A DNA stretch of 64,000 nt from contig CAWDSQ010000025.1 in NCBI GenBank assembly GCA_963804955.1, positions 11,291-75,290 on the forward strand, read 5' to 3'. This stretch comes from an uncultured delta proteobacterium (GTDB taxonomy: Bacteria > Desulfobacterota > WTBG01 > CAIYCZ01 > CAIRTM01). Shown piece after piece: positions 1 through 64,000 of this stretch; within the stretch, counting starts at the first letter, position 1, and each line of letters opens with the position of its first letter. The position numbers were made by a program, and so were the translations under genes. The notes below the pieces were generated by a model. It was given only the letters and a program-made list of their open reading frames with translations. It was not told the origin of the DNA and ran no database searches.

Positions 1-464
1 CTCTTGCCGTCAAGCCATGACTGCCCCAGCTCATGATCTTCAGTGTTCGGAGTGCTATGGCACGGATGGCATGCCTGGGGTTCCAGTCCGTAGGATGTGT
101 ACACCTGATGACAGGCATCGCAAACCGAACCTGAAGCCGCCTGGGTAGAATGGTCGGCAGCCCCATGCACCCATGAACCACCCTGTGGCACTCTCGCTCC
201 GACCGGGCCGAAATGACAGGTGCTGCACCCGGGCACATCTACGCGGCCTGTCTTCCGCCCTTCTAATTTCCGGCCATGGCATACAGAGCAGAGCGGTCTG
301 CTCGAGTTAAGAAACACAGAGCCGTGGAATGTGTCTGCATTTTTAAATTCAGGATTGAGCCACTCTTCACTGGTGTGCGTCTTTGGCTTACAGCCTCCAA
401 AGACAATGCAAGCCAGTGTAACAGCAAACAGGGCATATCCAATTCTCCTGTTACTGTTTCCCAT
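1..464 (-). CDS. Multihaem c-type cytochrome, probable lipoprotein (partial; C-terminus lies beyond the window edge)
   Basis: The frame is open from position 1 up to ATG 464, with GAGG 7 nt upstream; an alternative in-frame ATG is at 476. Hand translation gives MGNSNRRIGYALFAVTLACIVFGGCKPK... This shows a signal peptide with a lipobox-like FGGC and four CxxCH motifs (CSVCH, CSTCH, CDACH, CHPCH). It is missing from the ORF track because there is no stop inside the window. Confidence 0.8.
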   Translation of the reverse strand, partial: MGNSNRRIGYALFAVTLACIVFGGCKPKTHTSEEWLNPEFKNADTFHGSVFLNSSRPLCSVCHGRKLEGRKTGRVDVPGCSTCHFGPVGARVPQGGSWVHGAADHSTQAASGSVCDACHQVYTSYGLEPQACHPCHSTPNTEDHELGQSWLDGK

Positions 465-512
465 AAAGGACCTCATAATGTTTTTTATGAAAAAGGGTAA
501 AGATATTTTTTG

Positions 513-541
513 ATTATACCATGCGCTGTTACATTATTCAA
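513..541 (-). promoter_or_regulatory. Sigma70-type promoter candidate for the cytochrome gene
   Basis: The minus strand reads TTGAAT (536-541), a 17-nt spacer, then TGgTATAAT with an extended -10 (TATAAT at 513-518). It sits about 40 nt upstream of the start codon in an AT-rich spacer. Confidence 0.45.
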
Positions 542-897
542 TAATTGAACTTTTTTATTTCTTGAAAAACTTCTTCTCTAAAAATGTTTAGGGGTTTAAA
601 GCCTTGCTGCAACTACAAGATTCTTATTTGCGCTCAGCATGCCCCCTAAAAATAAATATTATATATTTTTATTTTATTTTGATATAAATTTTATTATAAG
701 ACTAGTGCTCAGTGTTCATAAAATGAATTAATTACGCATGCTGGTTTTTTAAATCAGGGGGTCCCTGCGCATATGCAGCAGTTTAAGTTAATAAACCACT
801 CCGCCGCAAGAGACTGTGTTGCAATTGATTTATTAATGTCATTTCGAATCCGCCGCAGGCGGTGATAAATCTTAAGCCTTTGATTTTACTTACTACA

Positions 898-925
898 AAG
901 ATCTCTCCCTTCGGTCGAGATGACA
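898..925. repeat. Hairpin repeat unit 'aaagatctctcccttcggtcgagatgac'
   Basis: An exact 28-nt inverted copy occurs at 52808-52835. It is internally palindromic (gatctctccc ttcg gtcgagatg, imperfect). Confidence 0.8.
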
Positions 926-1295
926 GCAAAGTTAATTGCGACACAGTCTCCAAGCAGCGGGGTATTGAACTTTTTCATCATGCCGGACTTGGTCCGGCAT
1001 CCAGTCTGCTTTTTCCCTGGATAACTGGATGCGCGGCAAGCCGTGGGCCTTGACCTCAAAGTGAATAAACAAGCCCGAAGCATATGACCAGGCCTTGTCT
1101 CATGCGTGCAGCAGCTGCTTCGCGCAGCAAAACAGCAGCAATAAAAATATCAGTTTTTACCGGGCGCCTGCACGGAGCGGGTGCAGTACGCCATGACAGA
1201 GCGCACCCACCGATTATGTTTCAATACTAGTTATAGGGGTTTCTCACACGATGATTATTGCAGGCGCGCGCTGGGAAGGCAGAGAAATAATAAAA

Positions 1296-3645
1296 TCACT
1301 TTTTTTTATTCTTGAGCACGGGGGATGCTTGGCGCGAATGGGCTTTTAAAACAGTGCGGATTGTTTTTGCGATTTCTTTAAGGGGCATCGGTTTCAGGAC
1401 AAGGGCCTTGATCCCCAGTTCCTTTACCTTTTCTCTGGATATCTTTTCGCTGAAACCGGTGCACATGATAATGGGCATATCAGGCCTGATTTCCAGAATC
1501 TTTTTGGCCAGAGCGTCGCCGGGCATATGCGGCATGGTCATGTCCGTTATAACAAGATCAAAGCTGTCGGGCTCTTTCTGAAAGGCTTTCAGCGCATCAC
1601 GACCGCTCTGCTTTGCCACTACCCTGTACCCCAGGGAACTCAAACTGCTCCTGCCACACATCGGCCAGAATTTTTTCATCATCCACAAGAAGTATCCGCT
1701 CAGTGCCTGTCTGCACAGGCTTTTCTTCAACGGAGCGTTTCACTGCTGCCGCCTCTATCCGCGGCAGCAGCACATGGAAAATGCTCCCCTTGCCGGGTTT
1801 GCTTTCAACAAGTATTTCTCCGCCATGGCTTTTAATAATGCCGTGCACAACCGCAAGCCCCATGCCCGTTCCCCGGCCCGCCTCCTTTGTCGTGAAAAAC
1901 GGCTCAAAAATACGGGGTATGCATTCCGGGGCAATCCCGGCGCCCGTATCGCGCACAGACAATTTCAGATAGGCCCCGTGGCTCAAGTCGGCATAATCCG
2001 TCGCCTTACGCTCGTCAAGAAAAACAGCGTCCAGGGAAATCTCGATCACGCCGCCGGTCTCTGGCATGGCATGCGCCGCATTGGTGCACAGGTTCATCAG
2101 CACCTGGTAAATGTGCGTCGGGGTTGAATTGGCCATGCATGTCTCATCGTTTATGTGCTGCCGTATTTCAATGGTTGAAGGCAGTGTCGCACGGAGCAGC
2201 TTTACCGACTCTTTGATAATGGAGCTTACCTGCACGGGCTCCCGCTTTTCCATGCCTTTGCGGCTGAAGGCAAGGATCTGCTTGACGAGGTCCCTGGCGC
2301 GCATGGTCGATTTCAATATCTTCTCAAGGTATTTTCTTGCGTGATTTGCTTCAGGGACAGCACCCAGAGACAGTTCCGTATACCCCATAATTGCCGCAAG
2401 TATATTGTTGAAATCATGGGCAATGCCGCCGGCAAGGGTCCCCACGGCCTCAAGCTTCTGCGACTGCCGGAGCTGAGCCTCCAGCTGCTGCCTGGCCTCC
2501 ACAGCCTGCCGCAGGGCGCTGACATCGCGGAGAAAAAAAGAGAACAGCAGCCTGCCCTTGACCATCATGGGGGTCATGCTGATCTCCGCCGGAAATTCGG
2601 TGCCGTCTCTGCGCAGGCAGTTTGCCGTAAACTTGAGCGTCTCGAAAAGGTCGGACTTCTCCGTGATGAGCCAGCGAAACCGGCTGTGCAGGATCTCTCT
2701 CTGCGATGCCGGCACGAGGGTATCGTCCAGGAGTTTGCCGAGAACCGCCGAGCGCTGAAACCCGAAGACCGATTCGGCAGCCGTGTTGAATTCCAGGATA
2801 TGCCCCTCGGAATCAACCGATACGATAGCCTCGTTTGAGGCGTCTAAAAGCGTCATCTTGCGGGCCTCGCTGATACGCAGCTCCCGCTCCCAATCGGCTG
2901 TCTCCTGAAGCGCAGTCGTACCCGCAAGGCCGGCCATACCAGAAGGGCTTCCCGGCTGGCTGGCATCGATGAACGCCATGATGCGCTCGCGGGCATCATG
3001 GCGCATGACGATAAACTGAATGCCGCTGCGGCAGACATTGGTCGAAGCCTGCATGCTCCACATGATCTGGCCGACTACATTCAGCTGGCAGTCCTGGCCG
3101 GGCAGCGTGAACCTGATGTCCAGCTTCGACCCAACATCAAGCAGCATGCGGGTTTTGATGAGCATGCCGCTGTAGGAAAGGTTCAGGGCTGTGCCCTGAA
3201 CCTCGGTTTTGTTCTTGGAGAGATTGATAGACCAGAGGGCGAAGGTGACACCGACTCGGGTGTTGAAACGCGGGGTCACGTTGAGCAGTTGATCCAGGCG
3301 GTTGTTCCACAGGTCGGAATGCAGGGGTATGGGCAGGATCAGGTTCGCGCCGGCATTGATGAGCTCCTTTTCGGCATCGGCAGTCAGTGTCCTGCTGACA
3401 ACCACAATCCCCGCTTCCTTCGTGGAGTCATGACGGCGGATGGAATGCATCAGGGGGTAGATGGGCACTTCGTCAGGCCAGTCGATCACGATAAGGTGGG
3501 GTTTAAACAGAGCGATCGGGTCAAGAGCCGTGTGGATGTCAGAAACCCATTCTCGCATGACGTCTTTGCGCCAGAGCACTGTGCCGCGCAAATCCGCTTT
3601 CAGGTCCTGGTCAGATACGATAAGCACTCTATGCTTGTCTATCAT
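1296..3645 (-). CDS. Hybrid sensor histidine kinase: REC - PilZ - PAS - HisKA - HATPase_c - REC (frame break near 1630-1660 as sequenced)
   Basis: ORFs 1597..3765 and 1296..1730 are in different frames. '...ERILLVDDEKILADV' continues as '...LGYRVVAKQSGRDALKAF..DLVITDMTMPHMPG' (receiver). HisKA 'GIAHDFNNILAAIMGYTEL' and ATPase 'RDTGAGI..GTGMGLAVV' are present, as are PilZ motifs RFNTR and NLSYSG. The likely start is MIDKHRVLIV at 3645. Confidence 0.85.
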
Positions 3646-3891
3646 GGCGCCTTTCTCATGCGGCCCCGGCACGTTTTCCGGCGGAGGAACATGATCACCT
3701 GACTGCGGGACACTCAACCGAACTGCCGGGATACGCTTTTTATACATACCCGCTTGTGGATGCAAGCACTATAGAATGCCGGGCCGGTGCGTGTCAAGGC
3801 AATGTTGCGGCAGAGGAAGAAAATGGGAAGTGGAGGCAGACATCGGTCGGCGTACAAAAACACACCAGGGCATGCCCCCTGTATCAGGCAA

Positions 3892-3921
3892 TAAAAAAGG
3901 CGGGTTGTCGCCAACCCGCCT
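3892..3921 (-). terminator. Rho-independent terminator after the Fe-S/flavin operon
   Basis: The minus strand reads ggcgggttg-gcga-caacccgcc followed by TTTTTTATT. It lies immediately downstream of the stop at 3949. Confidence 0.7.
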
Positions 3922-3948
3922 TCGGTGTTTCTGCTGTAAATCCCTGGC

Positions 3949-5298
3949 TTACTGCGACATACTGTCGCTCAGGGTCACGTTCTGCTGCTTACAGATCTTT
4001 GCCCAGACCTCCGGCCGCTGTGCCTGAATCTCGGCGTCATGCTTGTGAATTTCCTTCCACATCATGCGAGGAGAGGCATACTGGCTCCAGTTGCCGTCCA
4101 TCGTGACGCCATCGAGAAACGTAAACAGGTACTCGACCTCTTCGTCCGTGTAGTACGGAATGAGGGCATAGCCGCTCACCACCTGCATCATGCCGTCATC
4201 ATTGAACTCGAAGGACTCGAGCCATTTTTTCTGATACTCGGGAAAACCGGGCTTGCCGTTCAGCTCCTTCTCGAATGGCATCGACAGCCCAGAGAGCGCA
4301 GTTGATGGAGCCCTGCATCTGCGTTTCAACGAAAGCAGCGGCGTCGCCGATCACGAGCGTATTGCCCTGATAGGGCTTCTTCAAGGGAGCCCATGCCTTG
4401 GTCATGCAGGAATGTTTCTGCTCGATCTTGGCATTCTCGAACATCCAGGCAACCGGGCTCTTCTTGGTGAAGTATTCAAACAGCTCCGTGGGCATCTGTT
4501 TGGGATGGCCGATGAGAATCAAGTCAGCCCAGTCAAAGTGGCCGGCAGGGCCGGTGCCCATCAGCGGAGCGAAGTTCGAGCCGTAGCACAGGCCCCAGAA
4601 GCCGCACCAGCTCTCAGGGTTGTAGTCCTTCACGCCGGACATGTACACGCAAAGCGTCAGGGCTGAGGCAAAATACATACGGCCTTCGTTCATCCCGAGG
4701 CTCTGGGCGACCTGCGCTGTTGCGCCGTCTGCGGCAAGCGAGCTTCTTTGCGTACATTTTGAACTTCTTGCCCTGCTTCACGCATTTCAGCGTTACGCCT
4801 TCGGGCATCGTCAATGGCTTCATAGCAGGTGGTTTCAGGTGATATACTCAACGCCAAGAGCGAGCACCTGGTCAAGCAGCTGCTGCAGGAAATAATTCTT
4901 GTCATATTTCCAGGCAAAGGGACGCCGGTCGGGCCAGGCATAGTGGGCATTGTGCGCCAGATTGCGCGAGTAGTAGAACTTTTCGCGTCACCGGGCACAG
5001 AGCGCCCTTGAATTCAATCTCCCAGCCGTTCTTGACTGACCTGAGTTTATTAACGGAATCCTCGTCGATCCAGCCCTTGCTGTTGAGCGGTTTGCCGGGC
5101 TCAACAATCATGGTGTCGCCGTTATAGTTTTCCTCCAGAATGATGTGCTCGCTGCAGTAGCGGGTCATCTTGGAGATGTCTTTGCGCTTTTCGATGAGCA
5201 CAACCTTCAGGCCTTTTTTTGCGGCACAGTATTGCCGCGTACAGTCCGGCGGGGCCTGCGCCGACGATTGCGATATCATAGTTGTATATAGTGGACAT
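3949..5298 (-). pseudogene. FAD-dependent oxidoreductase (GGR/FixC-like), copy A, broken into 6 frame segments as sequenced
   Basis: ATG at 5298 is preceded by AAGGAGGAAG. The N-terminus MSTIYNYDIAIVGAGPAGLYAA is a dinucleotide-binding motif. Fragments 4902..5279, 4690..4998, 4614..4823, 4199..4693 and 3949..4329 are each in a different frame from their neighbour. Joined, they are collinear with the intact paralogue at 43141..44421 (e.g. 'VIGDAAAFVE' vs 'AIGDAAAYVE', 'SGYALIPYYTDEEVEYLF' vs 'QGYALVPAYEDDEIDYLF'). The first break is in a T7 run at 5214-5220. Confidence 0.75.
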
Positions 5299-5313
5299 TG
5301 CTTCCTCCTTCTC

Positions 5314-6253
5314 TTAGCTTAAAGCCCCAACCGGGCAATAGATTTCACAGGTATGGCAGGCCATGCAGTTCTGCGGATACACCTGTGCATGCTTGTCATA
5401 GCCGCCCTTGTCGTCGAGCTCAAGAGCGCCCACCGGACAGTTCTCCATGCAGGAGCCGCAGCCGAGGCACTTGTCGAGGTCGACCTTGATATACTCGCGG
5501 CAGGAGGGGCACACATAAAAGAACTGGGGGAGTGCGATAGAACTCTTTTGAAAGCTTGGTAAGATGCGGCGCAGGTGCAAAAGGATTGCCGCACTTCTTG
5601 CAGGTCGACAGCTCATAGTCGACCTGCCAGTTCAGCAGCTCGCGCTTCGGGCCGGACTGCTTGCAGCCCTCGGGCGTGCATACCTGGGAGCTTTCAAGAT
5701 CGTTCTTTTTGATGATACCCGTTGGGCAGATAAATGCGCAGGAACCGCAGGCGATGCAGTCCTCGGCGCTCTGCTTGAAGGGGCTTGCAACTTCCCGGTC
5801 CTTGCCGCGGCCTGCAAACTGAATTGCGCCGGCCTTCACGACTTCATTGCAGGCCCGCACGCACTGGCCGCACACCACGCAGTAGTCGTTTTCCTTGCCG
5901 AATTCAGCCGGGCTGTCGGCAACGCCATACTCGGCGGCAAGCTCCTTGACCCGCTTCACATTGGGGCAGCGGGCCAGCAGCAGCTCGATCACGAGCTTCC
6001 GGCCTGCGATCACCCGCGGGCTGTCGGTCTTCACCGCCAGGCCCTCGGCAACCGGATACGTGCACGAGGCTTCAACCGTCGTACGGCCGTTATTGTCTAT
6101 CTCGACTATACACAGGCGGCAGGCCCCGTAGGGCGCAAGAGCGTCGTTGGAGCACAGTGTCGGAATCTCGATCCCTGCTGCTCGCGCGGCCTCAAGCACC
6201 GTAGCGCCTTCCGCTGCCTTTACCTTTTTATTGTTTATCGTCAGTGTCACCAT
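5314..6253 (-). CDS. NuoG/HndD-N-terminal-like Fe-S subunit ([2Fe-2S] plus [4Fe-4S] motifs) with a C-terminal 2x[4Fe-4S] ferredoxin domain; one frame break near 5530-5580
   Basis: MVTLTINNKKVKAAEGATVLEAARAAGIEIPTLCSNDALAPYGACRLC is a [2Fe-2S] N-terminus. CVVCGQCVRAC and CIACGSCAFICP are also present. The second frame (5314..5616) supplies CLGCGSCMENCP...CMACHTCEIYCP. Confidence 0.75.
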
Positions 6254-6285
6254 AGGTCTTACCCTCGTCTTAGAATGTTCTTGTC

Positions 6286-7987
6286 TCAGGTTAACTTCTT
6301 CAGCATGCGTTTTTCCACTTCTTTCGGGAAGTGCTTTATCACGCACAGCAGCGGCACCGCTGCGGTCTTGCCAAGGGCGCAGAATGCCGTATCCTTCATG
6401 GCCTCTGCCATGCGCTTGATAAGCGCCAGCTGCTCTTTCGTGCCGCGGCCATCAGCGATGGTGCCGGCGATTTCCTGAAGCCGCTTGACGCCTTCTCTGC
6501 AGGGAGTACACTTGCCGCAGGACTCATCAGCGAAAAAGTCCGTGAAAAATTTCGCCATATCCACAAGGTCGGCATCCTCATCCATCACCAGCAGTCCGCC
6601 GGAGCCCAGAAGCGTGCCTTCCTTTGCAAGAGCATCATAATCAAGCTTGATCTTCAGGTTTTTGGCAGGCAAAAAGCCGCCCGAGGGTCCGCCGGTCTGA
6701 AAAGCCTTTACCTTCTTGCCCGTGCCCGTACCCTTGCCGAAAGTATCGATAACCTCTTCAACAGTCGTGCCCATGGGCACTTCCACCCAGCAGCTCCGGG
6801 CAACATTACCCGTCAGTGCGACAATCTTCGTGCCCTTGCTGTTCGGAGTGCCGATGCCGGCAAACCACTTGCCGCCGTGATTGACGATGGCGGGGATATT
6901 GGCAAGGGTCTCCAGATTGTTGACCACGGTGGGCTTGTTGAAAAGGCCCTTGTAAACAGGTAGAGGAGGCCGCGGCCGGGGTTCGCCGAAGGAGCCTTCC
7001 AAAGCGTTCAAAAGCGCGGTTTCTTCGCCGCACACATAGGCGCCGCCGCCGCGCTTTACCTTCAGGGTAAAGGAGAAGCCCGAGCCCATAATATTCTTGC
7101 CCAGAAGGCCGGCCTTTTCGGCGGCCTTGATGGCGCAATCGACGCGCTCTGCTGCAAGCACGTAGCGATCATTGAGATAGATATAACCGGCGCTGGCCCC
7201 GACAGCAAAGCCTGCAATGATCATGCCTTCGATCACGCTGTTCGGGTCGCTCTCGATGAAGCTTCTGTGCATGCCGATTTCAGGGTCGCCTTCGCTGCCG
7301 TTGCACACAATGTATTTCTGGTCGCCTTCGGCATTGCGGCATGCCTCCCACTTGATGCCTGCGGGAAAGCCTGCGCCGCCGCGGCCGCGCAGCTTGGAAG
7401 CCTTGACTTCCTTGAGCACGTCTTCGGGCTTGCCGGCAAGCGCCTTGGCAAGGGCTGCGTAGCCGCCCGAGGGCGATATACTCTTCAATGCTGCAGGGGT
7501 CGATCGTGCCGGCATTGCGGCTGACGATTTTCATCTGCTTCTTGAAGAAGTCGAGTTTCTTGTAGTCTTTTTTGTCGGCGGATTTTGCGCCCTTGGTATA
7601 CTTGATGGGCTCCTGGCACACGGCCTGCTGATAGTCGTCATATTTCGCGACGACCAGATCCTCAACAAGCTTACCGGTAGAAAGCGACTTGAGGACATCA
7701 GCAACCTTGTCGGCGGTGACATTGCCGTAGGTGATGCGGGGCTTGCCGGGCTTGATCACTTCCACGATGGGCTCGGCAAAGCACATGCCGTTGCAGCCGA
7801 CGAGCACCACTTCGGCCTTCAGCTTCTGCTTTTTGATTTCATACTTGAGGGCTTCGGCAATCTTTGCCGCTCCCTTGGCAAGGCCACAGGTTGCAGCTCC
7901 CACGGTGATGCGGGTCGTGTCGGGAGAGAGCAGCGCCATGCCTTCCTTTTGAACTTTGGTAAGATCTTCTGCTTTCTGTATTTTCAT
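6286..7987 (-). CDS. NuoF/HndC-like NADH-binding flavoprotein subunit with an N-terminal thioredoxin-like domain; one frame break near 7470-7515
   Basis: 'RGRGGAGFPAGIKWEA' is the FMN/NADH site and 'CGKCTPCREG' the [4Fe-4S] site. The N-terminal ORF 7280..7987 reads through to '...SIEEYIALG' and continues as 'GYAALAKAL' in ORF 6286..7515. Confidence 0.85.
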
Positions 7988-8002
7988 GTGTCTCTCTCCT
8001 TC

Positions 8003-8913
8003 TTAGCCTAAAATTTCCGCAAGTTTGGACTGCGCAGCTGCGGCACTGAACACCTCGCCGTTGATCATCACGGCGGGCGACACGTCGCAGCAGCCCAGAC
8101 AGCGCACTTTCTCGAGCGTGGCCTTGGCGCCGTTGCCGGCGAGCTTGGCCTCGATAGCCTTCACGAGCTTGCCGCCGCCCTTGACCTGACAGCAGGTGCC
8201 GTTGCAAACGGTAATGACATTGGCAGCGGGCTTGTCAAGCCGGAATGCGGCATAGGAGGTTGCAAGGCGGTACAGCGTGCTCATGAAACACGTTTTTCTT
8301 CTGGCTGATGACAATCAGGGCCTGGCGGGGAACATAGCCGAACATGTCCTGCACCGCATGCATGATGGTAATCAGTGTTTCCTGGCCGCCGGGATTTTTT
8401 TCAATAATCTCCTCGACCTTGGTGACGTCGATCTCACCCATGGTGGCATATGCCTTGAGAATGGCCGTTTTAAACGGATCAGGCACAATCTCTTTGACGA
8501 TAGAAACGATATGGTCTTCGGCTAATGGCTCCGCCTGCAGCCTTCTGCAGGGCTATCTGCATGAGCTTGCCGCGAAAAACCTCGCGCATCATATCGGGCA
8601 CTTCCTGCAGCATCCGCTCAAACATGAACTCTGCCTTGCCCTGCCAGTTGGCCGCTGCTGCAGGCGCTGCGGGCTGTGCCCCGCCTGCGGGCTTCATGCC
8701 CAGCGCTGCCATAAGAGCGCTGCGCTGCGGCTCGGGAAGGTCTTCGGATACGAACTTTTTCACCAAATCAGCGCTGACGGGCTGGCCTGCCACCTTGCCT
8801 GCAAGCATTTGCTCAAGCTTGGGCCTGATCGCATCGCGCATGGCATCGGGCACGGCCGACATCAGCTTGTCGAACATTTTTTGTCCATCAGGTAACCACT
8901 TTATATCTGACAT
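8003..8913 (-). CDS. Two tandem PCP-reductase-like (BchB C-terminal-like) domains fused to a NuoE-like [2Fe-2S] domain; two frame breaks (~8500 and ~8290)
   Basis: Internal duplication: 'WLPDGQKMFDKLMSAVPDAMRDAIRPKLEQML' vs 'WQGKAEFMFERMLQEVPDMMREVFRGKLMQIA'. Removing one base near 8500 gives '...GGAISEDHIVSIVKEIVPDPFKTAIL', which reads into the NuoE part 'LITIMHAVQDMFGYVP ... VCNGTCCQVKGG ... CLGCCDVSPAVMING'. Confidence 0.65.
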
Positions 8914-8955
8914 TGTCCCTATCTCCTTTCAGGGATTGGTTCTCTGTTTATTAGA

Positions 8956-9642
8956 TCACTTGGGCTGTACGTTCTCGACCAGCTTGCCGTATTCCTTCTC
9001 AACGGTTGCTGCCGCCTGCGCGATCTCCTTGGCCGCAAGCTTTTCAAAACGCTCCTGGGCCGCCAGATACACATCAAGCTTTTTGGGCTGCAGGGTCTTG
9101 ATCGTAAGGTTATAGAAACCGCTGCCCGCTTCATACAGCGGGAATGCCAGTGTCTCCACAGCCTTAAATCCTACCTTTACCGTATCCTCGGACTCGAACT
9201 TCCAGCCAACCGGGCAGGGGCACAGAATATGAATATAGCTTTTGCCCTCGGTCTCCATGGCTTTCTTGACCTTGTCGAACAGATCAAAGGGATAGCTCGG
9301 GCAGGCCGTCGCCACATACTTATAGCCCTGAGCAATAGCTACCGCCGGCATTTTCTTTACAATCGCGTCCTCAAGCTTGCCGCCTGCTTCATTGTCAAAG
9401 CAGATAACAACTTCGGCCTTGTCTTTCTTCACCCGCATGATCGATACGGCTGATTTCTTGCCGAAAATATCACATGCGGCAGGTGCTTCCCAGGCAGCCT
9501 TCTCAATTGCGCCTTCAATGGCCTTGTACACGTGACGCACGGCCAGAGAAATGCCGCAGCCCGGGCATGCATTGTTCTTCTTGATATCGAAGTACTCTTT
9601 GCACGGCAGGAAATTGGGAACCATCAAACTGTATTTGTCCAT
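8956..9642 (-). CDS. PorB-like (2-oxoacid:ferredoxin oxidoreductase beta-like) protein without a recognisable TPP-binding GDG...NN motif
   Basis: Starts MDKYSLMVPNF at 9642, 3 nt after the upstream stop. The PorB-type 'NNACPGCG' and 'ILCPCPVGW' Cys motifs are present. The region where GDG-x(25-30)-N is expected reads 'CDIFGKKSAVSIMRVKKDKAEVVICFDNEAGG'. Confidence 0.65.
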   Translation of the reverse strand: MDKYSLMVPNFLPCKEYFDIKKNNACPGCGISLAVRHVYKAIEGAIEKAAWEAPAACDIFGKKSAVSIMRVKKDKAEVVICFDNEAGGKLEDAIVKKMPAVAIAQGYKYVATACPSYPFDLFDKVKKAMETEGKSYIHILCPCPVGWKFESEDTVKVGFKAVETLAFPLYEAGSGFYNLTIKTLQPKKLDVYLAAQERFEKLAAKEIAQAAATVEKEYGKLVENVQPK

Positions 9643-9644
9643 GC

Positions 9645-9896
9645 TTAGCCCTCCTGTTCCATGCAGATTACGCCGAACCAGCACTCGCGGTGACAGATGC
9701 CGCAGCCCTTGCACTTTTTCTCGTCGGCCTCAAAATACCCATCGGCAGTCCGGTAAACGGCGCCATCGGGACAATACAAATAACAAATGCCGCAGCGGAT
9801 GCATCGATCCTTGTCCCACTGCGGAAGCCCGCGGCGCTTGTCGCCGGGACTGAAGGGACTGGCCGTGCCCTTATCGAGCAGCGAGCAATCAACCAT
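9645..9896 (-). CDS. PorD-like 2x[4Fe-4S] ferredoxin
   Basis: 'WDKDRCIRCGICYLYCPDGA...EADEKKCKGCGICHRECW'. The likely start is MVDCSLL at 9896. Confidence 0.7.
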   Translation of the reverse strand: MVDCSLLDKGTASPFSPGDKRRGLPQWDKDRCIRCGICYLYCPDGAVYRTADGYFEADEKKCKGCGICHRECWFGVICMEQEG

Positions 9897-10091
9897 CTTG
9901 TGTGTGAATTTTGTCGCTTCCAACACCCTTCTCCTTTCGATAAAATACATCTTAATAAAAATTTTTAGACACCCGGACCGCAACACCTGTCTCGCTGGGG
10001 CACAGTCTCCTTTGCAGCCGGCTGCGCATACTACCCTGCTATCGCCGACAGTACCTGTGGAGACACCATGAGACCCGTTGCCAGGGAAGTC

Positions 10092-10262
10092 TTACACCTC
10101 CAGAGGAGCTTTCATGGGGCAAACCTTCACGCAGGTCTTGCACTCAAGACACAGCTGCGTTTCAACCAGGGCGCGGTCCTTTACGAACTTGATAGCGGTA
10201 CGAGGGCACAAATCAACACAACCGCCGCAGCCAACACACTTTTCTCTATCGATTCTTATCAT
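10092..10262 (-). CDS. Small 2x[4Fe-4S] ferredoxin (56 aa), first gene of the operon
   Basis: Hand translation gives MIRIDREKCVGCGGCVDLCPRTAIKFVKDRALVETQLCLECKTCVKVCPMKAPLEV. The RBS CAGGAGG lies upstream. It falls below the ORF-track length cut-off. Confidence 0.7.
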   Translation of the reverse strand: MIRIDREKCVGCGGCVDLCPRTAIKFVKDRALVETQLCLECKTCVKVCPMKAPLEV

Positions 10263-10714
10263 GTTTGAGCCTCCTGAATAGACATTAACCCATCAACTCA
10301 CAAAAACTTCCAGGCAATGAAATGAATACTCCCTTTCCCGGATAAAAAGCATTGCAACTCAGCATTAAATATTTGGCCGCTAACCTTTTATGGAATTTTG
10401 ATTTATAACCGCTTTCAGCTCAAATTGTCAAGCTCTTTAGAGGAAAACAGGTCTTTGCAGGAGAAAACAGCTATAAAACAAGTTTTGAATATGAATTCAA
10501 ATTCAAAATACTGCTAAAAAAACCGTTCGTCAAGTGGAAAATTGTATTTCAGGAAATATTTCATTCGAAAACACACAGTGAGTTCATTTAACGGGGAACT
10601 ATTCTCGTCAGGCAGCATCTCTAATAAAGCAATAAAGTCATTCTACGTGAGGAGCCTACTACCCCCTGGTCCGGGAGCAAGAGAATTATTGCCCGTTGCC
10701 GGAAAACCAAAGCC

Positions 10715-12619
10715 TTATCGAACAGTCAAGGTCTTGAGCGCTATAGCAAGAACCCGCGGGTCTGCATTATCGGGGAAATGCGCATCAGGCAGTGAAAACT
10801 CCAGAACATTCTCGCCTGTATGTAAAAGCCTCGGTTTAAATGTACTGCGCACATCGATATCCCACCCCTCAAGTACGTGAGCGCCCAGATCATGATTATT
10901 CAGGCGCATGGCGACAGTCTGCCGCCCCAGAGTGCCAAGCCGCAGTACAAGCTCACCTTCAAAGGCGGCTCTGTTCTGTATTCTGAAAAAAATTTTTGGA
11001 AAGTTGCCCAGCGACCACCTGTGCTGTTCTTCAGCATCAGACCAACTGTAAAAAATAATCTGTGGCGAATCATGGCCTATCTGCTCACCGGGATCAATCA
11101 TATAGATTTCATCCAGCACAGAAGCGCTGTTCATTTTAAAAATCGCCACCCATCTTTTGATCGACCAGAGCTGCGCCCGGGTCATCAAAAAAATCCGTTC
11201 AAGCAAAACGCCCACCCGCGCGTTGCGTATCCGGTTTACGCCGTCTAAAACACTTTCGGCATAGCCTCCCGGCAGCGTTCTTGAAAAATGACCGATTCGC
11301 CAGGGCCGCTGTGCCGGAAGCCGTGCAAGAAACGCATCGGTAAGGGCATCCTTATCAATAATATAAACAGCAGGGCCTGCGTAATACCCCAAAAATCCTA
11401 TATTGCTGCGGGTTACCGGCGCACCGCTCCCGGTCTTTTGCAGCGCCCTCCCGTCTTCAGCCCACTGAAAATGAACCTCGAAATCATCTTTTGCCTGTCC
11501 GAAAAGACTGCAGTCTCTGAAGTAAACGGCTCGCTCGTCTGCAATACCGGTGGCGCGTATAAAATCGGAAGCAGTTCCTTTCTGGGGCACTGCATGAACG
11601 TTCAAAATGGCTACAAGGACAAGCGCAGCTACCGGCCCGCCAACTCCTAAAGCTCTCCGCGCAGCAAGCGGCAGCGCAGCGGCTCTGTCTGCGATAATTT
11701 TTGAAATTATTAAAACAGCCGCAACATAATCAGCCGTTAAAAAACGTGCGGACATAAAATCTCCGCCAATCCAGAGCACATAACAACAGCTCAGGGCTAT
11801 ACCGGCTGCAAGAAATCTGCCCGGACCTCCGGCAAAAAAACCAGCAGCACTACCTGCGGCCATGACCACAAGCAGCACCGGCTCAGAAATCCAGACATCT
11901 GAAAAATACACGAAGCCCTGACGCAGATAATCCCCGGCAGGAATGCCCGCCCCGAGTTTTGCATAATAGGTGTTGGGCAGGGGGGCACCATAATATATGG
12001 TGGAAAATACAAGCCAGGCAATCAGCGGCGTCATGCCAAGTATGAAAAATTTTACAGTGCCGGTTTTTCTTTGCTCCCACAAAAGCCACAGAACCCCGGG
12101 CACAATAAGGAAAAGACTGTCCATGCGATTCAGCAGCATGAGACCTGCAAACAGAAATGATCGACCCGCACGGCCGCGATACGCCTCGGCACAAAATAAA
12201 ATCAGTAAAAGATACGACAGTGAATTCTCAAGACCGGACGTGGAAAAGTCCATAAAAGACCGGCTTAAAAGAAGCAGCAGAACGGCAACCACCATCGCGA
12301 TTTCTTCTTTTACAAACCTGCAGAGCGCAAAAACCGCAAAAAAGGTGCAGAGAATCCCGGGCACAACAAGAGTCAGAATGGATTTCTTGAGGATGGCATG
12401 AGCCGCAATCAGCAAAAAAAGCCATAGAGGATGGGTAAACACCTGTACCCGCTCAGCCACATTCCAGCGCAACCCATACCCATGCAGCACATTATCGGCG
12501 ACTCTCAGGCTGATGTAGGCATCATCACAGACCCAGGCCGTGGGTATCACAACACAGCACACCGTGAAGGCGCACAAAATTGAAATTGAGAGATGCCAGT
12601 CGGCTTTCATTTTATACAA
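10715..12619 (-). CDS. Polytopic membrane protein, putative GT-C-type glycosyl/arabinosyltransferase
   Basis: 634 aa. There are many hydrophobic helices in the N-terminal 350 aa and an early 'DDAYISLRVADNVLHGYGLRWNVAERVQVFTHPLW' loop motif typical of GT-C enzymes. The C-terminal domain is soluble. Confidence 0.5.
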   Translation of the reverse strand: MYKMKADWHLSISILCAFTVCCVVIPTAWVCDDAYISLRVADNVLHGYGLRWNVAERVQVFTHPLWLFLLIAAHAILKKSILTLVVPGILCTFFAVFALCRFVKEEIAMVVAVLLLLLSRSFMDFSTSGLENSLSYLLLILFCAEAYRGRAGRSFLFAGLMLLNRMDSLFLIVPGVLWLLWEQRKTGTVKFFILGMTPLIAWLVFSTIYYGAPLPNTYYAKLGAGIPAGDYLRQGFVYFSDVWISEPVLLVVMAAGSAAGFFAGGPGRFLAAGIALSCCYVLWIGGDFMSARFLTADYVAAVLIISKIIADRAAALPLAARRALGVGGPVAALVLVAILNVHAVPQKGTASDFIRATGIADERAVYFRDCSLFGQAKDDFEVHFQWAEDGRALQKTGSGAPVTRSNIGFLGYYAGPAVYIIDKDALTDAFLARLPAQRPWRIGHFSRTLPGGYAESVLDGVNRIRNARVGVLLERIFLMTRAQLWSIKRWVAIFKMNSASVLDEIYMIDPGEQIGHDSPQIIFYSWSDAEEQHRWSLGNFPKIFFRIQNRAAFEGELVLRLGTLGRQTVAMRLNNHDLGAHVLEGWDIDVRSTFKPRLLHTGENVLEFSLPDAHFPDNADPRVLAIALKTLTVR

Positions 12620-12672
12620 TCCGGCAGGGTATCCCAGACAGATCTACCATACGAGGCACAAGCCATTTTGCC

Positions 12673-13122
12673 TCATTTCACTTCAAGGGTTTCAATCTGC
12701 CGCACGCCGCGAGCAATGATATAGCGCTCAACATCAATGCGCACCAGCACGCAGTCAGGCATATCCAGATGGGCACGCAGGTTTTTGTGGCGTTCGAAAT
12801 GGCGTCTTTTGCAGTCTTCAAACTCTTCGGGCAGCACCGTCACCGCCCTGCCTATGCAGGTAACTGCGATGCCATTCGTGAAATCAGGATTTTGCGACGA
12901 ACGGTTGTCAACCATGAGAGAAACTTCAGGGTGCTTCAGCATATTGCGGTATTTGCTTGTAAAGCGGGGTGTTGCGATGAGCAGATGCCGCATATCATCC
13001 GCTGCCGTAACAGCCACGATATTGCAGTACGGGTGGTGGTCGGACTGCGTGGCCAGAATGCCCACAGGCTGTGCTGCAAAAAGGCTGCGCACAATAGTGT
13101 TCAGGTTTTCATCGATGCTCAT
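12673..13122 (-). CDS. Pyridoxamine 5'-phosphate oxidase-like FMN-binding protein
   Basis: 149 aa with a split-barrel-type sequence: 'AAQPVGILATQSDHHPYCNIVAVT...LLIATPRFTSKYRNMLKHPEVSLMVDN'. Confidence 0.65.
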   Translation of the reverse strand: MSIDENLNTIVRSLFAAQPVGILATQSDHHPYCNIVAVTAADDMRHLLIATPRFTSKYRNMLKHPEVSLMVDNRSSQNPDFTNGIAVTCIGRAVTVLPEEFEDCKRRHFERHKNLRAHLDMPDCVLVRIDVERYIIARGVRQIETLEVK

Positions 13123-13146
13123 ACCGGGATCCTCTGCTGTTCAGGT

Positions 13147-14109
13147 TTACACGTGATTCCTCAATTTCAGTTCAATCGGGTGGGGGTTAAGATAATATTG
13201 CCCGCTCAGATATGTCTGGCCGTACTTGCGCACATAATGATTGATGAGCGTCACCGGCACTACAAGCGGCACCAGCTCGCGGCGGTAGCTGTCGATGATC
13301 TCAAGCAGCTCCTGCTTTTCATCGGCGGAAAGATCATTTTTAAAATAGCCCATCATATGCTGCAGCACATTTGTGTGCTTCTTTACCGTGGCCTTAAGCG
13401 CAAGGGCCTCCATGAGAAGCTCGTGATACTGCTCGCAGGTTTGTGCTATGCCGGCTGCCTGCGCATGGGCAACAAGAGGCCCCATGAGCCGGTAGTGCCG
13501 GTTGCTGTGGGCCATGATGAGCAGCTTATGCCGCGTATGAAATTCGACAAGGCCGCCCACGGTTTTTTTCTCCTGCATCGCCCGGCGCAGGCGCCGCAGC
13601 ACGAATATCCGCTCGATGAAATTTTCCCGCAGCACCGGGTCATGCAGCCGGCCCTCCTCCTCAACCGGCAGCAGCGGAAAATGCTCCATGAAAGCACGGG
13701 CAAACATGCCGACGCCGCTGTGCGTCGGCATGCCACCCGCGGCGCTGTACACCTTCACGCGCTCCATGCCGCTGCTGGGGGACCGGCTCTTAAAGATATA
13801 CCCGCAAAGGTCTTCAGCCTCAAGCTCGTGCACGCGCCTGCGCGCCCAGTCTGTCATCCGGCCGGTATAATCTTTTTTTGTTTTAACCGTTAAAAGACGC
13901 GGCGCGGCCGGGTCACCCACCAGCCGCAGCGCTTCGCGGGGTATGCTCATGCCGCATTCCACTTCGGGGCATACGGGCACGTATTCGACATAGGCGCCCA
14001 GCGTGCGGACAAGAAACTCATCCAGCTTATGTCCGCCGTCGTAGCGCACCATGTTGCCAAGCAGGCAGGAGCTGATGCCGAGCCGTATTTTGCCGCCGAA
14101 ATCGTTCAT
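13147..14109 (-). CDS. YbgA-like protein (DUF523 + DUF1722)
   Basis: 'IRLGISSCLLGNMVRYDGGHK...VPVCPEVECGMSIPRE' is DUF523. The C-terminal 'LVEFHTRHKLLIMAHS..YR.MG' is DUF1722. Start MNDFGG at 14109 has GAGGTGA upstream. Confidence 0.75.
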   Translation of the reverse strand: MNDFGGKIRLGISSCLLGNMVRYDGGHKLDEFLVRTLGAYVEYVPVCPEVECGMSIPREALRLVGDPAAPRLLTVKTKKDYTGRMTDWARRRVHELEAEDLCGYIFKSRSPSSGMERVKVYSAAGGMPTHSGVGMFARAFMEHFPLLPVEEEGRLHDPVLRENFIERIFVLRRLRRAMQEKKTVGGLVEFHTRHKLLIMAHSNRHYRLMGPLVAHAQAAGIAQTCEQYHELLMEALALKATVKKHTNVLQHMMGYFKNDLSADEKQELLEIIDSYRRELVPLVVPVTLINHYVRKYGQTYLSGQYYLNPHPIELKLRNHV

Positions 14110-14269
14110 AATGCTCACCTCTTCTGTAAGTATCCGGGCTGACCGCATCCCGTTTCCAAGTCTCCGGGACGGAAACTTTTATGGAGCTTTATTTATTATT
14201 ATTGAAATTTTTTAATTAATAGCAATACTTATTATATATATGATTATCTAACCTTAAAGGAGGTCTGCC

Positions 14270-14806
14270 ATGAACAATGCAGTAAAATGTGCCTGTATTA
14301 CCGCAGCATGCATCCTGATCTCAATTGTTTGCTGGAGCCCGGCTCATGCCGCCCCGCTCAAGGAAGGCGACAAAGCCCCCGACTTCACCCTGAAGCAGCA
14401 GGACGGCAAAGACGTGACCCTGTCAAAAGCATGGGAGAAAAAAATTGTGGTGCTCTATTTCTATCCCATGGATGATACGCCGGGCTGCACAAAAGAGGCC
14501 TGCGCTTTTCGGGATCTCAATCAGGATTTTACAAATGCCGGCGCTGAAATCCTTGGCATCAGCGTCGATGACATGGCCTCCCACAAAAAATTTCAGGAAA
14601 AGCACAAACTCCCCTTTACCCTGCTTGCCGACACCGAGAAAAAAGTCACCGGGCTCTATGATGTCAAAAATTTCATCGGCAAGGCAAAGCGCGTCACCTT
14701 CGTGATAGATTCAAACGGCATTATAAAAAAAATCTATCCCGATGTGGATGTGAGCACCCACGGTCAGGAAGTGCTGACGTATGTGAAAAGCCTCCAAAAG
14801 AAATAG
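14270..14806 (+). CDS. bcp: Secreted thiol peroxidase/peroxiredoxin (Bcp type)
   Basis: Signal peptide, then 'KIVVLYFYPMDDTPGCTKEACAFRD', the peroxidatic Cys motif. Confidence 0.85.
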   Translation: MNNAVKCACITAACILISIVCWSPAHAAPLKEGDKAPDFTLKQQDGKDVTLSKAWEKKIVVLYFYPMDDTPGCTKEACAFRDLNQDFTNAGAEILGISVDDMASHKKFQEKHKLPFTLLADTEKKVTGLYDVKNFIGKAKRVTFVIDSNGIIKKIYPDVDVSTHGQEVLTYVKSLQKK

Positions 14807-14827
14807 CCGGCGCTGGAGGATCCGGAC

Positions 14828-15463
14828 ATGAAAGCTGCCCGGGCTTTTTTGTCTGCATATGCGCTGCTGGCGGTGCTGCTGCACGGAACTGCCGCAGCGC
14901 ATGTGCCCTATATCGAAAACAGGGACTACACCTTTGAGCAGCCATTCCGCGTCAATGGGTCTGTTGAGAACTCCATCGCCGTCTACGGCTGGCTTGAGAG
15001 CGGCAATGATACCGACGTGTACCGCTTGGAAATACCGCGGCCGGCGCGCCTTTACTGCAACGCTCTCGTGCCCGTATGCCCGGCCTACAAGCAGTTCCTG
15101 CCCTGGCTGGCTATTGCCGGTCCCGGGCTTGCAGCGCCCGATGAGCCCCTGCCCTTTGCCCTGCCGCAGGGCTATGGAGCCGTGGTAGTAAAAAACATTG
15201 AGCCGGGAGAGCAGCGGCAGCATTTTTATGAGCCCTTCGGCGGCAAGTCGTATTACACTGCCCCGACATTCGACCAGACCGTTTCACAAACCGGAACATG
15301 GCACATGTATGTATGGGATCCCTCTGGCCGGGGCGGAGACTATGTTGCTGTTATCGGGTTCAAAGAGCGTTTTTCCCTGCTCGATATTCTTCGCGCTCTC
15401 ATCAACACCCCAAAAATCCGCCTTGACCGGGAGCTGCACACCGATTGCAGAAACGCAAACTAA
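14828..15463 (+). CDS. Secreted hypothetical protein
   Basis: Signal peptide MKAARAFLSAYALLAVLLHGTAAA. No family recognised. It is co-oriented with and 22 nt after bcp. Confidence 0.5.
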   Translation: MKAARAFLSAYALLAVLLHGTAAAHVPYIENRDYTFEQPFRVNGSVENSIAVYGWLESGNDTDVYRLEIPRPARLYCNALVPVCPAYKQFLPWLAIAGPGLAAPDEPLPFALPQGYGAVVVKNIEPGEQRQHFYEPFGGKSYYTAPTFDQTVSQTGTWHMYVWDPSGRGGDYVAVIGFKERFSLLDILRALINTPKIRLDRELHTDCRNAN

Positions 15464-15646
15464 CACCTCTGCACAAGCCCGCAGAGCCATGCGCTCCCGT
15501 CCGAACAATCCTCGCATATTTTCTCCGGATTAAGCGCTTGCGATTTTTCATGAGCGGCTATACAATGCTGCGAATTTTTATGTCTCTCTACCTGGGGCAC
15601 GCGCACCAGCCATAAGCTTCCATCGAACACATGTGAAGGGAATGTC

Positions 15647-17170
15647 ATGAATAAAAAAACCGGTTTTGACAATGACCTGTATCTCGAAGAGCAGGCCGGC
15701 GGGATTCTCAAGCGTGTCGACATGTTCGACAATAAGCTGTATCTTGAATTCGGCGGCAAGCTTCTGTTTGACTACCATGCGGCGCGCGTTCTGCCCGGCT
15801 TTGACCCGAATGTCAAAATGAAGCTTCTCCAGAGGCTCAAGGACAGGGCCGATATCGTTCTGTGCATCTATGCCGGAGATATCGAGCGGAAAAAAGTGCG
15901 GGCCGATTTCGGCATCACCTACGACTCCGACGCGCTCAAGCTCATCGACGACCTGAAGGAATGGGGCATCAACATAACGGCCGTTGTCATCACGCGGTTC
16001 GACGATCAGCCTTCGGCGACAATATTCAGAAACAAGCTCGAGCGGCGGGGCGTGCGGGTGTATGTGCACCGCTTCACCAAGGGCTATCCCACGGACATCG
16101 ACCTCATCGTCAGCGACCAGGGCTATGGGGCAAACAGCTACATTGAAACCAGCAAACAGCTGGTGGTTATCACCGGCCCGGGGCCGGGCAGCGGCAAGCT
16201 CGCCACCTGCCTCTCACAGCTCTATCACGAGCATAAGCGCGGCCTTGAGGCGGGATACGCAAAATTCGAGACCTTCCCGGTCTGGAACATGCCGCTGAAG
16301 CATCCCGTCAATATTGCCTATGAGGCGGCCACGGCCGACATCATGGACTTTAATCAGATCGACCCGTTTCACCTTGAAGCCCACGGCAAAACCGCGGTCA
16401 ACTACAACCGCGACGTCGAGGTTTTCCCCGTGGTGAAACGGATTCTCGAGCGCATTACCGGCACCGATTCGATATATAAATCCCCGACCGATATGGGCGT
16501 AAACCGTATCGGCTTTGCCATAACCGATGACAGCGTGGTGCAGGAAGCCTCCCGTCAGGAGCTGATCCGCAGGTTCTTCCGGTACAACTGCGAATATGCC
16601 ATGGGATTCACGAACAAGGAAACAGCCCAGCGGGTTGAGCTGCTCATGAATGAGCTCAATGTGAAGCAGGAGGAGCGCACGGTGGTTGCCGCTGCGCGCC
16701 AGGCAGCCCAGGAGGCGATGCAGAAGCAGAAGGGCAATGCGGGCATCTACTGCGGTGCGGCCATAGACCTTGCCGACGGCGGGCCGCCGGTCACGGGATG
16801 CAACTCGCCCCTCATGCATGCGGCATCGAGCCTGATCATCAATGCAATAAAACAACTGGCAGGCATTCCCGACGCCATACATCTGCTGCCGCAGAACATC
16901 ATGGAATCAATCGGCAATTTCAAGATCAATATTTTGAAGGCGAAAACCGCAAGCCTTGATCTGGAAGAGACCCTCATCGCGCTGAGCATCAGCGCCATGA
17001 CAAACCCGGCGGCCCAGATGGCCATAGACAAGCTGCCCGAGCTGCGGGACTGCGAACTGCATACGACCCATATTCCCACCCCCGGCGATGAGGCGGGCCT
17101 TCGCCGCCTGGGCATCAATGTGACCAGCGACCCTGACTTTTCGACAAAAAATCTTTTTTTCGTCAAATAG
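15647..17170 (+). CDS. UPF0371/DUF1846 family protein
   Basis: 507 aa. The N-terminus 'FDNDLYLEEQ..ILKRV..FDNKLYLEFGGKLLFDYHAARVLPGFDPN' is characteristic of DUF1846. Confidence 0.8.
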   Translation: MNKKTGFDNDLYLEEQAGGILKRVDMFDNKLYLEFGGKLLFDYHAARVLPGFDPNVKMKLLQRLKDRADIVLCIYAGDIERKKVRADFGITYDSDALKLIDDLKEWGINITAVVITRFDDQPSATIFRNKLERRGVRVYVHRFTKGYPTDIDLIVSDQGYGANSYIETSKQLVVITGPGPGSGKLATCLSQLYHEHKRGLEAGYAKFETFPVWNMPLKHPVNIAYEAATADIMDFNQIDPFHLEAHGKTAVNYNRDVEVFPVVKRILERITGTDSIYKSPTDMGVNRIGFAITDDSVVQEASRQELIRRFFRYNCEYAMGFTNKETAQRVELLMNELNVKQEERTVVAAARQAAQEAMQKQKGNAGIYCGAAIDLADGGPPVTGCNSPLMHAASSLIINAIKQLAGIPDAIHLLPQNIMESIGNFKINILKAKTASLDLEETLIALSISAMTNPAAQMAIDKLPELRDCELHTTHIPTPGDEAGLRRLGINVTSDPDFSTKNLFFVK

Positions 17171-17536
17171 CCGGATAGAAAGCAGTTCAAGGGCGCGAAT
17201 CTCGAATCTTTTCAGGTCGCTTTCGGCAAACGTCGCCGTCGTTGGATCGGACTTCAGGTGTTCAATCCACTGCCGCACGATGGCTTCGGAGCTGTATTGA
17301 ATGCACTACCAACCTGTCAAAAATATACGCTGCATACAATCATCCCCTTTCTCCTCTGGTAATGTCCTGCATTAAAGAGAACTTCAACTTACAAACGTAG
17401 CACAAAAGGGTTCTTTTTCAATTGGGTGAAACCGCCTGCCGTGCGACCTTCCTGCCTCTTCGGCGGGGGCGTCGGTGGCGATGAGAGGGGTGCGTTTCAC
17501 ACCCCCAGAGCTATGCCTGGAGGCCGGCCGGAAATC

Positions 17537-19696
17537 TTAAGAGCAAGCCGCTGCGCGGGGCTTTGAACGCAGGGAAAGGGCGATACGCTTGCGCTGCATA
17601 TCCACCTCAAGCACGGTAACGGTCACCTTCTGATGCAGTTTCACCGCATCGGCGGGGTTTTTCACAAACCTGTCGGCCATCTCGCTGATATGCACCAAAC
17701 CGTCCTGGTGCACGCCGATGTCCACAAAAGCGCCGAAGTTGGTGATATTGGTAACGATGCCGGGCAGGCGCATGCCGGGCTGCACATCCTCCATGCGGGC
17801 AATGCCATCGGCGAAGCTGAAGGCCTCAAACTGCTCGCGCGGGTCGCGGCCGGGCCTGGCAAGCTCGGCCATAATGTCCTGAAGGGTCGGCATGCCGACG
17901 GTATCGGTTGCGTATTTTTTCAGATCGATTTTTTTGCGAAGCTTTTCATCCTGCATAAGCTCTGCAACCGAGCAGCCAAGGTCCCGCGCCATGGCCTCAA
18001 CGACCGGATAGCTCTCGGGGTGCACGGCGCTTGCATCCAGCGGTTGCGCCCCTCCCCTGACGCGCAGGAAACCGGCAGCCTGCTCAAAAGCCTTGGGCCC
18101 AAGACCCGAAACCTTCAGCACATCCCTGCGCGCGGCAAACGGGCCATGCTCATTGCGAAACTCCACGATTTTCTGCGCAAGCTTCGGCCCTACGCCCGAC
18201 ACATAGGTCAAAAGCTGGCGGCTTGCCGTATTGATCTCGACGCCGACCTGGTTCACGCAGCTCATGACGCAGTCGTCGAGCCTGTCCTTCAGGCGCCGCT
18301 GATCCACATCGTGCTGATACTGGCCCACCCCGATTGCTTTGGGGTCGATCTTCACCAGCTCCGCAAGCGGATCCATGAGCCTGCGGCCGATTGATACGGC
18401 GCCGCGGACGGTAAGGTCATAATCGGAAAACTCCTCCCTGGCCGCCTCTGATGCCGAATAGACCGAAGCCCCGCTCTCGCTCACCATGACAACCGAAGGA
18501 GAGCCTGCCAGGTTCAGCCCGCGGACGAAGCTTTCCGTCTCGCGGCCAGCCGTGCCATTGCCCACGGCAATGCAGGCGACGGAAAAACGCTCGCACATAT
18601 CGCGCAGCTTGAGGCCGGCCTCCTGCTTTTTGTTCTGCGGCTCATGGGGATAGATGGTGTCATTGTGCAGCAGCTTGCCCTGATTATCAAGGCAGACCAC
18701 CTTGCAGCCCGTGCGGAAGCCCGGGTCGATGGCCAGCACCCGCTTCTGCCCGAGGGGAGCGCCCATAAGAAGCTGGCGGAGATTTTCGGCAAATACATTG
18801 ATGGCCTCCTGATCGGCCTGCTCTTTGACGTTCAGCCGTATTTCCGTCTCCATGGATGAAGAAAGCAGTCGCTTATAGCAGTCCTGCACCGCCATGCGTA
18901 CCTGAGCGCCTGCGGCATTTCCCGCCTTCACAAACAGACTTTCAAGCTCTGCCATGGCTTCGGCCTCATCGGGCAGAATGCGAAATGACAAAAACTCTTC
19001 TTTTTCGCCGCGGCGAATGGCAAGCACGCGGTGCGAGGGAGAGCTTTTCACCGGCTCCTGCCAGGCAAAATAATCACGGAACTTGGCGCCCTCCTCCTCC
19101 TTGCCCGCAAGCACGCTTGAGCTGATGAGCGCCTTATCGGCAAAAAGAGAGCGCATCCGGGCGCGCGCCGCAGGGTCTTCGCTCACCTGTTCGGCTATAA
19201 TATCGCGGGCGCCCTGCAAAGCCTGCTCGATAGTCTCAACGCCTTTTTCAGCATCGACAAACTTCTGCGCTTCTGCTTCGATATCGATATCAGCCTGCTC
19301 AAAAAGAAGCTCGGCAAGAGGCCCGAGCCCTTTCTCTTTTGCAATCATGGCGCGCGTGCGGCGCTTGGGCCTGAAGGGCAGATAGATATCCTCGAGCACG
19401 GCCATCGTCTCAGCCGCCGTAATTTTGCCTTTCAGCTCATCGGTGAGCAGGCCGCGCTCATCAAGTGATTTCAGAATCGCCTCGCGCCGGTCGTCAAGCG
19501 TGCGCAGCTGCGCCAGCCTGTCGCGAATGGCGGTAACGGCAACCTCGTCAAGGCTGCCGGTTGCCTCCTTGCGGTAGCGGGAAATAAAGGGAATGGTGGC
19601 ATCCTCGTCAAGAAGCCGTGCTGTGGCAAGAACCTGCGCTTCGGCAAGTGAAAGCTCTTTGGCTATTTTTTTTATATGCTGCTGATCAATGGCCAT
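17537..19696 (-). CDS. tex: Tex transcription accessory protein (YqgF/HHH/S1 domains)
   Basis: Starts 'MAIDQQHIKKIAKELSLAEAQV' and has the C-terminal S1 domain 'GIVTNITNFGAFVDIGVHQDGLVHISE'. The track ORF's extra 93 N-terminal codons run through an intergenic repeat and were trimmed. Confidence 0.9.
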   Translation of the reverse strand: MAIDQQHIKKIAKELSLAEAQVLATARLLDEDATIPFISRYRKEATGSLDEVAVTAIRDRLAQLRTLDDRREAILKSLDERGLLTDELKGKITAAETMAVLEDIYLPFRPKRRTRAMIAKEKGLGPLAELLFEQADIDIEAEAQKFVDAEKGVETIEQALQGARDIIAEQVSEDPAARARMRSLFADKALISSSVLAGKEEEGAKFRDYFAWQEPVKSSPSHRVLAIRRGEKEEFLSFRILPDEAEAMAELESLFVKAGNAAGAQVRMAVQDCYKRLLSSSMETEIRLNVKEQADQEAINVFAENLRQLLMGAPLGQKRVLAIDPGFRTGCKVVCLDNQGKLLHNDTIYPHEPQNKKQEAGLKLRDMCERFSVACIAVGNGTAGRETESFVRGLNLAGSPSVVMVSESGASVYSASEAAREEFSDYDLTVRGAVSIGRRLMDPLAELVKIDPKAIGVGQYQHDVDQRRLKDRLDDCVMSCVNQVGVEINTASRQLLTYVSGVGPKLAQKIVEFRNEHGPFAARRDVLKVSGLGPKAFEQAAGFLRVRGGAQPLDASAVHPESYPVVEAMARDLGCSVAELMQDEKLRKKIDLKKYATDTVGMPTLQDIMAELARPGRDPREQFEAFSFADGIARMEDVQPGMRLPGIVTNITNFGAFVDIGVHQDGLVHISEMADRFVKNPADAVKLHQKVTVTVLEVDMQRKRIALSLRSKPRAAACS

Positions 19697-19800
19697 TCGG
19701 TAATCTCCGGTCAATAGAGTAAAAGTCCAGGTGAATCCTGAATATAAAGCCCCACAAAAAATGGGGCTAATAAATTCCTCCTTCAGCCAAGGGCGTTGAG

Positions 19801-19858
19801 GGAAATTTGTCAGGCTGCAAAAATCTTCCTGTATCCCCTTTTTCAAAGGAGGATGAAA
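19801..19858. repeat. Intergenic palindromic repeat family R3 ('ggatttgtcaggctgcaaaaa..cctgtatcccctttttcaaagg')
   Basis: About 85% identical by eye to 55254-55318. Confidence 0.75.
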
Positions 19859-19920
19859 CAGGCATATTTTTTGTATAAACATAAATAGTGCCGCATTGTT
19901 TATAGGGCGCGGTACTGAGT

Positions 19921-19957
19921 AAAAAACAAAAACCCCGCTTCTTATGCGGGGTTTTTG
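19921..19957 (-). terminator. Rho-independent terminator after the hsp20 pair
   Basis: The minus strand reads aaaaaccccgc-ataagaa-gcggggttttt followed by GTTTTTT. Confidence 0.7.
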
Positions 19958-20054
19958 TGTGCCCGTACTGGCCAAACACCATAGCTGAACAGGCCTTAAC
20001 CGGCAAGTAAAATATAGGTTCTGCTTAATCGATCATATGCGGCCAGCCGAATGC

Positions 20055-20450
20055 TTATGCAAACGTAATGTCGATTTTCTTGGGCTTTACCCGCTCAGCC
20101 TTCGGGAGCGTCAGCTTCAAAACGCCGTTGTTCATGGATGCCGCGATTTTATCACGGTCGATCTCCTCGCCGATGGTAAAAGCCCGGTAATAATCTTTGC
20201 AGGCAAATTCGGAATAATATTTGTCAGCATCAGCTGCGCAGGGGCCGCCTGCCTTGCCGTAAATCTGCAGGGTGTCCTTGTCAATCTGAAGGCTCAGGTC
20301 ATCCTTGCCCACGCCGGGCAGATCAGCGTACAGAATCACGGCCTCAGTGTTTTCGTAAATATCCACCGGGGGCACCACAGCTCCCTTGGCAATTTCCGAC
20401 AGCTTGCCCGCATCCCTCTGGGCGATCGAAGTATCTTTTTCCTGTGCCAT
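20055..20450 (-). CDS. Hsp20/alpha-crystallin small heat-shock protein
   Basis: 'PPVDIYENTEAVILYADLPGVGKDDLSLQIDKDTLQIYG ... NGVLKLTLPK'. Confidence 0.9.
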   Translation of the reverse strand: MAQEKDTSIAQRDAGKLSEIAKGAVVPPVDIYENTEAVILYADLPGVGKDDLSLQIDKDTLQIYGKAGGPCAADADKYYSEFACKDYYRAFTIGEEIDRDKIAASMNNGVLKLTLPKAERVKPKKIDITFA

Positions 20451-20466
20451 AGTAATTCCTCCTTTC

Positions 20467-20931
20467 TTACGACACTTTCACGGGAATCTGCCGCGGCTTC
20501 TGCTCTTCCCGCTTGGCGATCTTAATGTTCAGAACGCCGTCTTTACAGTTTGCGGTTATTGATTCCGGATTGATCCCGTCAGGCAGGCTCACAACCCGCG
20601 CAAAGGACCCGCTGAAGCGCTCCCTGCGGTGATACCGCTCCCGGGCAATTTCGGCCCCCTCGGCCTGCGCGGTGCTGCGCTCGCCTTTTATGGTCAGGGT
20701 GTTATTCTCGAAGTTCAGCTGTACCTTCTGCGGATCAACACCCGGAATCAGGGCCTGCACATTCACCCCGTCCTTTGTTTCATACATGTTGATGGCCGGG
20801 AATGTGCCTCGCGGGACGCTGCGAATATTTGACAGCGGCACACCGATGTCAAACAGCCGGTCCAGCTCCTGCCTCAGACTGTTGAAATCGCCATACCATG
20901 CATCATAAGGTTCAAACCATCCTGCGCTCAT
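20467..20931 (-). CDS. Hsp20/alpha-crystallin small heat-shock protein
   Basis: 'FPAINMYETKDGVNVQALIPGVDPQKVQLNFENNTLTIKGER ... DGVLNIKIAK'. Start MSAGW has AAAGGAGG upstream. Confidence 0.9.
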   Translation of the reverse strand: MSAGWFEPYDAWYGDFNSLRQELDRLFDIGVPLSNIRSVPRGTFPAINMYETKDGVNVQALIPGVDPQKVQLNFENNTLTIKGERSTAQAEGAEIARERYHRRERFSGSFARVVSLPDGINPESITANCKDGVLNIKIAKREEQKPRQIPVKVS

Positions 20932-21151
20932 AGGTTTGCCTCCTTTCAATTTAGGGTTAGCGGTTGATGGTTTTTGCCGTCTCTGGTGAAAAGGTAAAAA
21001 ACGTTTTTACAAAGTCAAGCCCCGCTGTCCAGGCCAAACAAAAAAAAGTTGCCCCTTGACTCCTGGCTTTCATTGCTTATGTTTATTGTTATTAGCAAAC
21101 TTATTAATGCACCATGCAGACACCACAGGAGGTTTTCACAGGAGATTTTAT

Positions 21152-23017
21152 ATGGCTACCCGAAAATTTGAAACTGAGGTCAACCAGCTGCTGAACCTGA
21201 TCATTCACTCGCTGTATTCTCACAAAGAGATATTTATCCGCGAGCTCGTATCAAATGCATCCGATGCTCTTGACAAGCTGAAATATTTAACCCTGACGGA
21301 TGAGGCCTTCAAAAGCCTGCCGTTTGATCCCCGCATCGACATATCCTTCGACCGGGATAAAAAAACCCTGTCCATAGCCGATACGGGCATCGGCATGAAC
21401 GAGGCAGACCTGGTGGAGCAGCTCGGCACCATCGCCAAGTCGGGCACCCGTAATTTCGTGGCGCAGATGACCGGCGATGCAAAAAAGGATTCAAACCTGA
21501 TCGGCCAGTTCGGCGTGGGCTTCTACTCCTGCTTCATGGTGGCAGACAAGGTCGATGTCACAACGCGCAGGGCGGGCGAAGATACAGCCTGGCAGTGGAC
21601 AAGCGACGGCAAGGGCGAATATGAAATCTCTGAGGCGCAGCGCGACACGGCCGGCACTACCGTGACCCTGCATCTCAACGATAACGGCATCGAATATGCC
21701 AACCGCTGGCAGATTGAGTCGATCATTAAAAAATATTCAAACCATATCCCCTTCCCCATCCACCTGCACTTTGAGGATGTGCGCTATGAGGGCAAGGACA
21801 AGGACCGCAAGGAAATAAAAGAGCAGAAGGTCGAAAAAATAAACGAGGCCTCGGCCCTCTGGAAGTGCTCGAAGCAGGAGCTGAAGGACGAGGATTACAA
21901 GGAATTCTACAAAAGCATCGGCCACGACACCGAAGACCCGCTGCTGTGGGTGCACACGAAAGCCGAAGGCACCATGGAGTATGCCACGCTTTTTTATGTG
22001 CCGAAAAAGGCGCCCCTCAACCTGTACTATTCCGACTTCAAGCCGGGCGTGAAGCTCTATGTCAAGCGCGTCTTCATAACCGATGACGACAATGACCTGC
22101 TGCCCCGCTATCTGCGCTTTGTGCGCGGGGTCATCGACTCCGAAGACCTGCCCCTGAACGTGAGCCGGGAAATTCTGCAGCAGAACCGGGTGCTGGCAAA
22201 AATCAAATCATCGTCCGTGAAAAAACTGCTCGACGAGTTCAAAACGCTTGCCGGCGATACGGAAAAATACACAGCATTCTATAAGGAGTTCGGCCGCCTG
22301 CTCAAGGAGGGCCTGTATCAGGACTATGAAAACCGCGAAGATCTGCTTGAGCTGGTGCGCTTCAAATCAAGCTCGGCCGAGGGGTTTGCAAGCCTTGCGA
22401 AGTACAAAGACCGCATGCAGGCCGACCAGAAGGCCATTTACTATGTCACCGGCGAGAAGGAGGAAACGCTGCGCGAGTCGCCCCTTCTGGAAATGTACCG
22501 GAAGAAAAACATCGAGGTTCTCATCATGGACGACCCCGTTGACGAGCTGGTCATGCCGTCGGTGGGGCGCTACAAGGACATCGAGTTCAAGTCCATCAAC
22601 CGCAGCGACGCTGCGGAGGAGCTGAAAACCGAACAGGATAAGCAGGAGGAAAAGCAGGCCGAGCCGGTCATCAAGCGCATGAAAGATGTGCTTGGCGATG
22701 AGGTAAAAGAGGTTAAGGCCAGCGCGCGGCTGAGCGATTCGCCCTGCTGCATCGTTGTTGACGAAAAAGACCCCACCGTGCAGATGCAGAGCCTGCTGAA
22801 AGCCATGGGGCAGGAGGGGCCAGAGATAAAGCCGATCCTTGAAATCAACCCCACGCATGAGATTATCAAAAAGCTTGAATCCGTGCAGGATGACCGCCTG
22901 TTTGAAGACGCCACGCGGCTGCTCTATGAGCAGGCCCTGCTGATCGAAGGCGCGCCGGTCAAAAAGCCCGTCGATTTCGTGCGCCGCCTCAACAGCATGC
23001 TGGGCAGGGCGCTGTAG
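21152..23017 (+). CDS. htpG: Hsp90-family chaperone HtpG
   Basis: 'MATRKFETEVNQLLNLIIHSLYSHKEIFIRELVSNASDALDKL' is the canonical HtpG N-terminus. The track ORF's 32 leading codons were trimmed. Confidence 0.95.
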   Translation: MATRKFETEVNQLLNLIIHSLYSHKEIFIRELVSNASDALDKLKYLTLTDEAFKSLPFDPRIDISFDRDKKTLSIADTGIGMNEADLVEQLGTIAKSGTRNFVAQMTGDAKKDSNLIGQFGVGFYSCFMVADKVDVTTRRAGEDTAWQWTSDGKGEYEISEAQRDTAGTTVTLHLNDNGIEYANRWQIESIIKKYSNHIPFPIHLHFEDVRYEGKDKDRKEIKEQKVEKINEASALWKCSKQELKDEDYKEFYKSIGHDTEDPLLWVHTKAEGTMEYATLFYVPKKAPLNLYYSDFKPGVKLYVKRVFITDDDNDLLPRYLRFVRGVIDSEDLPLNVSREILQQNRVLAKIKSSSVKKLLDEFKTLAGDTEKYTAFYKEFGRLLKEGLYQDYENREDLLELVRFKSSSAEGFASLAKYKDRMQADQKAIYYVTGEKEETLRESPLLEMYRKKNIEVLIMDDPVDELVMPSVGRYKDIEFKSINRSDAAEELKTEQDKQEEKQAEPVIKRMKDVLGDEVKEVKASARLSDSPCCIVVDEKDPTVQMQSLLKAMGQEGPEIKPILEINPTHEIIKKLESVQDDRLFEDATRLLYEQALLIEGAPVKKPVDFVRRLNSMLGRAL

Positions 23018-23059
23018 GAGAATATGCCTCCGGGTAAAACCCGCAGGTCATACCAGAAC

Positions 23060-23190
23060 GGAGCAGGAGTCAGAATCCAGAAGCCAGAAGGGAAGGCATA
23101 CAGGTTCCCGGGCAATCAGATTCTAAAATATTATTGCTGTTTTGTTTTTCATGCTGAATTCTGACGTCTGGATTCAGGCTTCTTTTCTTC
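23060..23190. repeat. MITE-like element, family R2 (inverted 'cagaatccagaagccagaag' arms)
   Basis: The left arm (23060-23091) and right arm (23153-23184) are inverted. The core 'cagattctaaaatatt..ttttgttttt.cat.ctgaattctg' matches 44505-44550. Confidence 0.7.
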
Positions 23191-23206
23191 ATTATATTAC
23201 ATAAGC

Positions 23207-23245
23207 AAAAAGGCGGGCAACGCTATAGCGATGTCCGCCTTTTTG
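23207..23245. terminator. Bidirectional terminator between htpG and selA
   Basis: aaaaaggcggg-N17-cccgccttttt, with A/T runs on both sides. Confidence 0.7.
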
Positions 23246-23251
23246 CATTCC

Positions 23252-24643
23252 TCATCTTATACTCTGCCACTCCTGTAAGGCCTCCAGTATGCGCGGATCT
23301 TCATCAGGCGCAATCGTGAGAAAATCAAGCATAAAGCGGTCCTCCGCCACAAAGCCGATTATGGGCAGGTCTCTCTGCTCAAACCAGGCTGCCACGGCAT
23401 TGGGTTCCTTCACATCGAAAGCCAGCCCCAGGCTTGGCATGCTGTGGCCTGGCAGCGCACCCCCGCCCATCTGGCCGCTTGTCTCAATGATGCGGCATAC
23501 TCCGGCCGGCAGGGCTGCTTTTTTAAGAAGGGATTCGATGCGCTTCTTTAACATGGCGCGGCTCTGCGTAGCGAGCTTCACATAGGGAATCATGTCGAAC
23601 TGCTTCAGCTCATAGAGCTTCAGCACCTCCTGCAGCAGGGCGTAATGAAATTTATCGGGCCGCAGGGCACGCATAAGCGGATGCCGCTCAAGCCGCTGTA
23701 TCAAGGCGCGCGGGCCGGCAACGATGCCTGACTGGCAGGCGCCGAGCAGCTTGTCGCCTGAAAAGCATATCAGGTCGGCTCCGCTGCGCAGAGACTGCGC
23801 GGCATGCGGTTCCGCATCCAGAATCCGGGGGCCCTCTTCCATCAGGTTTCCGCTCCCGAGATCATGCACCAGCAGCACGGATTCATTTTTCAAAGCAGCA
23901 AGTTCGGCAAGAGCGGGCTGCTGCACAAAGCCTGTCTGGTAGAAATTGGACTGGTGAATCTTCAGGATCATGGCCGTTTTGTCACGTATGGCCGCGCGAT
24001 AATCATCAAGGGTGGTAATATTGGTGGTGCCGACCTCAACCAGGCGCGCCCCGCTCTGCTTTAAAATATCGGGTATCCTGAAGCCGCCGCCGATCTGCAC
24101 AAGCTCGCCCCGCGATACAATCACCTCGCGCCCTTTGGCGAAGGCAAACAGAATAAGCAGTATGGCAGCGGCATTGTTATTGACTACAAGGGCGTCTTCA
24201 GCCTGCACGAGCCGCGCCAGTGCTTCCCGCACATAGCGGCCGCGGCCGCCGCGGCTTGCCGTGTTTAAATCATACTCAAGGTTGGTGTAGCCCGTTACCG
24301 TCCTCAGCACCTGCTCAAGCAGGGCCGCATCCCACGGCGCCCGCCCGAAATTTGTATGCAAGAGTATGCCGGTTGCATTGATCACGCGCTGGAGCATGGA
24401 CTTGCGCGCCTGCGCCATGCTTCGTGACAGCTGCCTGTCGACAAGGGCTGCTATATCATGGGGCTTGCCGTCTATGATCGTCTGCCGGATATCTGCCACA
24501 ACGCGCTGCGCAACCTGCTTGGCCAGAGCGCTGCCATGGGCCCGGGCAAACTGCTGAAGTTCTGCCTTCTCAAGCAGCTTGTTGATGCTTGGCAGAAGGC
24601 GCAAACTTTCATTGGGGATTTTGTTCTTTTTGGGTGAAGGCAT
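23252..24643 (-). CDS. selA: L-seryl-tRNA(Sec) selenium transferase
   Basis: 463 aa: 'LRLLPSINKLLE...', 'VINATGILLHTNFGRAP', 'LICFSGDKLLG' (PLP-Lys region). Confidence 0.9.
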   Translation of the reverse strand: MPSPKKNKIPNESLRLLPSINKLLEKAELQQFARAHGSALAKQVAQRVVADIRQTIIDGKPHDIAALVDRQLSRSMAQARKSMLQRVINATGILLHTNFGRAPWDAALLEQVLRTVTGYTNLEYDLNTASRGGRGRYVREALARLVQAEDALVVNNNAAAILLILFAFAKGREVIVSRGELVQIGGGFRIPDILKQSGARLVEVGTTNITTLDDYRAAIRDKTAMILKIHQSNFYQTGFVQQPALAELAALKNESVLLVHDLGSGNLMEEGPRILDAEPHAAQSLRSGADLICFSGDKLLGACQSGIVAGPRALIQRLERHPLMRALRPDKFHYALLQEVLKLYELKQFDMIPYVKLATQSRAMLKKRIESLLKKAALPAGVCRIIETSGQMGGGALPGHSMPSLGLAFDVKEPNAVAAWFEQRDLPIIGFVAEDRFMLDFLTIAPDEDPRILEALQEWQSIR

Positions 24644-24715
24644 ACTAAGCTCAGTCCGGGCTTTTTAAGTTTATCTTTATTAACGAAGTACAGCGTGCCA
24701 TACGAAGGCTGACAA

Positions 24716-24812
24716 AAAATCCACCCTAACCCTCCTTTGCAAAAGGAGGGAATCAGTTAGCCCCTTATACAAAAAGGGGACTTTTTCTTCACCTTTTGTA
24801 AAGGGGGATTTG
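24716..24812. repeat. Family R3 GC-hairpin repeats ('ccctcctttgcaaaaggaggg', 'ccccttatacaaaaagggg', 'accttttgtaaaggggg')
   Basis: Three consecutive short hairpins of the same design as at 29341, 51205 and 55195. Confidence 0.65.
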
Positions 24813-24822
24813 CGAACAGTTT

Positions 24823-24873
24823 GGTTGGGTTGAGGTACGAAACCCACCGGTTTCTCCCGGGCTTAACCCAACC
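24823..24873. repeat. Family R1 palindromic repeat 'GGTTGGGTTGAGGyACGAAACCCA...GGGCTTAACCCAACC'
   Basis: A second copy lies at 31367-31417. Confidence 0.8.
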
Positions 24874-24979
24874 AAAAAACCTGGAGGTTATCTTTCGTAG
24901 GGTGCGCCGCGCGCACCATTTTATTCCGGTGCGCACAGCACACCCTGCTGCAATCCATGCCGGCTCGTATTAAAAAAAA

Positions 24980-25075
24980 TGGCGGAAACGTATGGGAATC
25001 GAACCCACCCAGGACGCTCGCACGCCCCGCAACGGTTTTGAAGACCGCGGAGCCCACCAGGACTCATCCGCTTCC
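24980..25075 (-). tRNA. selC: tRNA-Sec (anticodon UCA)
   Basis: The minus strand reads GGAAGCGGATGAGTCCTGGTGGGCTCCGCGGTCTTCAAAACCGTTGCGGGGCGTGCGAGCGTCCTGGGTGGGTTCGATTCCCATACGTTTCCGCCA. It is 96 nt with a long extra arm, anticodon loop CU-UCA-AA, T-loop GGTTCGATTCC and an encoded CCA. It lies directly upstream of selA. Confidence 0.85.
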
Positions 25076-25233
25076 AGCATAGTATTTTTCGGCTATCTTT
25101 TTAACATGTCTATAAATATATTGCCAGCGTCAAAAAAATCAAGCATGGCTGCTGAACCGGCACTTCGCAACAAACAAAGGCCAGCCCTTTACAGGACCGG
25201 CCTTTGTTTGTTTTAAATAATCTGCCACACCTA

Positions 25234-25827
25234 CTACGGCGTGCAAACCGATTCACATACCGGCTGTCCATCGCCCCCGCAGCCGGGGTCTGCGTCGCAC
25301 ACATCCCCTGTGCCGTCGCTGTCTGCATCCATCTGAAACCTGTTGCACAGGGCCGGGCAGTTGTCAGCACTGTCGGGAAAGTTGTCTCCGTCCGCATCTG
25401 TCTGCCCCTCGCACAATCCCTGGCCGCATCCTCCCCCGCACCCAGGCGTCGGGTCGCACACATCTCCTATGCCATCAGTATCGGCATCAAGCTGCTGCGG
25501 GTTGGCATTGTTCGGGCAATTGTCAAAGTAATTTAAAATACCGTCACCATCCGTATCGCATGACTGCTCACAGGCCGGCTGTCCCTCTGCCCCGCACCCC
25601 GGGTCTGCGTCGCACACATCGCCTGTGCCGTCACTGTCGGCGTCAAGCTGCTCAAGATTGCAGACGGCAGGGCAATTATCAACTGCATCCCGCACATAGT
25701 CGCCATCCGTATCAACCTGCCCCTCACATACCTGCTGGCCGCAGCCCGTGCCGCAGCCGGGTGTTGTGTCGCACACATCGCCGACGCCGTCAGTATCGGC
25801 GTCAAGCTGCTGGGGGTTGGCAATGGC
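25234..25827. repeat. Approximately 590-bp near-identical 3' coding module (copy 1)
   Basis: Roughly 95% identical by eye to 27367-27960. It encodes the TSP3-like repeat domain of both secreted proteins. Confidence 0.9.
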
Positions 25828-27211
25828 TCGGACAGTTGTCAGAGGCATCTGCAACGCCGTCGCCGTCTGTATCGACAATGCTCGTCGTGGTGGAGGTCGT
25901 TGTGTCGTCAGGCGTAGATGTTGTTGTGGTGCTTGTTGTCACTATAGCCTTACAGATGACCATAGGACGGGCATTCGGCCAGCGTGGATCGGTCTCAAAT
26001 TTAGAATATTTATAAATATCCGACGAATCGACAATAAACCAATTCGCGTCGCTCGCAGCACATCCCTCCATTCGTATTATCCAGTTCCTATACCAGTAAT
26101 TAATTTCCATATTGAGGGTCAACTTTGCGTTCCACGGGGCTGGGGGTGCTACCCATGATGTCTTGCTTGACCATGCCGTTGAAAAAACATAACAGCCCCA
26201 GTCATAGCTGTTACAGGCAGCATCAAAGGGATGATTTGCAGATACGAGCTTCCATATGTCATGTTCATCAAGAGGCTGCCAGGTGTCGATTCCGCCCCAG
26301 CTTAAATTAGTGCAGTAATTTCTGGTCTCGGTGCGGACAGGATGGAAAGCCGGGGTAACGGCGTTAAAACCAATATCGGCATAGGTCTTTAAAAATGTGC
26401 TCGTCCCGTCATTATTCATCATGGCTATTTGATTGCCATCAGCGGCGGCGTCATTGTAATCGCAGTCACCATCCAGGTTGCTGCAGCCGGCCTGAATATA
26501 ATCAAACTTCCCATCTCCATCAGTATCAACATCTACAAACACCGTGGTGGTTGTGGATGCGACGGTGGTGGTTGTCGTGCTCGGCCCAATGCTTGTCGTA
26601 GTTGTTGTCGAATTCGGGTCAAATACCACAGCAGGATAGCCGTACCATGGGTTGGTAAACCCGGTTGCCCCGGAAAGATAGTACACTGTAAAACCGCTTG
26701 CGCAGTTACGGAAAACGTCACTCCCCATTGTTGGTGCATTGCCGTAAAAATAAGCATCCGTCAAACCGCTGCAGCCAGAAAAGGCCTCTCTTTCAATGCT
26801 TGTAACACTGGCCGGAATTGAAATGCTGCCTAAGCCCGTGCAATCACAAAACGCACCATATCCAATACTCGTAATGCTTGACGGAATTGTAACAGAGGTG
26901 AGCCCCGTGCAACCTCCGAATGCAAATATCCCTATGCTCGTAATAGAGCTTGGTATATCAATGCCGGTCATTTTTGTATAGCCCATAAAAGCAGTAGGGC
27001 CGATACTGACCACCGGCATGTAATCTATTTGTGATGGTACGTACACATATATGCTGGAACCGATATATCCGGTTATAGTGGCCACATACATACCCGATGG
27101 AGCCTGTGAAACCGTATAACTAAAATCACCCGACCACTGAGCAAAGGCAGATGAATAAAGAAACAGACAACCAATCAATGACAGCAACAACATGGATTTT
27201 CTGAAATGCAT
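25234..27211 (-). CDS. Secreted modular protein: signal peptide - BspA-type leucine-rich repeats - Thr-rich linkers - unknown Cys/Trp-rich domain - thrombospondin type-3-like Ca-binding repeats (one frame break at ~25828)
   Basis: Starts MHFRKSMLLLSLIGCLFLYSSAFA. The LRRs read 'IPSSITSIGIFAFGGCTGLTSVTIPSSITSIGYGAFCDCTGL'. The C-terminus has repeated 'DTDGDG..D..DNCP' and '[13 protein letters not shown]'. ORFs 25802..27322 and 25234..25878 are in different frames. The paralogue shows one extra base here ('caatggcTcgg' vs 'caatggccgg'). Confidence 0.8.
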
Positions 27212-27366
27212 ATACCCCTCCTTTAAATTGTGGTTGGTTAATCTTTTCATGCGATCCCTCATTCCTGAATCAAGCATACGACAGACTTCTCCCCCTGCAA
27301 AGGGGCGAAGAGGTAAGAGCAAACAGCCTTGTATGCTGGGCGCAACCCACCATATTCATGTATGCC

Positions 27367-27960
27367 CTACGGCGTACAAACCTCCTCGCATGCAGGCTGT
27401 CCATCGCCCCCGCAGCCGGGGTCTGCGTCGCACACATCCCCTGTGCCGTCGCTGTCTGCATCCATCTGAAACCTGTTGCACATGGCCGGGCAGTTGTCAG
27501 AACTGTCGGGAAAGTTGTCTCCGTCCCCATCTGTCTGCCCCTCGCACAATCCCTGGCCGCATCCTCCTCCGCAGCCGGGTGTCGGGTCGCACACATCTCC
27601 TATGCCATCAGTATCGGCATCAAGTTGCCGGGAGTTGGCATTGTTTGGGCAATTATCAAAGTAATCCAAAATACCGTCACCATCCGTATCGCATGACTGC
27701 TCACAGGCCGGCTGTCCCTCTGCCCCGCACCCCGGGTCTGCGTCGCACACATCGCCTGTGCCGTCAGTGTCAGCGTCAAGCTGCTCAAGATTGCAGACGG
27801 CAGGGCAATTATCAACTGCATCCCGCACATAGTCGCCATCCGTATCCACCTGCCCCTCACATACCTGCTGGCCGCAGCCCGAGCCGCAGCCGGGTGTTGT
27901 GTCGCACACATCGCCTACGCCGTCAGTGTCGGCGTCAAGTTGCAGGGGGTTGGCAATGGC
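27367..27960. repeat. Approximately 590-bp near-identical 3' coding module (copy 2)
   Basis: See 25234-25827. Confidence 0.9.
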
Positions 27961-29274
27961 CGGGCAGTTGTCAATGGCATCAGCAATGCCGTCGCCGTCT
28001 GTATCTGCTGCAAAGTCTGCCGTTATTGAGACAGCGCCGCTTACGGTTATCGTGCAGTCAGCCGTACCAGAGCAACTCCCGCCGCTCCAGCCGGTAAAGG
28101 TTGAACCACTATTCGCGGCAGCGTGCAGCGTCACCTGTGTGCCGATAGCATAACTCTCCGTGCAATCGCTCCCGCAGTTAATCATGCCGTCGGCGCTGGT
28201 CACTGTTCCTGCTTTGGTCCCGGATTTGGAAATGGTTAAATCACCAAATGGCCCGCGTACAGCGCGGGTAAGGCTTGTGTTGCTCACACCCCCAGCGCCT
28301 GTCCCACCGTCAGAAAACGATACGTTACGAGCGGAAGTAGCACTGTATGCAATAGACGTCCAGTAGTAATGTGCCACCGTATTAGGGAAATAGGTAATAT
28401 TTATGGACGGGAGGAACCGGCCATAATTAACGATTGATAGCAGCTCTTTATCGGTTGGCAAGCGCCAGTCTGAGAACCCTCCGTAATTGGAGATATTAAG
28501 ATCAGTGATGAAATCTAAAGTATCCGTACCACTGGCCGGTGTGCCGGTTATGCCGTCATACCAGGTATACGTATTGTCTGCATCGTTGGGATCAGTGTAA
28601 TTTTTCACATTGTCCATAGAATGCTTTTCTTCCCAGACAAGGCCTGTAACCTCGTCACTGACCATAGCCCACATTGTTGCATCGACAGGTAGTGGATTGC
28701 CGCCTACAGCAAGCTTGGCAAAGGATGGCTGGTTGATAGTATAGTCGTGGTCTTCACCAAACGTGTTTGTATAGCTCTGGGTTTGACCGGTATCAGGCAT
28801 AGGCCAGCGTGTCAAATAAGAAAATGACCCAGCTTGTCCCCAACGAACCGCGCGAACACGACAGCCCAGCTCTTTATACTCTCTGGTCACACCTCCTGTG
28901 GAAAAACCCATAGCAAACGATGCGTCATTTTCGATGAGAACAGTTGTAGACGACCAGTACATGTAGTTCAGCGTATCGGGAAAAAACGTGGTGTTTATTG
29001 CAGGATTGTTCCGGGTGATGTCGACAAGCGAGCCTAACTCTTTTGGCGTGGGCAGGCGCCAGTCAGTGTAGCCGGCAAGCTCAAGACTTTCGCAATAGGC
29101 AAGGGCCTGCTCCCAAGTATAAGTACCCGGCGCCGTTACCTGCTGCCACATGAGGCCCGTATCGGTGTCGGTTACAGTTCCGTCGCCATTGTCTATGTAG
29201 GCCGCAAAGGCCGATGAGCATAGAAATAGACAGCCAACTACTGACAGCAACAAAATGGATTTTCTGAAATGCAT
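27367..29274 (-). CDS. Secreted modular protein: signal peptide - 2x DUF1566 (Lcl C-terminal-like) - InlB-B-repeat-like domain - thrombospondin type-3-like repeats
   Basis: Starts [24 protein letters not shown]. '[16 protein letters not shown]' and '[16 protein letters not shown]' are DUF1566 signatures. '[44 protein letters not shown]' follows, then the TSP3-like '[29 protein letters not shown]' repeated. Confidence 0.85.
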
Positions 29275-29340
29275 ATGCCCCTCCTTTTAATTGTGATTGG
29301 TTACTAAAAAAATTTTAAAAATTTCTTCATGATCTGCTCA

Positions 29341-29383
29341 ACAAATCCCCCTAACCCCCTTTGCTAAAGGAGGAATCTTTTTC
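29341..29383. repeat. Family R3 repeat ('acaaatccccctaaccccctttgctaaaggagg')
   Basis: Reverse complement of 55230-55262, with the tail 'ggaatctttttcctaccttcttcat' resembling 51222-51250. Confidence 0.75.
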
Positions 29384-29854
29384 CTACCTTCTTCATATGA
29401 TGCTGTATCTGGTCAGATTACCGCATATGTGCCGGCCTACAAAAAAGGCCTGTCCTTGAATTAAGGACAGGCCTGCCATGAGCCAATAAAATCCAAACCG
29501 GCAGTTCCTCTGTCCAAACTTTACAGGACCGGTGACTTTGCGCTCTACCCGTGAGGCGTAGATTGCTCTTTTCGGTTCGCTATGAAATTGACTATCGCCT
29601 GCTTTTTTATTTATTGCAATAAAATAAATAGGGTTGTAAACAAATATATATTTGTGTCATTAATATTTTATTTTTTTAACTTCTGTATCTCAAACACGAT
29701 CCCAGGGATGCCTGTAACTAGAAGAATGCTCATGGGTTTCAAGACAAATGCCTGATAAGGATCGGCCGAGGGGAAAAGTTCCCATATCCAGGCCATACCA
29801 GCGCATACGGCAAAGGCCCGTAACCAATGACGATTACGGGCCTTTGCATAAACA

Positions 29855-29939
29855 TGGTGCCGAAGGAGGGACTCGAACCCTCACGGATCTCTCCGCCACC
29901 CCCTCAAGATGGTGTGTCTACCAATTCCACCACTTCGGC
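29855..29939 (-). tRNA. tRNA-Leu (anticodon GAG)
   Basis: The minus strand reads GCCGAAGTGGTGGAATTGGTAGACACACCATCTTGAGGGGGTGGCGGAGAGATCCGTGAGGGTTCGAGTCCCTCCTTCGGCACCA. It is 85 nt with acceptor GCCGAAG/CTTCGGC, anticodon stem CCATC/GGTGG, loop UU-GAG-GG and a long variable arm. Confidence 0.9.
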
Positions 29940-29971
29940 ACGGGGGTTATTTTATACAATGAGCAGTACAG

Positions 29972-30310
29972 CTACTCGGCAGGGGGCTTTTCCAGGGGCT
30001 GCGTGCCGCCGGGCGCCTGAGCAGGAGCGCTTTGAGCCGGCTGTTCAGTCTTTTGAACATTCTTCACCAGAGAGCCTGCCGAGGGGTTGGCCGATATATA
30101 GGCCAGCGAAAGCGATGTAACCATAAAGATGACTGCTGCGGCCGTGGTGATTTTGCCCAGAAGAGGGGCAGGCCCGGCGCCGCCAAACAGCGTCTGTGTT
30201 GCGCCGCCGAATGCTGCGCCCATATCCGCTCCCTTGCCTGTCTGCAGAAGCACGATCAGGATCAGCGAGATCGATGCGACAACATGCACAAGAATCAATA
30301 ATGCATACAT
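29972..30310 (-). CDS. secG: Preprotein translocase subunit SecG
   Basis: 'ILIVLLQTGKGADMGAAFGGATQTLFG' with a Pro/Ala/Gln-rich tail. It sits in the canonical position after tpiA. Confidence 0.9.
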   Translation of the reverse strand: MYALLILVHVVASISLILIVLLQTGKGADMGAAFGGATQTLFGGAGPAPLLGKITTAAAVIFMVTSLSLAYISANPSAGSLVKNVQKTEQPAQSAPAQAPGGTQPLEKPPAE

Positions 30311-30420
30311 ACCGTGGTATCCTTACTGGCTATAAAAAACAACTATCGAAATTCGATAAGTTATAAATGTTACCGCACTTTAAAAAAAATGGCAATGCTT
30401 ATTTTTATGCAATCAGTTCG

Positions 30421-31177
30421 TTACCTGCTGAATTTTACAATCCGGGCAAACGAATCAGCCTTCAGGCTTGCACCGCCGACAAGGGCGCCGTCAATGTCCT
30501 CCTGCCCCATGAGCTCATCGACATTGTCGGCCTTGACGCTGCCGCCGTAGAGAATGCGCAGGCCCACGGCCACCTGAGTGCCGGCAAGGGCTGCAATCAA
30601 AGACCGGATAGACTTATGCACCTCTTCGGCCTGGGCCGGCGATGCCGTCTTGCCCGTGCCGATTGCCCAGACCGGCTCATAGGCGATGATGATTTTAGCT
30701 ATATCATCAGAAGGCAGTTCCGCAAGGCCGCCCTTGATCTGTTTGGCTAACGACCTGCATGGTTTTGCCTGCCTCGCGCTCCTCAAGAAGCTCCCCGACG
30801 CACATAATTGGGGTAAGCCCCGCCTTCAGCGCTGCCTTCACTTTCCTGTTGACCGTTTCATCGGTTTCGCCGAAATACTGCCGCCGCTCGGAGTGCCCGA
30901 TAATGGCATAGGCGCATCCTGCTTCTTTGAGCAGGGAGGGGGCCACCTCGCCGGTAAAGGCGCCGCTCTCTTCCCAGTAAACATCCTGGGATGAAACGGC
31001 AATATTAGAGCCTTTCAGCTCTTCTGCAACAGCATGAATGGCTGTAAAGACCGGCGCAACAACAATCTCAACGCCCTGAGCATCAGCCACCAGCGCCTTC
31101 AAATCGCGCACCAGCGCAAGGGCTTCAGCCACGGTATTGAACAGTTTCCAGTTGCCGGCAATGACCGGTGTTCTCAT
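30421..31177 (-). CDS. tpiA: Triosephosphate isomerase (one frame break ~30720-30780)
   Basis: '[15 protein letters not shown]', '[11 protein letters not shown]' and '[15 protein letters not shown]' are split over ORFs 30707..31195 and 30421..30786, which lie in different frames. Confidence 0.9.
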
Positions 31178-31366
31178 ATCGCTACTCCTTTTCACAAAAG
31201 GTTGTCTTCAGTATACGTAAAAGAAGCGGGGCAGCCCTTTGACAGGACGTTCCGCTTCCGCCCTCACATTCACACACAATCTAGTGGCTGAACGAAAACC
31301 CTGAACCATGGATTTGTTGGGTTCGCCCTTATGCCCGTACGTCTTCGTAAACATTTGTTTTGCGTA

Positions 31367-31417
31367 GGTTGGGTTGAGGCACGAAACCCAACAATGTTTT
31401 CCGGGCTTAACCCAACC
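31367..31417. repeat. Family R1 palindromic repeat (copy 2)
   Basis: 'ggttgggttgaggcacgaaacccaacaatgttttccgggcttaacccaacc'. Compare 24823-24873. Confidence 0.8.
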
Positions 31418-31438
31418 TACATTTCGTTCAGGCAGTAC

Positions 31439-32630
31439 CTATCTGTCCAGCGCCTTGATGCCGGGAAGAACCTTGCCCTCCAGCAGTTCCATGAAAGCGC
31501 CGCCGGCAGTTGAGACAAAGGTGACCTTGTCCTGATTGCCGGACTTTTTCAGCGCCGAAACCGAATCACCGCCGCCCACAATGCTCATAACAGGGGCATT
31601 GGCGATGCAGTCGGCAATGGCAAAGGTGCCGCTGCTGAACTCGGGGAGTTCAAACACGCCCATGGGGCCGTTCCAGACAACGGTTTTTGACCCTCGAATG
31701 GCATCGCTGAACACCTTGACTGTTTCGGGCCCGATATCAAGCCCCTTCCAGCCCTTGGGGATGTCGTTGACTGAAACGGTTTTCGTGGTAACCCCTGCCT
31801 TCAATTCTTCGGCGATGACGCAGTCGGTCGGAAGCAGCAGGGCCACATTTTTCGCCTGCGCCTTTTCCATGACCGTTTTGGCCGTCTCGATGAGATCTGC
31901 CTCCACAAGGGAGTCGCCGACTTCCTTTGCCCTGCGCCTTCAAAAACGTGAAGGCCATGCCGCCGCCGATGAGCAGGCGGTCGACCTTGCCGATAATATT
32001 TTCGAGCATCTCCAGTTTGCCCGACACCTTGGCCCCGCCGATAACAGCCGTCAGGGGCCGCTCCGGGTTCAGCATTGCCTTCTCAAAGCTCGTGATCTCC
32101 TTCTTCATGAGAAAGCCGCCTGCAACCACGGGCACAAAATGCGTGATGGCCTCCACCGAGGCATGGGCGCGGTGCGACACGGCAAATGCGTCGTTGACGT
32201 ATATCTCGGCGCCCGAGGCCAGCTTGCGTGCAAAATCCTCGTCGTTTTTTTCTTCCTGGGCGTAAAATCGCAGATTCTCCAGCAGCAGCACCTCACCGGG
32301 CTTTAAGGCCTGCGCCCGTGCTGCAGCTTCATCGCTTATGCAGTCGTCGACAAACTGAACCTGCGGGCCGAGCAGCTCGCCAAGGCGCCGGGCAACAGGC
32401 AGCAGGCTCATCTCCTTGACGACCTTCGCCTTCGGCCTGCCAAGATGGGAGGCCACGATAATCGCTCCGCCCTTGTCAAGAATATATGTGCAGGTCGGCA
32501 CTGTTTCCGTGATGCGGTTGTCATCGGTGATGTTCTGTTTATCATCAAGGGGCACATTGAAGTCCGCCCGGATGAAAACCCGCTTGCCCTTCACATCAAT
32601 ACCGTCAATGTATTTGATAGCCATGCTCAT
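31439..32630 (-). CDS. pgk: Phosphoglycerate kinase (one frame break ~31800-31900)
   Basis: 'VFIRADFNVPLD', 'ASHLGRPKAK' and 'IGGGMAFTFLKAQG', then in the other frame 'WNGPMGVFE...STAGGAFMELLEGK'. Confidence 0.9.
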
Positions 32631-32776
32631 GCCCTCGCACAATACGTGTCGTAAAAACTGCCTGCGTTAAATGAAACCCGCCTTTTCATTCCAGCTAGGT
32701 AAGCGGGGATAAAAAGGCAGGCTTCTGATTCAATCGATTTACTGCACCGGGATGCCCGCCCTTCAGGCGGCGGGCA

Positions 32777-33818
<1,042 letters not shown>

Positions 33819-33934
33819 TCACTGCTACCCTTGTAAAAAGCACTTCCCCCTTGCTTTTCTCAGCTCTCTTTTATACAACTAAAAACCGGTGAAACTTTAA
33901 AGATTAAATTAAACATAAACACAAGGCTTTTTCA

Positions 33935-34720
33935 ATGAAAAAAACCGACCAGCTCTTTATCGACATGATCGCTATCATCCGCAGGCTGCGCGGCCCCGGC
34001 GGCTGCCCCTGGGACCAGAAGCAGACCCCGCAGGACGTGAAGGCCTATCTGATCGAGGAGCTCTATGAACTGCTGGAGGGCATCGATGCCGATGATCCCG
34101 CGCTTTTACAGGAAGAGGTGGGCGACATACTGTTCATGATAGCGTTTCTGGTGAACCTGTATGAAGAAAAAAATGTTTTCACCATGGCAGATGCCCTTGA
34201 GCAGGTGACGGCCAAAATGGTGCACCGGCATCCCCATGTCTTTGGCGACACACAGGTGCGCTCGGCCGATGACGTGAAGGCAAACTGGCAGATCCTCAAG
34301 GAAAAAGAAGGCAAAAAGCCCAAAGCATCGCATCTTGACGGCATTCCCGCCAATCTGCCAGGCCTGTCACGCAGCTGGTTTCTAACGGCAAAAGCGGCTG
34401 AGGTCGGGTTTGACTGGGCAGGGCCCCGCGACGTGCTGCGCAAGGTGCGAGAGGAAATCGATGAACTTGAGGCGGAAATCGAGCGGGGCGATACAGCCCG
34501 GGCTGCTGCCGAAACAGGCGACCTGCTCTTCAGCATTGTCAACCTTGCCCGGCATCTGCGCATCGAACCCGAACAGGCCCTGCGCGCCACCAATGACCGG
34601 TTTATGCGCCGCTTTGCCTATATCGAACAGGCTTTGCTGAAACAGGGCAAAAGCATAAAAGAGTCGACGCTTGAGGAAATGGACCTTTTGTGGGAGGAAG
34701 CCAAGCGAAGCAATGTGTAA
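33935..34720 (+). CDS. mazG: Nucleoside triphosphate pyrophosphohydrolase MazG
   Basis: 'LRGPGGCPWDQKQT..EELYELLEGI..EVGDILF' plus a second MazG repeat 'ETGDLLFSIVNLARH'. Confidence 0.85.
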   Translation: MKKTDQLFIDMIAIIRRLRGPGGCPWDQKQTPQDVKAYLIEELYELLEGIDADDPALLQEEVGDILFMIAFLVNLYEEKNVFTMADALEQVTAKMVHRHPHVFGDTQVRSADDVKANWQILKEKEGKKPKASHLDGIPANLPGLSRSWFLTAKAAEVGFDWAGPRDVLRKVREEIDELEAEIERGDTARAAAETGDLLFSIVNLARHLRIEPEQALRATNDRFMRRFAYIEQALLKQGKSIKESTLEEMDLLWEEAKRSNV

Positions 34721-35531
34721 TAACGGCATCAGGGCCTGCCGCGGGTTCTAATAGAAGCCCCGGGGCAGGCACGGGGATTGGAAAATCCTGACAAGCGGTC
34801 TCAGGGCGCGGTTTTTTGAGTTCTTTTGTTCTTTGGGTTCTTTGAGTTTTGAAGTTTTTTTCCGACGGGGCCGGCTCGGCTCCGGTCGCGGTTTTATCAT
34901 TGCTCAGCCGCTTGCGGTCGAGCCGCTGCTGGCGCAGCTTCTTAAGTATTTCCATGACCTGCTGGCGATTCTGCTGCACAGACTGCTGGCTTTTCTCCTG
35001 CATGCGCAGGAGCTGCTTTTCGGCGTCAGAAAGAATATTCCACTCGGAAAAAAGCTTTTCCTTCTCTTCAGCCGTCAGGCGCTGCAAGACGTCGTAATTT
35101 TCAAAAAACTTCTCCTGGTCCTGAGGACGCATCTTTTTGAGCATATCATAGCGTTTGCTGAGCAAATTGCGCTGGTCAGGGCTCATTTTTTTCCACTGTT
35201 TGTAGCGGTCACGCACCACCTTGCGCTGCAACTCATCCATGCTCTTGAAGCGGTTATAATTTTCCATGATTTTATGCTGCTGCTGCATGGGAAAAGACTT
35301 GAATTTCTTATAATTATCAAGAACGCGCTGGCGGTCTTCCTGGCTCATCTGCTTCCAGGCATTGAGCGACCCGCGAAGCTGGTCCCGCTCCTGCCCGGAA
35401 AGAGCGCTCCAGTCGGCAAGACTGTCGCCGGAAACAGAGCCCTGCGCAAACGCCATGCGCCCCGAAACGCCCGTGCCGCAGATAAGCAGCACAAGCATCA
35501 CCACTGGCAGCAAATAATATGTACGCACCAT
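34602..35531 (-). CDS. Periplasmic DUF3106-like repeat protein (3' end uncertain)
   Basis: Signal peptide, then repeated 'W..MS.E.R..L..NY..F' units (e.g. 'NAWKQMSQEDRQRVLDNYKKFK', 'YKQWKKMSPDQRNLLSKRYD'). The last ~40 codons are low complexity and overlap the mazG 3' end by 119 nt, so the true stop may be earlier. Confidence 0.55.
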   Translation of the reverse strand: MVRTYYLLPVVMLVLLICGTGVSGRMAFAQGSVSGDSLADWSALSGQERDQLRGSLNAWKQMSQEDRQRVLDNYKKFKSFPMQQQHKIMENYNRFKSMDELQRKVVRDRYKQWKKMSPDQRNLLSKRYDMLKKMRPQDQEKFFENYDVLQRLTAEEKEKLFSEWNILSDAEKQLLRMQEKSQQSVQQNRQQVMEILKKLRQQRLDRKRLSNDKTATGAEPAPSEKNFKTQRTQRTKELKKPRPETACQDFPIPVPAPGLLLEPAAGPDAVITHCFAWLPPTKGPFPQASTLLCFCPVSAKPVRYRQSGA

Positions 35532-35540
35532 AACGTCTTC

Positions 35541-35786
35541 CTACTCGTTTGCCGTTAAGACATCAAGGGTTTTAAGCATCTCAATGTCTTCATTGTCGAA
35601 CAGCTTAAGGTTCTTGAGCATTTCCATATGCTGGATAATCTCTTTGTCCTCATCGGAAATCTGCTCGGTTTTTTTTTCTTCCTTCTGCTGCTCGGCGTCC
35701 TGCGGCCACGCAACCGCTTCCGGGCCCGCTGTCATCAGAAGTGCTGCGGCCCATGCCGCTCTGAAAAATACTCTACCCTGCTTCAC
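35541..35786 (-). CDS. Small secreted acidic protein
   Basis: Signal peptide 'AAWAAALLMTAGPEAVA'. It overlaps the anti-sigma stop by 4 nt, suggesting translational coupling. Confidence 0.45.
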   Translation of the reverse strand: MKQGRVFFRAAWAAALLMTAGPEAVAWPQDAEQQKEEKKTEQISDEDKEIIQHMEMLKNLKLFDNEDIEMLKTLDVLTANE

Positions 35787-36295
35787 CCCTGCTCATCCTG
35801 CTCCAGCTCATCAAGCATCTGTATGAGCTCAAAATTTTCAAGCGCTTCGCTGTATTGAATGACATCCAGATTTGTATACAAATCAAGGTCTGCCGCGACC
35901 ATGGCCTCCTGCTGCGGCAGGGCAGCATAGGGTGGACGCAGAAGGTACAGGGTCACAACAAAAACACCCAGGGCAAGCCCTGCCGACAAAGAAAGGCCTG
36001 CGGGCCGGGTAAAAAAAGCCTTGGCAGCAGATCGCAGCCGCTCCAGGCCGTAATGCTCTTCCGGCTCCTGGCGAACCCCGGCCAGCTTTGTCCAGAATAT
36101 GCGGTCAAACTCCGCCGAGGGCTCTATCAGGGGAGGCTGCGGCAGTGCGTTCACCTGGCGAAGCCCGGCAACCACTGCGCTGCAGGAGCTGCAGGCCCGC
36201 ACATGGCGTTCAACGCGCGCAGCTATGTCGGCCGGCAGTTCGCCGTCGACATAGGCAACCAGATCGTGCTGATGTTTCATGCATGAAATCTTCAT
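35783..36295 (-). CDS. Anti-sigma factor (zf-HC2), single-pass membrane protein
   Basis: 'HQHDLVAYVDGELPADIAARVERHVRACSSC', with a TM helix 'LSLSAGLALGVFVVTLYLL'. Confidence 0.75.
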   Translation of the reverse strand: MKISCMKHQHDLVAYVDGELPADIAARVERHVRACSSCSAVVAGLRQVNALPQPPLIEPSAEFDRIFWTKLAGVRQEPEEHYGLERLRSAAKAFFTRPAGLSLSAGLALGVFVVTLYLLRPPYAALPQQEAMVAADLDLYTNLDVIQYSEALENFELIQMLDELEQDEQG

Positions 36296-36296
36296 A

Positions 36297-36914
36297 TCAG
36301 TTCACCATGCCCCCTTTTTTCAGTATATCGCGCAGCGCCAGTTTCGATCGGTGAATAATTGACTTCACAGCCGCTTCCGAACACCCCAGCCGCTGCCCGA
36401 TCTCGCGATAGGAAAGCTGGTCATAGACGCTCAAAATTAAAGCAAGCCTCTGTTTTTTCGGGAGTTTTTCAAGAGCATGCTGCACCTGCCGCTGCTGCTC
36501 GCTGGCAGCCATCTGCTCATCTGTTTTTACCTTTGAGCGCTCATCAACGGGGTCATACTGCATGGAGTCATTATGCTCATCAGGCCCCTTGAATTCTATT
36601 TCATACTTATAACGGCCGGTGCGCAGTTCGTTCAGGCAGATATTTGTTGCGATACGGTATATCCAGGTCGAAAACATTGCTTCCGGCCGATACGATCCGG
36701 AACTCTTATATACCCGGAGAAACACCTCCTGGGTCAGTTCCTCTGCAATACGCCGATCCTGACAATAACGATAAATAAAATTGAGGAGCGGCCCCCGGTA
36801 CTCTTCAAACAGCTTTCTAAATGCCCCTTCTTCGCCCCCCTGAAAGCGGAGCATCAACTGCACATTGGGGTCATTATGATGCTGTTTTTCTATATTTTCT
36901 AACACAGCGCCCAC
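36297..36914 (-). CDS. ECF (sigma-70 family) RNA polymerase sigma factor
   Basis: Region 2 'FSTWIYRIATNICLNELR' and region 4 'SYREIGQRLGCSEAAVKSIIHRSK'. Confidence 0.9.
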   Translation of the reverse strand: MGAVLENIEKQHHNDPNVQLMLRFQGGEEGAFRKLFEEYRGPLLNFIYRYCQDRRIAEELTQEVFLRVYKSSGSYRPEAMFSTWIYRIATNICLNELRTGRYKYEIEFKGPDEHNDSMQYDPVDERSKVKTDEQMAASEQQRQVQHALEKLPKKQRLALILSVYDQLSYREIGQRLGCSEAAVKSIIHRSKLALRDILKKGGMVN

Positions 36915-36993
36915 TGAAAAGTTGTAAAAATCTCACGCAGCAACGTTTTTTTGAGAAAAGCTAATTCTATATAATTTATACAAAAAACTACAG

Positions 36994-38292
36994 CTAATTG
37001 CCAAACAAATAACTGATGCCGAACAAAAACTCGGTTGACATATGCGTGCGGTAGCCGGTGAGGCGCTTAAAATAATTGCCCGGGCTGAATATATTTATTT
37101 CCGTAAAAAACTGAAGATTTTCATTTATGCTGTAGTAGCCCATACAGTCGGTTTCCCAGCCATAGACCCTGCCCTGCCCCCGGGGCCCGCGCTGCGTAAA
37201 AAGATAGGCTCCGATCAGCTTCAGCTCAAGGCGGTTATTGACACGCATGTCAAGGCTCAACCCGGGTGTTGCCACGCCCGCAAGCTGCATGCCCCCGATG
37301 CCGACATGGTCGGAGGAATATTGGCTGTCAATGCCGCCGTTGAAAAATATATTGGTCTTGTCAATATAGGGATCAATAGCCGTAAAGGCGGTAAATGTGC
37401 CCTTGCGCGGGTTGCCGTCGCCGCTTGCCATGAAAAAAAAGGCTGTCATGGTGCAGCGGTCCGTCAGTACATAGTCTAAATTGACATCAAGCATATAGCC
37501 TTGTGTGCGCATGCTGCGCGAATCCGCCAGCAGGGATTTGCTGCGCAGCCGGGCAGAGCCGGTTTCATACAGAGCAGTTGTGCGCAAAAGGAAATTGCCG
37601 ACAAACTTTCGCAGCGACAGCCCGAACCACTGCGTCCGGCTCCTGCCTTTATAGAAGCTGCTGTAATCAAGAGAATTGTAAATCTGCGCCAGGCCGCTGT
37701 GGTTGTCCCGGTAATGGCCATAGATGATACTGCCGCTTTCAAGCAGCGAAAAGCAGTACCGCAGCTCGGCATGCACATAGGGGCAGCTCTGATCAACCCG
37801 GGTGACAAGCGCTTCAAGCTTGAGGGGCAGATCAAAGCCCTTTTCCAGGTCGGCCCGCAGCCGCAGCGTCGGCGACTCGTCATCATAGATGAATCCCCCG
37901 GCCGTGCTCAGAGCCTGCTGCCCGACCGCCAGCGTGCTCCACCGGGCTCCCGGAATATATGCCTTCAGATACGCATTGCGCAAATCGATATCCTGGTCGG
38001 TATCGCTGTCATCCATCTCATAGGTGAACTGGCCCTCAGCCTCGACAACGGCCTGCAGGGAGGATCCGATCTGCAGGGTGGCCGCCGGCGCCACGTACAG
38101 CACATGCAGGCTGCGGTCCTGGTCAAAAGAACGGCTGCCGCTGTCATAAAAATCGTTCATGAAATGAAAGCGGTCATTGATAAAAAGCGAATAGCTGAGC
38201 CTGTCGGAGGAAAGAAGCTGGGCAAACCCCTGCCGGGGCAGGAAGCAGAGGAAGGCTGCAAGTATAAAAATCAGGCGATATGTGGTCTTCAT
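36994..38292 (-). CDS. Putative outer-membrane beta-barrel protein
   Basis: Signal peptide, alternating-hydrophobicity strands, and an aromatic-rich C-terminus '...FLFGISYLFGN'. Family not recognised. Confidence 0.45.
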   Translation of the reverse strand: MKTTYRLIFILAAFLCFLPRQGFAQLLSSDRLSYSLFINDRFHFMNDFYDSGSRSFDQDRSLHVLYVAPAATLQIGSSLQAVVEAEGQFTYEMDDSDTDQDIDLRNAYLKAYIPGARWSTLAVGQQALSTAGGFIYDDESPTLRLRADLEKGFDLPLKLEALVTRVDQSCPYVHAELRYCFSLLESGSIIYGHYRDNHSGLAQIYNSLDYSSFYKGRSRTQWFGLSLRKFVGNFLLRTTALYETGSARLRSKSLLADSRSMRTQGYMLDVNLDYVLTDRCTMTAFFFMASGDGNPRKGTFTAFTAIDPYIDKTNIFFNGGIDSQYSSDHVGIGGMQLAGVATPGLSLDMRVNNRLELKLIGAYLFTQRGPRGQGRVYGWETDCMGYYSINENLQFFTEINIFSPGNYFKRLTGYRTHMSTEFLFGISYLFGN

Positions 38293-38296
38293 GAAA

Positions 38297-39139
38297 TTAC
38301 AGCATCAGCCGCGTCAGCACATCTTCGGTTTTGTAGCCGCGCTCACGGGCAATAATGTCAAGATGCAGGGTCGCGGGATGTTCTACTTCGGGAACAAGCG
38401 CATCGGAAAATTCCCGAAAATCCGCTGTTTTTAAATAGCGCTTGCAGGCGCGGCAGAGCATGACCCGGTATTCGGGCGCAGCATCGGGTTTGAAATATTC
38501 AAGTTTTTCATGCTCGTCGATGCCGCAAAACGGGCACTGCAGCCGCGGAAACTGCCACGAGGCGCCGCAGTCCTGGCAGAAGAGCCGTCGCCGGTTCTCC
38601 TGGCCGAAGATTTCGGCAAAACAGGGGAAACCGCCGCAGACCGGGCAACAGCCCTCATGCCACTGCTCTTCCCCCACCTTCGGGCTCAGCAACCCGGCAT
38701 ACCTTTCAAGCCAGGGCCGCATGGATTCCTTGATAAGAAACAGCATCAAATCGCGACCGTCACCGAATGGGTCAAGCGCTTTAACAATATCTCCCGGAGG
38801 GAGCTTTTTCAACAGCTCACCTGCCGCATCTGACTGCAGCCGTATGGCCGCTGCCCCGCCTGGATTTCGCCGGGCGACTATATCAAGAAGCGTAGAAAAA
38901 TAGTTCGCAAGCACCGCGGCATCATACTGGAAATGCCGCTTTTCAAGCAGCGGGAACCCCTCCTGCAGGCGCTGGGCAATGCCCTGGCCATCCTGATACG
39001 GATCGGCCACGGCCAGGTTCTGAAGCACGGCGTCGCGTGCGATAAACACCTGTTCGAAAAAATCCAGAATATCATTAAACCCGGGCCTGCCCCCCCTGAT
39101 CTGATCAATCCGCTTCAGCTTTTCCTGCAAGGTGCTCAT
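38297..39139 (-). CDS. fdhE: FdhE-like formate dehydrogenase accessory protein
   Basis: Four CxxC pairs with FdhE spacing: 'CPVCGG', 'CQDCG', 'CPFCG', 'CRACKRYLK'. Confidence 0.75.
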   Translation of the reverse strand: MSTLQEKLKRIDQIRGGRPGFNDILDFFEQVFIARDAVLQNLAVADPYQDGQGIAQRLQEGFPLLEKRHFQYDAAVLANYFSTLLDIVARRNPGGAAAIRLQSDAAGELLKKLPPGDIVKALDPFGDGRDLMLFLIKESMRPWLERYAGLLSPKVGEEQWHEGCCPVCGGFPCFAEIFGQENRRRLFCQDCGASWQFPRLQCPFCGIDEHEKLEYFKPDAAPEYRVMLCRACKRYLKTADFREFSDALVPEVEHPATLHLDIIARERGYKTEDVLTRLML

Positions 39140-39324
39140 TATCGCTCTGCCCGCTTCTCTTCATTGTTCATGTTTTTGACTCCGGATTGCACAATCCGCC
39201 CCCTCCGCAATTGCCTACTTCGTGTACCACAGATCCCCTGTCAAATCTACTGTTTCTTTCCCCCTTGACTTCACCGGCAGGTGCATGTATCTATGTAATA
39301 CCTTACTTTTTTAAAAAAACGCTC

Positions 39325-39876
39325 ATGACGACTGCCCATACACACATACCGGCCAGAGAGGAATGCCTGAGTATCATGGAAGCCCATGACATGCTTCCTA
39401 ATATCAAAGCCCACAGCATCACTGTCTGCCGCTTTGCTGTTGCCATTGCGCAGGCTGCTAATGATGGAGGCTGCGATTTTCATATTCCCGCCATTGAGGC
39501 CGCGGCCCTTCTTCACGATATCACGAAAACCAGAAGCCTCGAGACCGGTGAAAACCATGCCCGCACCGGCGCCGACCTGCTGCGGGAACTGGGATATGCC
39601 GCAGTTGGAGACATGGTGGCGGAGCATGTCTCCCCGACTGACCATGGAGGTGATCTTACCGCCGGAGAACTTCTCAGCTATGCCGACAAAAGGGTGCTTC
39701 ATGACCGCGTCGTGAGCATTGATGAGCGGTTCGACTATCTGTATGAGCGCTACGGCCGGGACGAGCATGCTGTGCAGCGCATCAGCCTGGCCCGCATCCG
39801 CACACAGGAAATTGAAGACAAACTGCGGGCGCGGCTCAACGGCAGCGCGCGGGCCATTATCTGCGATTTCACCTGA
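39325..39876 (+). CDS. HD/HDIG-domain phosphohydrolase
   Basis: 'AHSITVCRFAVAIA..AALLHDITK...HARTGADLL'. Confidence 0.75.
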   Translation: MTTAHTHIPAREECLSIMEAHDMLPNIKAHSITVCRFAVAIAQAANDGGCDFHIPAIEAAALLHDITKTRSLETGENHARTGADLLRELGYAAVGDMVAEHVSPTDHGGDLTAGELLSYADKRVLHDRVVSIDERFDYLYERYGRDEHAVQRISLARIRTQEIEDKLRARLNGSARAIICDFT

Positions 39877-39887
39877 CAGGAAAAAGC

Positions 39888-40750
39888 ATGCCACATACGA
39901 TCACCGCCAGCACAACCCTGTGCGCCGTCATCGGCAACCCTGTCGGGCATTCGCTCTCACCGGACATCCACAATGCCGCCTTCCGGCATCTTGGCCTCGA
40001 CTGGATATACACGGCCTTCCGCGTTGAAGATCTGGCCAATGCCATTGCGGGCATCAGGGCGCTGGGCATCAGAGGCGTGAGCATCACCATTCCGCATAAA
40101 GTGGCGGCACTGCCCCTGCTTGACAGCCTGGAGGAAACGGCAGCCAAAATCGGCGCCGTAAATACCATCGTCAATACCGGCGGCCGCCTGCACGGCATCA
40201 ATACCGACGGCGCGGGAGCGCTCAGGGCGCTGACCGGGGCGGGCCACAATCCGGCGGGCGCCAGCGTACTCATTTTAGGATCAGGCGGCGCGGCGCGTGC
40301 CATCGCATTCACCATCGCCGTGCATGCAGCTCCCGGCGCGCCTTGCCATAGCCGGCATCGTGCCCGGCGAGCTTGCGTCCCTCTGCGCAGACATCGCGGC
40401 CGCCACGCCTGTCTCGCCCGTGCCGGTTGCCATGACCGCAGATACTCTCCGGGAGGCAGTTGCAGGCGCCCGCATCATCATCAACTGCACGCCCCTGGGC
40501 ATGCACCCGCAGGCAGATGCCTCACCCCTGCCTGAAGGGCTGCTCAATAGCCGGCATGTGGTGTTTGATATCGTCTACAATCCGCTCACGACACCGCCTG
40601 CTCAAAGATGCCGGGGCTTGCGGGGCTGCCGTCATCAGCGGCATTGAGATGTTTCTCAATCAGGCCTGCCTGCAATTCGAGCACTGGACAGGCCTGCCCG
40701 CACCGGCAGAGGTGATGCGCGAGGTGCTTGTGAAAAAATTTTCCGCATGA
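39888..40750 (+). CDS. aroE: Shikimate dehydrogenase (two frame breaks, ~40310 and ~40590)
   Basis: 'LCAVIGNPVGHSLSPDIHNAAF', 'GVSITIPHK', 'GAVNTIV', 'NTDGAG' and 'ILGSGGAARAI', then 'INCTPLGM' and 'VFDIVYNP' in frame 2, and 'GIEMFLNQACLQFEHWTG' in frame 3. Confidence 0.85.
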
Positions 40751-40763
40751 GGGGCTCGCCATC

Positions 40764-42028
40764 ATGAACATCGTTCTTACCGGCTATCGCGGCACGGGCA
40801 AATCGGCAGTGGCCCGGCTGCTTGCAAAAAAACTCGGCTGGCAGAGCCTGAGCCTTGACGCCATGATCGCTCAGCAGGAGGGCCGCACGATTCCCCAAAT
40901 CGTCGACGGCCAGCGGCTGGGAGTATTTCCGTGATGTCGAAGCGGCCCTTATTGCAGATGCTCGCGGCCCGCGACAAGGTTATACTGGACACCGGCGGCG
41001 GCGCAATTCTCCGGCCCCGGAATGTGCAGGCCCTGCGGGAAAACGGCCTTGTGTTCTGGCTTAAGGCCAGCCCTGAAACAATAGCGGCGCGCATCAAAGA
41101 CAGCGCCGGAAGGCCAGCCCTCATGCCGGGCAGAACCTTTCTTGAAGAGATCGACGAAGTGCTGCTGGAGCGCACGCCCCTCTATCATGCTGCTGCGGAT
41201 TTTGAAATCGATACCGACGGCAAAGCCCTTGAAAAAATAGCCGACGATATATGCTATTACTTTACCCGCATCGCAGAGCCTGCAGCGCCCGGGCTGGCCG
41301 CGCCTGAACGCAGCCGCTACCTGCGGCAAATGCTGATAGGCGGCTGGGGTCTGCAGGGGCAGCAGCGCCTGCGCTCGGCCACCGTCTTCATCGCAGGCGC
41401 AGGCGGGCTTGGCTGCCCGGCAGCGCTCTACCTTGCCGCCGCAGGCGTGGGCACAATCCGCCTGTGCGACTTCGGGCTTGTGGAGGCTTCAAACCTCAAC
41501 AGGCAGATACTCTATACCGAAGAGGATATCGGCAAAGAAAAAGTGCTGCGTGCTGCCGGGGCTCTCCGGCGGGTAAACCCCCATGTAATCGTTGAGCCGC
41601 TGTTTGAAAAAATCGACGACGCCTCCATCGAGCGCCTTGCAGGAAGCGCGGACATCATGCTGGACTGCCTGGACAATTTCGAAACCCGCCATGTGCTGAA
41701 CCGCTTTGCCGTGCGCGCAGGCATACCACTGGTACATGCCGGCATCGAGGGCCTTGCGGGTCAACTGTCTTTTATTCATCCGCCGCACACGCCCTGCCTG
41801 TTCTGCATGTTCCCGGGATCGCCGCCCGCGGGGCGCATATTTCCGGTTGCCGGGGTTACGCCCGGAATCATCGGCACTGCGCAGGCCGCAGAGGCGCTCA
41901 AGTGGCTTACCGGCGTCGGCAGCACCCTGCAGGGGCAGCTGCTTGTCTGGGACGGCACGATCATGGAATTCCAGAAAATCCCTGTCGCCAGAAATGGAAA
42001 CTGTCCGGTCTGCTCGCGCGCGGCCTGA
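40764..42028 (+). CDS. aroK: Shikimate kinase fused in-frame to a ThiF/MoeB/HesA-type E1-like adenylyltransferase domain (one frame break ~40910)
   Basis: 'MNIVLTGYRGTGKSAVARLLA' is the P-loop, followed by 'VILDTGGGAILRP'. With no intervening stop it continues into 'RYLRQMLIGGWGLQGQQRLRSATVFIAGAGGLGCPAALYLAAAGVG', 'NLNRQILY', and the CxxC pairs 'CLFC'/'CPVC'. Confidence 0.7.
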
Positions 42029-42278
42029 AAAAACAGGGGCGTTTCAAAAGATAATTTCCAGAAAAAACAAATAACTCCTTGAGGGCTCTTTGTTCTCGAA
42101 TTTTGACTGCTGAAATCTGGCGTCGTTTTCAAAATAGATATTATCTGAAAGATCAGTTGTATTCTCTGCTTGAATCGCTCCCGAACCCTTTTTTCCGTCA
42201 GTCTCAGTGGTTTATCTCTAAAAACAAGGGCCCTCGTTTTATTGCCACCCTTCGCTCCGCAAACCGACGTGTGAGCAG

Positions 42279-42620
42279 TTAAGCCTCCAGCATTTCTATC
42301 GCGGCTTGTTTCACTTGATCAATATCGGCCTGCACAGTATCCCAGAGCACATCCACGTCTACGCCGAAGTATTCATGAATGATCTTATTTCGCATGCCGG
42401 CGATTTCCCGCCAGGGGATGTCGGGGTATGTATCTTTTTGCGCCTTCGGTATTTTTTTTACTGCTTCACCGATCACTTCAAGGCACCGCACAACAGCATA
42501 CACTGTCTTTTTATCGGATTGAAACTGTTCGAACGTTATGCCCTGAGTAAACTGCATGATATCGTCAATGGCATCAACAATATCATGCAGATAATCCCTT
42601 ACGTCGTGTTTATTAGACAT
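42279..42620 (-). CDS. hepT: HepT (DUF86) toxin of an MNT/HepT toxin-antitoxin pair
   Basis: 'WREIAGMRNKIIHEYFGVDVDVLWDTV' contains the Rx4HxY-type motif. Its ATG overlaps the upstream gene's stop (ATGTCTAA). Confidence 0.85.
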   Translation of the reverse strand: MSNKHDVRDYLHDIVDAIDDIMQFTQGITFEQFQSDKKTVYAVVRCLEVIGEAVKKIPKAQKDTYPDIPWREIAGMRNKIIHEYFGVDVDVLWDTVQADIDQVKQAAIEMLEA

Positions 42621-42907
42621 AGCGGACTTCTTCCAGAATATGTCTGCCGAAAAAAGGCTTTAATGCTTTTTTCGAGACCAAATCAACCTTCGCTCCAAGA
42701 AGTTGCTTTAAATGCTGCTCAAGGCGCATAAACCTTACAAAACCGGCAGGCCGTTTGATTTCAACCAATATATCAATGTCACTCCCCGGCTTTTGCTCAC
42801 CGCGAATGCATGAACCGAAGATGCCGATTTCGAGAACGCCGTAAGTTTCAGCAAGTTCTTTTCTGTTTGTTTGCAGGATTTTTATGAATTTCCTGAAAGG
42901 TTTTCAT
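42613..42907 (-). CDS. mntA: MNT nucleotidyltransferase antitoxin (frame break near the 5' end, so no ORF appears in the track)
   Basis: Hand translation gives '...ILQTNRKELAETYGVLEIGIFGSCIRGEQKPGSDIDILVEIKRPAGFVRFMRLEQHLKQLLGAKVDLVSKKAL' (GS-x10-DxD motif). The only ATG (42907) is in another frame and stops after 19 codons. Confidence 0.8.
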
Positions 42908-43140
42908 TGCAGCCACCAATTTGATTTTTTATAGGAACTTGCTTTGAGATGGGCAGACTATAAAATGAGGGCGATTGTGTGTCAATACGAAGTTTGCCGC
43001 AAGATATGGGCAGGGCTGTCCGGGCAAAAAATAAACGGCGTGATTAAATACCGGGCATTTGCCTGTTGCGAATTCCTGAAAATATGCTATTTTTTTCTGC
43101 CTGTCGCGAACCTCGGACAACAGATGGAAAGGAACCGGCC

Positions 43141-44421
43141 ATGACCTATGATGTAGCAGTGATCGGCGCGGGACCCGCGGGCCTTATGGCTGCGCTGCGG
43201 TCCGCGCAGCTTGGATTGAAAGTTCTGCTGCTTGAAAAGTTTGATGATATTTCCCGCATCAGGCGCGCCTGCTGCCAGCAGTTTGTCATGGATGAAAACT
43301 ATGAAAGCGAAAATATCCGCGTAGAGTCAGGCCGCATTGTTTTCCCTGCCAACGGCTTTGAGGTTGCCTACGGCGGCCCGACCCATTCGATTACTGACAC
43401 GTATTTCACCTCCCCCGGCGGGCATGCCGTACACTTCTCCTATCCCGACAAAAGGCCCATAGCCATCAAGTTCGACAAGGGGCTGCTGCTCCAGGGGCTG
43501 CTTGAAAAATGCCTGAAGGCAGGGGTCGAGTACCAGCCGGAAACGCTTGTCACCAATGCCGTTGACCGCGGGGACCATGTTGAGCTATCCCTGTCGCGGC
43601 ACCGAATAAAAAAAACCATAACGGCAAAAAAAATCATCGCCGCCGACGGCGTCAACTCCCGCACAGTGCAGAGCCTCGGGATGAATGAGGGCAGGCCCTG
43701 CTTTGCAACAGCGCTGTGCATCATCTACTCGCTTGAAAATGTCCGCGATTTCGAGCCTACAGCCATGAGGTGGCATATGGGCCGCGCCTACCATTCCTTC
43801 GGCCCGGTCATTCTCGACCCCTCGCTGCGAGGAGACGCCATTGCCGACCTTGTGGTCATGGGCAGCGCGCAGCTCCGGCCCGAGCAGATTTTTAAAGATT
43901 TCACCACCCGCGGCCCCTGCGCCCGCATGTATGAACAGTCACGGGTTGTGGGCAAGACCGGCTGCACGGTCAAGGCCTATCCCTCCCTCATGACGCCCCA
44001 TAAGGGCAACTGCCTTGCCATCGGCGATGCCGCAGCCTATGTTGAGGTTGAGGTGCAGGGCGGTCTCATGTGCGGCTATCATGCAGCAGCTGCCGTTGCC
44101 GACGAGCTTGAGGGCCGCGGAGGTTTTGACCGCTACACGCAGTGGTGGCAGAAGTCTTTTGAGTTCAACAGCGAGCAGGCCCTGCGGGTAGCGCAGGGCT
44201 ATGCCCTGGTGCCCGCCTATGAGGACGACGAAATCGATTATCTGTTCGGCCTTGTGGAGGGCCGCGTGCTCGACGGCGCCTATGGACAGTACAAGGCCCC
44301 GCGGCTTATGTGGGACGCCATATTTGAACACAGAGACCGCATCGCCCGTGAGCGGCCTGACCTGCATGAAAAAATAAAAAACATTTCTCAGATGACGCTT
44401 GCGGACGCATTCAAAGGCTAA
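43141..44421 (+). CDS. FAD-dependent oxidoreductase (GGR/FixC-like), copy B, intact
   Basis: 'MTYDVAVIGAGPAGLMAA', 'IIAADGVNS' and 'AIGDAAAYVE'. It is collinear with the broken copy at 3949..5298. Confidence 0.8.
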   Translation: MTYDVAVIGAGPAGLMAALRSAQLGLKVLLLEKFDDISRIRRACCQQFVMDENYESENIRVESGRIVFPANGFEVAYGGPTHSITDTYFTSPGGHAVHFSYPDKRPIAIKFDKGLLLQGLLEKCLKAGVEYQPETLVTNAVDRGDHVELSLSRHRIKKTITAKKIIAADGVNSRTVQSLGMNEGRPCFATALCIIYSLENVRDFEPTAMRWHMGRAYHSFGPVILDPSLRGDAIADLVVMGSAQLRPEQIFKDFTTRGPCARMYEQSRVVGKTGCTVKAYPSLMTPHKGNCLAIGDAAAYVEVEVQGGLMCGYHAAAAVADELEGRGGFDRYTQWWQKSFEFNSEQALRVAQGYALVPAYEDDEIDYLFGLVEGRVLDGAYGQYKAPRLMWDAIFEHRDRIARERPDLHEKIKNISQMTLADAFKG

Positions 44422-44444
44422 GTCCATTCATAATGGAAACAAAA

Positions 44445-44570
44445 CAGGAAGCCTGAATCCAGCAGTCAGCATTCAGAAGCGGAGGAATAAGGGCTTCCAA
44501 ACAAGCAGATTTTAAAATAGTTTTGTTTTGATTTTCATTCTGAATTCTGGCTTCTGGCTACTGGCTTCCC
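44445..44570. repeat. MITE-like element, family R2
   Basis: Inverted arms 'gcctgaatccagcagtcagcattcagaagc' and 'ctgaattctggcttctggctactggc', with a core similar to 23100-23160. Confidence 0.7.
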
Positions 44571-44596
44571 GAAATTAACAAAAGAAAGGATTTTCC

Positions 44597-45607
44597 ATGA
44601 AACTCGATGTATATGCTTTCGGCAGTGCGCTGGTGGATGTGCAGCTGTCGGTTCCGACAAAGTACTTGAGAACATCGGTGCGGTAAAAGGCAATATGGCC
44701 CTCACCGAGCGCGTCGCAGCAGGAGGCTGTGCTCAGGCGACTGATGGGCGCTGACCTCTCCTGCCTTGACAGCCTTGCAGGCAAAGCCAATATGGCAGCC
44801 GGCGGCAGCGCGGCAAATACGGTTTTCGGCGTGGCGCAGCTTGGCGGCTCGGCAGGCCTCTGCGGCAAGGTGGCAGGTGATGCTTTCGGCGATTTTTACA
44901 TTAAAAACATGCAGCAAAGCGGCGTCGCCTTCACCGGGCGCAGGGTCGCGGGCATGACCGGCACCTGCATTATTCTTATTTCCGATGATGCCCAGCGCAC
45001 CATGCTCACCTGTCTGGGCGTATCAAGTGAAATCGACTATGACGACATTGATGAAGCGCAGCTGAAAAACAGCCGGTACCTGTATCTGGAAGGCTATCTT
45101 TTCGACAGCGCGCTGGCCACCCAGACCATGCTGCATGCCATCGCTACGGCAAAAAAGCATGGCGTAAAAATCGCTTTCACGGCTTCGGATGCCTTCTGCA
45201 TCGCCCGTCACAAAGACACCTTCCTGAAGCTGCTGCCGCAGATTGATCTGCTGTTCTGCAATGCCCAGGAGGCATGCGCCCTGAGCGATACGGGCACAAA
45301 TGATGAGGCGCTCAAAGCGCTTTCCGCCATGTGCCCGGCAATTGCGCTCACCGACGGCGGCAGCGGCTCGCTGCTCTGCTTTAGCGGAGAAACACTGCCG
45401 GTGAAGCCCTGCACCGTATCACCCGTTGACACGACCGGCGCCGGCGACTCCTATGCCGCAGGCCTTCTGTACGGCCTCACCAACGGCCGTTCGCTTGCAG
45501 CAAGCGGCGCCATTGCAAGCCTGTTTTCCTCGCGGGTGGTAGCGCAGCTTGGGCCCCGGTTCGCGGGCGACATCCGCAGCGAGATTGCCGCACTGGAGAG
45601 ACAGTAA
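44597..45607 (+). CDS. PfkB-family sugar/nucleoside kinase (two compensating frame breaks between ~44650 and ~44720)
   Basis: 'MKLDVYAFGSALVDVQ', 'AAGGSAANT' and the C-terminal 'DTTGAGDSYAAGLLYG'. The middle segment 'DKVLENIGAVKGNMALTER' is readable only in another frame. Confidence 0.75.
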
Positions 45608-45691
45608 AACAAAAAAGGGGGCGCGACGCAGCATGCCCCCTGCTTAGTATCCTAACCCCCGATTCCTGCTGTTCGTTTCTGATGCCTGCAT

Positions 45692-45738
45692 AAAAAAAGG
45701 CGCGGGCAAGACAGTTTCCCATGTCTTGCCCGCGCCTT
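45692..45738 (-). terminator. Rho-independent terminator after nusB
   Basis: The minus strand reads aaggcgcgggcaagac-N9-gtcttgcccgcgcctt followed by TTTTTTT. Confidence 0.65.
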
Positions 45739-45762
45739 CAAAATACTGTAGTACGAAAAACG

Positions 45763-46194
45763 CTACCGGTTTTTTTTCTCAAGCTCGGGATGCTTTGCAA
45801 GCACATTATCAAGCACGCCGTTGATGAAGGCGCCTGACTTTTCCGTGCCGAATTTCTTGCCCAGCTCTATGGCTTCGTTGAGGGTCACTTTGTAGGGAAT
45901 ATCAGTGCAGTGGATAATCTCAAAGACCGCCACGCGCAAAATGCAGCGGTCAACCGGTGTAATGCGGGAGAGCGACCAGTTTGTTGCGGTCTTGCCGATC
46001 AGCCCGTCAATCTCTTTGCGGTGCTCGCAGGTGCCCCTGACAAGCATTTCGGCAAAAGCGCGAAATTCATCCGGCGGGTTGAAATTATTCATATACAACG
46101 TCAGCGCCTCATCAGGTTTATACCCGGTCATTTCAACCAGGTAGAGCATCTGAACGGCCAGTTCGCGCGATTTTCTTCGTGACAAAGCAGTCAC
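45763..46194 (-). CDS. nusB: Transcription antitermination factor NusB
   Basis: 'SRRKSRELAVQMLY...', 'DRCILRVAVFEI' and 'INEAIELGKKFG'. The GTG start at 46194 is inferred; the track ORF starts further upstream at 46257. Confidence 0.85.
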   Translation of the reverse strand: MTALSRRKSRELAVQMLYLVEMTGYKPDEALTLYMNNFNPPDEFRAFAEMLVRGTCEHRKEIDGLIGKTATNWSLSRITPVDRCILRVAVFEIIHCTDIPYKVTLNEAIELGKKFGTEKSGAFINGVLDNVLAKHPELEKKNR

Positions 46195-46279
46195 CCTTTC
46201 CGGATGTAAAAGAACAATGTAAAATGATGCTCCCCGCTCACAAAGCGGGGCTTTCAAGGCAGCATACCGGTAAAACCGG

Positions 46280-46744
46280 CTAGAAAGCCTTGAGCAAACT
46301 CACCATTTCGATAGCCGATACGGCAGCGTCCCAGCCCTTATTGCCCGACTTGCTGCCGGCGCGCTCGATGGCCTGCTCGATATTGTCGGTCGTCAGAACG
46401 CCGAATGTAATGGGTATCTCGGTCTCCAGCCCCACGGTTGCTATGCCTTTTGATACCTCTGCCGCCACATAGTCGAAATGGGGCGTTGCACCGCGGATAA
46501 CGGCGCCAAGGCAGATCACGGCATCATACTTTCCCGATTTGGCCGCTTTTTTGGCAATCAGCGGTATTTCGAATGCTCCGGGAACTTTAATGATTTCGAT
46601 ATTTTTTTCATCGCCGCCGTGCCGGACTATGGCGTCTATGGCGCCTTCCTGCAAACGGCCGACGACAAAATCATTGAAACGGCTCACAATAAGAGCAAAC
46701 CGCAGGCCGGCAGCGGAAAGCTTTCCTTCGAGAATCTTGGCCAT
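46280..46744 (-). CDS. ribH: 6,7-dimethyl-8-ribityllumazine synthase
   Basis: '[20 protein letters not shown]', 'VPGAFEIP' and '[18 protein letters not shown]'. Confidence 0.95.
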
Positions 46745-46768
46745 GGCAATCCCTTTCTTGTCTGGGGG

Positions 46769-47995
46769 TTATTCAGGCTTTTTATCGGTCATTTTGAGCA
46801 TATGCCCGAACCGCTCTTTCTTGGTTGAAAGGTAGCGAAGGTTCTGCGGCTTCGGGGGCACTTCAATGGAAACGCGCTCCACGATTTCAAGGCCATAGGC
46901 TTCAAGGCCGATAATTTTTTTCGGATTATTGGTCAAAAGCTTTATTTTTGCAATGCCCAAATCCCGCAGAATCTGCGCCCCGATGCCGTAATCGCGCAAA
47001 TCAGCGGCAAAACCGAGATCTTCATTTGCTTCAACCGTATCGCGGCCTTTATCCTGCAGGGCATAGGCGCGCATCTTATTGAGAAAGCCGATGCCCCTGC
47101 CCTCCTGCCGCATATAGACAATGACGCCCTTGCCGACCTTCTGGATCATGCGCATGGCATTCTCGAGCTGCTCGCCGCAGTCGCAGCGCGCCGACCCCAG
47201 CGCATCGCCGGTCAGGCATTCCGAATGGGCCCGCACAAGCACAGCATCCTCAGGCTCCCAATCACCCTTGACCAGGGCGATATGGTGATGAATGTCCATT
47301 ACGTTTTCGTAAATGATCATCTTGAAATCGCCGCCGAAGCGGGTCGGCAGATTGGTTTCGACAACGCGGCGCACCAGCGACTCCTTGGAAAGGCGGTATT
47401 TAATGAGATCGGCAACCGTGACGATATGAATATTGTGCTCGGCTGCGAACTTTTCAAGCTCCGGCATGCGCGACATGGTGCCGTCTTCATTCATGATCTC
47501 GCAGATCACGCCCGCGGGCTTCAGCCCCGCCAGGCGGCACAGGTCGACAGAGCCTTCCGTCTGCCCGGCGCGCCGCAGCACGCCGCCCTTCATGGCCTGC
47601 AGCGGAAAAATATGGCCCGGGCGGCACAGGTCGTCGGGCTGCGCTTCATCATCGACGCATACCTGTATGGTATTGGCGCGGTCGGATGCCGATATGCCGG
47701 TTGTTGCACCCTTGCGCGCGTCAACCGATACGGTAAAGGCCGTCTGAAACTGCGCGGTATTGTCAGTGACCATCAGCGGCAGATTGAGCTGCTTGCAGCG
47801 CTCTTCAGTCAGCGATACGCAGATCAGGCCGCGGCCGTACTTGGCCATGAAATTAATGGTCTCCGGGGTTGCCATCTCGGCAGCCATGGTCAGATCGCCT
47901 TCGTTTTCCCGGTTCTCATCGTCGGTCAGGATGACCATTCTGCCGTTTTTGATCTCTTCGATAGCCTTTTTTACTCGTTCAATTTGCACCGACAT
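46769..47995 (-). CDS. ribBA: Bifunctional 3,4-dihydroxy-2-butanone-4-phosphate synthase / GTP cyclohydrolase II
   Basis: '[11 protein letters not shown]', '[11 protein letters not shown]' and '[21 protein letters not shown]'. Confidence 0.95.
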
Positions 47996-48005
47996 CTTGT
48001 GTCCT

Positions 48006-48646
48006 TCAGGTAAAATTATGTTTTGCCAGAAAATCCAGCGTTATGCCGCCATCGGCATCGCGCTTTCCCATAAGTTTTTCAACGTATTTTCCGATCAGGT
48101 CATTTTCGATATTCACCTGATCGCCCGGGCCCTTGCCGGCAAGCGTTGTTTTTTCAAGCGTATGCGGAATGATCATGACGCTGAAGTCGCGGCCGGTGAC
48201 CGTATTGACCGTCAGGCTGATGCCGTCAATGGCAACGGAACCCTTTTCGATAATATATTTAAGCAGCTGTTCAGGCGCGCTGAACACCAGCCGGATGAAT
48301 TCTCCCGATTTCTCCCGCGCGCTGAGCACGGCGAGGCCGTCAATATGGCCCGACACCAAATGCCCGCCGAGCCGGTCGCACAGCCGCAGCGCCCGCTCCA
48401 GATTCACCCGGTCGCCTGCGCGTCTCTTGCCGAGCGTCGTGCGCTGCAGGGTTTCGGAAGATACATCAACGCTGAAACCCTGCGGCTGAATACTGGTTAC
48501 CGTGAGGCAGGCCCCGTCAACGGCTATGCTGTCGCCGAGCTTTATCTCCGCCATGGGCAGGCGCACACGATAAAAAGCTCCATGCCGCTGCGCCGGGGAG
48601 CAATTCTTTGTATATTTCCAATATCTTCGACAAGACCGGTAAACAC
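48006..48646 (-). CDS. ribE: Riboflavin synthase alpha chain (one frame break ~48560-48600)
   Basis: [17 protein letters not shown] at 48646 lies in one frame. '[14 protein letters not shown]' and '[12 protein letters not shown]' lie in ORF 48006..48707. Confidence 0.85.
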
Positions 48647-48752
48647 GTTTTTGCGGCTTTTCTCTGCTGGTATAAAAAAGATTTAAGGGTGTAAAGTATA
48701 GGCCCAAAGCACGGCAGGTGTCAATACATAAATCAATAAAAGACCTTCACTT

Positions 48753-49371
48753 TTACGGAAAACTGCCTAGGAGATACTTGTAGCGACTGGGGACTTTAAA
48801 ACACTTCGCATAATCCCTAAGTATTTCCTGATCCTGTGTGCTTTTGTAGTGGTCGTCATTTGCGATGAGAATAACGGAATCTTTCTCTGTAAACCTAAAG
48901 AGCTGTAATATTTTGTCCCTGTTTTTAATGATCCCCGGAGTACCTAATAACATATATCTTTTGTCCTGGCAGGTTATCCGGCCCCGATCACAGCCATAGG
49001 AAGCCTGCAGCACCGTATGAATATCCGGGGTACAAAAGACCTTGGATGCCTCATTGGTCCAGAATGCATGATGGCCGTCATATGAAGGGGTCGTATCAGG
49101 GCTGTGAAGTTCTCCAAGCAAACATCTTTTATAGAAATAGAAGTATCCGATCTTCTTCTGATCCATATCTATGCCGTCCTCAAAAATTTTATGGTTTCCA
49201 GAGTGTAAGTAAAAAAGGGGAATTAAAAAAAATTAATTGTATTGATTCCCCAGCAAGGCCAAAATTGGTATACCTGCATTGGGAGCCTGTAAATTTTTTA
49301 TGCACAAAATACGCCATTATTTTTATATAAGGAGTAATAATAAAAAGATATGTTATATCAGCTGGATACAT
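48753..49371 (-). pseudogene. Possible decayed calcineurin-like metallophosphoesterase (PrpA/ApaH-like)
   Basis: Shifting frame in the A/T run at ~49225-49245 gives '...IPLFYLHSGNHKIFEDG' (a GNHE-like box). This is followed by '...DGHHAFW...' and '...ASYGCDRGRIT' in ORF 48753..49166. The N-terminal metal-binding boxes are not recognisable and the context is AT-rich. Confidence 0.3.
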
Positions 49372-50160
49372 AGATAAAAACAGGGGGCTTTATTAGAAAC
49401 ACAGATCTTGAAACAGACTAAAATACTTCAATCTGGCAGTGTCAAATAATATTATATAGTTTTATTAGACAGATACATTTGTAATACCATTTTGGTAGCG
49501 TGATTAATTGTATACTGACGGCTATTGCTTGTTCTCAATGAAGTCATACGCTTCAGCCGACTTTAAACGCTATTGATCACAACATCTCGTGCAAGCGCCT
49601 GTCTGCCAAAAATTCCACAGTACGGTTCAAGATTACCGACCCTAACAGGCTCTCAAAAATAAAGGTTTTTCAATTAATGCGTACACGGACTATGAAAACG
49701 CCATGCGATGGCTGCTTTCAGAGGAAGACCAACCAGACAACAATGATAAAACCAACAAGGTGGATGCAGGCGATGACAAATAGCTGCGCCTGATCCTGCA
49801 GCCTCACTATCTTGTGCCCGCCCCTGCTCGCCCAAAAAATTTACCGTACGGCTTAATGTGGACTGTGGACCATTACGTCAATACTCCACATTATCAGATG
49901 AAATCTTTGTTCTCTCAGATCTAGCCAACCCTGAATGCTAGGGGTTAAGGATTAAGTACGCATTACTACAATTTATTAATTAGTGCGCGATGCGCATCCT
50001 GCTGACCTCCATCATTAAACTTGACTCTGATGGCCTTTTTTGACAAAACTGACACCGCAGGGTTTGCTGTCATGCGGCATGTCCATGCAACCCCCCAGCC
50101 GGCCGGTGGGTTTAAAAGAAGAAGCGGCGCTCAAAGAAAAAAAGAGACGGGGGTCAGACA

Positions 50161-51141
50161 ATGTTCAAAGACTTCAAAATCGCCTACATTGAAAAAAACG
50201 TCAATATAATCGAAAAAAGGCCGCTGAGCTTTCTGCGGCAAAGCGTGGCATATATGCTGACGCAGTCGGCCAACACCATTCCGCATGCCGCCATGATTGT
50301 GCATCATGACGTGACGCCGCTGATTGAATATGCAAAAAGAACCGAGAAAACCATCACGCCCTTTGAGGGCGAAACACCCGAGCAGTTCCGCCTGCGGCGC
50401 GCCGTGCGAAAAAACTATTCGGCCTTCTTCATAAAAGCGCTTGCCCATGCATTCCATGATCTTCCGGGCCTGCCCATGTTTATGGACTATCGCATCTGGC
50501 GCGGCCCGGGTACGCTCTACTATACCGATGATGTCAATATCAGCTATACGGCCAACACCAAATTCGGCGTCATCAAGCCGATCGTGCGCAATGCCCACCA
50601 GAAAACAATCGTGCAGGTGGCGGAAGAAATGCGGGAGCTTACGCGCAAAGCCCGCCGCACCGATGCCAATGAGCTCTATCGCCGCGTCGCTGTAGAATAT
50701 GTAAAATACGCGTTCCGGGAGCTGAATTTTAAGGAAATAAAAGGCATGTGGATGCTGCTGCGGGCGCTTCTGTGGAAGCGCGATCCCATAGACCCCGAGT
50801 TTGCCGATGTGCCTGAGGATCAGAAGCTGAAGCCCTCAGATATACTGGGGGCCACCTGCACGCTGGCCAATAACGGCATGATGGTCTCAGGCAATCAGAC
50901 CCAGACCATCATAACTCCGCCGGAGCTCTACATGTTCGGCCTCAGCGATCTGCACCAGGCGCCATGGGTGGTCGACGGGCAGGTAGTGCCCCGCTACGTC
51001 ATAACATTCTTTGCCACCATGGATCACCGGGCCCTTGATGCAGGCGAGTCATTCCCCTACTTTGCCAAGCTGGGAGAATATTTTCAGAATCCCGAAAGAA
51101 TTTACGAGTGGAAGCCCGAAAAGCCTGCAGCCGCCTCATAG
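50161..51141 (+). CDS. Stand-alone 2-oxoacid-dehydrogenase-E2/CAT-fold acyltransferase catalytic domain
   Basis: 326 aa. 'FFATMDHRALDAGE' matches the DHRxxDG catalytic box. No lipoyl or subunit-binding domains are present. Confidence 0.65.
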   Translation: MFKDFKIAYIEKNVNIIEKRPLSFLRQSVAYMLTQSANTIPHAAMIVHHDVTPLIEYAKRTEKTITPFEGETPEQFRLRRAVRKNYSAFFIKALAHAFHDLPGLPMFMDYRIWRGPGTLYYTDDVNISYTANTKFGVIKPIVRNAHQKTIVQVAEEMRELTRKARRTDANELYRRVAVEYVKYAFRELNFKEIKGMWMLLRALLWKRDPIDPEFADVPEDQKLKPSDILGATCTLANNGMMVSGNQTQTIITPPELYMFGLSDLHQAPWVVDGQVVPRYVITFFATMDHRALDAGESFPYFAKLGEYFQNPERIYEWKPEKPAAAS

Positions 51142-51204
51142 CGGGTTCGCAAGGCACAGAACCGAGAAGTGCGGAGGCGTTTTTTTGAAAGTATAAAAAG
51201 GTGT

Positions 51205-51245
51205 TCATTTTATCCCCCTTTGAAAGAGGGGGATTCTTTCTGCTA
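51205..51245. repeat. Family R3 hairpin repeat ('atccccctttgaaagagggggat')
   Basis: Same design as the 29341 and 55195 elements. Confidence 0.6.
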
Positions 51246-51300
51246 CCTCTTGTACGGGGTGCTATACTAACGAAGACTGCTGTATTCAAAAAACGGCCGC

Positions 51301-51339
51301 AAAAAAGCCATCACCCAATGACGGGTGATGGCTTTTTTT
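51301..51339. terminator. Bidirectional terminator between convergent genes
   Basis: aaaaaagccatcaccc-aatgac-gggtgatggcttttttt. Confidence 0.75.
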
Positions 51340-51377
51340 ATCAGCTGGGAATTGCCGGCCTGTCTGGCCGCGACGGC

Positions 51378-52520
51378 TTACGCCACTTTGCGCCTGCCCC
51401 ATTTTGATTCAAGGGCATAGGAAAACAGCTGCAACAGGGCCTCCTTGTCCATAGGCGGACAGACCGGTATCTTTTCCGGCGGCAGTATTTTTTTGATCGC
51501 GCTGCGGTCAAACAGGGGTTCGCTGGTCAGATAGGGCGCATAAAAAGCGCCCTGATCGAGCAAAAAACCCTCCAATTCCGTCGGCGGCACTTTTTCGAAA
51601 TCGCTTTTATCTACAAGACGCGTTCCGGTGACGCCGAGCACCTCTTCGATCGCATCCTGCATCAGGCCGAGCGTGGGCGGCTGCTCATGCGTTATGTGAT
51701 AGGTGCCCCCATGGGTTGCGGGGTTGTTGAAAATAGCCATGGTCGTATCGACAACATAATCGATATGAACGAAATTCTTGGTCACCGCAGGGTTGCCCAG
51801 GCAGCGCGCAGGGATGATAACCCGGCCCCTGCTGTCTTTTTCCTCAAACGCGCGCCTGGCTGAATCAAAAAAGCGCACAAACATATACATTCCGTTGAAA
51901 AGAACAGTATGCCCCGATGATGAGTCCCCAACAATGATGCTTGGCCGGTACACGGTTGTGGCAAGCCCCTGCTCGCGGTAGCGGCCTATTATTTTCTCGG
52001 CTTCAAATTTGCTGGATTCATAGCCGTTAAAAAACCCCTGCCCGCGGTCAAGCTCGTTCTCATAGGCCATGTCTTTGCGGTCTCCGGCGACATAGGCCGT
52101 GCTGATATAATGATAGCCGTAGGATGGCTTGCAGTCGAAAGCAAGGCGGGTTACCTGCTCGGTGCCTTCGACATTTACCTTCCACTGCCGCGGGGCATGT
52201 GCCGGATCAAACGTCGTCATGGCGGCGCAGTGCAGCACGCAGTCAAGCTCCCCGGCGAGGCGGTCATAAGCGGCCGGGCTCATGCCGAAATGCGGCTTAT
52301 CGAGCTCACCCTCCACCACGCTGCACCGCGCAAGCGCCTCATCGGCCTGGGCGGCATCAGCACCGATGCCGTGCAGCGCTTTATGCAGCCGTTCATGGGC
52401 CAGTTCGCCTTTTTGCGAGCGCAGCAGGCAGGCTACATTCCAGCCCTCCAGGGCAAGGGCCCGCGCAAGATAGCTTCCCAGAAATCCGTTTGCACCGGTT
52501 AAAAATATACGTTTGCTCAT
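51378..52520 (-). CDS. SDR-family thioester/fatty-acyl reductase (NAD_binding_4 type)
   Basis: 'IFLTGANGFLGSYLARAL' is the Rossmann motif, 'YESSKFEAEK' the YxxxK, and 'YRPSIIVGDS' follows. Confidence 0.8.
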   Translation of the reverse strand: MSKRIFLTGANGFLGSYLARALALEGWNVACLLRSQKGELAHERLHKALHGIGADAAQADEALARCSVVEGELDKPHFGMSPAAYDRLAGELDCVLHCAAMTTFDPAHAPRQWKVNVEGTEQVTRLAFDCKPSYGYHYISTAYVAGDRKDMAYENELDRGQGFFNGYESSKFEAEKIIGRYREQGLATTVYRPSIIVGDSSSGHTVLFNGMYMFVRFFDSARRAFEEKDSRGRVIIPARCLGNPAVTKNFVHIDYVVDTTMAIFNNPATHGGTYHITHEQPPTLGLMQDAIEEVLGVTGTRLVDKSDFEKVPPTELEGFLLDQGAFYAPYLTSEPLFDRSAIKKILPPEKIPVCPPMDKEALLQLFSYALESKWGRRKVA

Positions 52521-52667
52521 AGCGACGTGTTCTCTATTATATGAAAGGTTAGAACGATTGTTTACCTATTACAACAAATCCGCCTGTCATGTGTTTCATT
52601 TTTTTTGCTCTTCAACGCTCTATCTGCGGGCATTTAAAGAGCTTGCATGCATGTTTCAGGTCCGTGA

Positions 52668-52988
52668 AAACAGAAGTCGGAATTCAGCAGTCAGAATTCA
52701 GAATAGAAGACACAGAGGCTGCAAGGCGCTTACTTGTTTCTTCCATGCAATAATAATCTGTAACGTTTAGTTTAGTGTTTGAACGAAAACTCTTTTTTTA
52801 CGTCCGTGTCATCTCGACCGAAGGGAGAGATCTTTTTTTTGCAGTAGATTTCTCAGTCGCTCCGCTCCTTCGAAATGACAATCATTGCGAACAAGGGGGT
52901 TTTCGTTCAACCACTATTTAGTTTTTATACTGGATTCTGACTCCTGAATTTCAAGTCCTTAATTCTGGCTACTGAATTCTGAATTCTA
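52668..52988. repeat. Composite nested repeat: R2 arms enclosing 'tgaacgaaaac' inverted repeats and the 28-nt hairpin unit
   Basis: The outer arms are 52668-52730 and 52931-52988. The inner inverted repeat is 'gtttgaacgaaaac' / 'gttttcgttcaac'. 52808-52835 is an exact reverse complement of 898-925. Confidence 0.75.
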
Positions 52989-54127
52989 TTTTGTGCGCCC
53001 CGCAGATTTTACCGGGGGGGCTTTTTTCTCAACATATCCCTCAATCAGGATATCATTCTTGATGCGGCGAAGCCGCATATCGACGATAGCTACGGCCTCT
53101 GCTATGCAGGAGGGGCCTTTTCCGCCGATCATACCCACAGCCTGCCTGCCGCCGATTATTTTCGGAGCATAAAATATATATACTTTATCAACGACACCGT
53201 CTGCAAGTGCTGAAGCGGCAAGCTCAGCGCCGCCCTCAATAAGCACGCTTGCGATGCCGCCTGCGGCAAGCTTTTTGAAGCAGCCTGCGCATATCGATGC
53301 GGCCGCTTTTCTGCGGGCAGGACAGCACCCGCACACCTGCCGCTCGCAGTTTATTCGCCTTGGGTGTTGCGGCCTTGTCGGGACGCGTCACGATCATGGT
53401 GCCCGCTGCATACTCCGGCTGAACCACATGGCTGGAAAGGGGCGTGCGCAGCCTGCCGTCGACAATCACCCGGAGAGGCTGCCTGGCCGGCTTTTCCCCC
53501 GAGACGGGCTGTCAGCTGCGGGTCATCGGCAAGAACCGTACCGCTGCCCACCATGACCGCATCTGCTTCAGAGCGCAACAGGTGGGCAACCCGGCGGGAT
53601 TCCGGGCAGGTGATCCACTTTGAATCGCCGGTGCGTGTCGCGATCCTGCCGTCGAGCGTGACGGCGGATTTCAGCGCGACAAAGGGCATGCCGGTTGTGA
53701 TGTATTTCAGAAAGGACTCGTTGAGCCTGCGGCACTCTTTTTCAAGAATGCCCGAAACGACTGCAATGCCCGCAGCCCTGAGCTTTTTCATGCCGCGGCC
53801 GCTTACCAGCGGGTTGGGGTCTGCCATGCCGACAAAGACGCGGCCGACACCGGCTTGTATAAGCGCGTCGGCGCAGGGTGGTGTTTTTCCGGTATGGGAG
53901 CAGGGTTCAAGCGTCACATAGATATCGGCGCCGCGCGCCAGCTCTCCTGCCTGCTGCAGGGCATGCACCTCTGCATGGGGCCCGCCGAAACACCGGTGAT
54001 AACCGGCGCCCACAACGGCGCCCTCACGAACGACAAGCGCCCCCACCATGGGATTGGGGCTCACGCGGCCCGCGCCTTTTCGCGCAAGCCCGAGGGCCTG
54101 TTTCATAAAACGCTCATGGAGCGTCAT
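52986..54127 (-). CDS. ribD: Bifunctional riboflavin biosynthesis deaminase/reductase RibD (at least two frame breaks, ~53340-53480)
   Basis: 'NPMVGALVV', 'HAEVHAL', 'TLEPCSHTGKTPPC' and 'ALKSAVTLDGRIA', then 'RVIVDGRLRTP' and 'SVLIEGGAELAAS' in two other frames. Confidence 0.85.
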
Positions 54128-54144
54128 GCCGCCACCTGCCCGCA

Positions 54145-54603
54145 TCAGCCTTTTTTGTTCAAAACCGATTTCACCTCTTCCATAAAATCGGTAATATCCT
54201 TGAATGATCTGTAGACGGAGGCAAAACGCACATAGGCAACAGCATCAAGCTCGTGGAGCTCTATCATCACGCGCTCGCCGATTTCGGTGCTGGGTATCTC
54301 TTTAGCCCCTTTTTCAAGCAGCGACCGCTCGATGCGATCGGTTATCTCCTCAAGCTTGTCAATGCTGATGTCTCGCTTCTGACAGGCCTTGCGCAGCCCG
54401 TCGAGAATCTTTCTGCGATCATAGATTTCACGCCGGCTGTCTTTCTTTATGATGGCCGGCAGCGTCTCCTCAATGGTTTCATGCGTCGTAAACCGCTTCA
54501 GGCAGGACAGGCACTCGCGGCGCCTGCGAATCGTTTCGCCGTCGCGGCTGATACGGGAATCAATAACCTTGTCTTCGAGATTGGTGCAGTACGGGCACTT
54601 CAT
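54145..54603 (-). CDS. nrdR: Transcriptional repressor NrdR
   Basis: '[17 protein letters not shown]...[16 protein letters not shown]' is the zinc ribbon, followed by an ATP-cone. Confidence 0.95.
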
Positions 54604-55073
54604 AACCCTTCTCCCTGTGGTTGAAATCTGGTTATGGTAATAGCGGCCTCCTGAAGAAGCTCCTGCGTCAGATCATCAGCATAACCTTCTTCATAGACAA
54701 TGTCGGTGATGCCGGCATTGATAAGCATTTTCAGGCAGATGCTGCAGGGCAGCGTGGTGCAGACCAGCAAGGCGCCCTGAATGCTGATGCCGTGGGCGGC
54801 AGCCTGGATGATGGCATTCTGCTCGGCATGAAGCCCCCGGCACAGCTCATGGCGCTGGCCGGAAGGCACATTATTCTTTTCCCGCAGGCAACCGATCACG
54901 GCACAGTGCTCAAGGCCTGTCGGAGCACCGTTATAGCCGGTGGCAAGAATCCGTTTATCCTTCACCAGCACCGCACCAACGCGGCGGCGCGTGCAGGTCG
55001 AGCGTTTGGAAACCAGATGGGCGATTTCCATAAAATATTCCTGCCAGTCAGGACGTCGTGAGCATGTTGTCAT
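54600..55073 (-). CDS. dCMP/cytidine deaminase family protein
   Basis: 'HAEQNAI' and '[14 protein letters not shown]' are the zinc-binding motifs. Confidence 0.85.
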
Positions 55074-55194
55074 AGCGCGTGGACTCCTGCATACAAGTAT
55101 CCGGGCAGGCAGCCCGGCTTTCGGGGTGGATCCGGCTTCAGGCAGTCCGCCTGTTTCTTAAGAGCGTATTTTAAAAGCCCCTGACCTCACCCTG

Positions 55195-55320
55195 AGTGCA
55201 AATCCCCCCCCAAAGTGGGGGCGAAAAAATTCCCCCTTTAGCAAAGGGGGTTAGGGGGATTTGTCAGGCTGCAAAAAATCCCCCTGTATCCCCCTTTTTC
55301 AAAGAAGGGGGATAAAAAGG
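55195..55320. repeat. Family R3 repeat cluster
   Basis: 'ccccctttagcaaagggggttagggggatttgtcaggctgcaaaaaatccccctgtatccccctttttcaaagaaggggg'. It matches 19801-19858 and, inverted, 29341-29375. Confidence 0.8.
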
Positions 55321-55492
55321 CAGGTGCACATTAAACCAATTTAAGCAACAGAAAGCCCCGCCTTGTATGCCGGAAGCATCATTATTAAATCATCCTCTCA
55401 AGCCTGCGTGCACCCGTCAGCATTAAAAAAATTCCTTCAAGGGACTATCAGCGCCGGGACATGCGGCGGGTAAAAATGTCGGAAGGAAAACG

Positions 55493-55945
55493 CTATTTGA
55501 AATTTTCTTTTTCAATCTCGGCTATCATATCAAGACGACCCTGATGCCGGCCCCCTTCAAATGGTGTCTCCAGCCAGATGCGGGCCATCTGGCAGGCCTG
55601 CTCTATGCCGACCGACTCACCCATCACCAGCACATTGGCATCATTGTGCAGGCGGCACATTTTTGCCGTTTGCCCGTTATGGCACAGCGCTGCCCTGATG
55701 CCCCGAAACTTGTTGGCCGCCATCGACATGCCGATGCCGGAGCCGCAGATAAGCATGCCGCGGTCGCAGGCGCCGCTTGCCACGGCGCGTGCAACCTTTG
55801 CGGCAAATTCCGGATAATCGGCTGGCGCGTCCGTAAAAGGGCCTGCGTCCTCAACGGTCATGCCAAGGCCCTGCATAAATTCTTTAAGCGCCGCCTTCAT
55901 CGCGCAGCCGCGATGATCAGAGCCGATGATAATTTTGCCGGTCAT
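55493..55945 (-). CDS. rpiB: Ribose-5-phosphate isomerase B
   Basis: 'IIIGSDHRG', 'GMLICGSGIGMSMAANK' and 'RLHNDANVL'. Confidence 0.9.
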   Translation of the reverse strand: MTGKIIIGSDHRGCAMKAALKEFMQGLGMTVEDAGPFTDAPADYPEFAAKVARAVASGACDRGMLICGSGIGMSMAANKFRGIRAALCHNGQTAKMCRLHNDANVLVMGESVGIEQACQMARIWLETPFEGGRHQGRLDMIAEIEKENFK

Positions 55946-55949
55946 AGCC

Positions 55950-57200
55950 TTATCCTTCAAACTTCTTGAAAACAAGAGTTGCATTGGTGCCGCCGAAGCC
56001 GAAGGAATTGCTCATGGCAACCTTGATGGCCTTTTCACGGGCCACATTGGGAACATAGTCAAGGGTGCACTCGGGATCAGGATTTTCATAGTTGATGGTC
56101 GGCGGCAGCACGCCGTTTTGCAGGGCAAGCACGCTGAAAATCGCCTCAACGCCGCCTGCCGCACCCAGCATATGCCCGGTCATGGATTTGGTGGAGCTGA
56201 CGGCAACCTTCATTGCACAGTCCTTCAGAACCGTCTTCATGGCCTGTGTCTCGGCCAGATCATTGGCGGGAGTTGAGGTGCCGTGAGCATTAATGTAATC
56301 GAGCTGATCATAGTTGAGGCCGGCATCCTTGAGCGCAAGATTCATGCAGCGGGCAGCCCCCTCGCCGCCCGGAGACGGTGCGGTGATATGGTAGGCGTCT
56401 GCATTGCAGCCGAAGCCGACGATCTCGGCGCGTATCGGAGCGCCGCGTTTCTTTGCATGCTCGAGCTCCTCGATCAAAAGAATGCCCGCGCCCTCTGCGA
56501 TGACAAAGCCGTCGCGATCGCGTTCAAAGGGGCGGCTTGCCTTCGTGGGCTCATCATTGTGTGTGGCGGACAGGGCTTTCATGGCGCTGAAACCGCCCAC
56601 GGCAAGAGGCGTAATGGTCGATTCAACGCCGCCTGCTATCATGGCATCGGCATCGCCGCGCTGAATGATCTTGAAGGCCTCGCCGATTGAGTGATTGCCG
56701 GTTGCGCAGGCCGTCACCATGGAGCTGTTGGGCCCCTTGCACCCGAAATACATGGAAATCTGGCCCGGCGCGAGATTGATGATCAGCATGGGCACAAAAA
56801 ACGGTGAAATCTTTTTAGGCCCGCCCTTAAGATATATCTCGTGATATCTTTCGATCGTTGCAAGGCCGCCAAGCCCCGAACCGACGAGAACGCCCACGCG
56901 CTCGGCGTTGTCATCAGTAATTTCAAGCCCCGAGCTCTTCACCGCCATCTTGCCTGCGGCAAGGGCATAGTGAAGAAAGGTGTCCATCTTTTTTATTTCT
57001 TTCTTGTCCTCGATATAGTCCTCGGGATTGAAGTTCTTCACCTCGCCGGCGATCTTTGCCGGGAAGTCCGTCGCATCAAAACGGGTAATAAGGCCGATGC
57101 CGGAGCGGCCGTTTTTGACTGCGTCCCAGTTCTCTTCAACGCCGATCCCCAGCGGCGTGACAATGCCAAGACCGGTTACAACTACTCTTTTATTTTCCAA
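55950..57200 (-). CDS. fabF: 3-oxoacyl-ACP synthase II
   Basis: '[15 protein letters not shown]', '[12 protein letters not shown]', 'NAHGTSTP' and '[12 protein letters not shown]'. The TTG start at 57200 (AGGGGG upstream) is inferred; the track ORF's ATG is 22 codons upstream. Confidence 0.9.
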
Positions 57201-57312
57201 CGCTTGTAACCCCCTATAAGTGTTAAGTTGCGAAAGCCTTCCAGGCACAGCCGGGAAGGCTTTCATTTATAGAAGCATGCGCCTGTTGCCAGCTGCTGAT
57301 GTCAAGCCACGA

Positions 57313-57555
57313 TTAGTTCTTGTGAGCCTTGATATAGTCGATAGCGTCCTTCACGGTCTGAATCTTTTCAGCCGCCTCATCAGGAATCTCCTGACCGAAC
57401 TTCTCTTCAAACACCATGATGAGCTCAACCAGATCAAGCGAATCAGCACCCAGATCATCAACAAATGAAGCCTCGGGAACAACTTCCTCTGCGCTTACTG
57501 AAAGCTGCTCGACGATGATTTCTTTGACCAGTTCTTCTACGGATTTATCTGCCAT
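57313..57555 (-). CDS. acpP: Acyl carrier protein
   Basis: '[17 protein letters not shown]' contains the phosphopantetheine Ser motif. Confidence 0.95.
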
Positions 57556-57613
57556 GTTACTAACCTCCTTATGTTCCTGTTTACTGTTATTGTTTGCCTC
57601 TGTTTTTTTTCAA

Positions 57614-58354
57614 TTACATGTAAAGCCCGCCGTTAATATGCACAACCTGACCCGTGATGTACCCCGCCTGATCGCTCGCCAGAAAGCAGACCAGCTCGGC
57701 CACGTCCTCGGGAAGCCCGAGTTTTCTGACCGGAATCTGGCTGATCATGGCCTCGCGCTCCTTGTCGGGGATCGCATCGGTCATGGCTGTCTTGATAAAA
57801 CCCGGCGCCACGGCATTGACCGTGATGCCGCAATGGCCGTATTCGCGGGCTATGGCCTTGGTAAATCCCATGACCGCCGCCTTGGATGCCGAATAGTTGG
57901 CCTGCCCGGCATTGCCCATGGCGCCTGTTACCGACGATATATTCACAATGCGTCCGTACTTGGCCTTAAACATGGGCCGTATGGCCGCCTTGGTACAATT
58001 AAACGTACCCTTGAGGTTCACGGCTATCACCTGGTCCCACTGTTCCTCCTTCATGCGAAGAAGCACTGTGTCGCGGGTGATGCCTGCATTGTTGACCAGA
58101 ATGTCGATTTTACCGTATGCATCAATACAGGCCTTGATCATTGCTTCGCAATCGGCGGCTTCAACCACATTTACCTTCACCGCCACAGCCCTGCGCCCCA
58201 GCTGCGCAATCTCTGCTACAACTTCCTGCAGGCTCTGCTCATTGACATCAGCCACCACCATGTCCGCTCCGCGCTGCGCAAGCGTAAGGGCTATGGTTCG
58301 TCCGATGCCCTGAGCAGCTCCGGTCACTATTGCCGCTTTACCTGTTAGATTCAT
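57614..58354 (-). CDS. fabG: 3-oxoacyl-ACP reductase
   Basis: 'LTGKAAIVTGAAQGIG', 'NNAGIT' and 'YSASKAAV'. Confidence 0.9.
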   Translation of the reverse strand: MNLTGKAAIVTGAAQGIGRTIALTLAQRGADMVVADVNEQSLQEVVAEIAQLGRRAVAVKVNVVEAADCEAMIKACIDAYGKIDILVNNAGITRDTVLLRMKEEQWDQVIAVNLKGTFNCTKAAIRPMFKAKYGRIVNISSVTGAMGNAGQANYSASKAAVMGFTKAIAREYGHCGITVNAVAPGFIKTAMTDAIPDKEREAMISQIPVRKLGLPEDVAELVCFLASDQAGYITGQVVHINGGLYM

Positions 58355-58401
58355 CCGGTTTCCCTTTTTATACCAAATATTGCGATAGTGCAAACACTTT
58401 A

Positions 58402-59569
58402 TCAGTCTATCCTGTGTCCGGCCGCTTCCTTGACCAGGTACTGGCCGATGACGGTGCGCTGAATCTGATTGGTGCCCTCATATATCTGCAGAATCTTGGC
58501 ATCGCGCATCATCTTCTCAACCGGATACTCGCGCATGTAGCCGTAGCCGCCGAATATCTGCACGGCATCGGTGGTGACGCGCATGCACACATCAGAGGCA
58601 TACAGCTTTGCCATGGAGGAGTACTTCGACATGTCCTTGGCGCCGGCATCGCAGTAGCGCGAGGCCTGATAGGTAAGCGCCCGGGCGGCTTCAATCTCGG
58701 TTGCCATATTGGCCAGCATATGCTGCACGGCCTGATGGGAGATGATGGACTTGCCGAAGGTGACGCGCTCATAGGCGTACTTGATCGACTCATTGAGCGC
58801 GCCGGTTGCAAGGCCGACGGCCTGTGCTGCAATGCCGGTGCGGGTCTGGTCAAAAGTCTTCATGGCGACCATGAAGCCCATGCCCTCCTTGCCGAGCATC
58901 ATGTCTTTTGAAACCTTGCAGTCTTCAAACACAAGCTCGCGGGTTGCCGATGCCCGGATGCCGAGCTTCTTTTCCTTCTTGCCGAAGGTAAATCCCGGGC
59001 TGGCCCTTTTCAAGAATAAAGGCGCTTGCGCCGCGGGGGCCCTTTGAGGGATCGGTCTTGGCGACAACCGAATAGGTCTCGGCCTCGCCGCCATTGGTGA
59101 TCCACTGCTTCACGCCGTTCATAATAAAATAATCGCCGTCCTTCTTTGCCGTCGTGCGGATGCTGGCGGCATCGCTGCCGGCGGCCGACTCGGTAAGGCC
59201 GAAGGCGGCAATTTTCTTGCCCGCTGCGATATCGGGCAGGTATTTCAGCTTCTGCTCATGGCTGCCGAACAGCAGGATCGGATAGGCGCCAAGGCCGCTT
59301 GCGGCAAAACTCACGGAAATGCCGATACAATATTTGCTGAGCTCTTCAACAACAAGGTTATTGTCAAAATTGCCGAGGCCCATGCCGCCGTACTCTTCGG
59401 GGATATAGATGCCGAACAGGCCGGCATCGGCCAGCACCTTCAGAACGTCCCAGGGAAACTCTTCCTTCTCATCAAGTTCGGCCCGCACGGGGATGATCTT
59501 TTCCCGGGCTATCTTGCGCGCCAGGTCAACCATCTGAACCTGCATTTCATTCAAACCATAATCCAGCAT
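58402..59569 (-). CDS. Acyl-CoA dehydrogenase (one frame break ~58950-59050)
   Basis: 'AFGLTESAAGSDA', 'NGVKQWITNG' and, in the other frame, 'QIFGGYGYMREYPVEKMMRDAKILQIYEGTNQIQ'. Confidence 0.85.
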
Positions 59570-59592
59570 AATGTCTTACCTTTCTCTGATTA

Positions 59593-60574
59593 TTACCAAC
59601 GAATTAGAGCTGCGCCCCAGGTCAATCCGGCCCCGAATGCATCAAGAAGAATAATGTCATTTTTCTTCATGCGATGCTGCCGGTTTGCTTCGTCAAGGGC
59701 TATCGGAATCGATGCCGATGAGGTATTGCCGTAGCGTTCGATATTTAAAAAAACTTTTTCCGGATGCAGATTCAGCCTTTTTGCTATGGCATCGATGATG
59801 CGGAAGTTTGCCTGATGCGAAATAAGAAGGTCGATATCATCGCCGGTGAGATTGTTTTTTTCAAGGGCGGTGAGCGCTGCCTCTTCAAGAGACTTGACCG
59901 CTACTTTGAAAACCTTGTTGCCGTCCATCTTAATATAATGCTGGCGCGCCTCTATCGAATCATGCGAAGCAGGATTCAGTGATCCGCCGCCGGGTATCAG
60001 CAGATAGTCTGTATAGGCGCCGTCGGCATACAGGTGCGTTGATAAAATGCCGCGCTCCCCCTGCTCGGCCGCAAGCACGACGGCGCCTGCGCCGTCACCG
60101 AAACAGCACGCAGGTCGTGCGGTCCTGATAATCGGTGAATTTTGAAAGCGTTTCAGCGCCGATGACCAGAATTTTTTTATGCGTGCCCGACCGGATAAAC
60201 GCATCGGCGACGGTCAGCGCATAAAGAAAGCCCGTACAGCCTGCCGACACGTCGAAAGCCGCAGCCCGCGAAGCCTTGAGCCGGTGCTGAACAAAGCAGG
60301 CAACCGAGGGCATAGGCATATCCGGGGAAATGGTCCCGACAATTATCAGATCAAGCTCTTCGGCAGCAGTGCCCGCCATTTCAAGGGCACTCAGCGCAGC
60401 CCGGTAGCCAAACGTGGAACTGCATTCGCCGTCTGCGGCGATGTGCCGCTCCCTGATGCCCGTGCGGGTCATGATCCACTCATTGCTGGTGTCAACAAGC
60501 GTTTCAAGATCCTTGTTGGAGAGAACCTTGGCCGGTACGCTCGAACCAGTGCCGATAATTCGTGATCTAAACAT
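59593..60574 (-). CDS. fabH: 3-oxoacyl-ACP synthase III (one frame break ~60100-60200)
   Basis: 'IIGTGSSVPAKVLSN', 'AFDVSAGCTGFLYAL' and, in the other frame, 'HQANFRII...GNTSSASIPIALD...GAGLTWGAALIRW'. Confidence 0.85.
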
Positions 60575-60610
60575 TGTGACGGCTGTCAAGTTGAATGAAT
60601 GTTTGAGTCG

Positions 60611-60793
60611 TTATTCAGCGGCTACAGAGATGACTTCTTTGCCGTTGTAATAACCGCACTTGGCGCAGGCATAATGAGGCCTCTTGGGCTCCTTGCACTG
60701 CGGGCAAGCCGCAACATTAACCGGGGTGAGGGCATGATGCGACCGGCGGGTATCACGCCGTGCCTTGGATGTCTTTTTTTTCGGTTGTGCCAT
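60611..60793 (-). CDS. rpmF: 50S ribosomal protein L32
   Basis: 'MAQPKKKTSKARRDTRRSH...CPQCKEPKRPHYACAKCGYY'. Confidence 0.95.
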   Translation of the reverse strand: MAQPKKKTSKARRDTRRSHHALTPVNVAACPQCKEPKRPHYACAKCGYYNGKEVISVAAE

Positions 60794-60875
60794 GGGTCAC
60801 TGTCCCTTTTATAATAATTAAAAAACAAGCGCTCACTTCTTGAGCTTTTTTAACACGCTGAATGGCGATAAGGTT

Positions 60876-61385
60876 TCACGTCTTTAAGCTCTCCGCGCAG
60901 GAGCATGCCTCCTCGTTGAGATTTATGCCGCATTGCCCGCAGAGCCCTTTGCAGGCTTCCTGACAACGGGGATACTGCGGCACATGCAGATACATCTGCT
61001 CGGCTATGAACGGGCGCAGATCAACCGGTTCACCCTCTTTATAATAGACAACCTCAAGATCTTCTGCGCTCAGTTCCTTCTCTTCCACATGTGATTCTTT
61101 GGATTTGGGCCAGAAGATATAGCGAAACCGGGCTTCCAGTGGCCAGACAAACTCCTTCAGACACCGAACACAGGCAAGTTCCAGGGTCGCTGCACATGAA
61201 CCCTCCATTATGACCTGTGGCCTCGGAAGATGAAACTGCACCTCAAGTTCAATCGGTGAAGCAATACGAAACAGGCCGTCGGTGTCTGCCAGGATTCCTT
61301 CAAGCGCTCCAGCATCCCACTGCGTAGACAACCGAAAGCCGTCATGAGGTATATCATCGATACGTACAGAATAAAAAGCACTCAT
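60876..61385 (-). CDS. yceD: YceD/DUF177 family protein
   Basis: It sits in the canonical position upstream of rpmF. The C-terminus 'CQEACKGLCGQCGINLNEEACSC' is present. Confidence 0.8.
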   Translation of the reverse strand: MSAFYSVRIDDIPHDGFRLSTQWDAGALEGILADTDGLFRIASPIELEVQFHLPRPQVIMEGSCAATLELACVRCLKEFVWPLEARFRYIFWPKSKESHVEEKELSAEDLEVVYYKEGEPVDLRPFIAEQMYLHVPQYPRCQEACKGLCGQCGINLNEEACSCAESLKT

Positions 61386-61583
61386 TATAAAAAATTAGGA
61401 GTGTGTTTTTACTAATATTGTTCCTGTTTGTCAATGCAAATTTTCGCATTTTTGGAAATATTGAAAATAAAATAATAAAAAAAATTACACTTGCTTAAAA
61501 AAACAACAAAAAGCTCTGCAAAAACTATCCCTCGCCCTTCATGCAGAGCGAGGGATTAGCTTGCATATAAATATTTATATTTG

Positions 61584-62009
61584 TTAACAGTCAAAGACTT
61601 CCTGCTTGTGGCTGGCGAAGTCAAGATAGATGATTTTTTTCGGCACCACTTTTATAAGGACATAGTTGGGATCAGTGGGGCCCTGCTTCCAGAAAGCAGT
61701 CCATTTTTCTTTCCACTTTTCAGCCCTGATCGTATCTGAAGTCACGACTTCAGCTTCTCCGAGAGCATTGATGCTGCTATGGTCGGCAGGGCGATACACA
61801 AAAACGCTGGCCTTGCCGTTCTTCTTCACCTCGGCAACTTTGTTGGAGCCGGCGCCGGTTGCAAACCAGAAAACCATGTCATCGCCCAGGGGCATATTTT
61901 CCATCATGCGCCCCTTGGGGCAGCCATTTTCATCAATGGTGATGAGGTTTGAATAGTCATAGGTTTTAAAAAACTGCTGAATTTTGTGTTTAAGTTCATC
62001 CTGAGACAT
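61584..62009 (-). CDS. Pyridoxamine 5'-phosphate oxidase-like / general stress protein 26-like
   Basis: 'LITIDENGCPKGRMMENMPLGDDMVFWFATGAGSNKVAEVKKNGKASVFV'. Confidence 0.6.
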   Translation of the reverse strand: MSQDELKHKIQQFFKTYDYSNLITIDENGCPKGRMMENMPLGDDMVFWFATGAGSNKVAEVKKNGKASVFVYRPADHSSINALGEAEVVTSDTIRAEKWKEKWTAFWKQGPTDPNYVLIKVVPKKIIYLDFASHKQEVFDC

Positions 62010-62145
62010 ATGCATCCTCCTGTTCAGTAACCGGTTTAAATTTGTTTAGCTTTATACTATACCACAGTATGCCCGAAACGGGCAAGCTGTAAAGGGCTTA
62101 TGCCTCCACTGGCTTTAAAAGCTCATAAAATAACTTCTGCCATAT

Positions 62146-62208
62146 CCGTTCGCCCTGAGCTTGTCGAAGGGCAGCCATTCATGGTTCGAGCAAGTTCACT
62201 ACGAACGG
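62146..62208. repeat. Palindromic repeat 'ccgttcgccctgagcttgtcgaagggc...ttcatggttcgagcaagttcactacgaacgg'
   Basis: It has terminal inverted repeats ccgttcg/cgaacgg. It overlaps the last codons of the DAHP synthase ORF. Confidence 0.6.
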
Positions 62209-63245
62209 CTCATTGTTATGAGTAATTTTTTACGGGCGCTCAGGTGCCCGATGCGGGCAAGCATCCGCACCTGGCTCATCAGATCCTCAAACTGGTCGGG
62301 ATAGAGCGACTGCGGGCCGTCTGAAAGAGCATGCTTCGGGTCATGGTGCACCTCTATCATAAGCCCGTCAGCACCTACGGCAACGGCAGCCCGCGACAGC
62401 GGTATGACCTGATCGCGGCGGCCGGCCGCATGACTCGGATCGGCTATAATGGGCAGATGGCTCAGCAGTTTCACGGCAGGTATGGCGCTCAGGTCAAGCG
62501 TGTTGCGCGAGTGATCCGCAAATGTGCGCACACCCCGCTCGCACAGGATGATGCGGTGGTTGCCCTGGCACATGATATGCTCGGCGGCCATGAGAAACTC
62601 GTCGATCGTGGCAGCCATACCACGCTTCAAAAGGATAGGCTTTGAGCTTTTGCCTGCCCGCTTGAGAAGGCTGAAGTTCTGCATATTGCGCGCCCCGATC
62701 TGTATGATGTCTGCCACTGCCTCGACCCGCCCGAGCACATCATGATCAACGGCCTCGGTCACAATGGCAAGGCCGGTGCGCTTGCGCACCTCGGCAAGGA
62801 TCTCAAGCCCCTTATCCTCCAGACCCTGAAAGCTGTAGGGCGATGTGCGCGGCTTAAAAGCGCCGCCGCGGAAAATCGTGGCCCCCGCCTTTTTGACGGC
62901 CTCGGCAATGATGAGACACTGTTCAAGGCTCTCTACGGCGCAGGGGCCGGCCATCACTGCTATGTCGCCGCCGCCGATCTTCTGGTTCCCCACCGTAACC
63001 ACCGTATTTTCAGGCTTCATCTCGCGGCTCACAAGCTTGAAGGGCTTGGAAACCCGTATGGCGTCCTTCACGCCGTCAAGGGCTATAAAATTACCCGGAT
63101 CGACGGGCCCGGCATTGCCAAGGATACCGATGGCGGTGCGCTGCGATCCGGGCATGGGCGCCGGGGTGAAGCCGAGTTCTTTGATGGTACGTACAACCGC
63201 GTCTATCTGCGCCTGCGTGGCGTTTTGTTCCATTACTATAAGCAT
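62199..63245 (-). CDS. 3-deoxy-7-phosphoheptulose (DAHP) synthase, type I-beta with an N-terminal regulatory domain
   Basis: 'MAGPCAVES', 'FRGGAFKPRTSPYSFQG', 'IGARNMQN', 'LLKRG' and 'LCERG'. The last ~5 codons derive from an intergenic repeat, so the 3' end is uncertain. Confidence 0.85.
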   Translation of the reverse strand: MLIVMEQNATQAQIDAVVRTIKELGFTPAPMPGSQRTAIGILGNAGPVDPGNFIALDGVKDAIRVSKPFKLVSREMKPENTVVTVGNQKIGGGDIAVMAGPCAVESLEQCLIIAEAVKKAGATIFRGGAFKPRTSPYSFQGLEDKGLEILAEVRKRTGLAIVTEAVDHDVLGRVEAVADIIQIGARNMQNFSLLKRAGKSSKPILLKRGMAATIDEFLMAAEHIMCQGNHRIILCERGVRTFADHSRNTLDLSAIPAVKLLSHLPIIADPSHAAGRRDQVIPLSRAAVAVGADGLMIEVHHDPKHALSDGPQSLYPDQFEDLMSQVRMLARIGHLSARKKLLITMSRS

Positions 63246-63350
63246 ACTGTCTACTCCACAAGCATGGTTGCGGGCATGCGCCCTGTATGATTAAAAAATA
63301 GTACCATGAGACGCTGCAATCTGCAAAAAAATATATCTGCCTGCTCCTGC

Positions 63351-63680
63351 CAGAAAACAGAAGCCGGAATCCAGAAGTCAGAAGCAGGAAAAAAGACAGT
63401 AGAAGCGTTTCAGTATATGAAATTGTCTAGCGCATGTAACGAAATCTTGTAACCGTACATCAAAAAACAGTTGAGTGCGATAGCTGTATGACTTCATTTC
63501 TGGTCATTCCCGCTTGACGGGAATCCCTTTTGGTGTGCTGAAAAATGATTCCGGGCAAGCCATGACAAAAGTCTGTGTTGCTCGCCAACATATAAATGTT
63601 GGTTATTGTAATTTGTTACATGCTCTAAAAAACAAACGCCTTGAATCTCCTGTGTCTTCTATTCTGGATTCTGACTACCG
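63351..63680. repeat. Composite R2-type element
   Basis: The left arm is 'cagaaaacagaagccggaatccagaagtcagaagcagg' and the right arm 'cctgtgtcttctattctggattctgac' (reverse complement of 52699-52725). It contains the hairpin 'attcccgcttgacgggaat'. Confidence 0.7.
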
Positions 63681-63724
63681 GTCCTGTGCAACTTAATTTT
63701 AAAGCCCTCTTAAAAAGTCTCGGT

Positions 63725-63965
63725 ACGGGTCATTGCGGGGAGCCCTTCGGCACAGCTCAGGATAAACTCCGCGACGCGGCAATCGCGTTTTTTCGAAGCA
63801 CGTATACAGGTAGAGATTGCTTCACTTCGTTCGCAATGACAGTGCGTGGCTGATTTTACAGCATAGTGCTTTGTCATTGCGCATTACTGAAAAATGTCAT
63901 TGCGAGGCCGTAGGCCGCGGCAATCTCAATAAGGCAGTTTGCTTCACGTCGTTCGCAATGGCAGG
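63725..63965. repeat. Cluster of 'gtcattgcg' / 'gcttcacNtcgttcgcaatg' repeat units
   Basis: 'ttgcttcacttcgttcgcaatgac' (63817-63840) and 'ttgcttcacgtcgttcgcaatggc' (63939-63962), plus three 'gtcattgcg' units. Confidence 0.7.
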
Positions 63966-64000
63966 TGCTTTTACCCCTTTATACCTTCATGAGGCCTTCT

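Follow-up and report, generated by a model that had tools for sequence, protein, structure and literature searches.

Organization and conservation of the operon

Within the window (the whole 64,000-nucleotide stretch of DNA that was analyzed), NuoE-, NuoF- and NuoG-like genes lie together with genes related to 2-oxoacid:ferredoxin oxidoreductases (OFOR) and a flavoprotein gene, which raises the question of what reaction such a set could serve. An earlier note on this DNA had proposed a bifurcating-type reductase. We confirmed its seven co-oriented genes, which are located on the minus strand (10262-3949), each with a Shine-Dalgarno-like motif, in the order Fd–PorD-like–PorB-like–NuoE–NuoF–NuoG–FAD protein. 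The genes and their putative control elements are as follows.

10365..10432 (-), candidate promoter and operator; -35 CTTGACA at 10432-10426, -10 TATAAA at 10407-10402
10389-10365 (-), imperfect palindrome AAAAGGTTAGCGGCCAAATATTTAA of the candidate operator, downstream of the -10 box
10092..10262 (-), 56-aa 2x[4Fe-4S] ferredoxin (Fd56), intact; Pfam Fer4 and dicluster families
9645..9923 (-), PorD/KorD-family 2x[4Fe-4S] ferredoxin subunit, ~92 aa, TTG start, intact; TIGR02179
8956..9642 (-), PorB-like protein, 228 aa, truncated, without the TPP motif, intact; OFOR beta homology
8003..8913 (-), NuoE/HoxE-like [2Fe-2S] subunit, ~301 aa after correction; Pfam 2Fe-2S_thioredx, matches split over two frames
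6286..7987 (-), NuoF-like FMN/NADH subunit, 566 aa after correction; Complex1_51K, SLBB and NADH_4Fe-4S domains
5314..6253 (-), NuoG-N-terminal/HoxU-like subunit, ~311 aa; Pfam Fer2_4 and Fer4 dicluster families
3949..5298 (-), GGR-superfamily FAD oxidoreductase, ~446-449 aa; intact homologue P0001, 92% identical
3896..3923 (-), intrinsic terminator at the operon end; 12-pair stem, 7 G-C pairs, 4-nt loop, T-run

The tight packing described in the note was found, with its figures (gaps of 3-40 nt, and about 190 nt after the first ferredoxin gene) corrected to 2-42 nt (2, 42, 15, 32 and 15 nt) and ~165 nt. The strong terminator that it had placed at 3892-3921 is present as a G+C-rich hairpin and T-run at 3923-3896. 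At the other end, the -35 box and a TTAG-N4-C[CT]AA element recur in L001, L002, L003 and L090, likewise 5' of the first ferredoxin gene, and the 10365..10432 element is a candidate promoter and operator. As noted before, no H-cluster, formate dehydrogenase, PorA or PorG genes were found in the operon.

A search for the exact gene order, which the note had called for, revealed strict synteny of the seven-gene module in ~35 public loci, and the same order was observed in dozens of contigs from anaerobe metagenomes. Of 55 testable loci, 46 have the Fd56 gene 5' of the PorD-like gene, and PorD adjoins the PorB-like gene in 65 of 66. NuoE comes next after the PorB-like gene in all 55 loci, followed by NuoF (40/41), NuoG (33/35) and, in 25 of the 27 testable metagenome loci, the FAD gene. 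Intact copies of the module also occur in L001, L002, L003, L085, L086, L087 and L090. The seven genes form one operon-like module, and the combination is strongly conserved. Neither the PDB sequences (2026 copy) nor the literature searched contained a described equivalent, consistent with the earlier remark that the combination is not a described enzyme.

Frame breaks in the operon

Ten frame breaks interrupt the operon. In comparison with intact relatives that share 91-93% DNA identity, each of them is an insertion of a single nucleotide.

~8522 and ~8288 (-), two insertions in the NuoE-like gene, compared with L002 and L092
~7469 (-), one insertion in the NuoF-like gene
~5538 (-), one insertion in the NuoG-like gene
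~5227, 4986, 4839-4843, 4808, 4739 and 4278 (-), six insertions in the FAD gene

Correction of the frames, as the note had advised, left no in-frame stops, and we observed no deletions, nonsense mutations or larger lesions in the operon. Frames are also broken elsewhere in the window, in tpiA, pgk, fabH and an acyl-CoA dehydrogenase gene. Since the housekeeping genes tpiA and pgk are affected too, the breaks are probably consensus errors of the assembly, which speaks against the dead operon that the note had named as a possible outcome. We therefore consider it improbable that the ten breaks are real and reflect recent inactivation of the operon, as a cluster of pseudogenes, in the source genome. 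Such an inactivation would be in line with a frameshift density ~9x higher in the operon (10 in 6.3 kb) than in the remaining 57.7 kb of the window (~9-11 candidates), with the six breaks in the FAD gene alone and with the dN/dS of this gene, which is 0.22 against L083 and 0.045 in deeper comparisons. However, these ratios, like that of the NuoG-like gene (0.10 against L083), are far under 1. Moreover, decaying bacterial genes accumulate deletions in preference to insertions, whereas only insertions were seen here.

Small ferredoxins and the PorB-like protein

Its Pfam matches bear out the call of Fd56 as a 2x[4Fe-4S] ferredoxin, and the protein shows 84-96% identity across most orthologous loci. 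The PorD-like assignment was also correct: an orthologue scored 68.4 bits on TIGR02179, above the cut-off of 60.05, and both CxxCxxCxxxC motifs are conserved. The third protein is PorB-like, as had been stated, with OFOR beta homology confined to its C-terminal half. PDB matches covered residues ~96-216 (5c4i_C, oxalate oxidoreductase beta, 1e-24; 9bt4_C, 4e-22), NCBIfam PorB matched at 9e-37 with a score far under its cut-off, and no Pfam match was obtained. Foldseek matched the beta subunits of OOR and PFOR (TMq 0.52-0.58). The protein conserves CxxC, DNE and PCP motifs and lacks the GDG region. By homology, the protein is an OFOR β subunit that has lost its thiamine-pyrophosphate (TPP) motif; it probably retains one [4Fe-4S] cluster, of which one of the four canonical ligands cannot be placed.

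The operon thus resembles PFOR and oxalate oxidoreductase in its delta-type 2x[4Fe-4S] subunit, which exceeds the family cut-off, and in a beta subunit that keeps the C-terminal domain, both cluster motifs and a matching fold. In contrast to these enzymes, it lacks alpha and gamma subunits, and its beta subunit is ~80 residues short, having lost the Y-x-NTGGQ loop and, from the TPP motif, the GDG part. Therefore, 2-oxoacid chemistry is not expected.

The FAD protein and its proposed ferredoxin partner

The last gene had been described as encoding a GGR/FixC-like FAD oxidoreductase of 450 aa; we found a protein of 449 aa with GGR as its nearest relative, and its sequence marks it as a distant GGR superfamily paralogue. 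Its AF2 model (pLDDT 88) has a PHBH-type fold, with 3oz2 as the best PDB match (TM 0.65/0.72). Like archaeal GGRs (Ta0516/3oz2, SaGGR/3atq; PMC10821996), it contains GxGxxG and an invariant Cys aligned to GGR Cys47, and a small ferredoxin is encoded in the same locus; archaeal GGRs and their paralogues typically have a ferredoxin gene next to their own (PMC10821996). However, identity to archaeal GGRs is 13-16%, the TIGR02032 score (67 bits) is below the cut-off of 158.8, and the operon differs in its hosts, which are bacterial anaerobes, and in the entire NADH-oxidizing module attached. The protein has a family-specific CYGSN[LF]APL[ML]GTGPAG in place of the GGR cavity motif PxxYxWxFP, and C=C hydrogenation by this protein is thus proposed by analogy only.

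FAD-protein homologues at ~40% identity keep only a 55-56-aa ferredoxin alongside, in agreement with the analogy that the note had drawn to the dedicated ferredoxin of archaeal GGRs. Its further suggestion that the flavoprotein, fed by the Fe-S proteins, is the catalytic end was also supported.

FixC (7koe_C) was also among the top sequence-profile and fold matches of the FAD protein (E 6e-12, TM 0.57), and FixCX likewise pairs a flavoprotein with a small ferredoxin. This would suit a FixCX/ETF-QO-like quinone reductase, in which flavoprotein and ferredoxin would act on menaquinone, either reducing it or, like MenJ, saturating its prenyl tail, with the NuoEFG-like module replacing EtfAB as NADH entry. 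We regard such an enzyme as very unlikely, since 3oz2 is the better match, with a full-length alignment, the higher TM scores and an E value of 8.5e-22 vs 6.5e-17, and since FixC is not known to have a Cys at the position equivalent to Cys47, to which the invariant Cys aligns. In addition, neither the operon nor the loci surveyed contain EtfAB genes.

The NADH-oxidizing subunits and the question of bifurcation

The assignment of the NuoE-, NuoF- and NuoG-N-terminal-like genes was borne out. The NuoE-like subunit has its four Cys ligands, and its N-terminal ~150 aa form an internal two-fold helical repeat. The earlier call of two PCP-reductase-like domains in this region did not hold: there was no PF08369 match even at E<=10, a faint DUF2621 match only and no PDB sequence match. 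The note's domain calls were for the most part upheld. The NuoF-like subunit carries the predicted RGRGGAGFPAG and CGKCTPCREG motifs, a GGPSG loop and an N-terminal thioredoxin-like domain. The NuoG-like subunit shows [2Fe-2S] and 2x[4Fe-4S] sites, a CxxC...CxxC site and, as predicted, an extra C-terminal 2x[4Fe-4S] domain; its best PDB matches were the N-terminus of HydA1 and the small BfuA of Wor-Bfu (9mqx_A, 4e-40).

In NCBIfam, the NuoE-like subunit matched HoxE best and the NuoG-like subunit the HoxU/FeFe-A6 N-terminus, and the GAY[IV]CGEETAL loop of the NuoF-like subunit has the Tyr of non-bifurcating NuoF. This likeness to the HoxEFU diaphorase module and the NuoEFG N-module is in keeping with simple NADH oxidation that supplies an Fe-S wire. 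The operon differs from both in subunit scores that are all below curated cut-offs, in the helical repeat of NuoE, the thioredoxin-like domain of NuoF, and the Cys4 site and C-terminal 2x[4Fe-4S] domain of NuoG, and in having no His-ligated N5-type cluster motif, hydrogenase or membrane arm.

All top PDB matches of the NuoF-like subunit were bifurcating Bfu B subunits (511-447 bits; those nearest to it, at ~450-510 bits, include NfnB, NiFe-HydB, StnB and HydB), and this overall closeness counts against a non-bifurcating view. So does the uphill reduction of a 2x[4Fe-4S] ferredoxin by NADH, the case that bifurcation usually solves. A potential difference of ~300 mV separates NADH from a C=C couple and could drive the reduction of ferredoxin (compare Bcd-Etf and CarCDE). 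The operon could encode a new kind of flavin-based bifurcating or confurcating complex with a Bfu-derived NuoEF core oxidizing NADH, although we hold this to be rather unlikely. The high-potential electron would pass to the GGR-like FAD and substrate and the low-potential electron to Fd56, through the PorB/PorD remnant or the extra NuoG-like domain in place of the missing BfuB ferredoxin domain; in syntrophs, the complex could run in reverse. The GGPSG loop, the thioredoxin-like domain and the co-encoded ferredoxin are consistent with this. Moreover, as in the Bfu family (HydABC, NfnABC, Wor-Bfu, predicted Por-Bfu; PMC9304861, Xiao et al. 2025 PMC12018979), a NuoE/NuoF/NuoG-like trio would feed a variable terminal module, and the small NuoG-like subunit resembles Wor-Bfu BfuA. 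Por subunits also belong to the Por-Bfu class, which joins BfuABC with PorABDG and was predicted but not characterized (Schut et al. 2022, PMC9304861), and the PorB/PorD remnant could derive from it.

However, the bifurcating type, as written in the note, was not upheld. The alignments to Bfu B subunits end ahead of their C-terminal domains, and all eight NuoF-like copies compared end directly after the NADH_4Fe-4S domain; the NuoF-like subunit lacks the Zn/B2 hinge and the C-terminal B3/B4 ferredoxin domain, which defines BfuB and forms the ferredoxin site. The copies read CNGSEGDPE[IV][GA][ML]H and GGGAY[IV]CGEETAL at the positions of the Bfu signatures AFM, Phe281 and Asp195; the NuoF-like subunit of the operon has I[GA]M for AFM, Tyr (the non-bifurcating state) for Phe281 and Ser for Asp195. 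L001 and L090 no longer have the C1 ligands, those of the NuoE [2Fe-2S] cluster, which belongs to the proposed bifurcating flavobicluster, and L001, L085 and L090 no longer have the NuoF N-terminal Cys; in each case, the whole module is retained. Unlike Bfu complexes, the operon has a Por part cut down to delta and a TPP-less beta, and a GGR-like flavoprotein, absent from the listed Bfu partners, as its terminal enzyme. The distant FAD homologues, finally, are simple ferredoxin clients.

A proposed NADH-fed reductase system

We tentatively favor, at somewhat less than even probability, a reductase system that is supplied by NADH via ferredoxin and does not bifurcate; it would combine a modular, soluble electron supply with a client reductase. 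The FMN of the NuoF-like subunit would oxidize NADH, and electrons would pass through an N3-type [4Fe-4S] cluster to the NuoG-like subunit (one [2Fe-2S], four [4Fe-4S]) and on to the OFOR remnant, i.e., the PorD-like 2x[4Fe-4S] protein and the TPP-less PorB-like protein with probably one [4Fe-4S]. This remnant would be the ferredoxin-reactive end, reducing Fd56. The ferredoxin, or the wire directly, would then reduce the FAD of the flavoprotein, which would hydrogenate a C=C or similar bond in a substrate that is probably hydrophobic. The exergonic last reduction would pull electron transfer from NADH to ferredoxin, which is slightly uphill, and Bfu-type bifurcation would therefore not be needed. 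Gene content, cofactor motifs, homologies and the strict synteny are seen directly in the sequences; from them we infer the physical complex, the role of the remnant and the chemistry, with contacts and electron direction read solely from homology and gene order.

L160, L162 and L163 carry Fd-PorD-PorB-NuoE-NuoF-NuoG without an adjoining FAD gene, and a second, divergent module type has Fd-FAD' ahead of PorD-PorB-NuoE-NuoF (L130, L167, L170 and L086). Together with the pairs of FAD protein and ferredoxin only, these arrangements fit a module made of two units connected via ferredoxin.

Layout of the operon

The seven co-oriented reading units on the minus strand at 10262-3949, each preceded by a Shine-Dalgarno-like motif, by function would be closest to an NADH-oxidising module of the HoxEFU/NuoEFG type, wired to a flavoprotein of the geranylgeranyl reductase (GGR) type that depends on ferredoxin. 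The operon lacks defining features of a bifurcating BfuABC (Bfu) enzyme, of a 2-oxoacid oxidoreductase (OFOR) and of a bona fide GGR. The units are the following.

Reading units of the operon, in order of transcription
10262-10092, minus strand: Fd56, a 56-aa 2x[4Fe-4S] ferredoxin, intact
9923-9645, minus strand: PorD-like ferredoxin of about 92 aa, intact
9642-8956, minus strand: PorB-like protein of 228 aa, intact
8913-8003, minus strand: NuoE-like protein, 2 frame breaks
7987-6286, minus strand: NuoF-like protein, 1 frame break
6253-5314, minus strand: NuoG-N-terminal-like protein, 1 frame break
5298-3949, minus strand: FAD protein, 6 frame breaks

The genes were spaced by 2-42 nt, except for about 165 nt behind Fd56, and the operon ended in a 12-bp hairpin with a T-run behind it (3923-3896). 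Pfam and NCBIfam searches bore out the cofactor domains of the proteins. The earlier note's description of a seven-gene operon was thus largely right as to domains, gene order and terminator, the exception being the PCP-reductase-like repeats that it assigned to the NuoE-like protein. That note had also not recognised the combination as a described enzyme, and we likewise found no paper or solved structure with this subunit set. No described equivalent was present among PDB sequences or in the literature searched, which covered Bfu clusters, GGR with NuoF, and Desulfobacterota NuoEFG with an FAD oxidoreductase, if incompletely. The operon encodes an uncharacterised enzyme system that is robustly conserved and experimentally tractable and in which subunits of pyruvate:ferredoxin oxidoreductase (PFOR) are unusually re-used.

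Frame breaks in the window copy

The operon was aligned to intact relatives on three public contigs, L083 (93% nucleotide identity), L092 (91% over 6.5 kb) and L002 (71%). Compared to these, all coding breaks were single-base insertions in the window, at about 8522, 8288, 7469, 5538, 5227, 4986, 4839-4843, 4808, 4739 and 4278; there was no deletion among them, and none lay inside a long homopolymer run. Removal of the inserted bases left no in-frame stops. Against L083, the FAD gene had a dN/dS of 0.22 and the NuoG-like gene one of 0.10.

Genes elsewhere in the window were split likewise, namely those for triosephosphate isomerase, phosphoglycerate kinase, acyl-CoA dehydrogenase and FabH. Each appeared as two overlapping ORFs bearing consecutive parts of one Pfam model.

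Split genes outside the operon
30421-31195, minus strand
31439-32642, minus strand
58402-59569, minus strand
59593-60589, minus strand
Further candidate positions: about 1625, and 25802-25878

Since such housekeeping genes are unlikely to be truly disrupted, assembly error is favoured for the operon as well, and an insertion-type consensus error is the most economical reading of its breaks. One point in favour of real decay of this operon copy is the break density, which was about nine-fold higher in the operon (10 in 6.3 kb) than in the remaining window (about 9-11 candidates in 57.7 kb). Given the split housekeeping genes, the absence of in-frame stops and the low dN/dS values, we consider such decay quite improbable. 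Indel errors were spread over many genes of the window, at about one ninth of the operon density. A hybrid histidine kinase (1597-3765) also seemed to run on into 1296-1730 in another frame.

Conservation and modularity of the gene set

The stitched FAD protein had intact homologues of 440-446 aa with up to 92% identity. Contigs of such homologues (L001, L002, L003, L085, L086, L087 and L090) carried the module's genes in unchanged order; of these contigs, L001, L002 and L003 belong to Desulfobacterota/Thermodesulfobacteriota MAGs and L085 is labelled Myxococcota. On L086 the module was present in two tandem copies (4530-10287 and 10476-17454).

When metagenome contigs were scanned with the PorB-like alignment, 80 loci were recovered, and neighbours were counted only at loci long enough for each test. 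PorD adjoined the PorB-like gene at 65 of 66 testable loci, and Fd56 lay upstream at 46 of 55. In the downstream direction the order continued with NuoE (55/55), NuoF (40/41) and NuoG (33/35). The co-occurrence of the gene order, for which the earlier note had wanted genomes searched, was confirmed through to the last gene, with the FAD gene directly behind NuoG at 25 of the 27 testable loci.

The exceptions were of several kinds. Three loci (L160, L162 and L163) carried Fd-PorD-PorB-NuoE-NuoF-NuoG without an adjacent FAD gene, and at two others (L157 and L158) the cluster ended behind NuoF. A second, divergent module with the order Fd-FAD'-PorD-PorB-NuoE-NuoF was present in L130, L167, L170 and L086; its FAD' protein shared 24-26% identity with the first-type FAD protein. 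The FAD homologues of L088 and L089 (about 40% identity) were followed only by a gene for a 55-56-aa ferredoxin. These exceptions, together with L088 and L089, thus delineate two units that recur: in one a flavoprotein, in the other a PorDB-NuoEFG block, is accompanied by a small ferredoxin. The two are usually joined in one operon. Judged from sequence, the tandem duplicates and the divergent type suggest a small family of systems with differing flavoprotein specificities.

The FAD family is rare, with only 118 representatives (50% clustering) at E<=1e-30 among 1.84 billion proteins. Labelled relatives came from Desulfobacterota, Myxococcota and Spirochaetota MAGs. A scan of genome contigs with the FAD alignment returned at least six true relatives, but its patterns were too generic to serve as a basis for a reliable taxonomic census.

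PorB- and PorD-like proteins

Residues ~96-216 of the PorB-like protein matched the beta subunits of oxalate oxidoreductase (OOR; 5c4i_C, 1e-24) and PFOR (9bt4_C, 4e-22). The protein had no Pfam match, TPP families included, and reached 127 bits (9e-37) with the NCBIfam PorB model, whose cut-off is 405. Its AF2 model (pLDDT 81) was compared to OOR and PFOR beta by Foldseek, which gave TMq values of 0.52-0.58 and TMt values of only ~0.4. An N-terminal CxxC, a DNE triplet and a PCP motif were conserved, and C26, C29 and C143 were invariant. Of the TPP motif (GDG...N) found in OFOR beta subunits, the GDG part was missing and DNE alone was kept; the Y-x-NTGGQ loop was absent too, and residues 42-77 stood in for OOR beta residues 40-131. 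By its sequence, the protein is a beta subunit that lacks a TPP site. Three of the four canonical ligands of its proximal [4Fe-4S] cluster could be placed, so that this cluster is probably kept.

The PorD-like protein scored 68.4 with TIGR02179 (cut-off 60.05) and kept both cluster motifs. The operon thus resembles an OFOR in having a delta subunit with 2x[4Fe-4S] and a beta C-terminal fold with CxxC...PCP ligands. In contrast to OFORs, which have catalytic alpha and gamma subunits, neither the operon nor roughly 35 syntenic loci contained PorA or PorG. If the proposed model is true, PorB, the catalytic subunit of a thiamine enzyme, would have lost its cofactor site and been retained only as an electron adaptor that, with PorD, joins the NADH-oxidising NuoEFG-type module to the ferredoxin-dependent flavoprotein.

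We also observed PorD-PorB-NuoE-NuoF clusters with a 307-aa PorB-like protein and a short NuoE lacking the N-terminal repeat (L160, 6853-10343; L162, 14512-16115). Such clusters are possible intermediate forms, with full Por-Bfu enzymes on one side and the TPP-less remnant on the other.

The flavoprotein

The AF2 model of the FAD protein (pLDDT 88) best matched the GGR of T. acidophilum (TaGGR; 3oz2, E 8.5e-22, TM 0.65/0.72), with which the protein also aligned end to end in a profile search. Behind TaGGR came halogenases and monooxygenases that share the generic PHBH fold, then SaGGR (TM 0.58) and FixC (7koe_C). FixC ranked under GGR, with a TM of 0.57 and full alignment of the N-terminus only; moreover, whereas FixC/ETF-quinone oxidoreductases have EtfAB or FixAB as partners, the module contained no ETF genes.

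Several GGR features were present in the FAD protein besides the fold, namely the GxGxxG motif (as GAGPAG) and an equivalent of Cys47 near the flavin. Indeed, the invariant Cys48 of the FAD family fell on the cysteine of TaGGR ...VRCGEGL, which is Cys47 of GGRs (PMC10821996). At RxxFD, one of the FAD-interaction motifs of GGRs, K[YF]DK aligned to TaGGR KFDK and the arginine was not conserved; at the other, LxGD, the FAD family has [LV]xxGDAAAF where TaGGR has LVGD. The motif PxxYxWxFP of the GGR catalytic cavity (PMC10821996) was absent, the aligned segment reading CYGSN[LF]APL[ML]GTGPAG, and the TIGR02032 (GG-red-SF) cut-off of 158.8 was missed, the score being 67.2 bits. The FAD protein hence belongs to the GGR superfamily as a paralogue whose pocket differs, and is not a bona fide GGR. 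If the model holds, it would represent a bacterial branch set apart within the superfamily by its substrate pocket, and such a branch would point to an undescribed hydrogenation or desaturation reaction in anaerobes.

NuoE-, NuoF- and NuoG-like proteins

The likeness to NuoEFG/HoxEFU comprises the FMN/NADH and N3 sites of NuoF, the [2Fe-2S] cluster of NuoE and the N-terminal [2Fe-2S] and [4Fe-4S] clusters of NuoG. The assignment as an NADH-oxidising module is based on the Pfam domains Complex1_51K, NADH_4Fe-4S, 2Fe-2S_thioredx and Fer2_4. The NuoEFG-like equivalog scores all remained under their cut-offs, and the set is therefore a divergent subfamily.

Over its first ~150 aa the NuoE-like protein is built as an internal two-fold helical repeat. 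The earlier note had read it as two PCP-reductase-like domains, an identity that we rejected: neither the whole proteins nor single repeats matched PCP_red (PF08369) in Pfam at E<=10, where only a faint DUF2621 match was seen, and there was no match among PDB sequences. A copy of this repeat had been gained at the N-terminus of the NuoF-like protein in L001 (6037-8981), L090 (9735-12675) and L085 (6005-7996). In these three loci the NuoF-like protein had also lost the cysteines of its thioredoxin-like domain (GSNGMS instead of GCNGMC), and the module's remaining genes were all retained.

The NuoG-like protein contained an N1b-type [2Fe-2S] site and a 2x[4Fe-4S] ferredoxin-like domain, as well as a conserved CxxC...CxxC site and a C-terminal 2x[4Fe-4S] domain as extras; the motif of the His-ligated cluster was absent. 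Its best solved relatives were the N-termini of HydA1 and the 247-aa BfuA of Wor-Bfu (9mqx_A, 4e-40; PMC12318220). The NuoF-like protein matched solved Bfu B subunits with 447-511 bits (NfnB 9n5u, NiFe-HydB 7t2r, StnB 8oh5, HydB 7q4v and 7p5h, WorB 9mqx). The alignments ended ~75-80 residues short of the target C-terminus, because the NuoF-like protein has no B3/B4 ferredoxin domain.

Bifurcating or linear electron transfer

Bfu enzymes couple the reduction or oxidation of NAD(H), ferredoxin and a third substrate. Schut et al. defined the Bfu family by an invariant BfuBC core, and a 4Fe-4S ferredoxin-type domain on B was a requirement for entry into their data set (PMC9304861). This C-terminal ferredoxin-like domain of BfuB, with two [4Fe-4S] clusters (B3/B4), is part of the family definition and forms the ferredoxin site (PMC9304861, PMC12018979). 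The FMN/NAD pocket of Bfu enzymes is marked by the AFM motif, Phe281 and Asp195 (Tsi NfnB numbering) and by the GGPSG loop, AFM and Phe281 being signatures that non-bifurcating homologues lack; the bifurcating flavobicluster consists of FMN, B1 and C1 (PMC12018979).

All eight NuoF-like copies compared (the window and seven others) ended behind the NADH_4Fe-4S domain and had no C-terminal domain. All eight read CNGSEGDPE[IV][GA][ML]H, with I[GA]M for AFM and Ser for Asp195, and GGGAY[IV]CGEETAL, with Tyr for Phe281 as in non-bifurcating NuoF; TGGPSGG was kept throughout. The window copy thus shares with Bfu enzymes the GGPSG loop, a thioredoxin-like domain at the N-terminus of B, the B1 [4Fe-4S] cluster and the C1 [2Fe-2S] cluster. 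The bifurcating-type reading of the earlier note found no support in the defining features, since the B3/B4 domain is missing and AFM, Phe281 and Asp195 are replaced. In addition, the NuoE-like proteins of L001 and L090 had lost the Cys ligands of C1, with all other module genes kept. This dispensability of C1 argues against Bfu-type bifurcation, in which its loss is not expected.

We favour a linear supply chain from NADH to the substrate, because of the loss of C1 in orthologues combined with the two-unit modularity. Electrons would pass from NADH to FMN, along the Fe-S wire of NuoG to PorD and PorB, then to Fd56, FAD and the substrate, and an exergonic last step would draw along the uphill step from NADH to ferredoxin. 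A non-canonical bifurcating design seems doubtful to us next to these observations, if still worth considering; in its favour are the overall closeness of the NuoF-like protein to Bfu B subunits, thermodynamic logic and the ferredoxin encoded in the operon. Unlikely as well is a previously unrecognised bifurcating class, in which a Bfu-derived NuoEF core without the ferredoxin domain would be combined with a low-potential ferredoxin branch made from the TPP-less PorB/PorD remnant of PFOR and a GGR-like high-potential branch. Such a class, if real, would couple NADH oxidation to the hydrogenation of unactivated or lipid C=C bonds and to ferredoxin reduction, and might operate in reverse in syntrophs.

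If the linear model is true, familiar parts have been assembled in a new way into a soluble redox enzyme. Natural variants that lack the NuoE cluster, along with the absence of the B3/B4 domain, give the family value as a test case of which Bfu features bifurcation needs.

Candidate control region and flanking genes

Upstream of Fd56 we observed a CTTGACA sequence as -35 box and, 18 nt from it, TATAAA as -10 box; an imperfect palindrome with the core TTAG-N4-C[CT]AA came next. The window copy of the palindrome reads AAAAGGTTAGCGGCCAAATATTTAA, and that of L003 is perfect (TTAGGCATCTAA). These elements were conserved in L001, L002, L003 and L090.

Candidate control region and its counterparts
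10365-10432, minus strand: candidate control region in the window
L001: ~4500-4610
L002: ~4840-4950
L003: ~3850-3960
L090: ~8320-8430

The conserved candidate control region thus places Fd56 at the head of the operon. Its sequence suggests that the palindrome is a candidate operator for one repressor common to these loci. Across leader and operon (3700-10800), no riboswitch or other known RNA scored at E<=1 in Rfam, and no convincing sigma-54 promoter was seen upstream.

A conserved neighbouring regulator was rejected, as the TetR genes near L001, L086 and L007 were not orthologous. The window had no TetR gene, and BLASTP gave no match between a 205-aa ORF in L003 and these three proteins. Histidine kinases adjoining the operon in the window and in L090 showed generic similarity only (27%). 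Flanking metabolic genes were likewise rejected as a clue to the substrate, the gene contexts being heterogeneous between loci.

The 450-nt intergenic region upstream of the operon (10263-10714) was AT-rich, and the 634-aa multi-pass membrane protein beyond it (10715-12619) had no Pfam match at E<=1e-5. In two loci, two adjacent genes from the family of bilin reductases that depend on ferredoxin (Fe_bilin_red) lay just downstream of the module (L087, 11864-13373; contig of P0210, JGI 3300042731, 8633-10142); in one of them the pair was on the same strand, behind a 549-aa unknown protein. These neighbours possibly reflect a link to bilin or tetrapyrrole reduction, or a mere supply of reduced ferredoxin.
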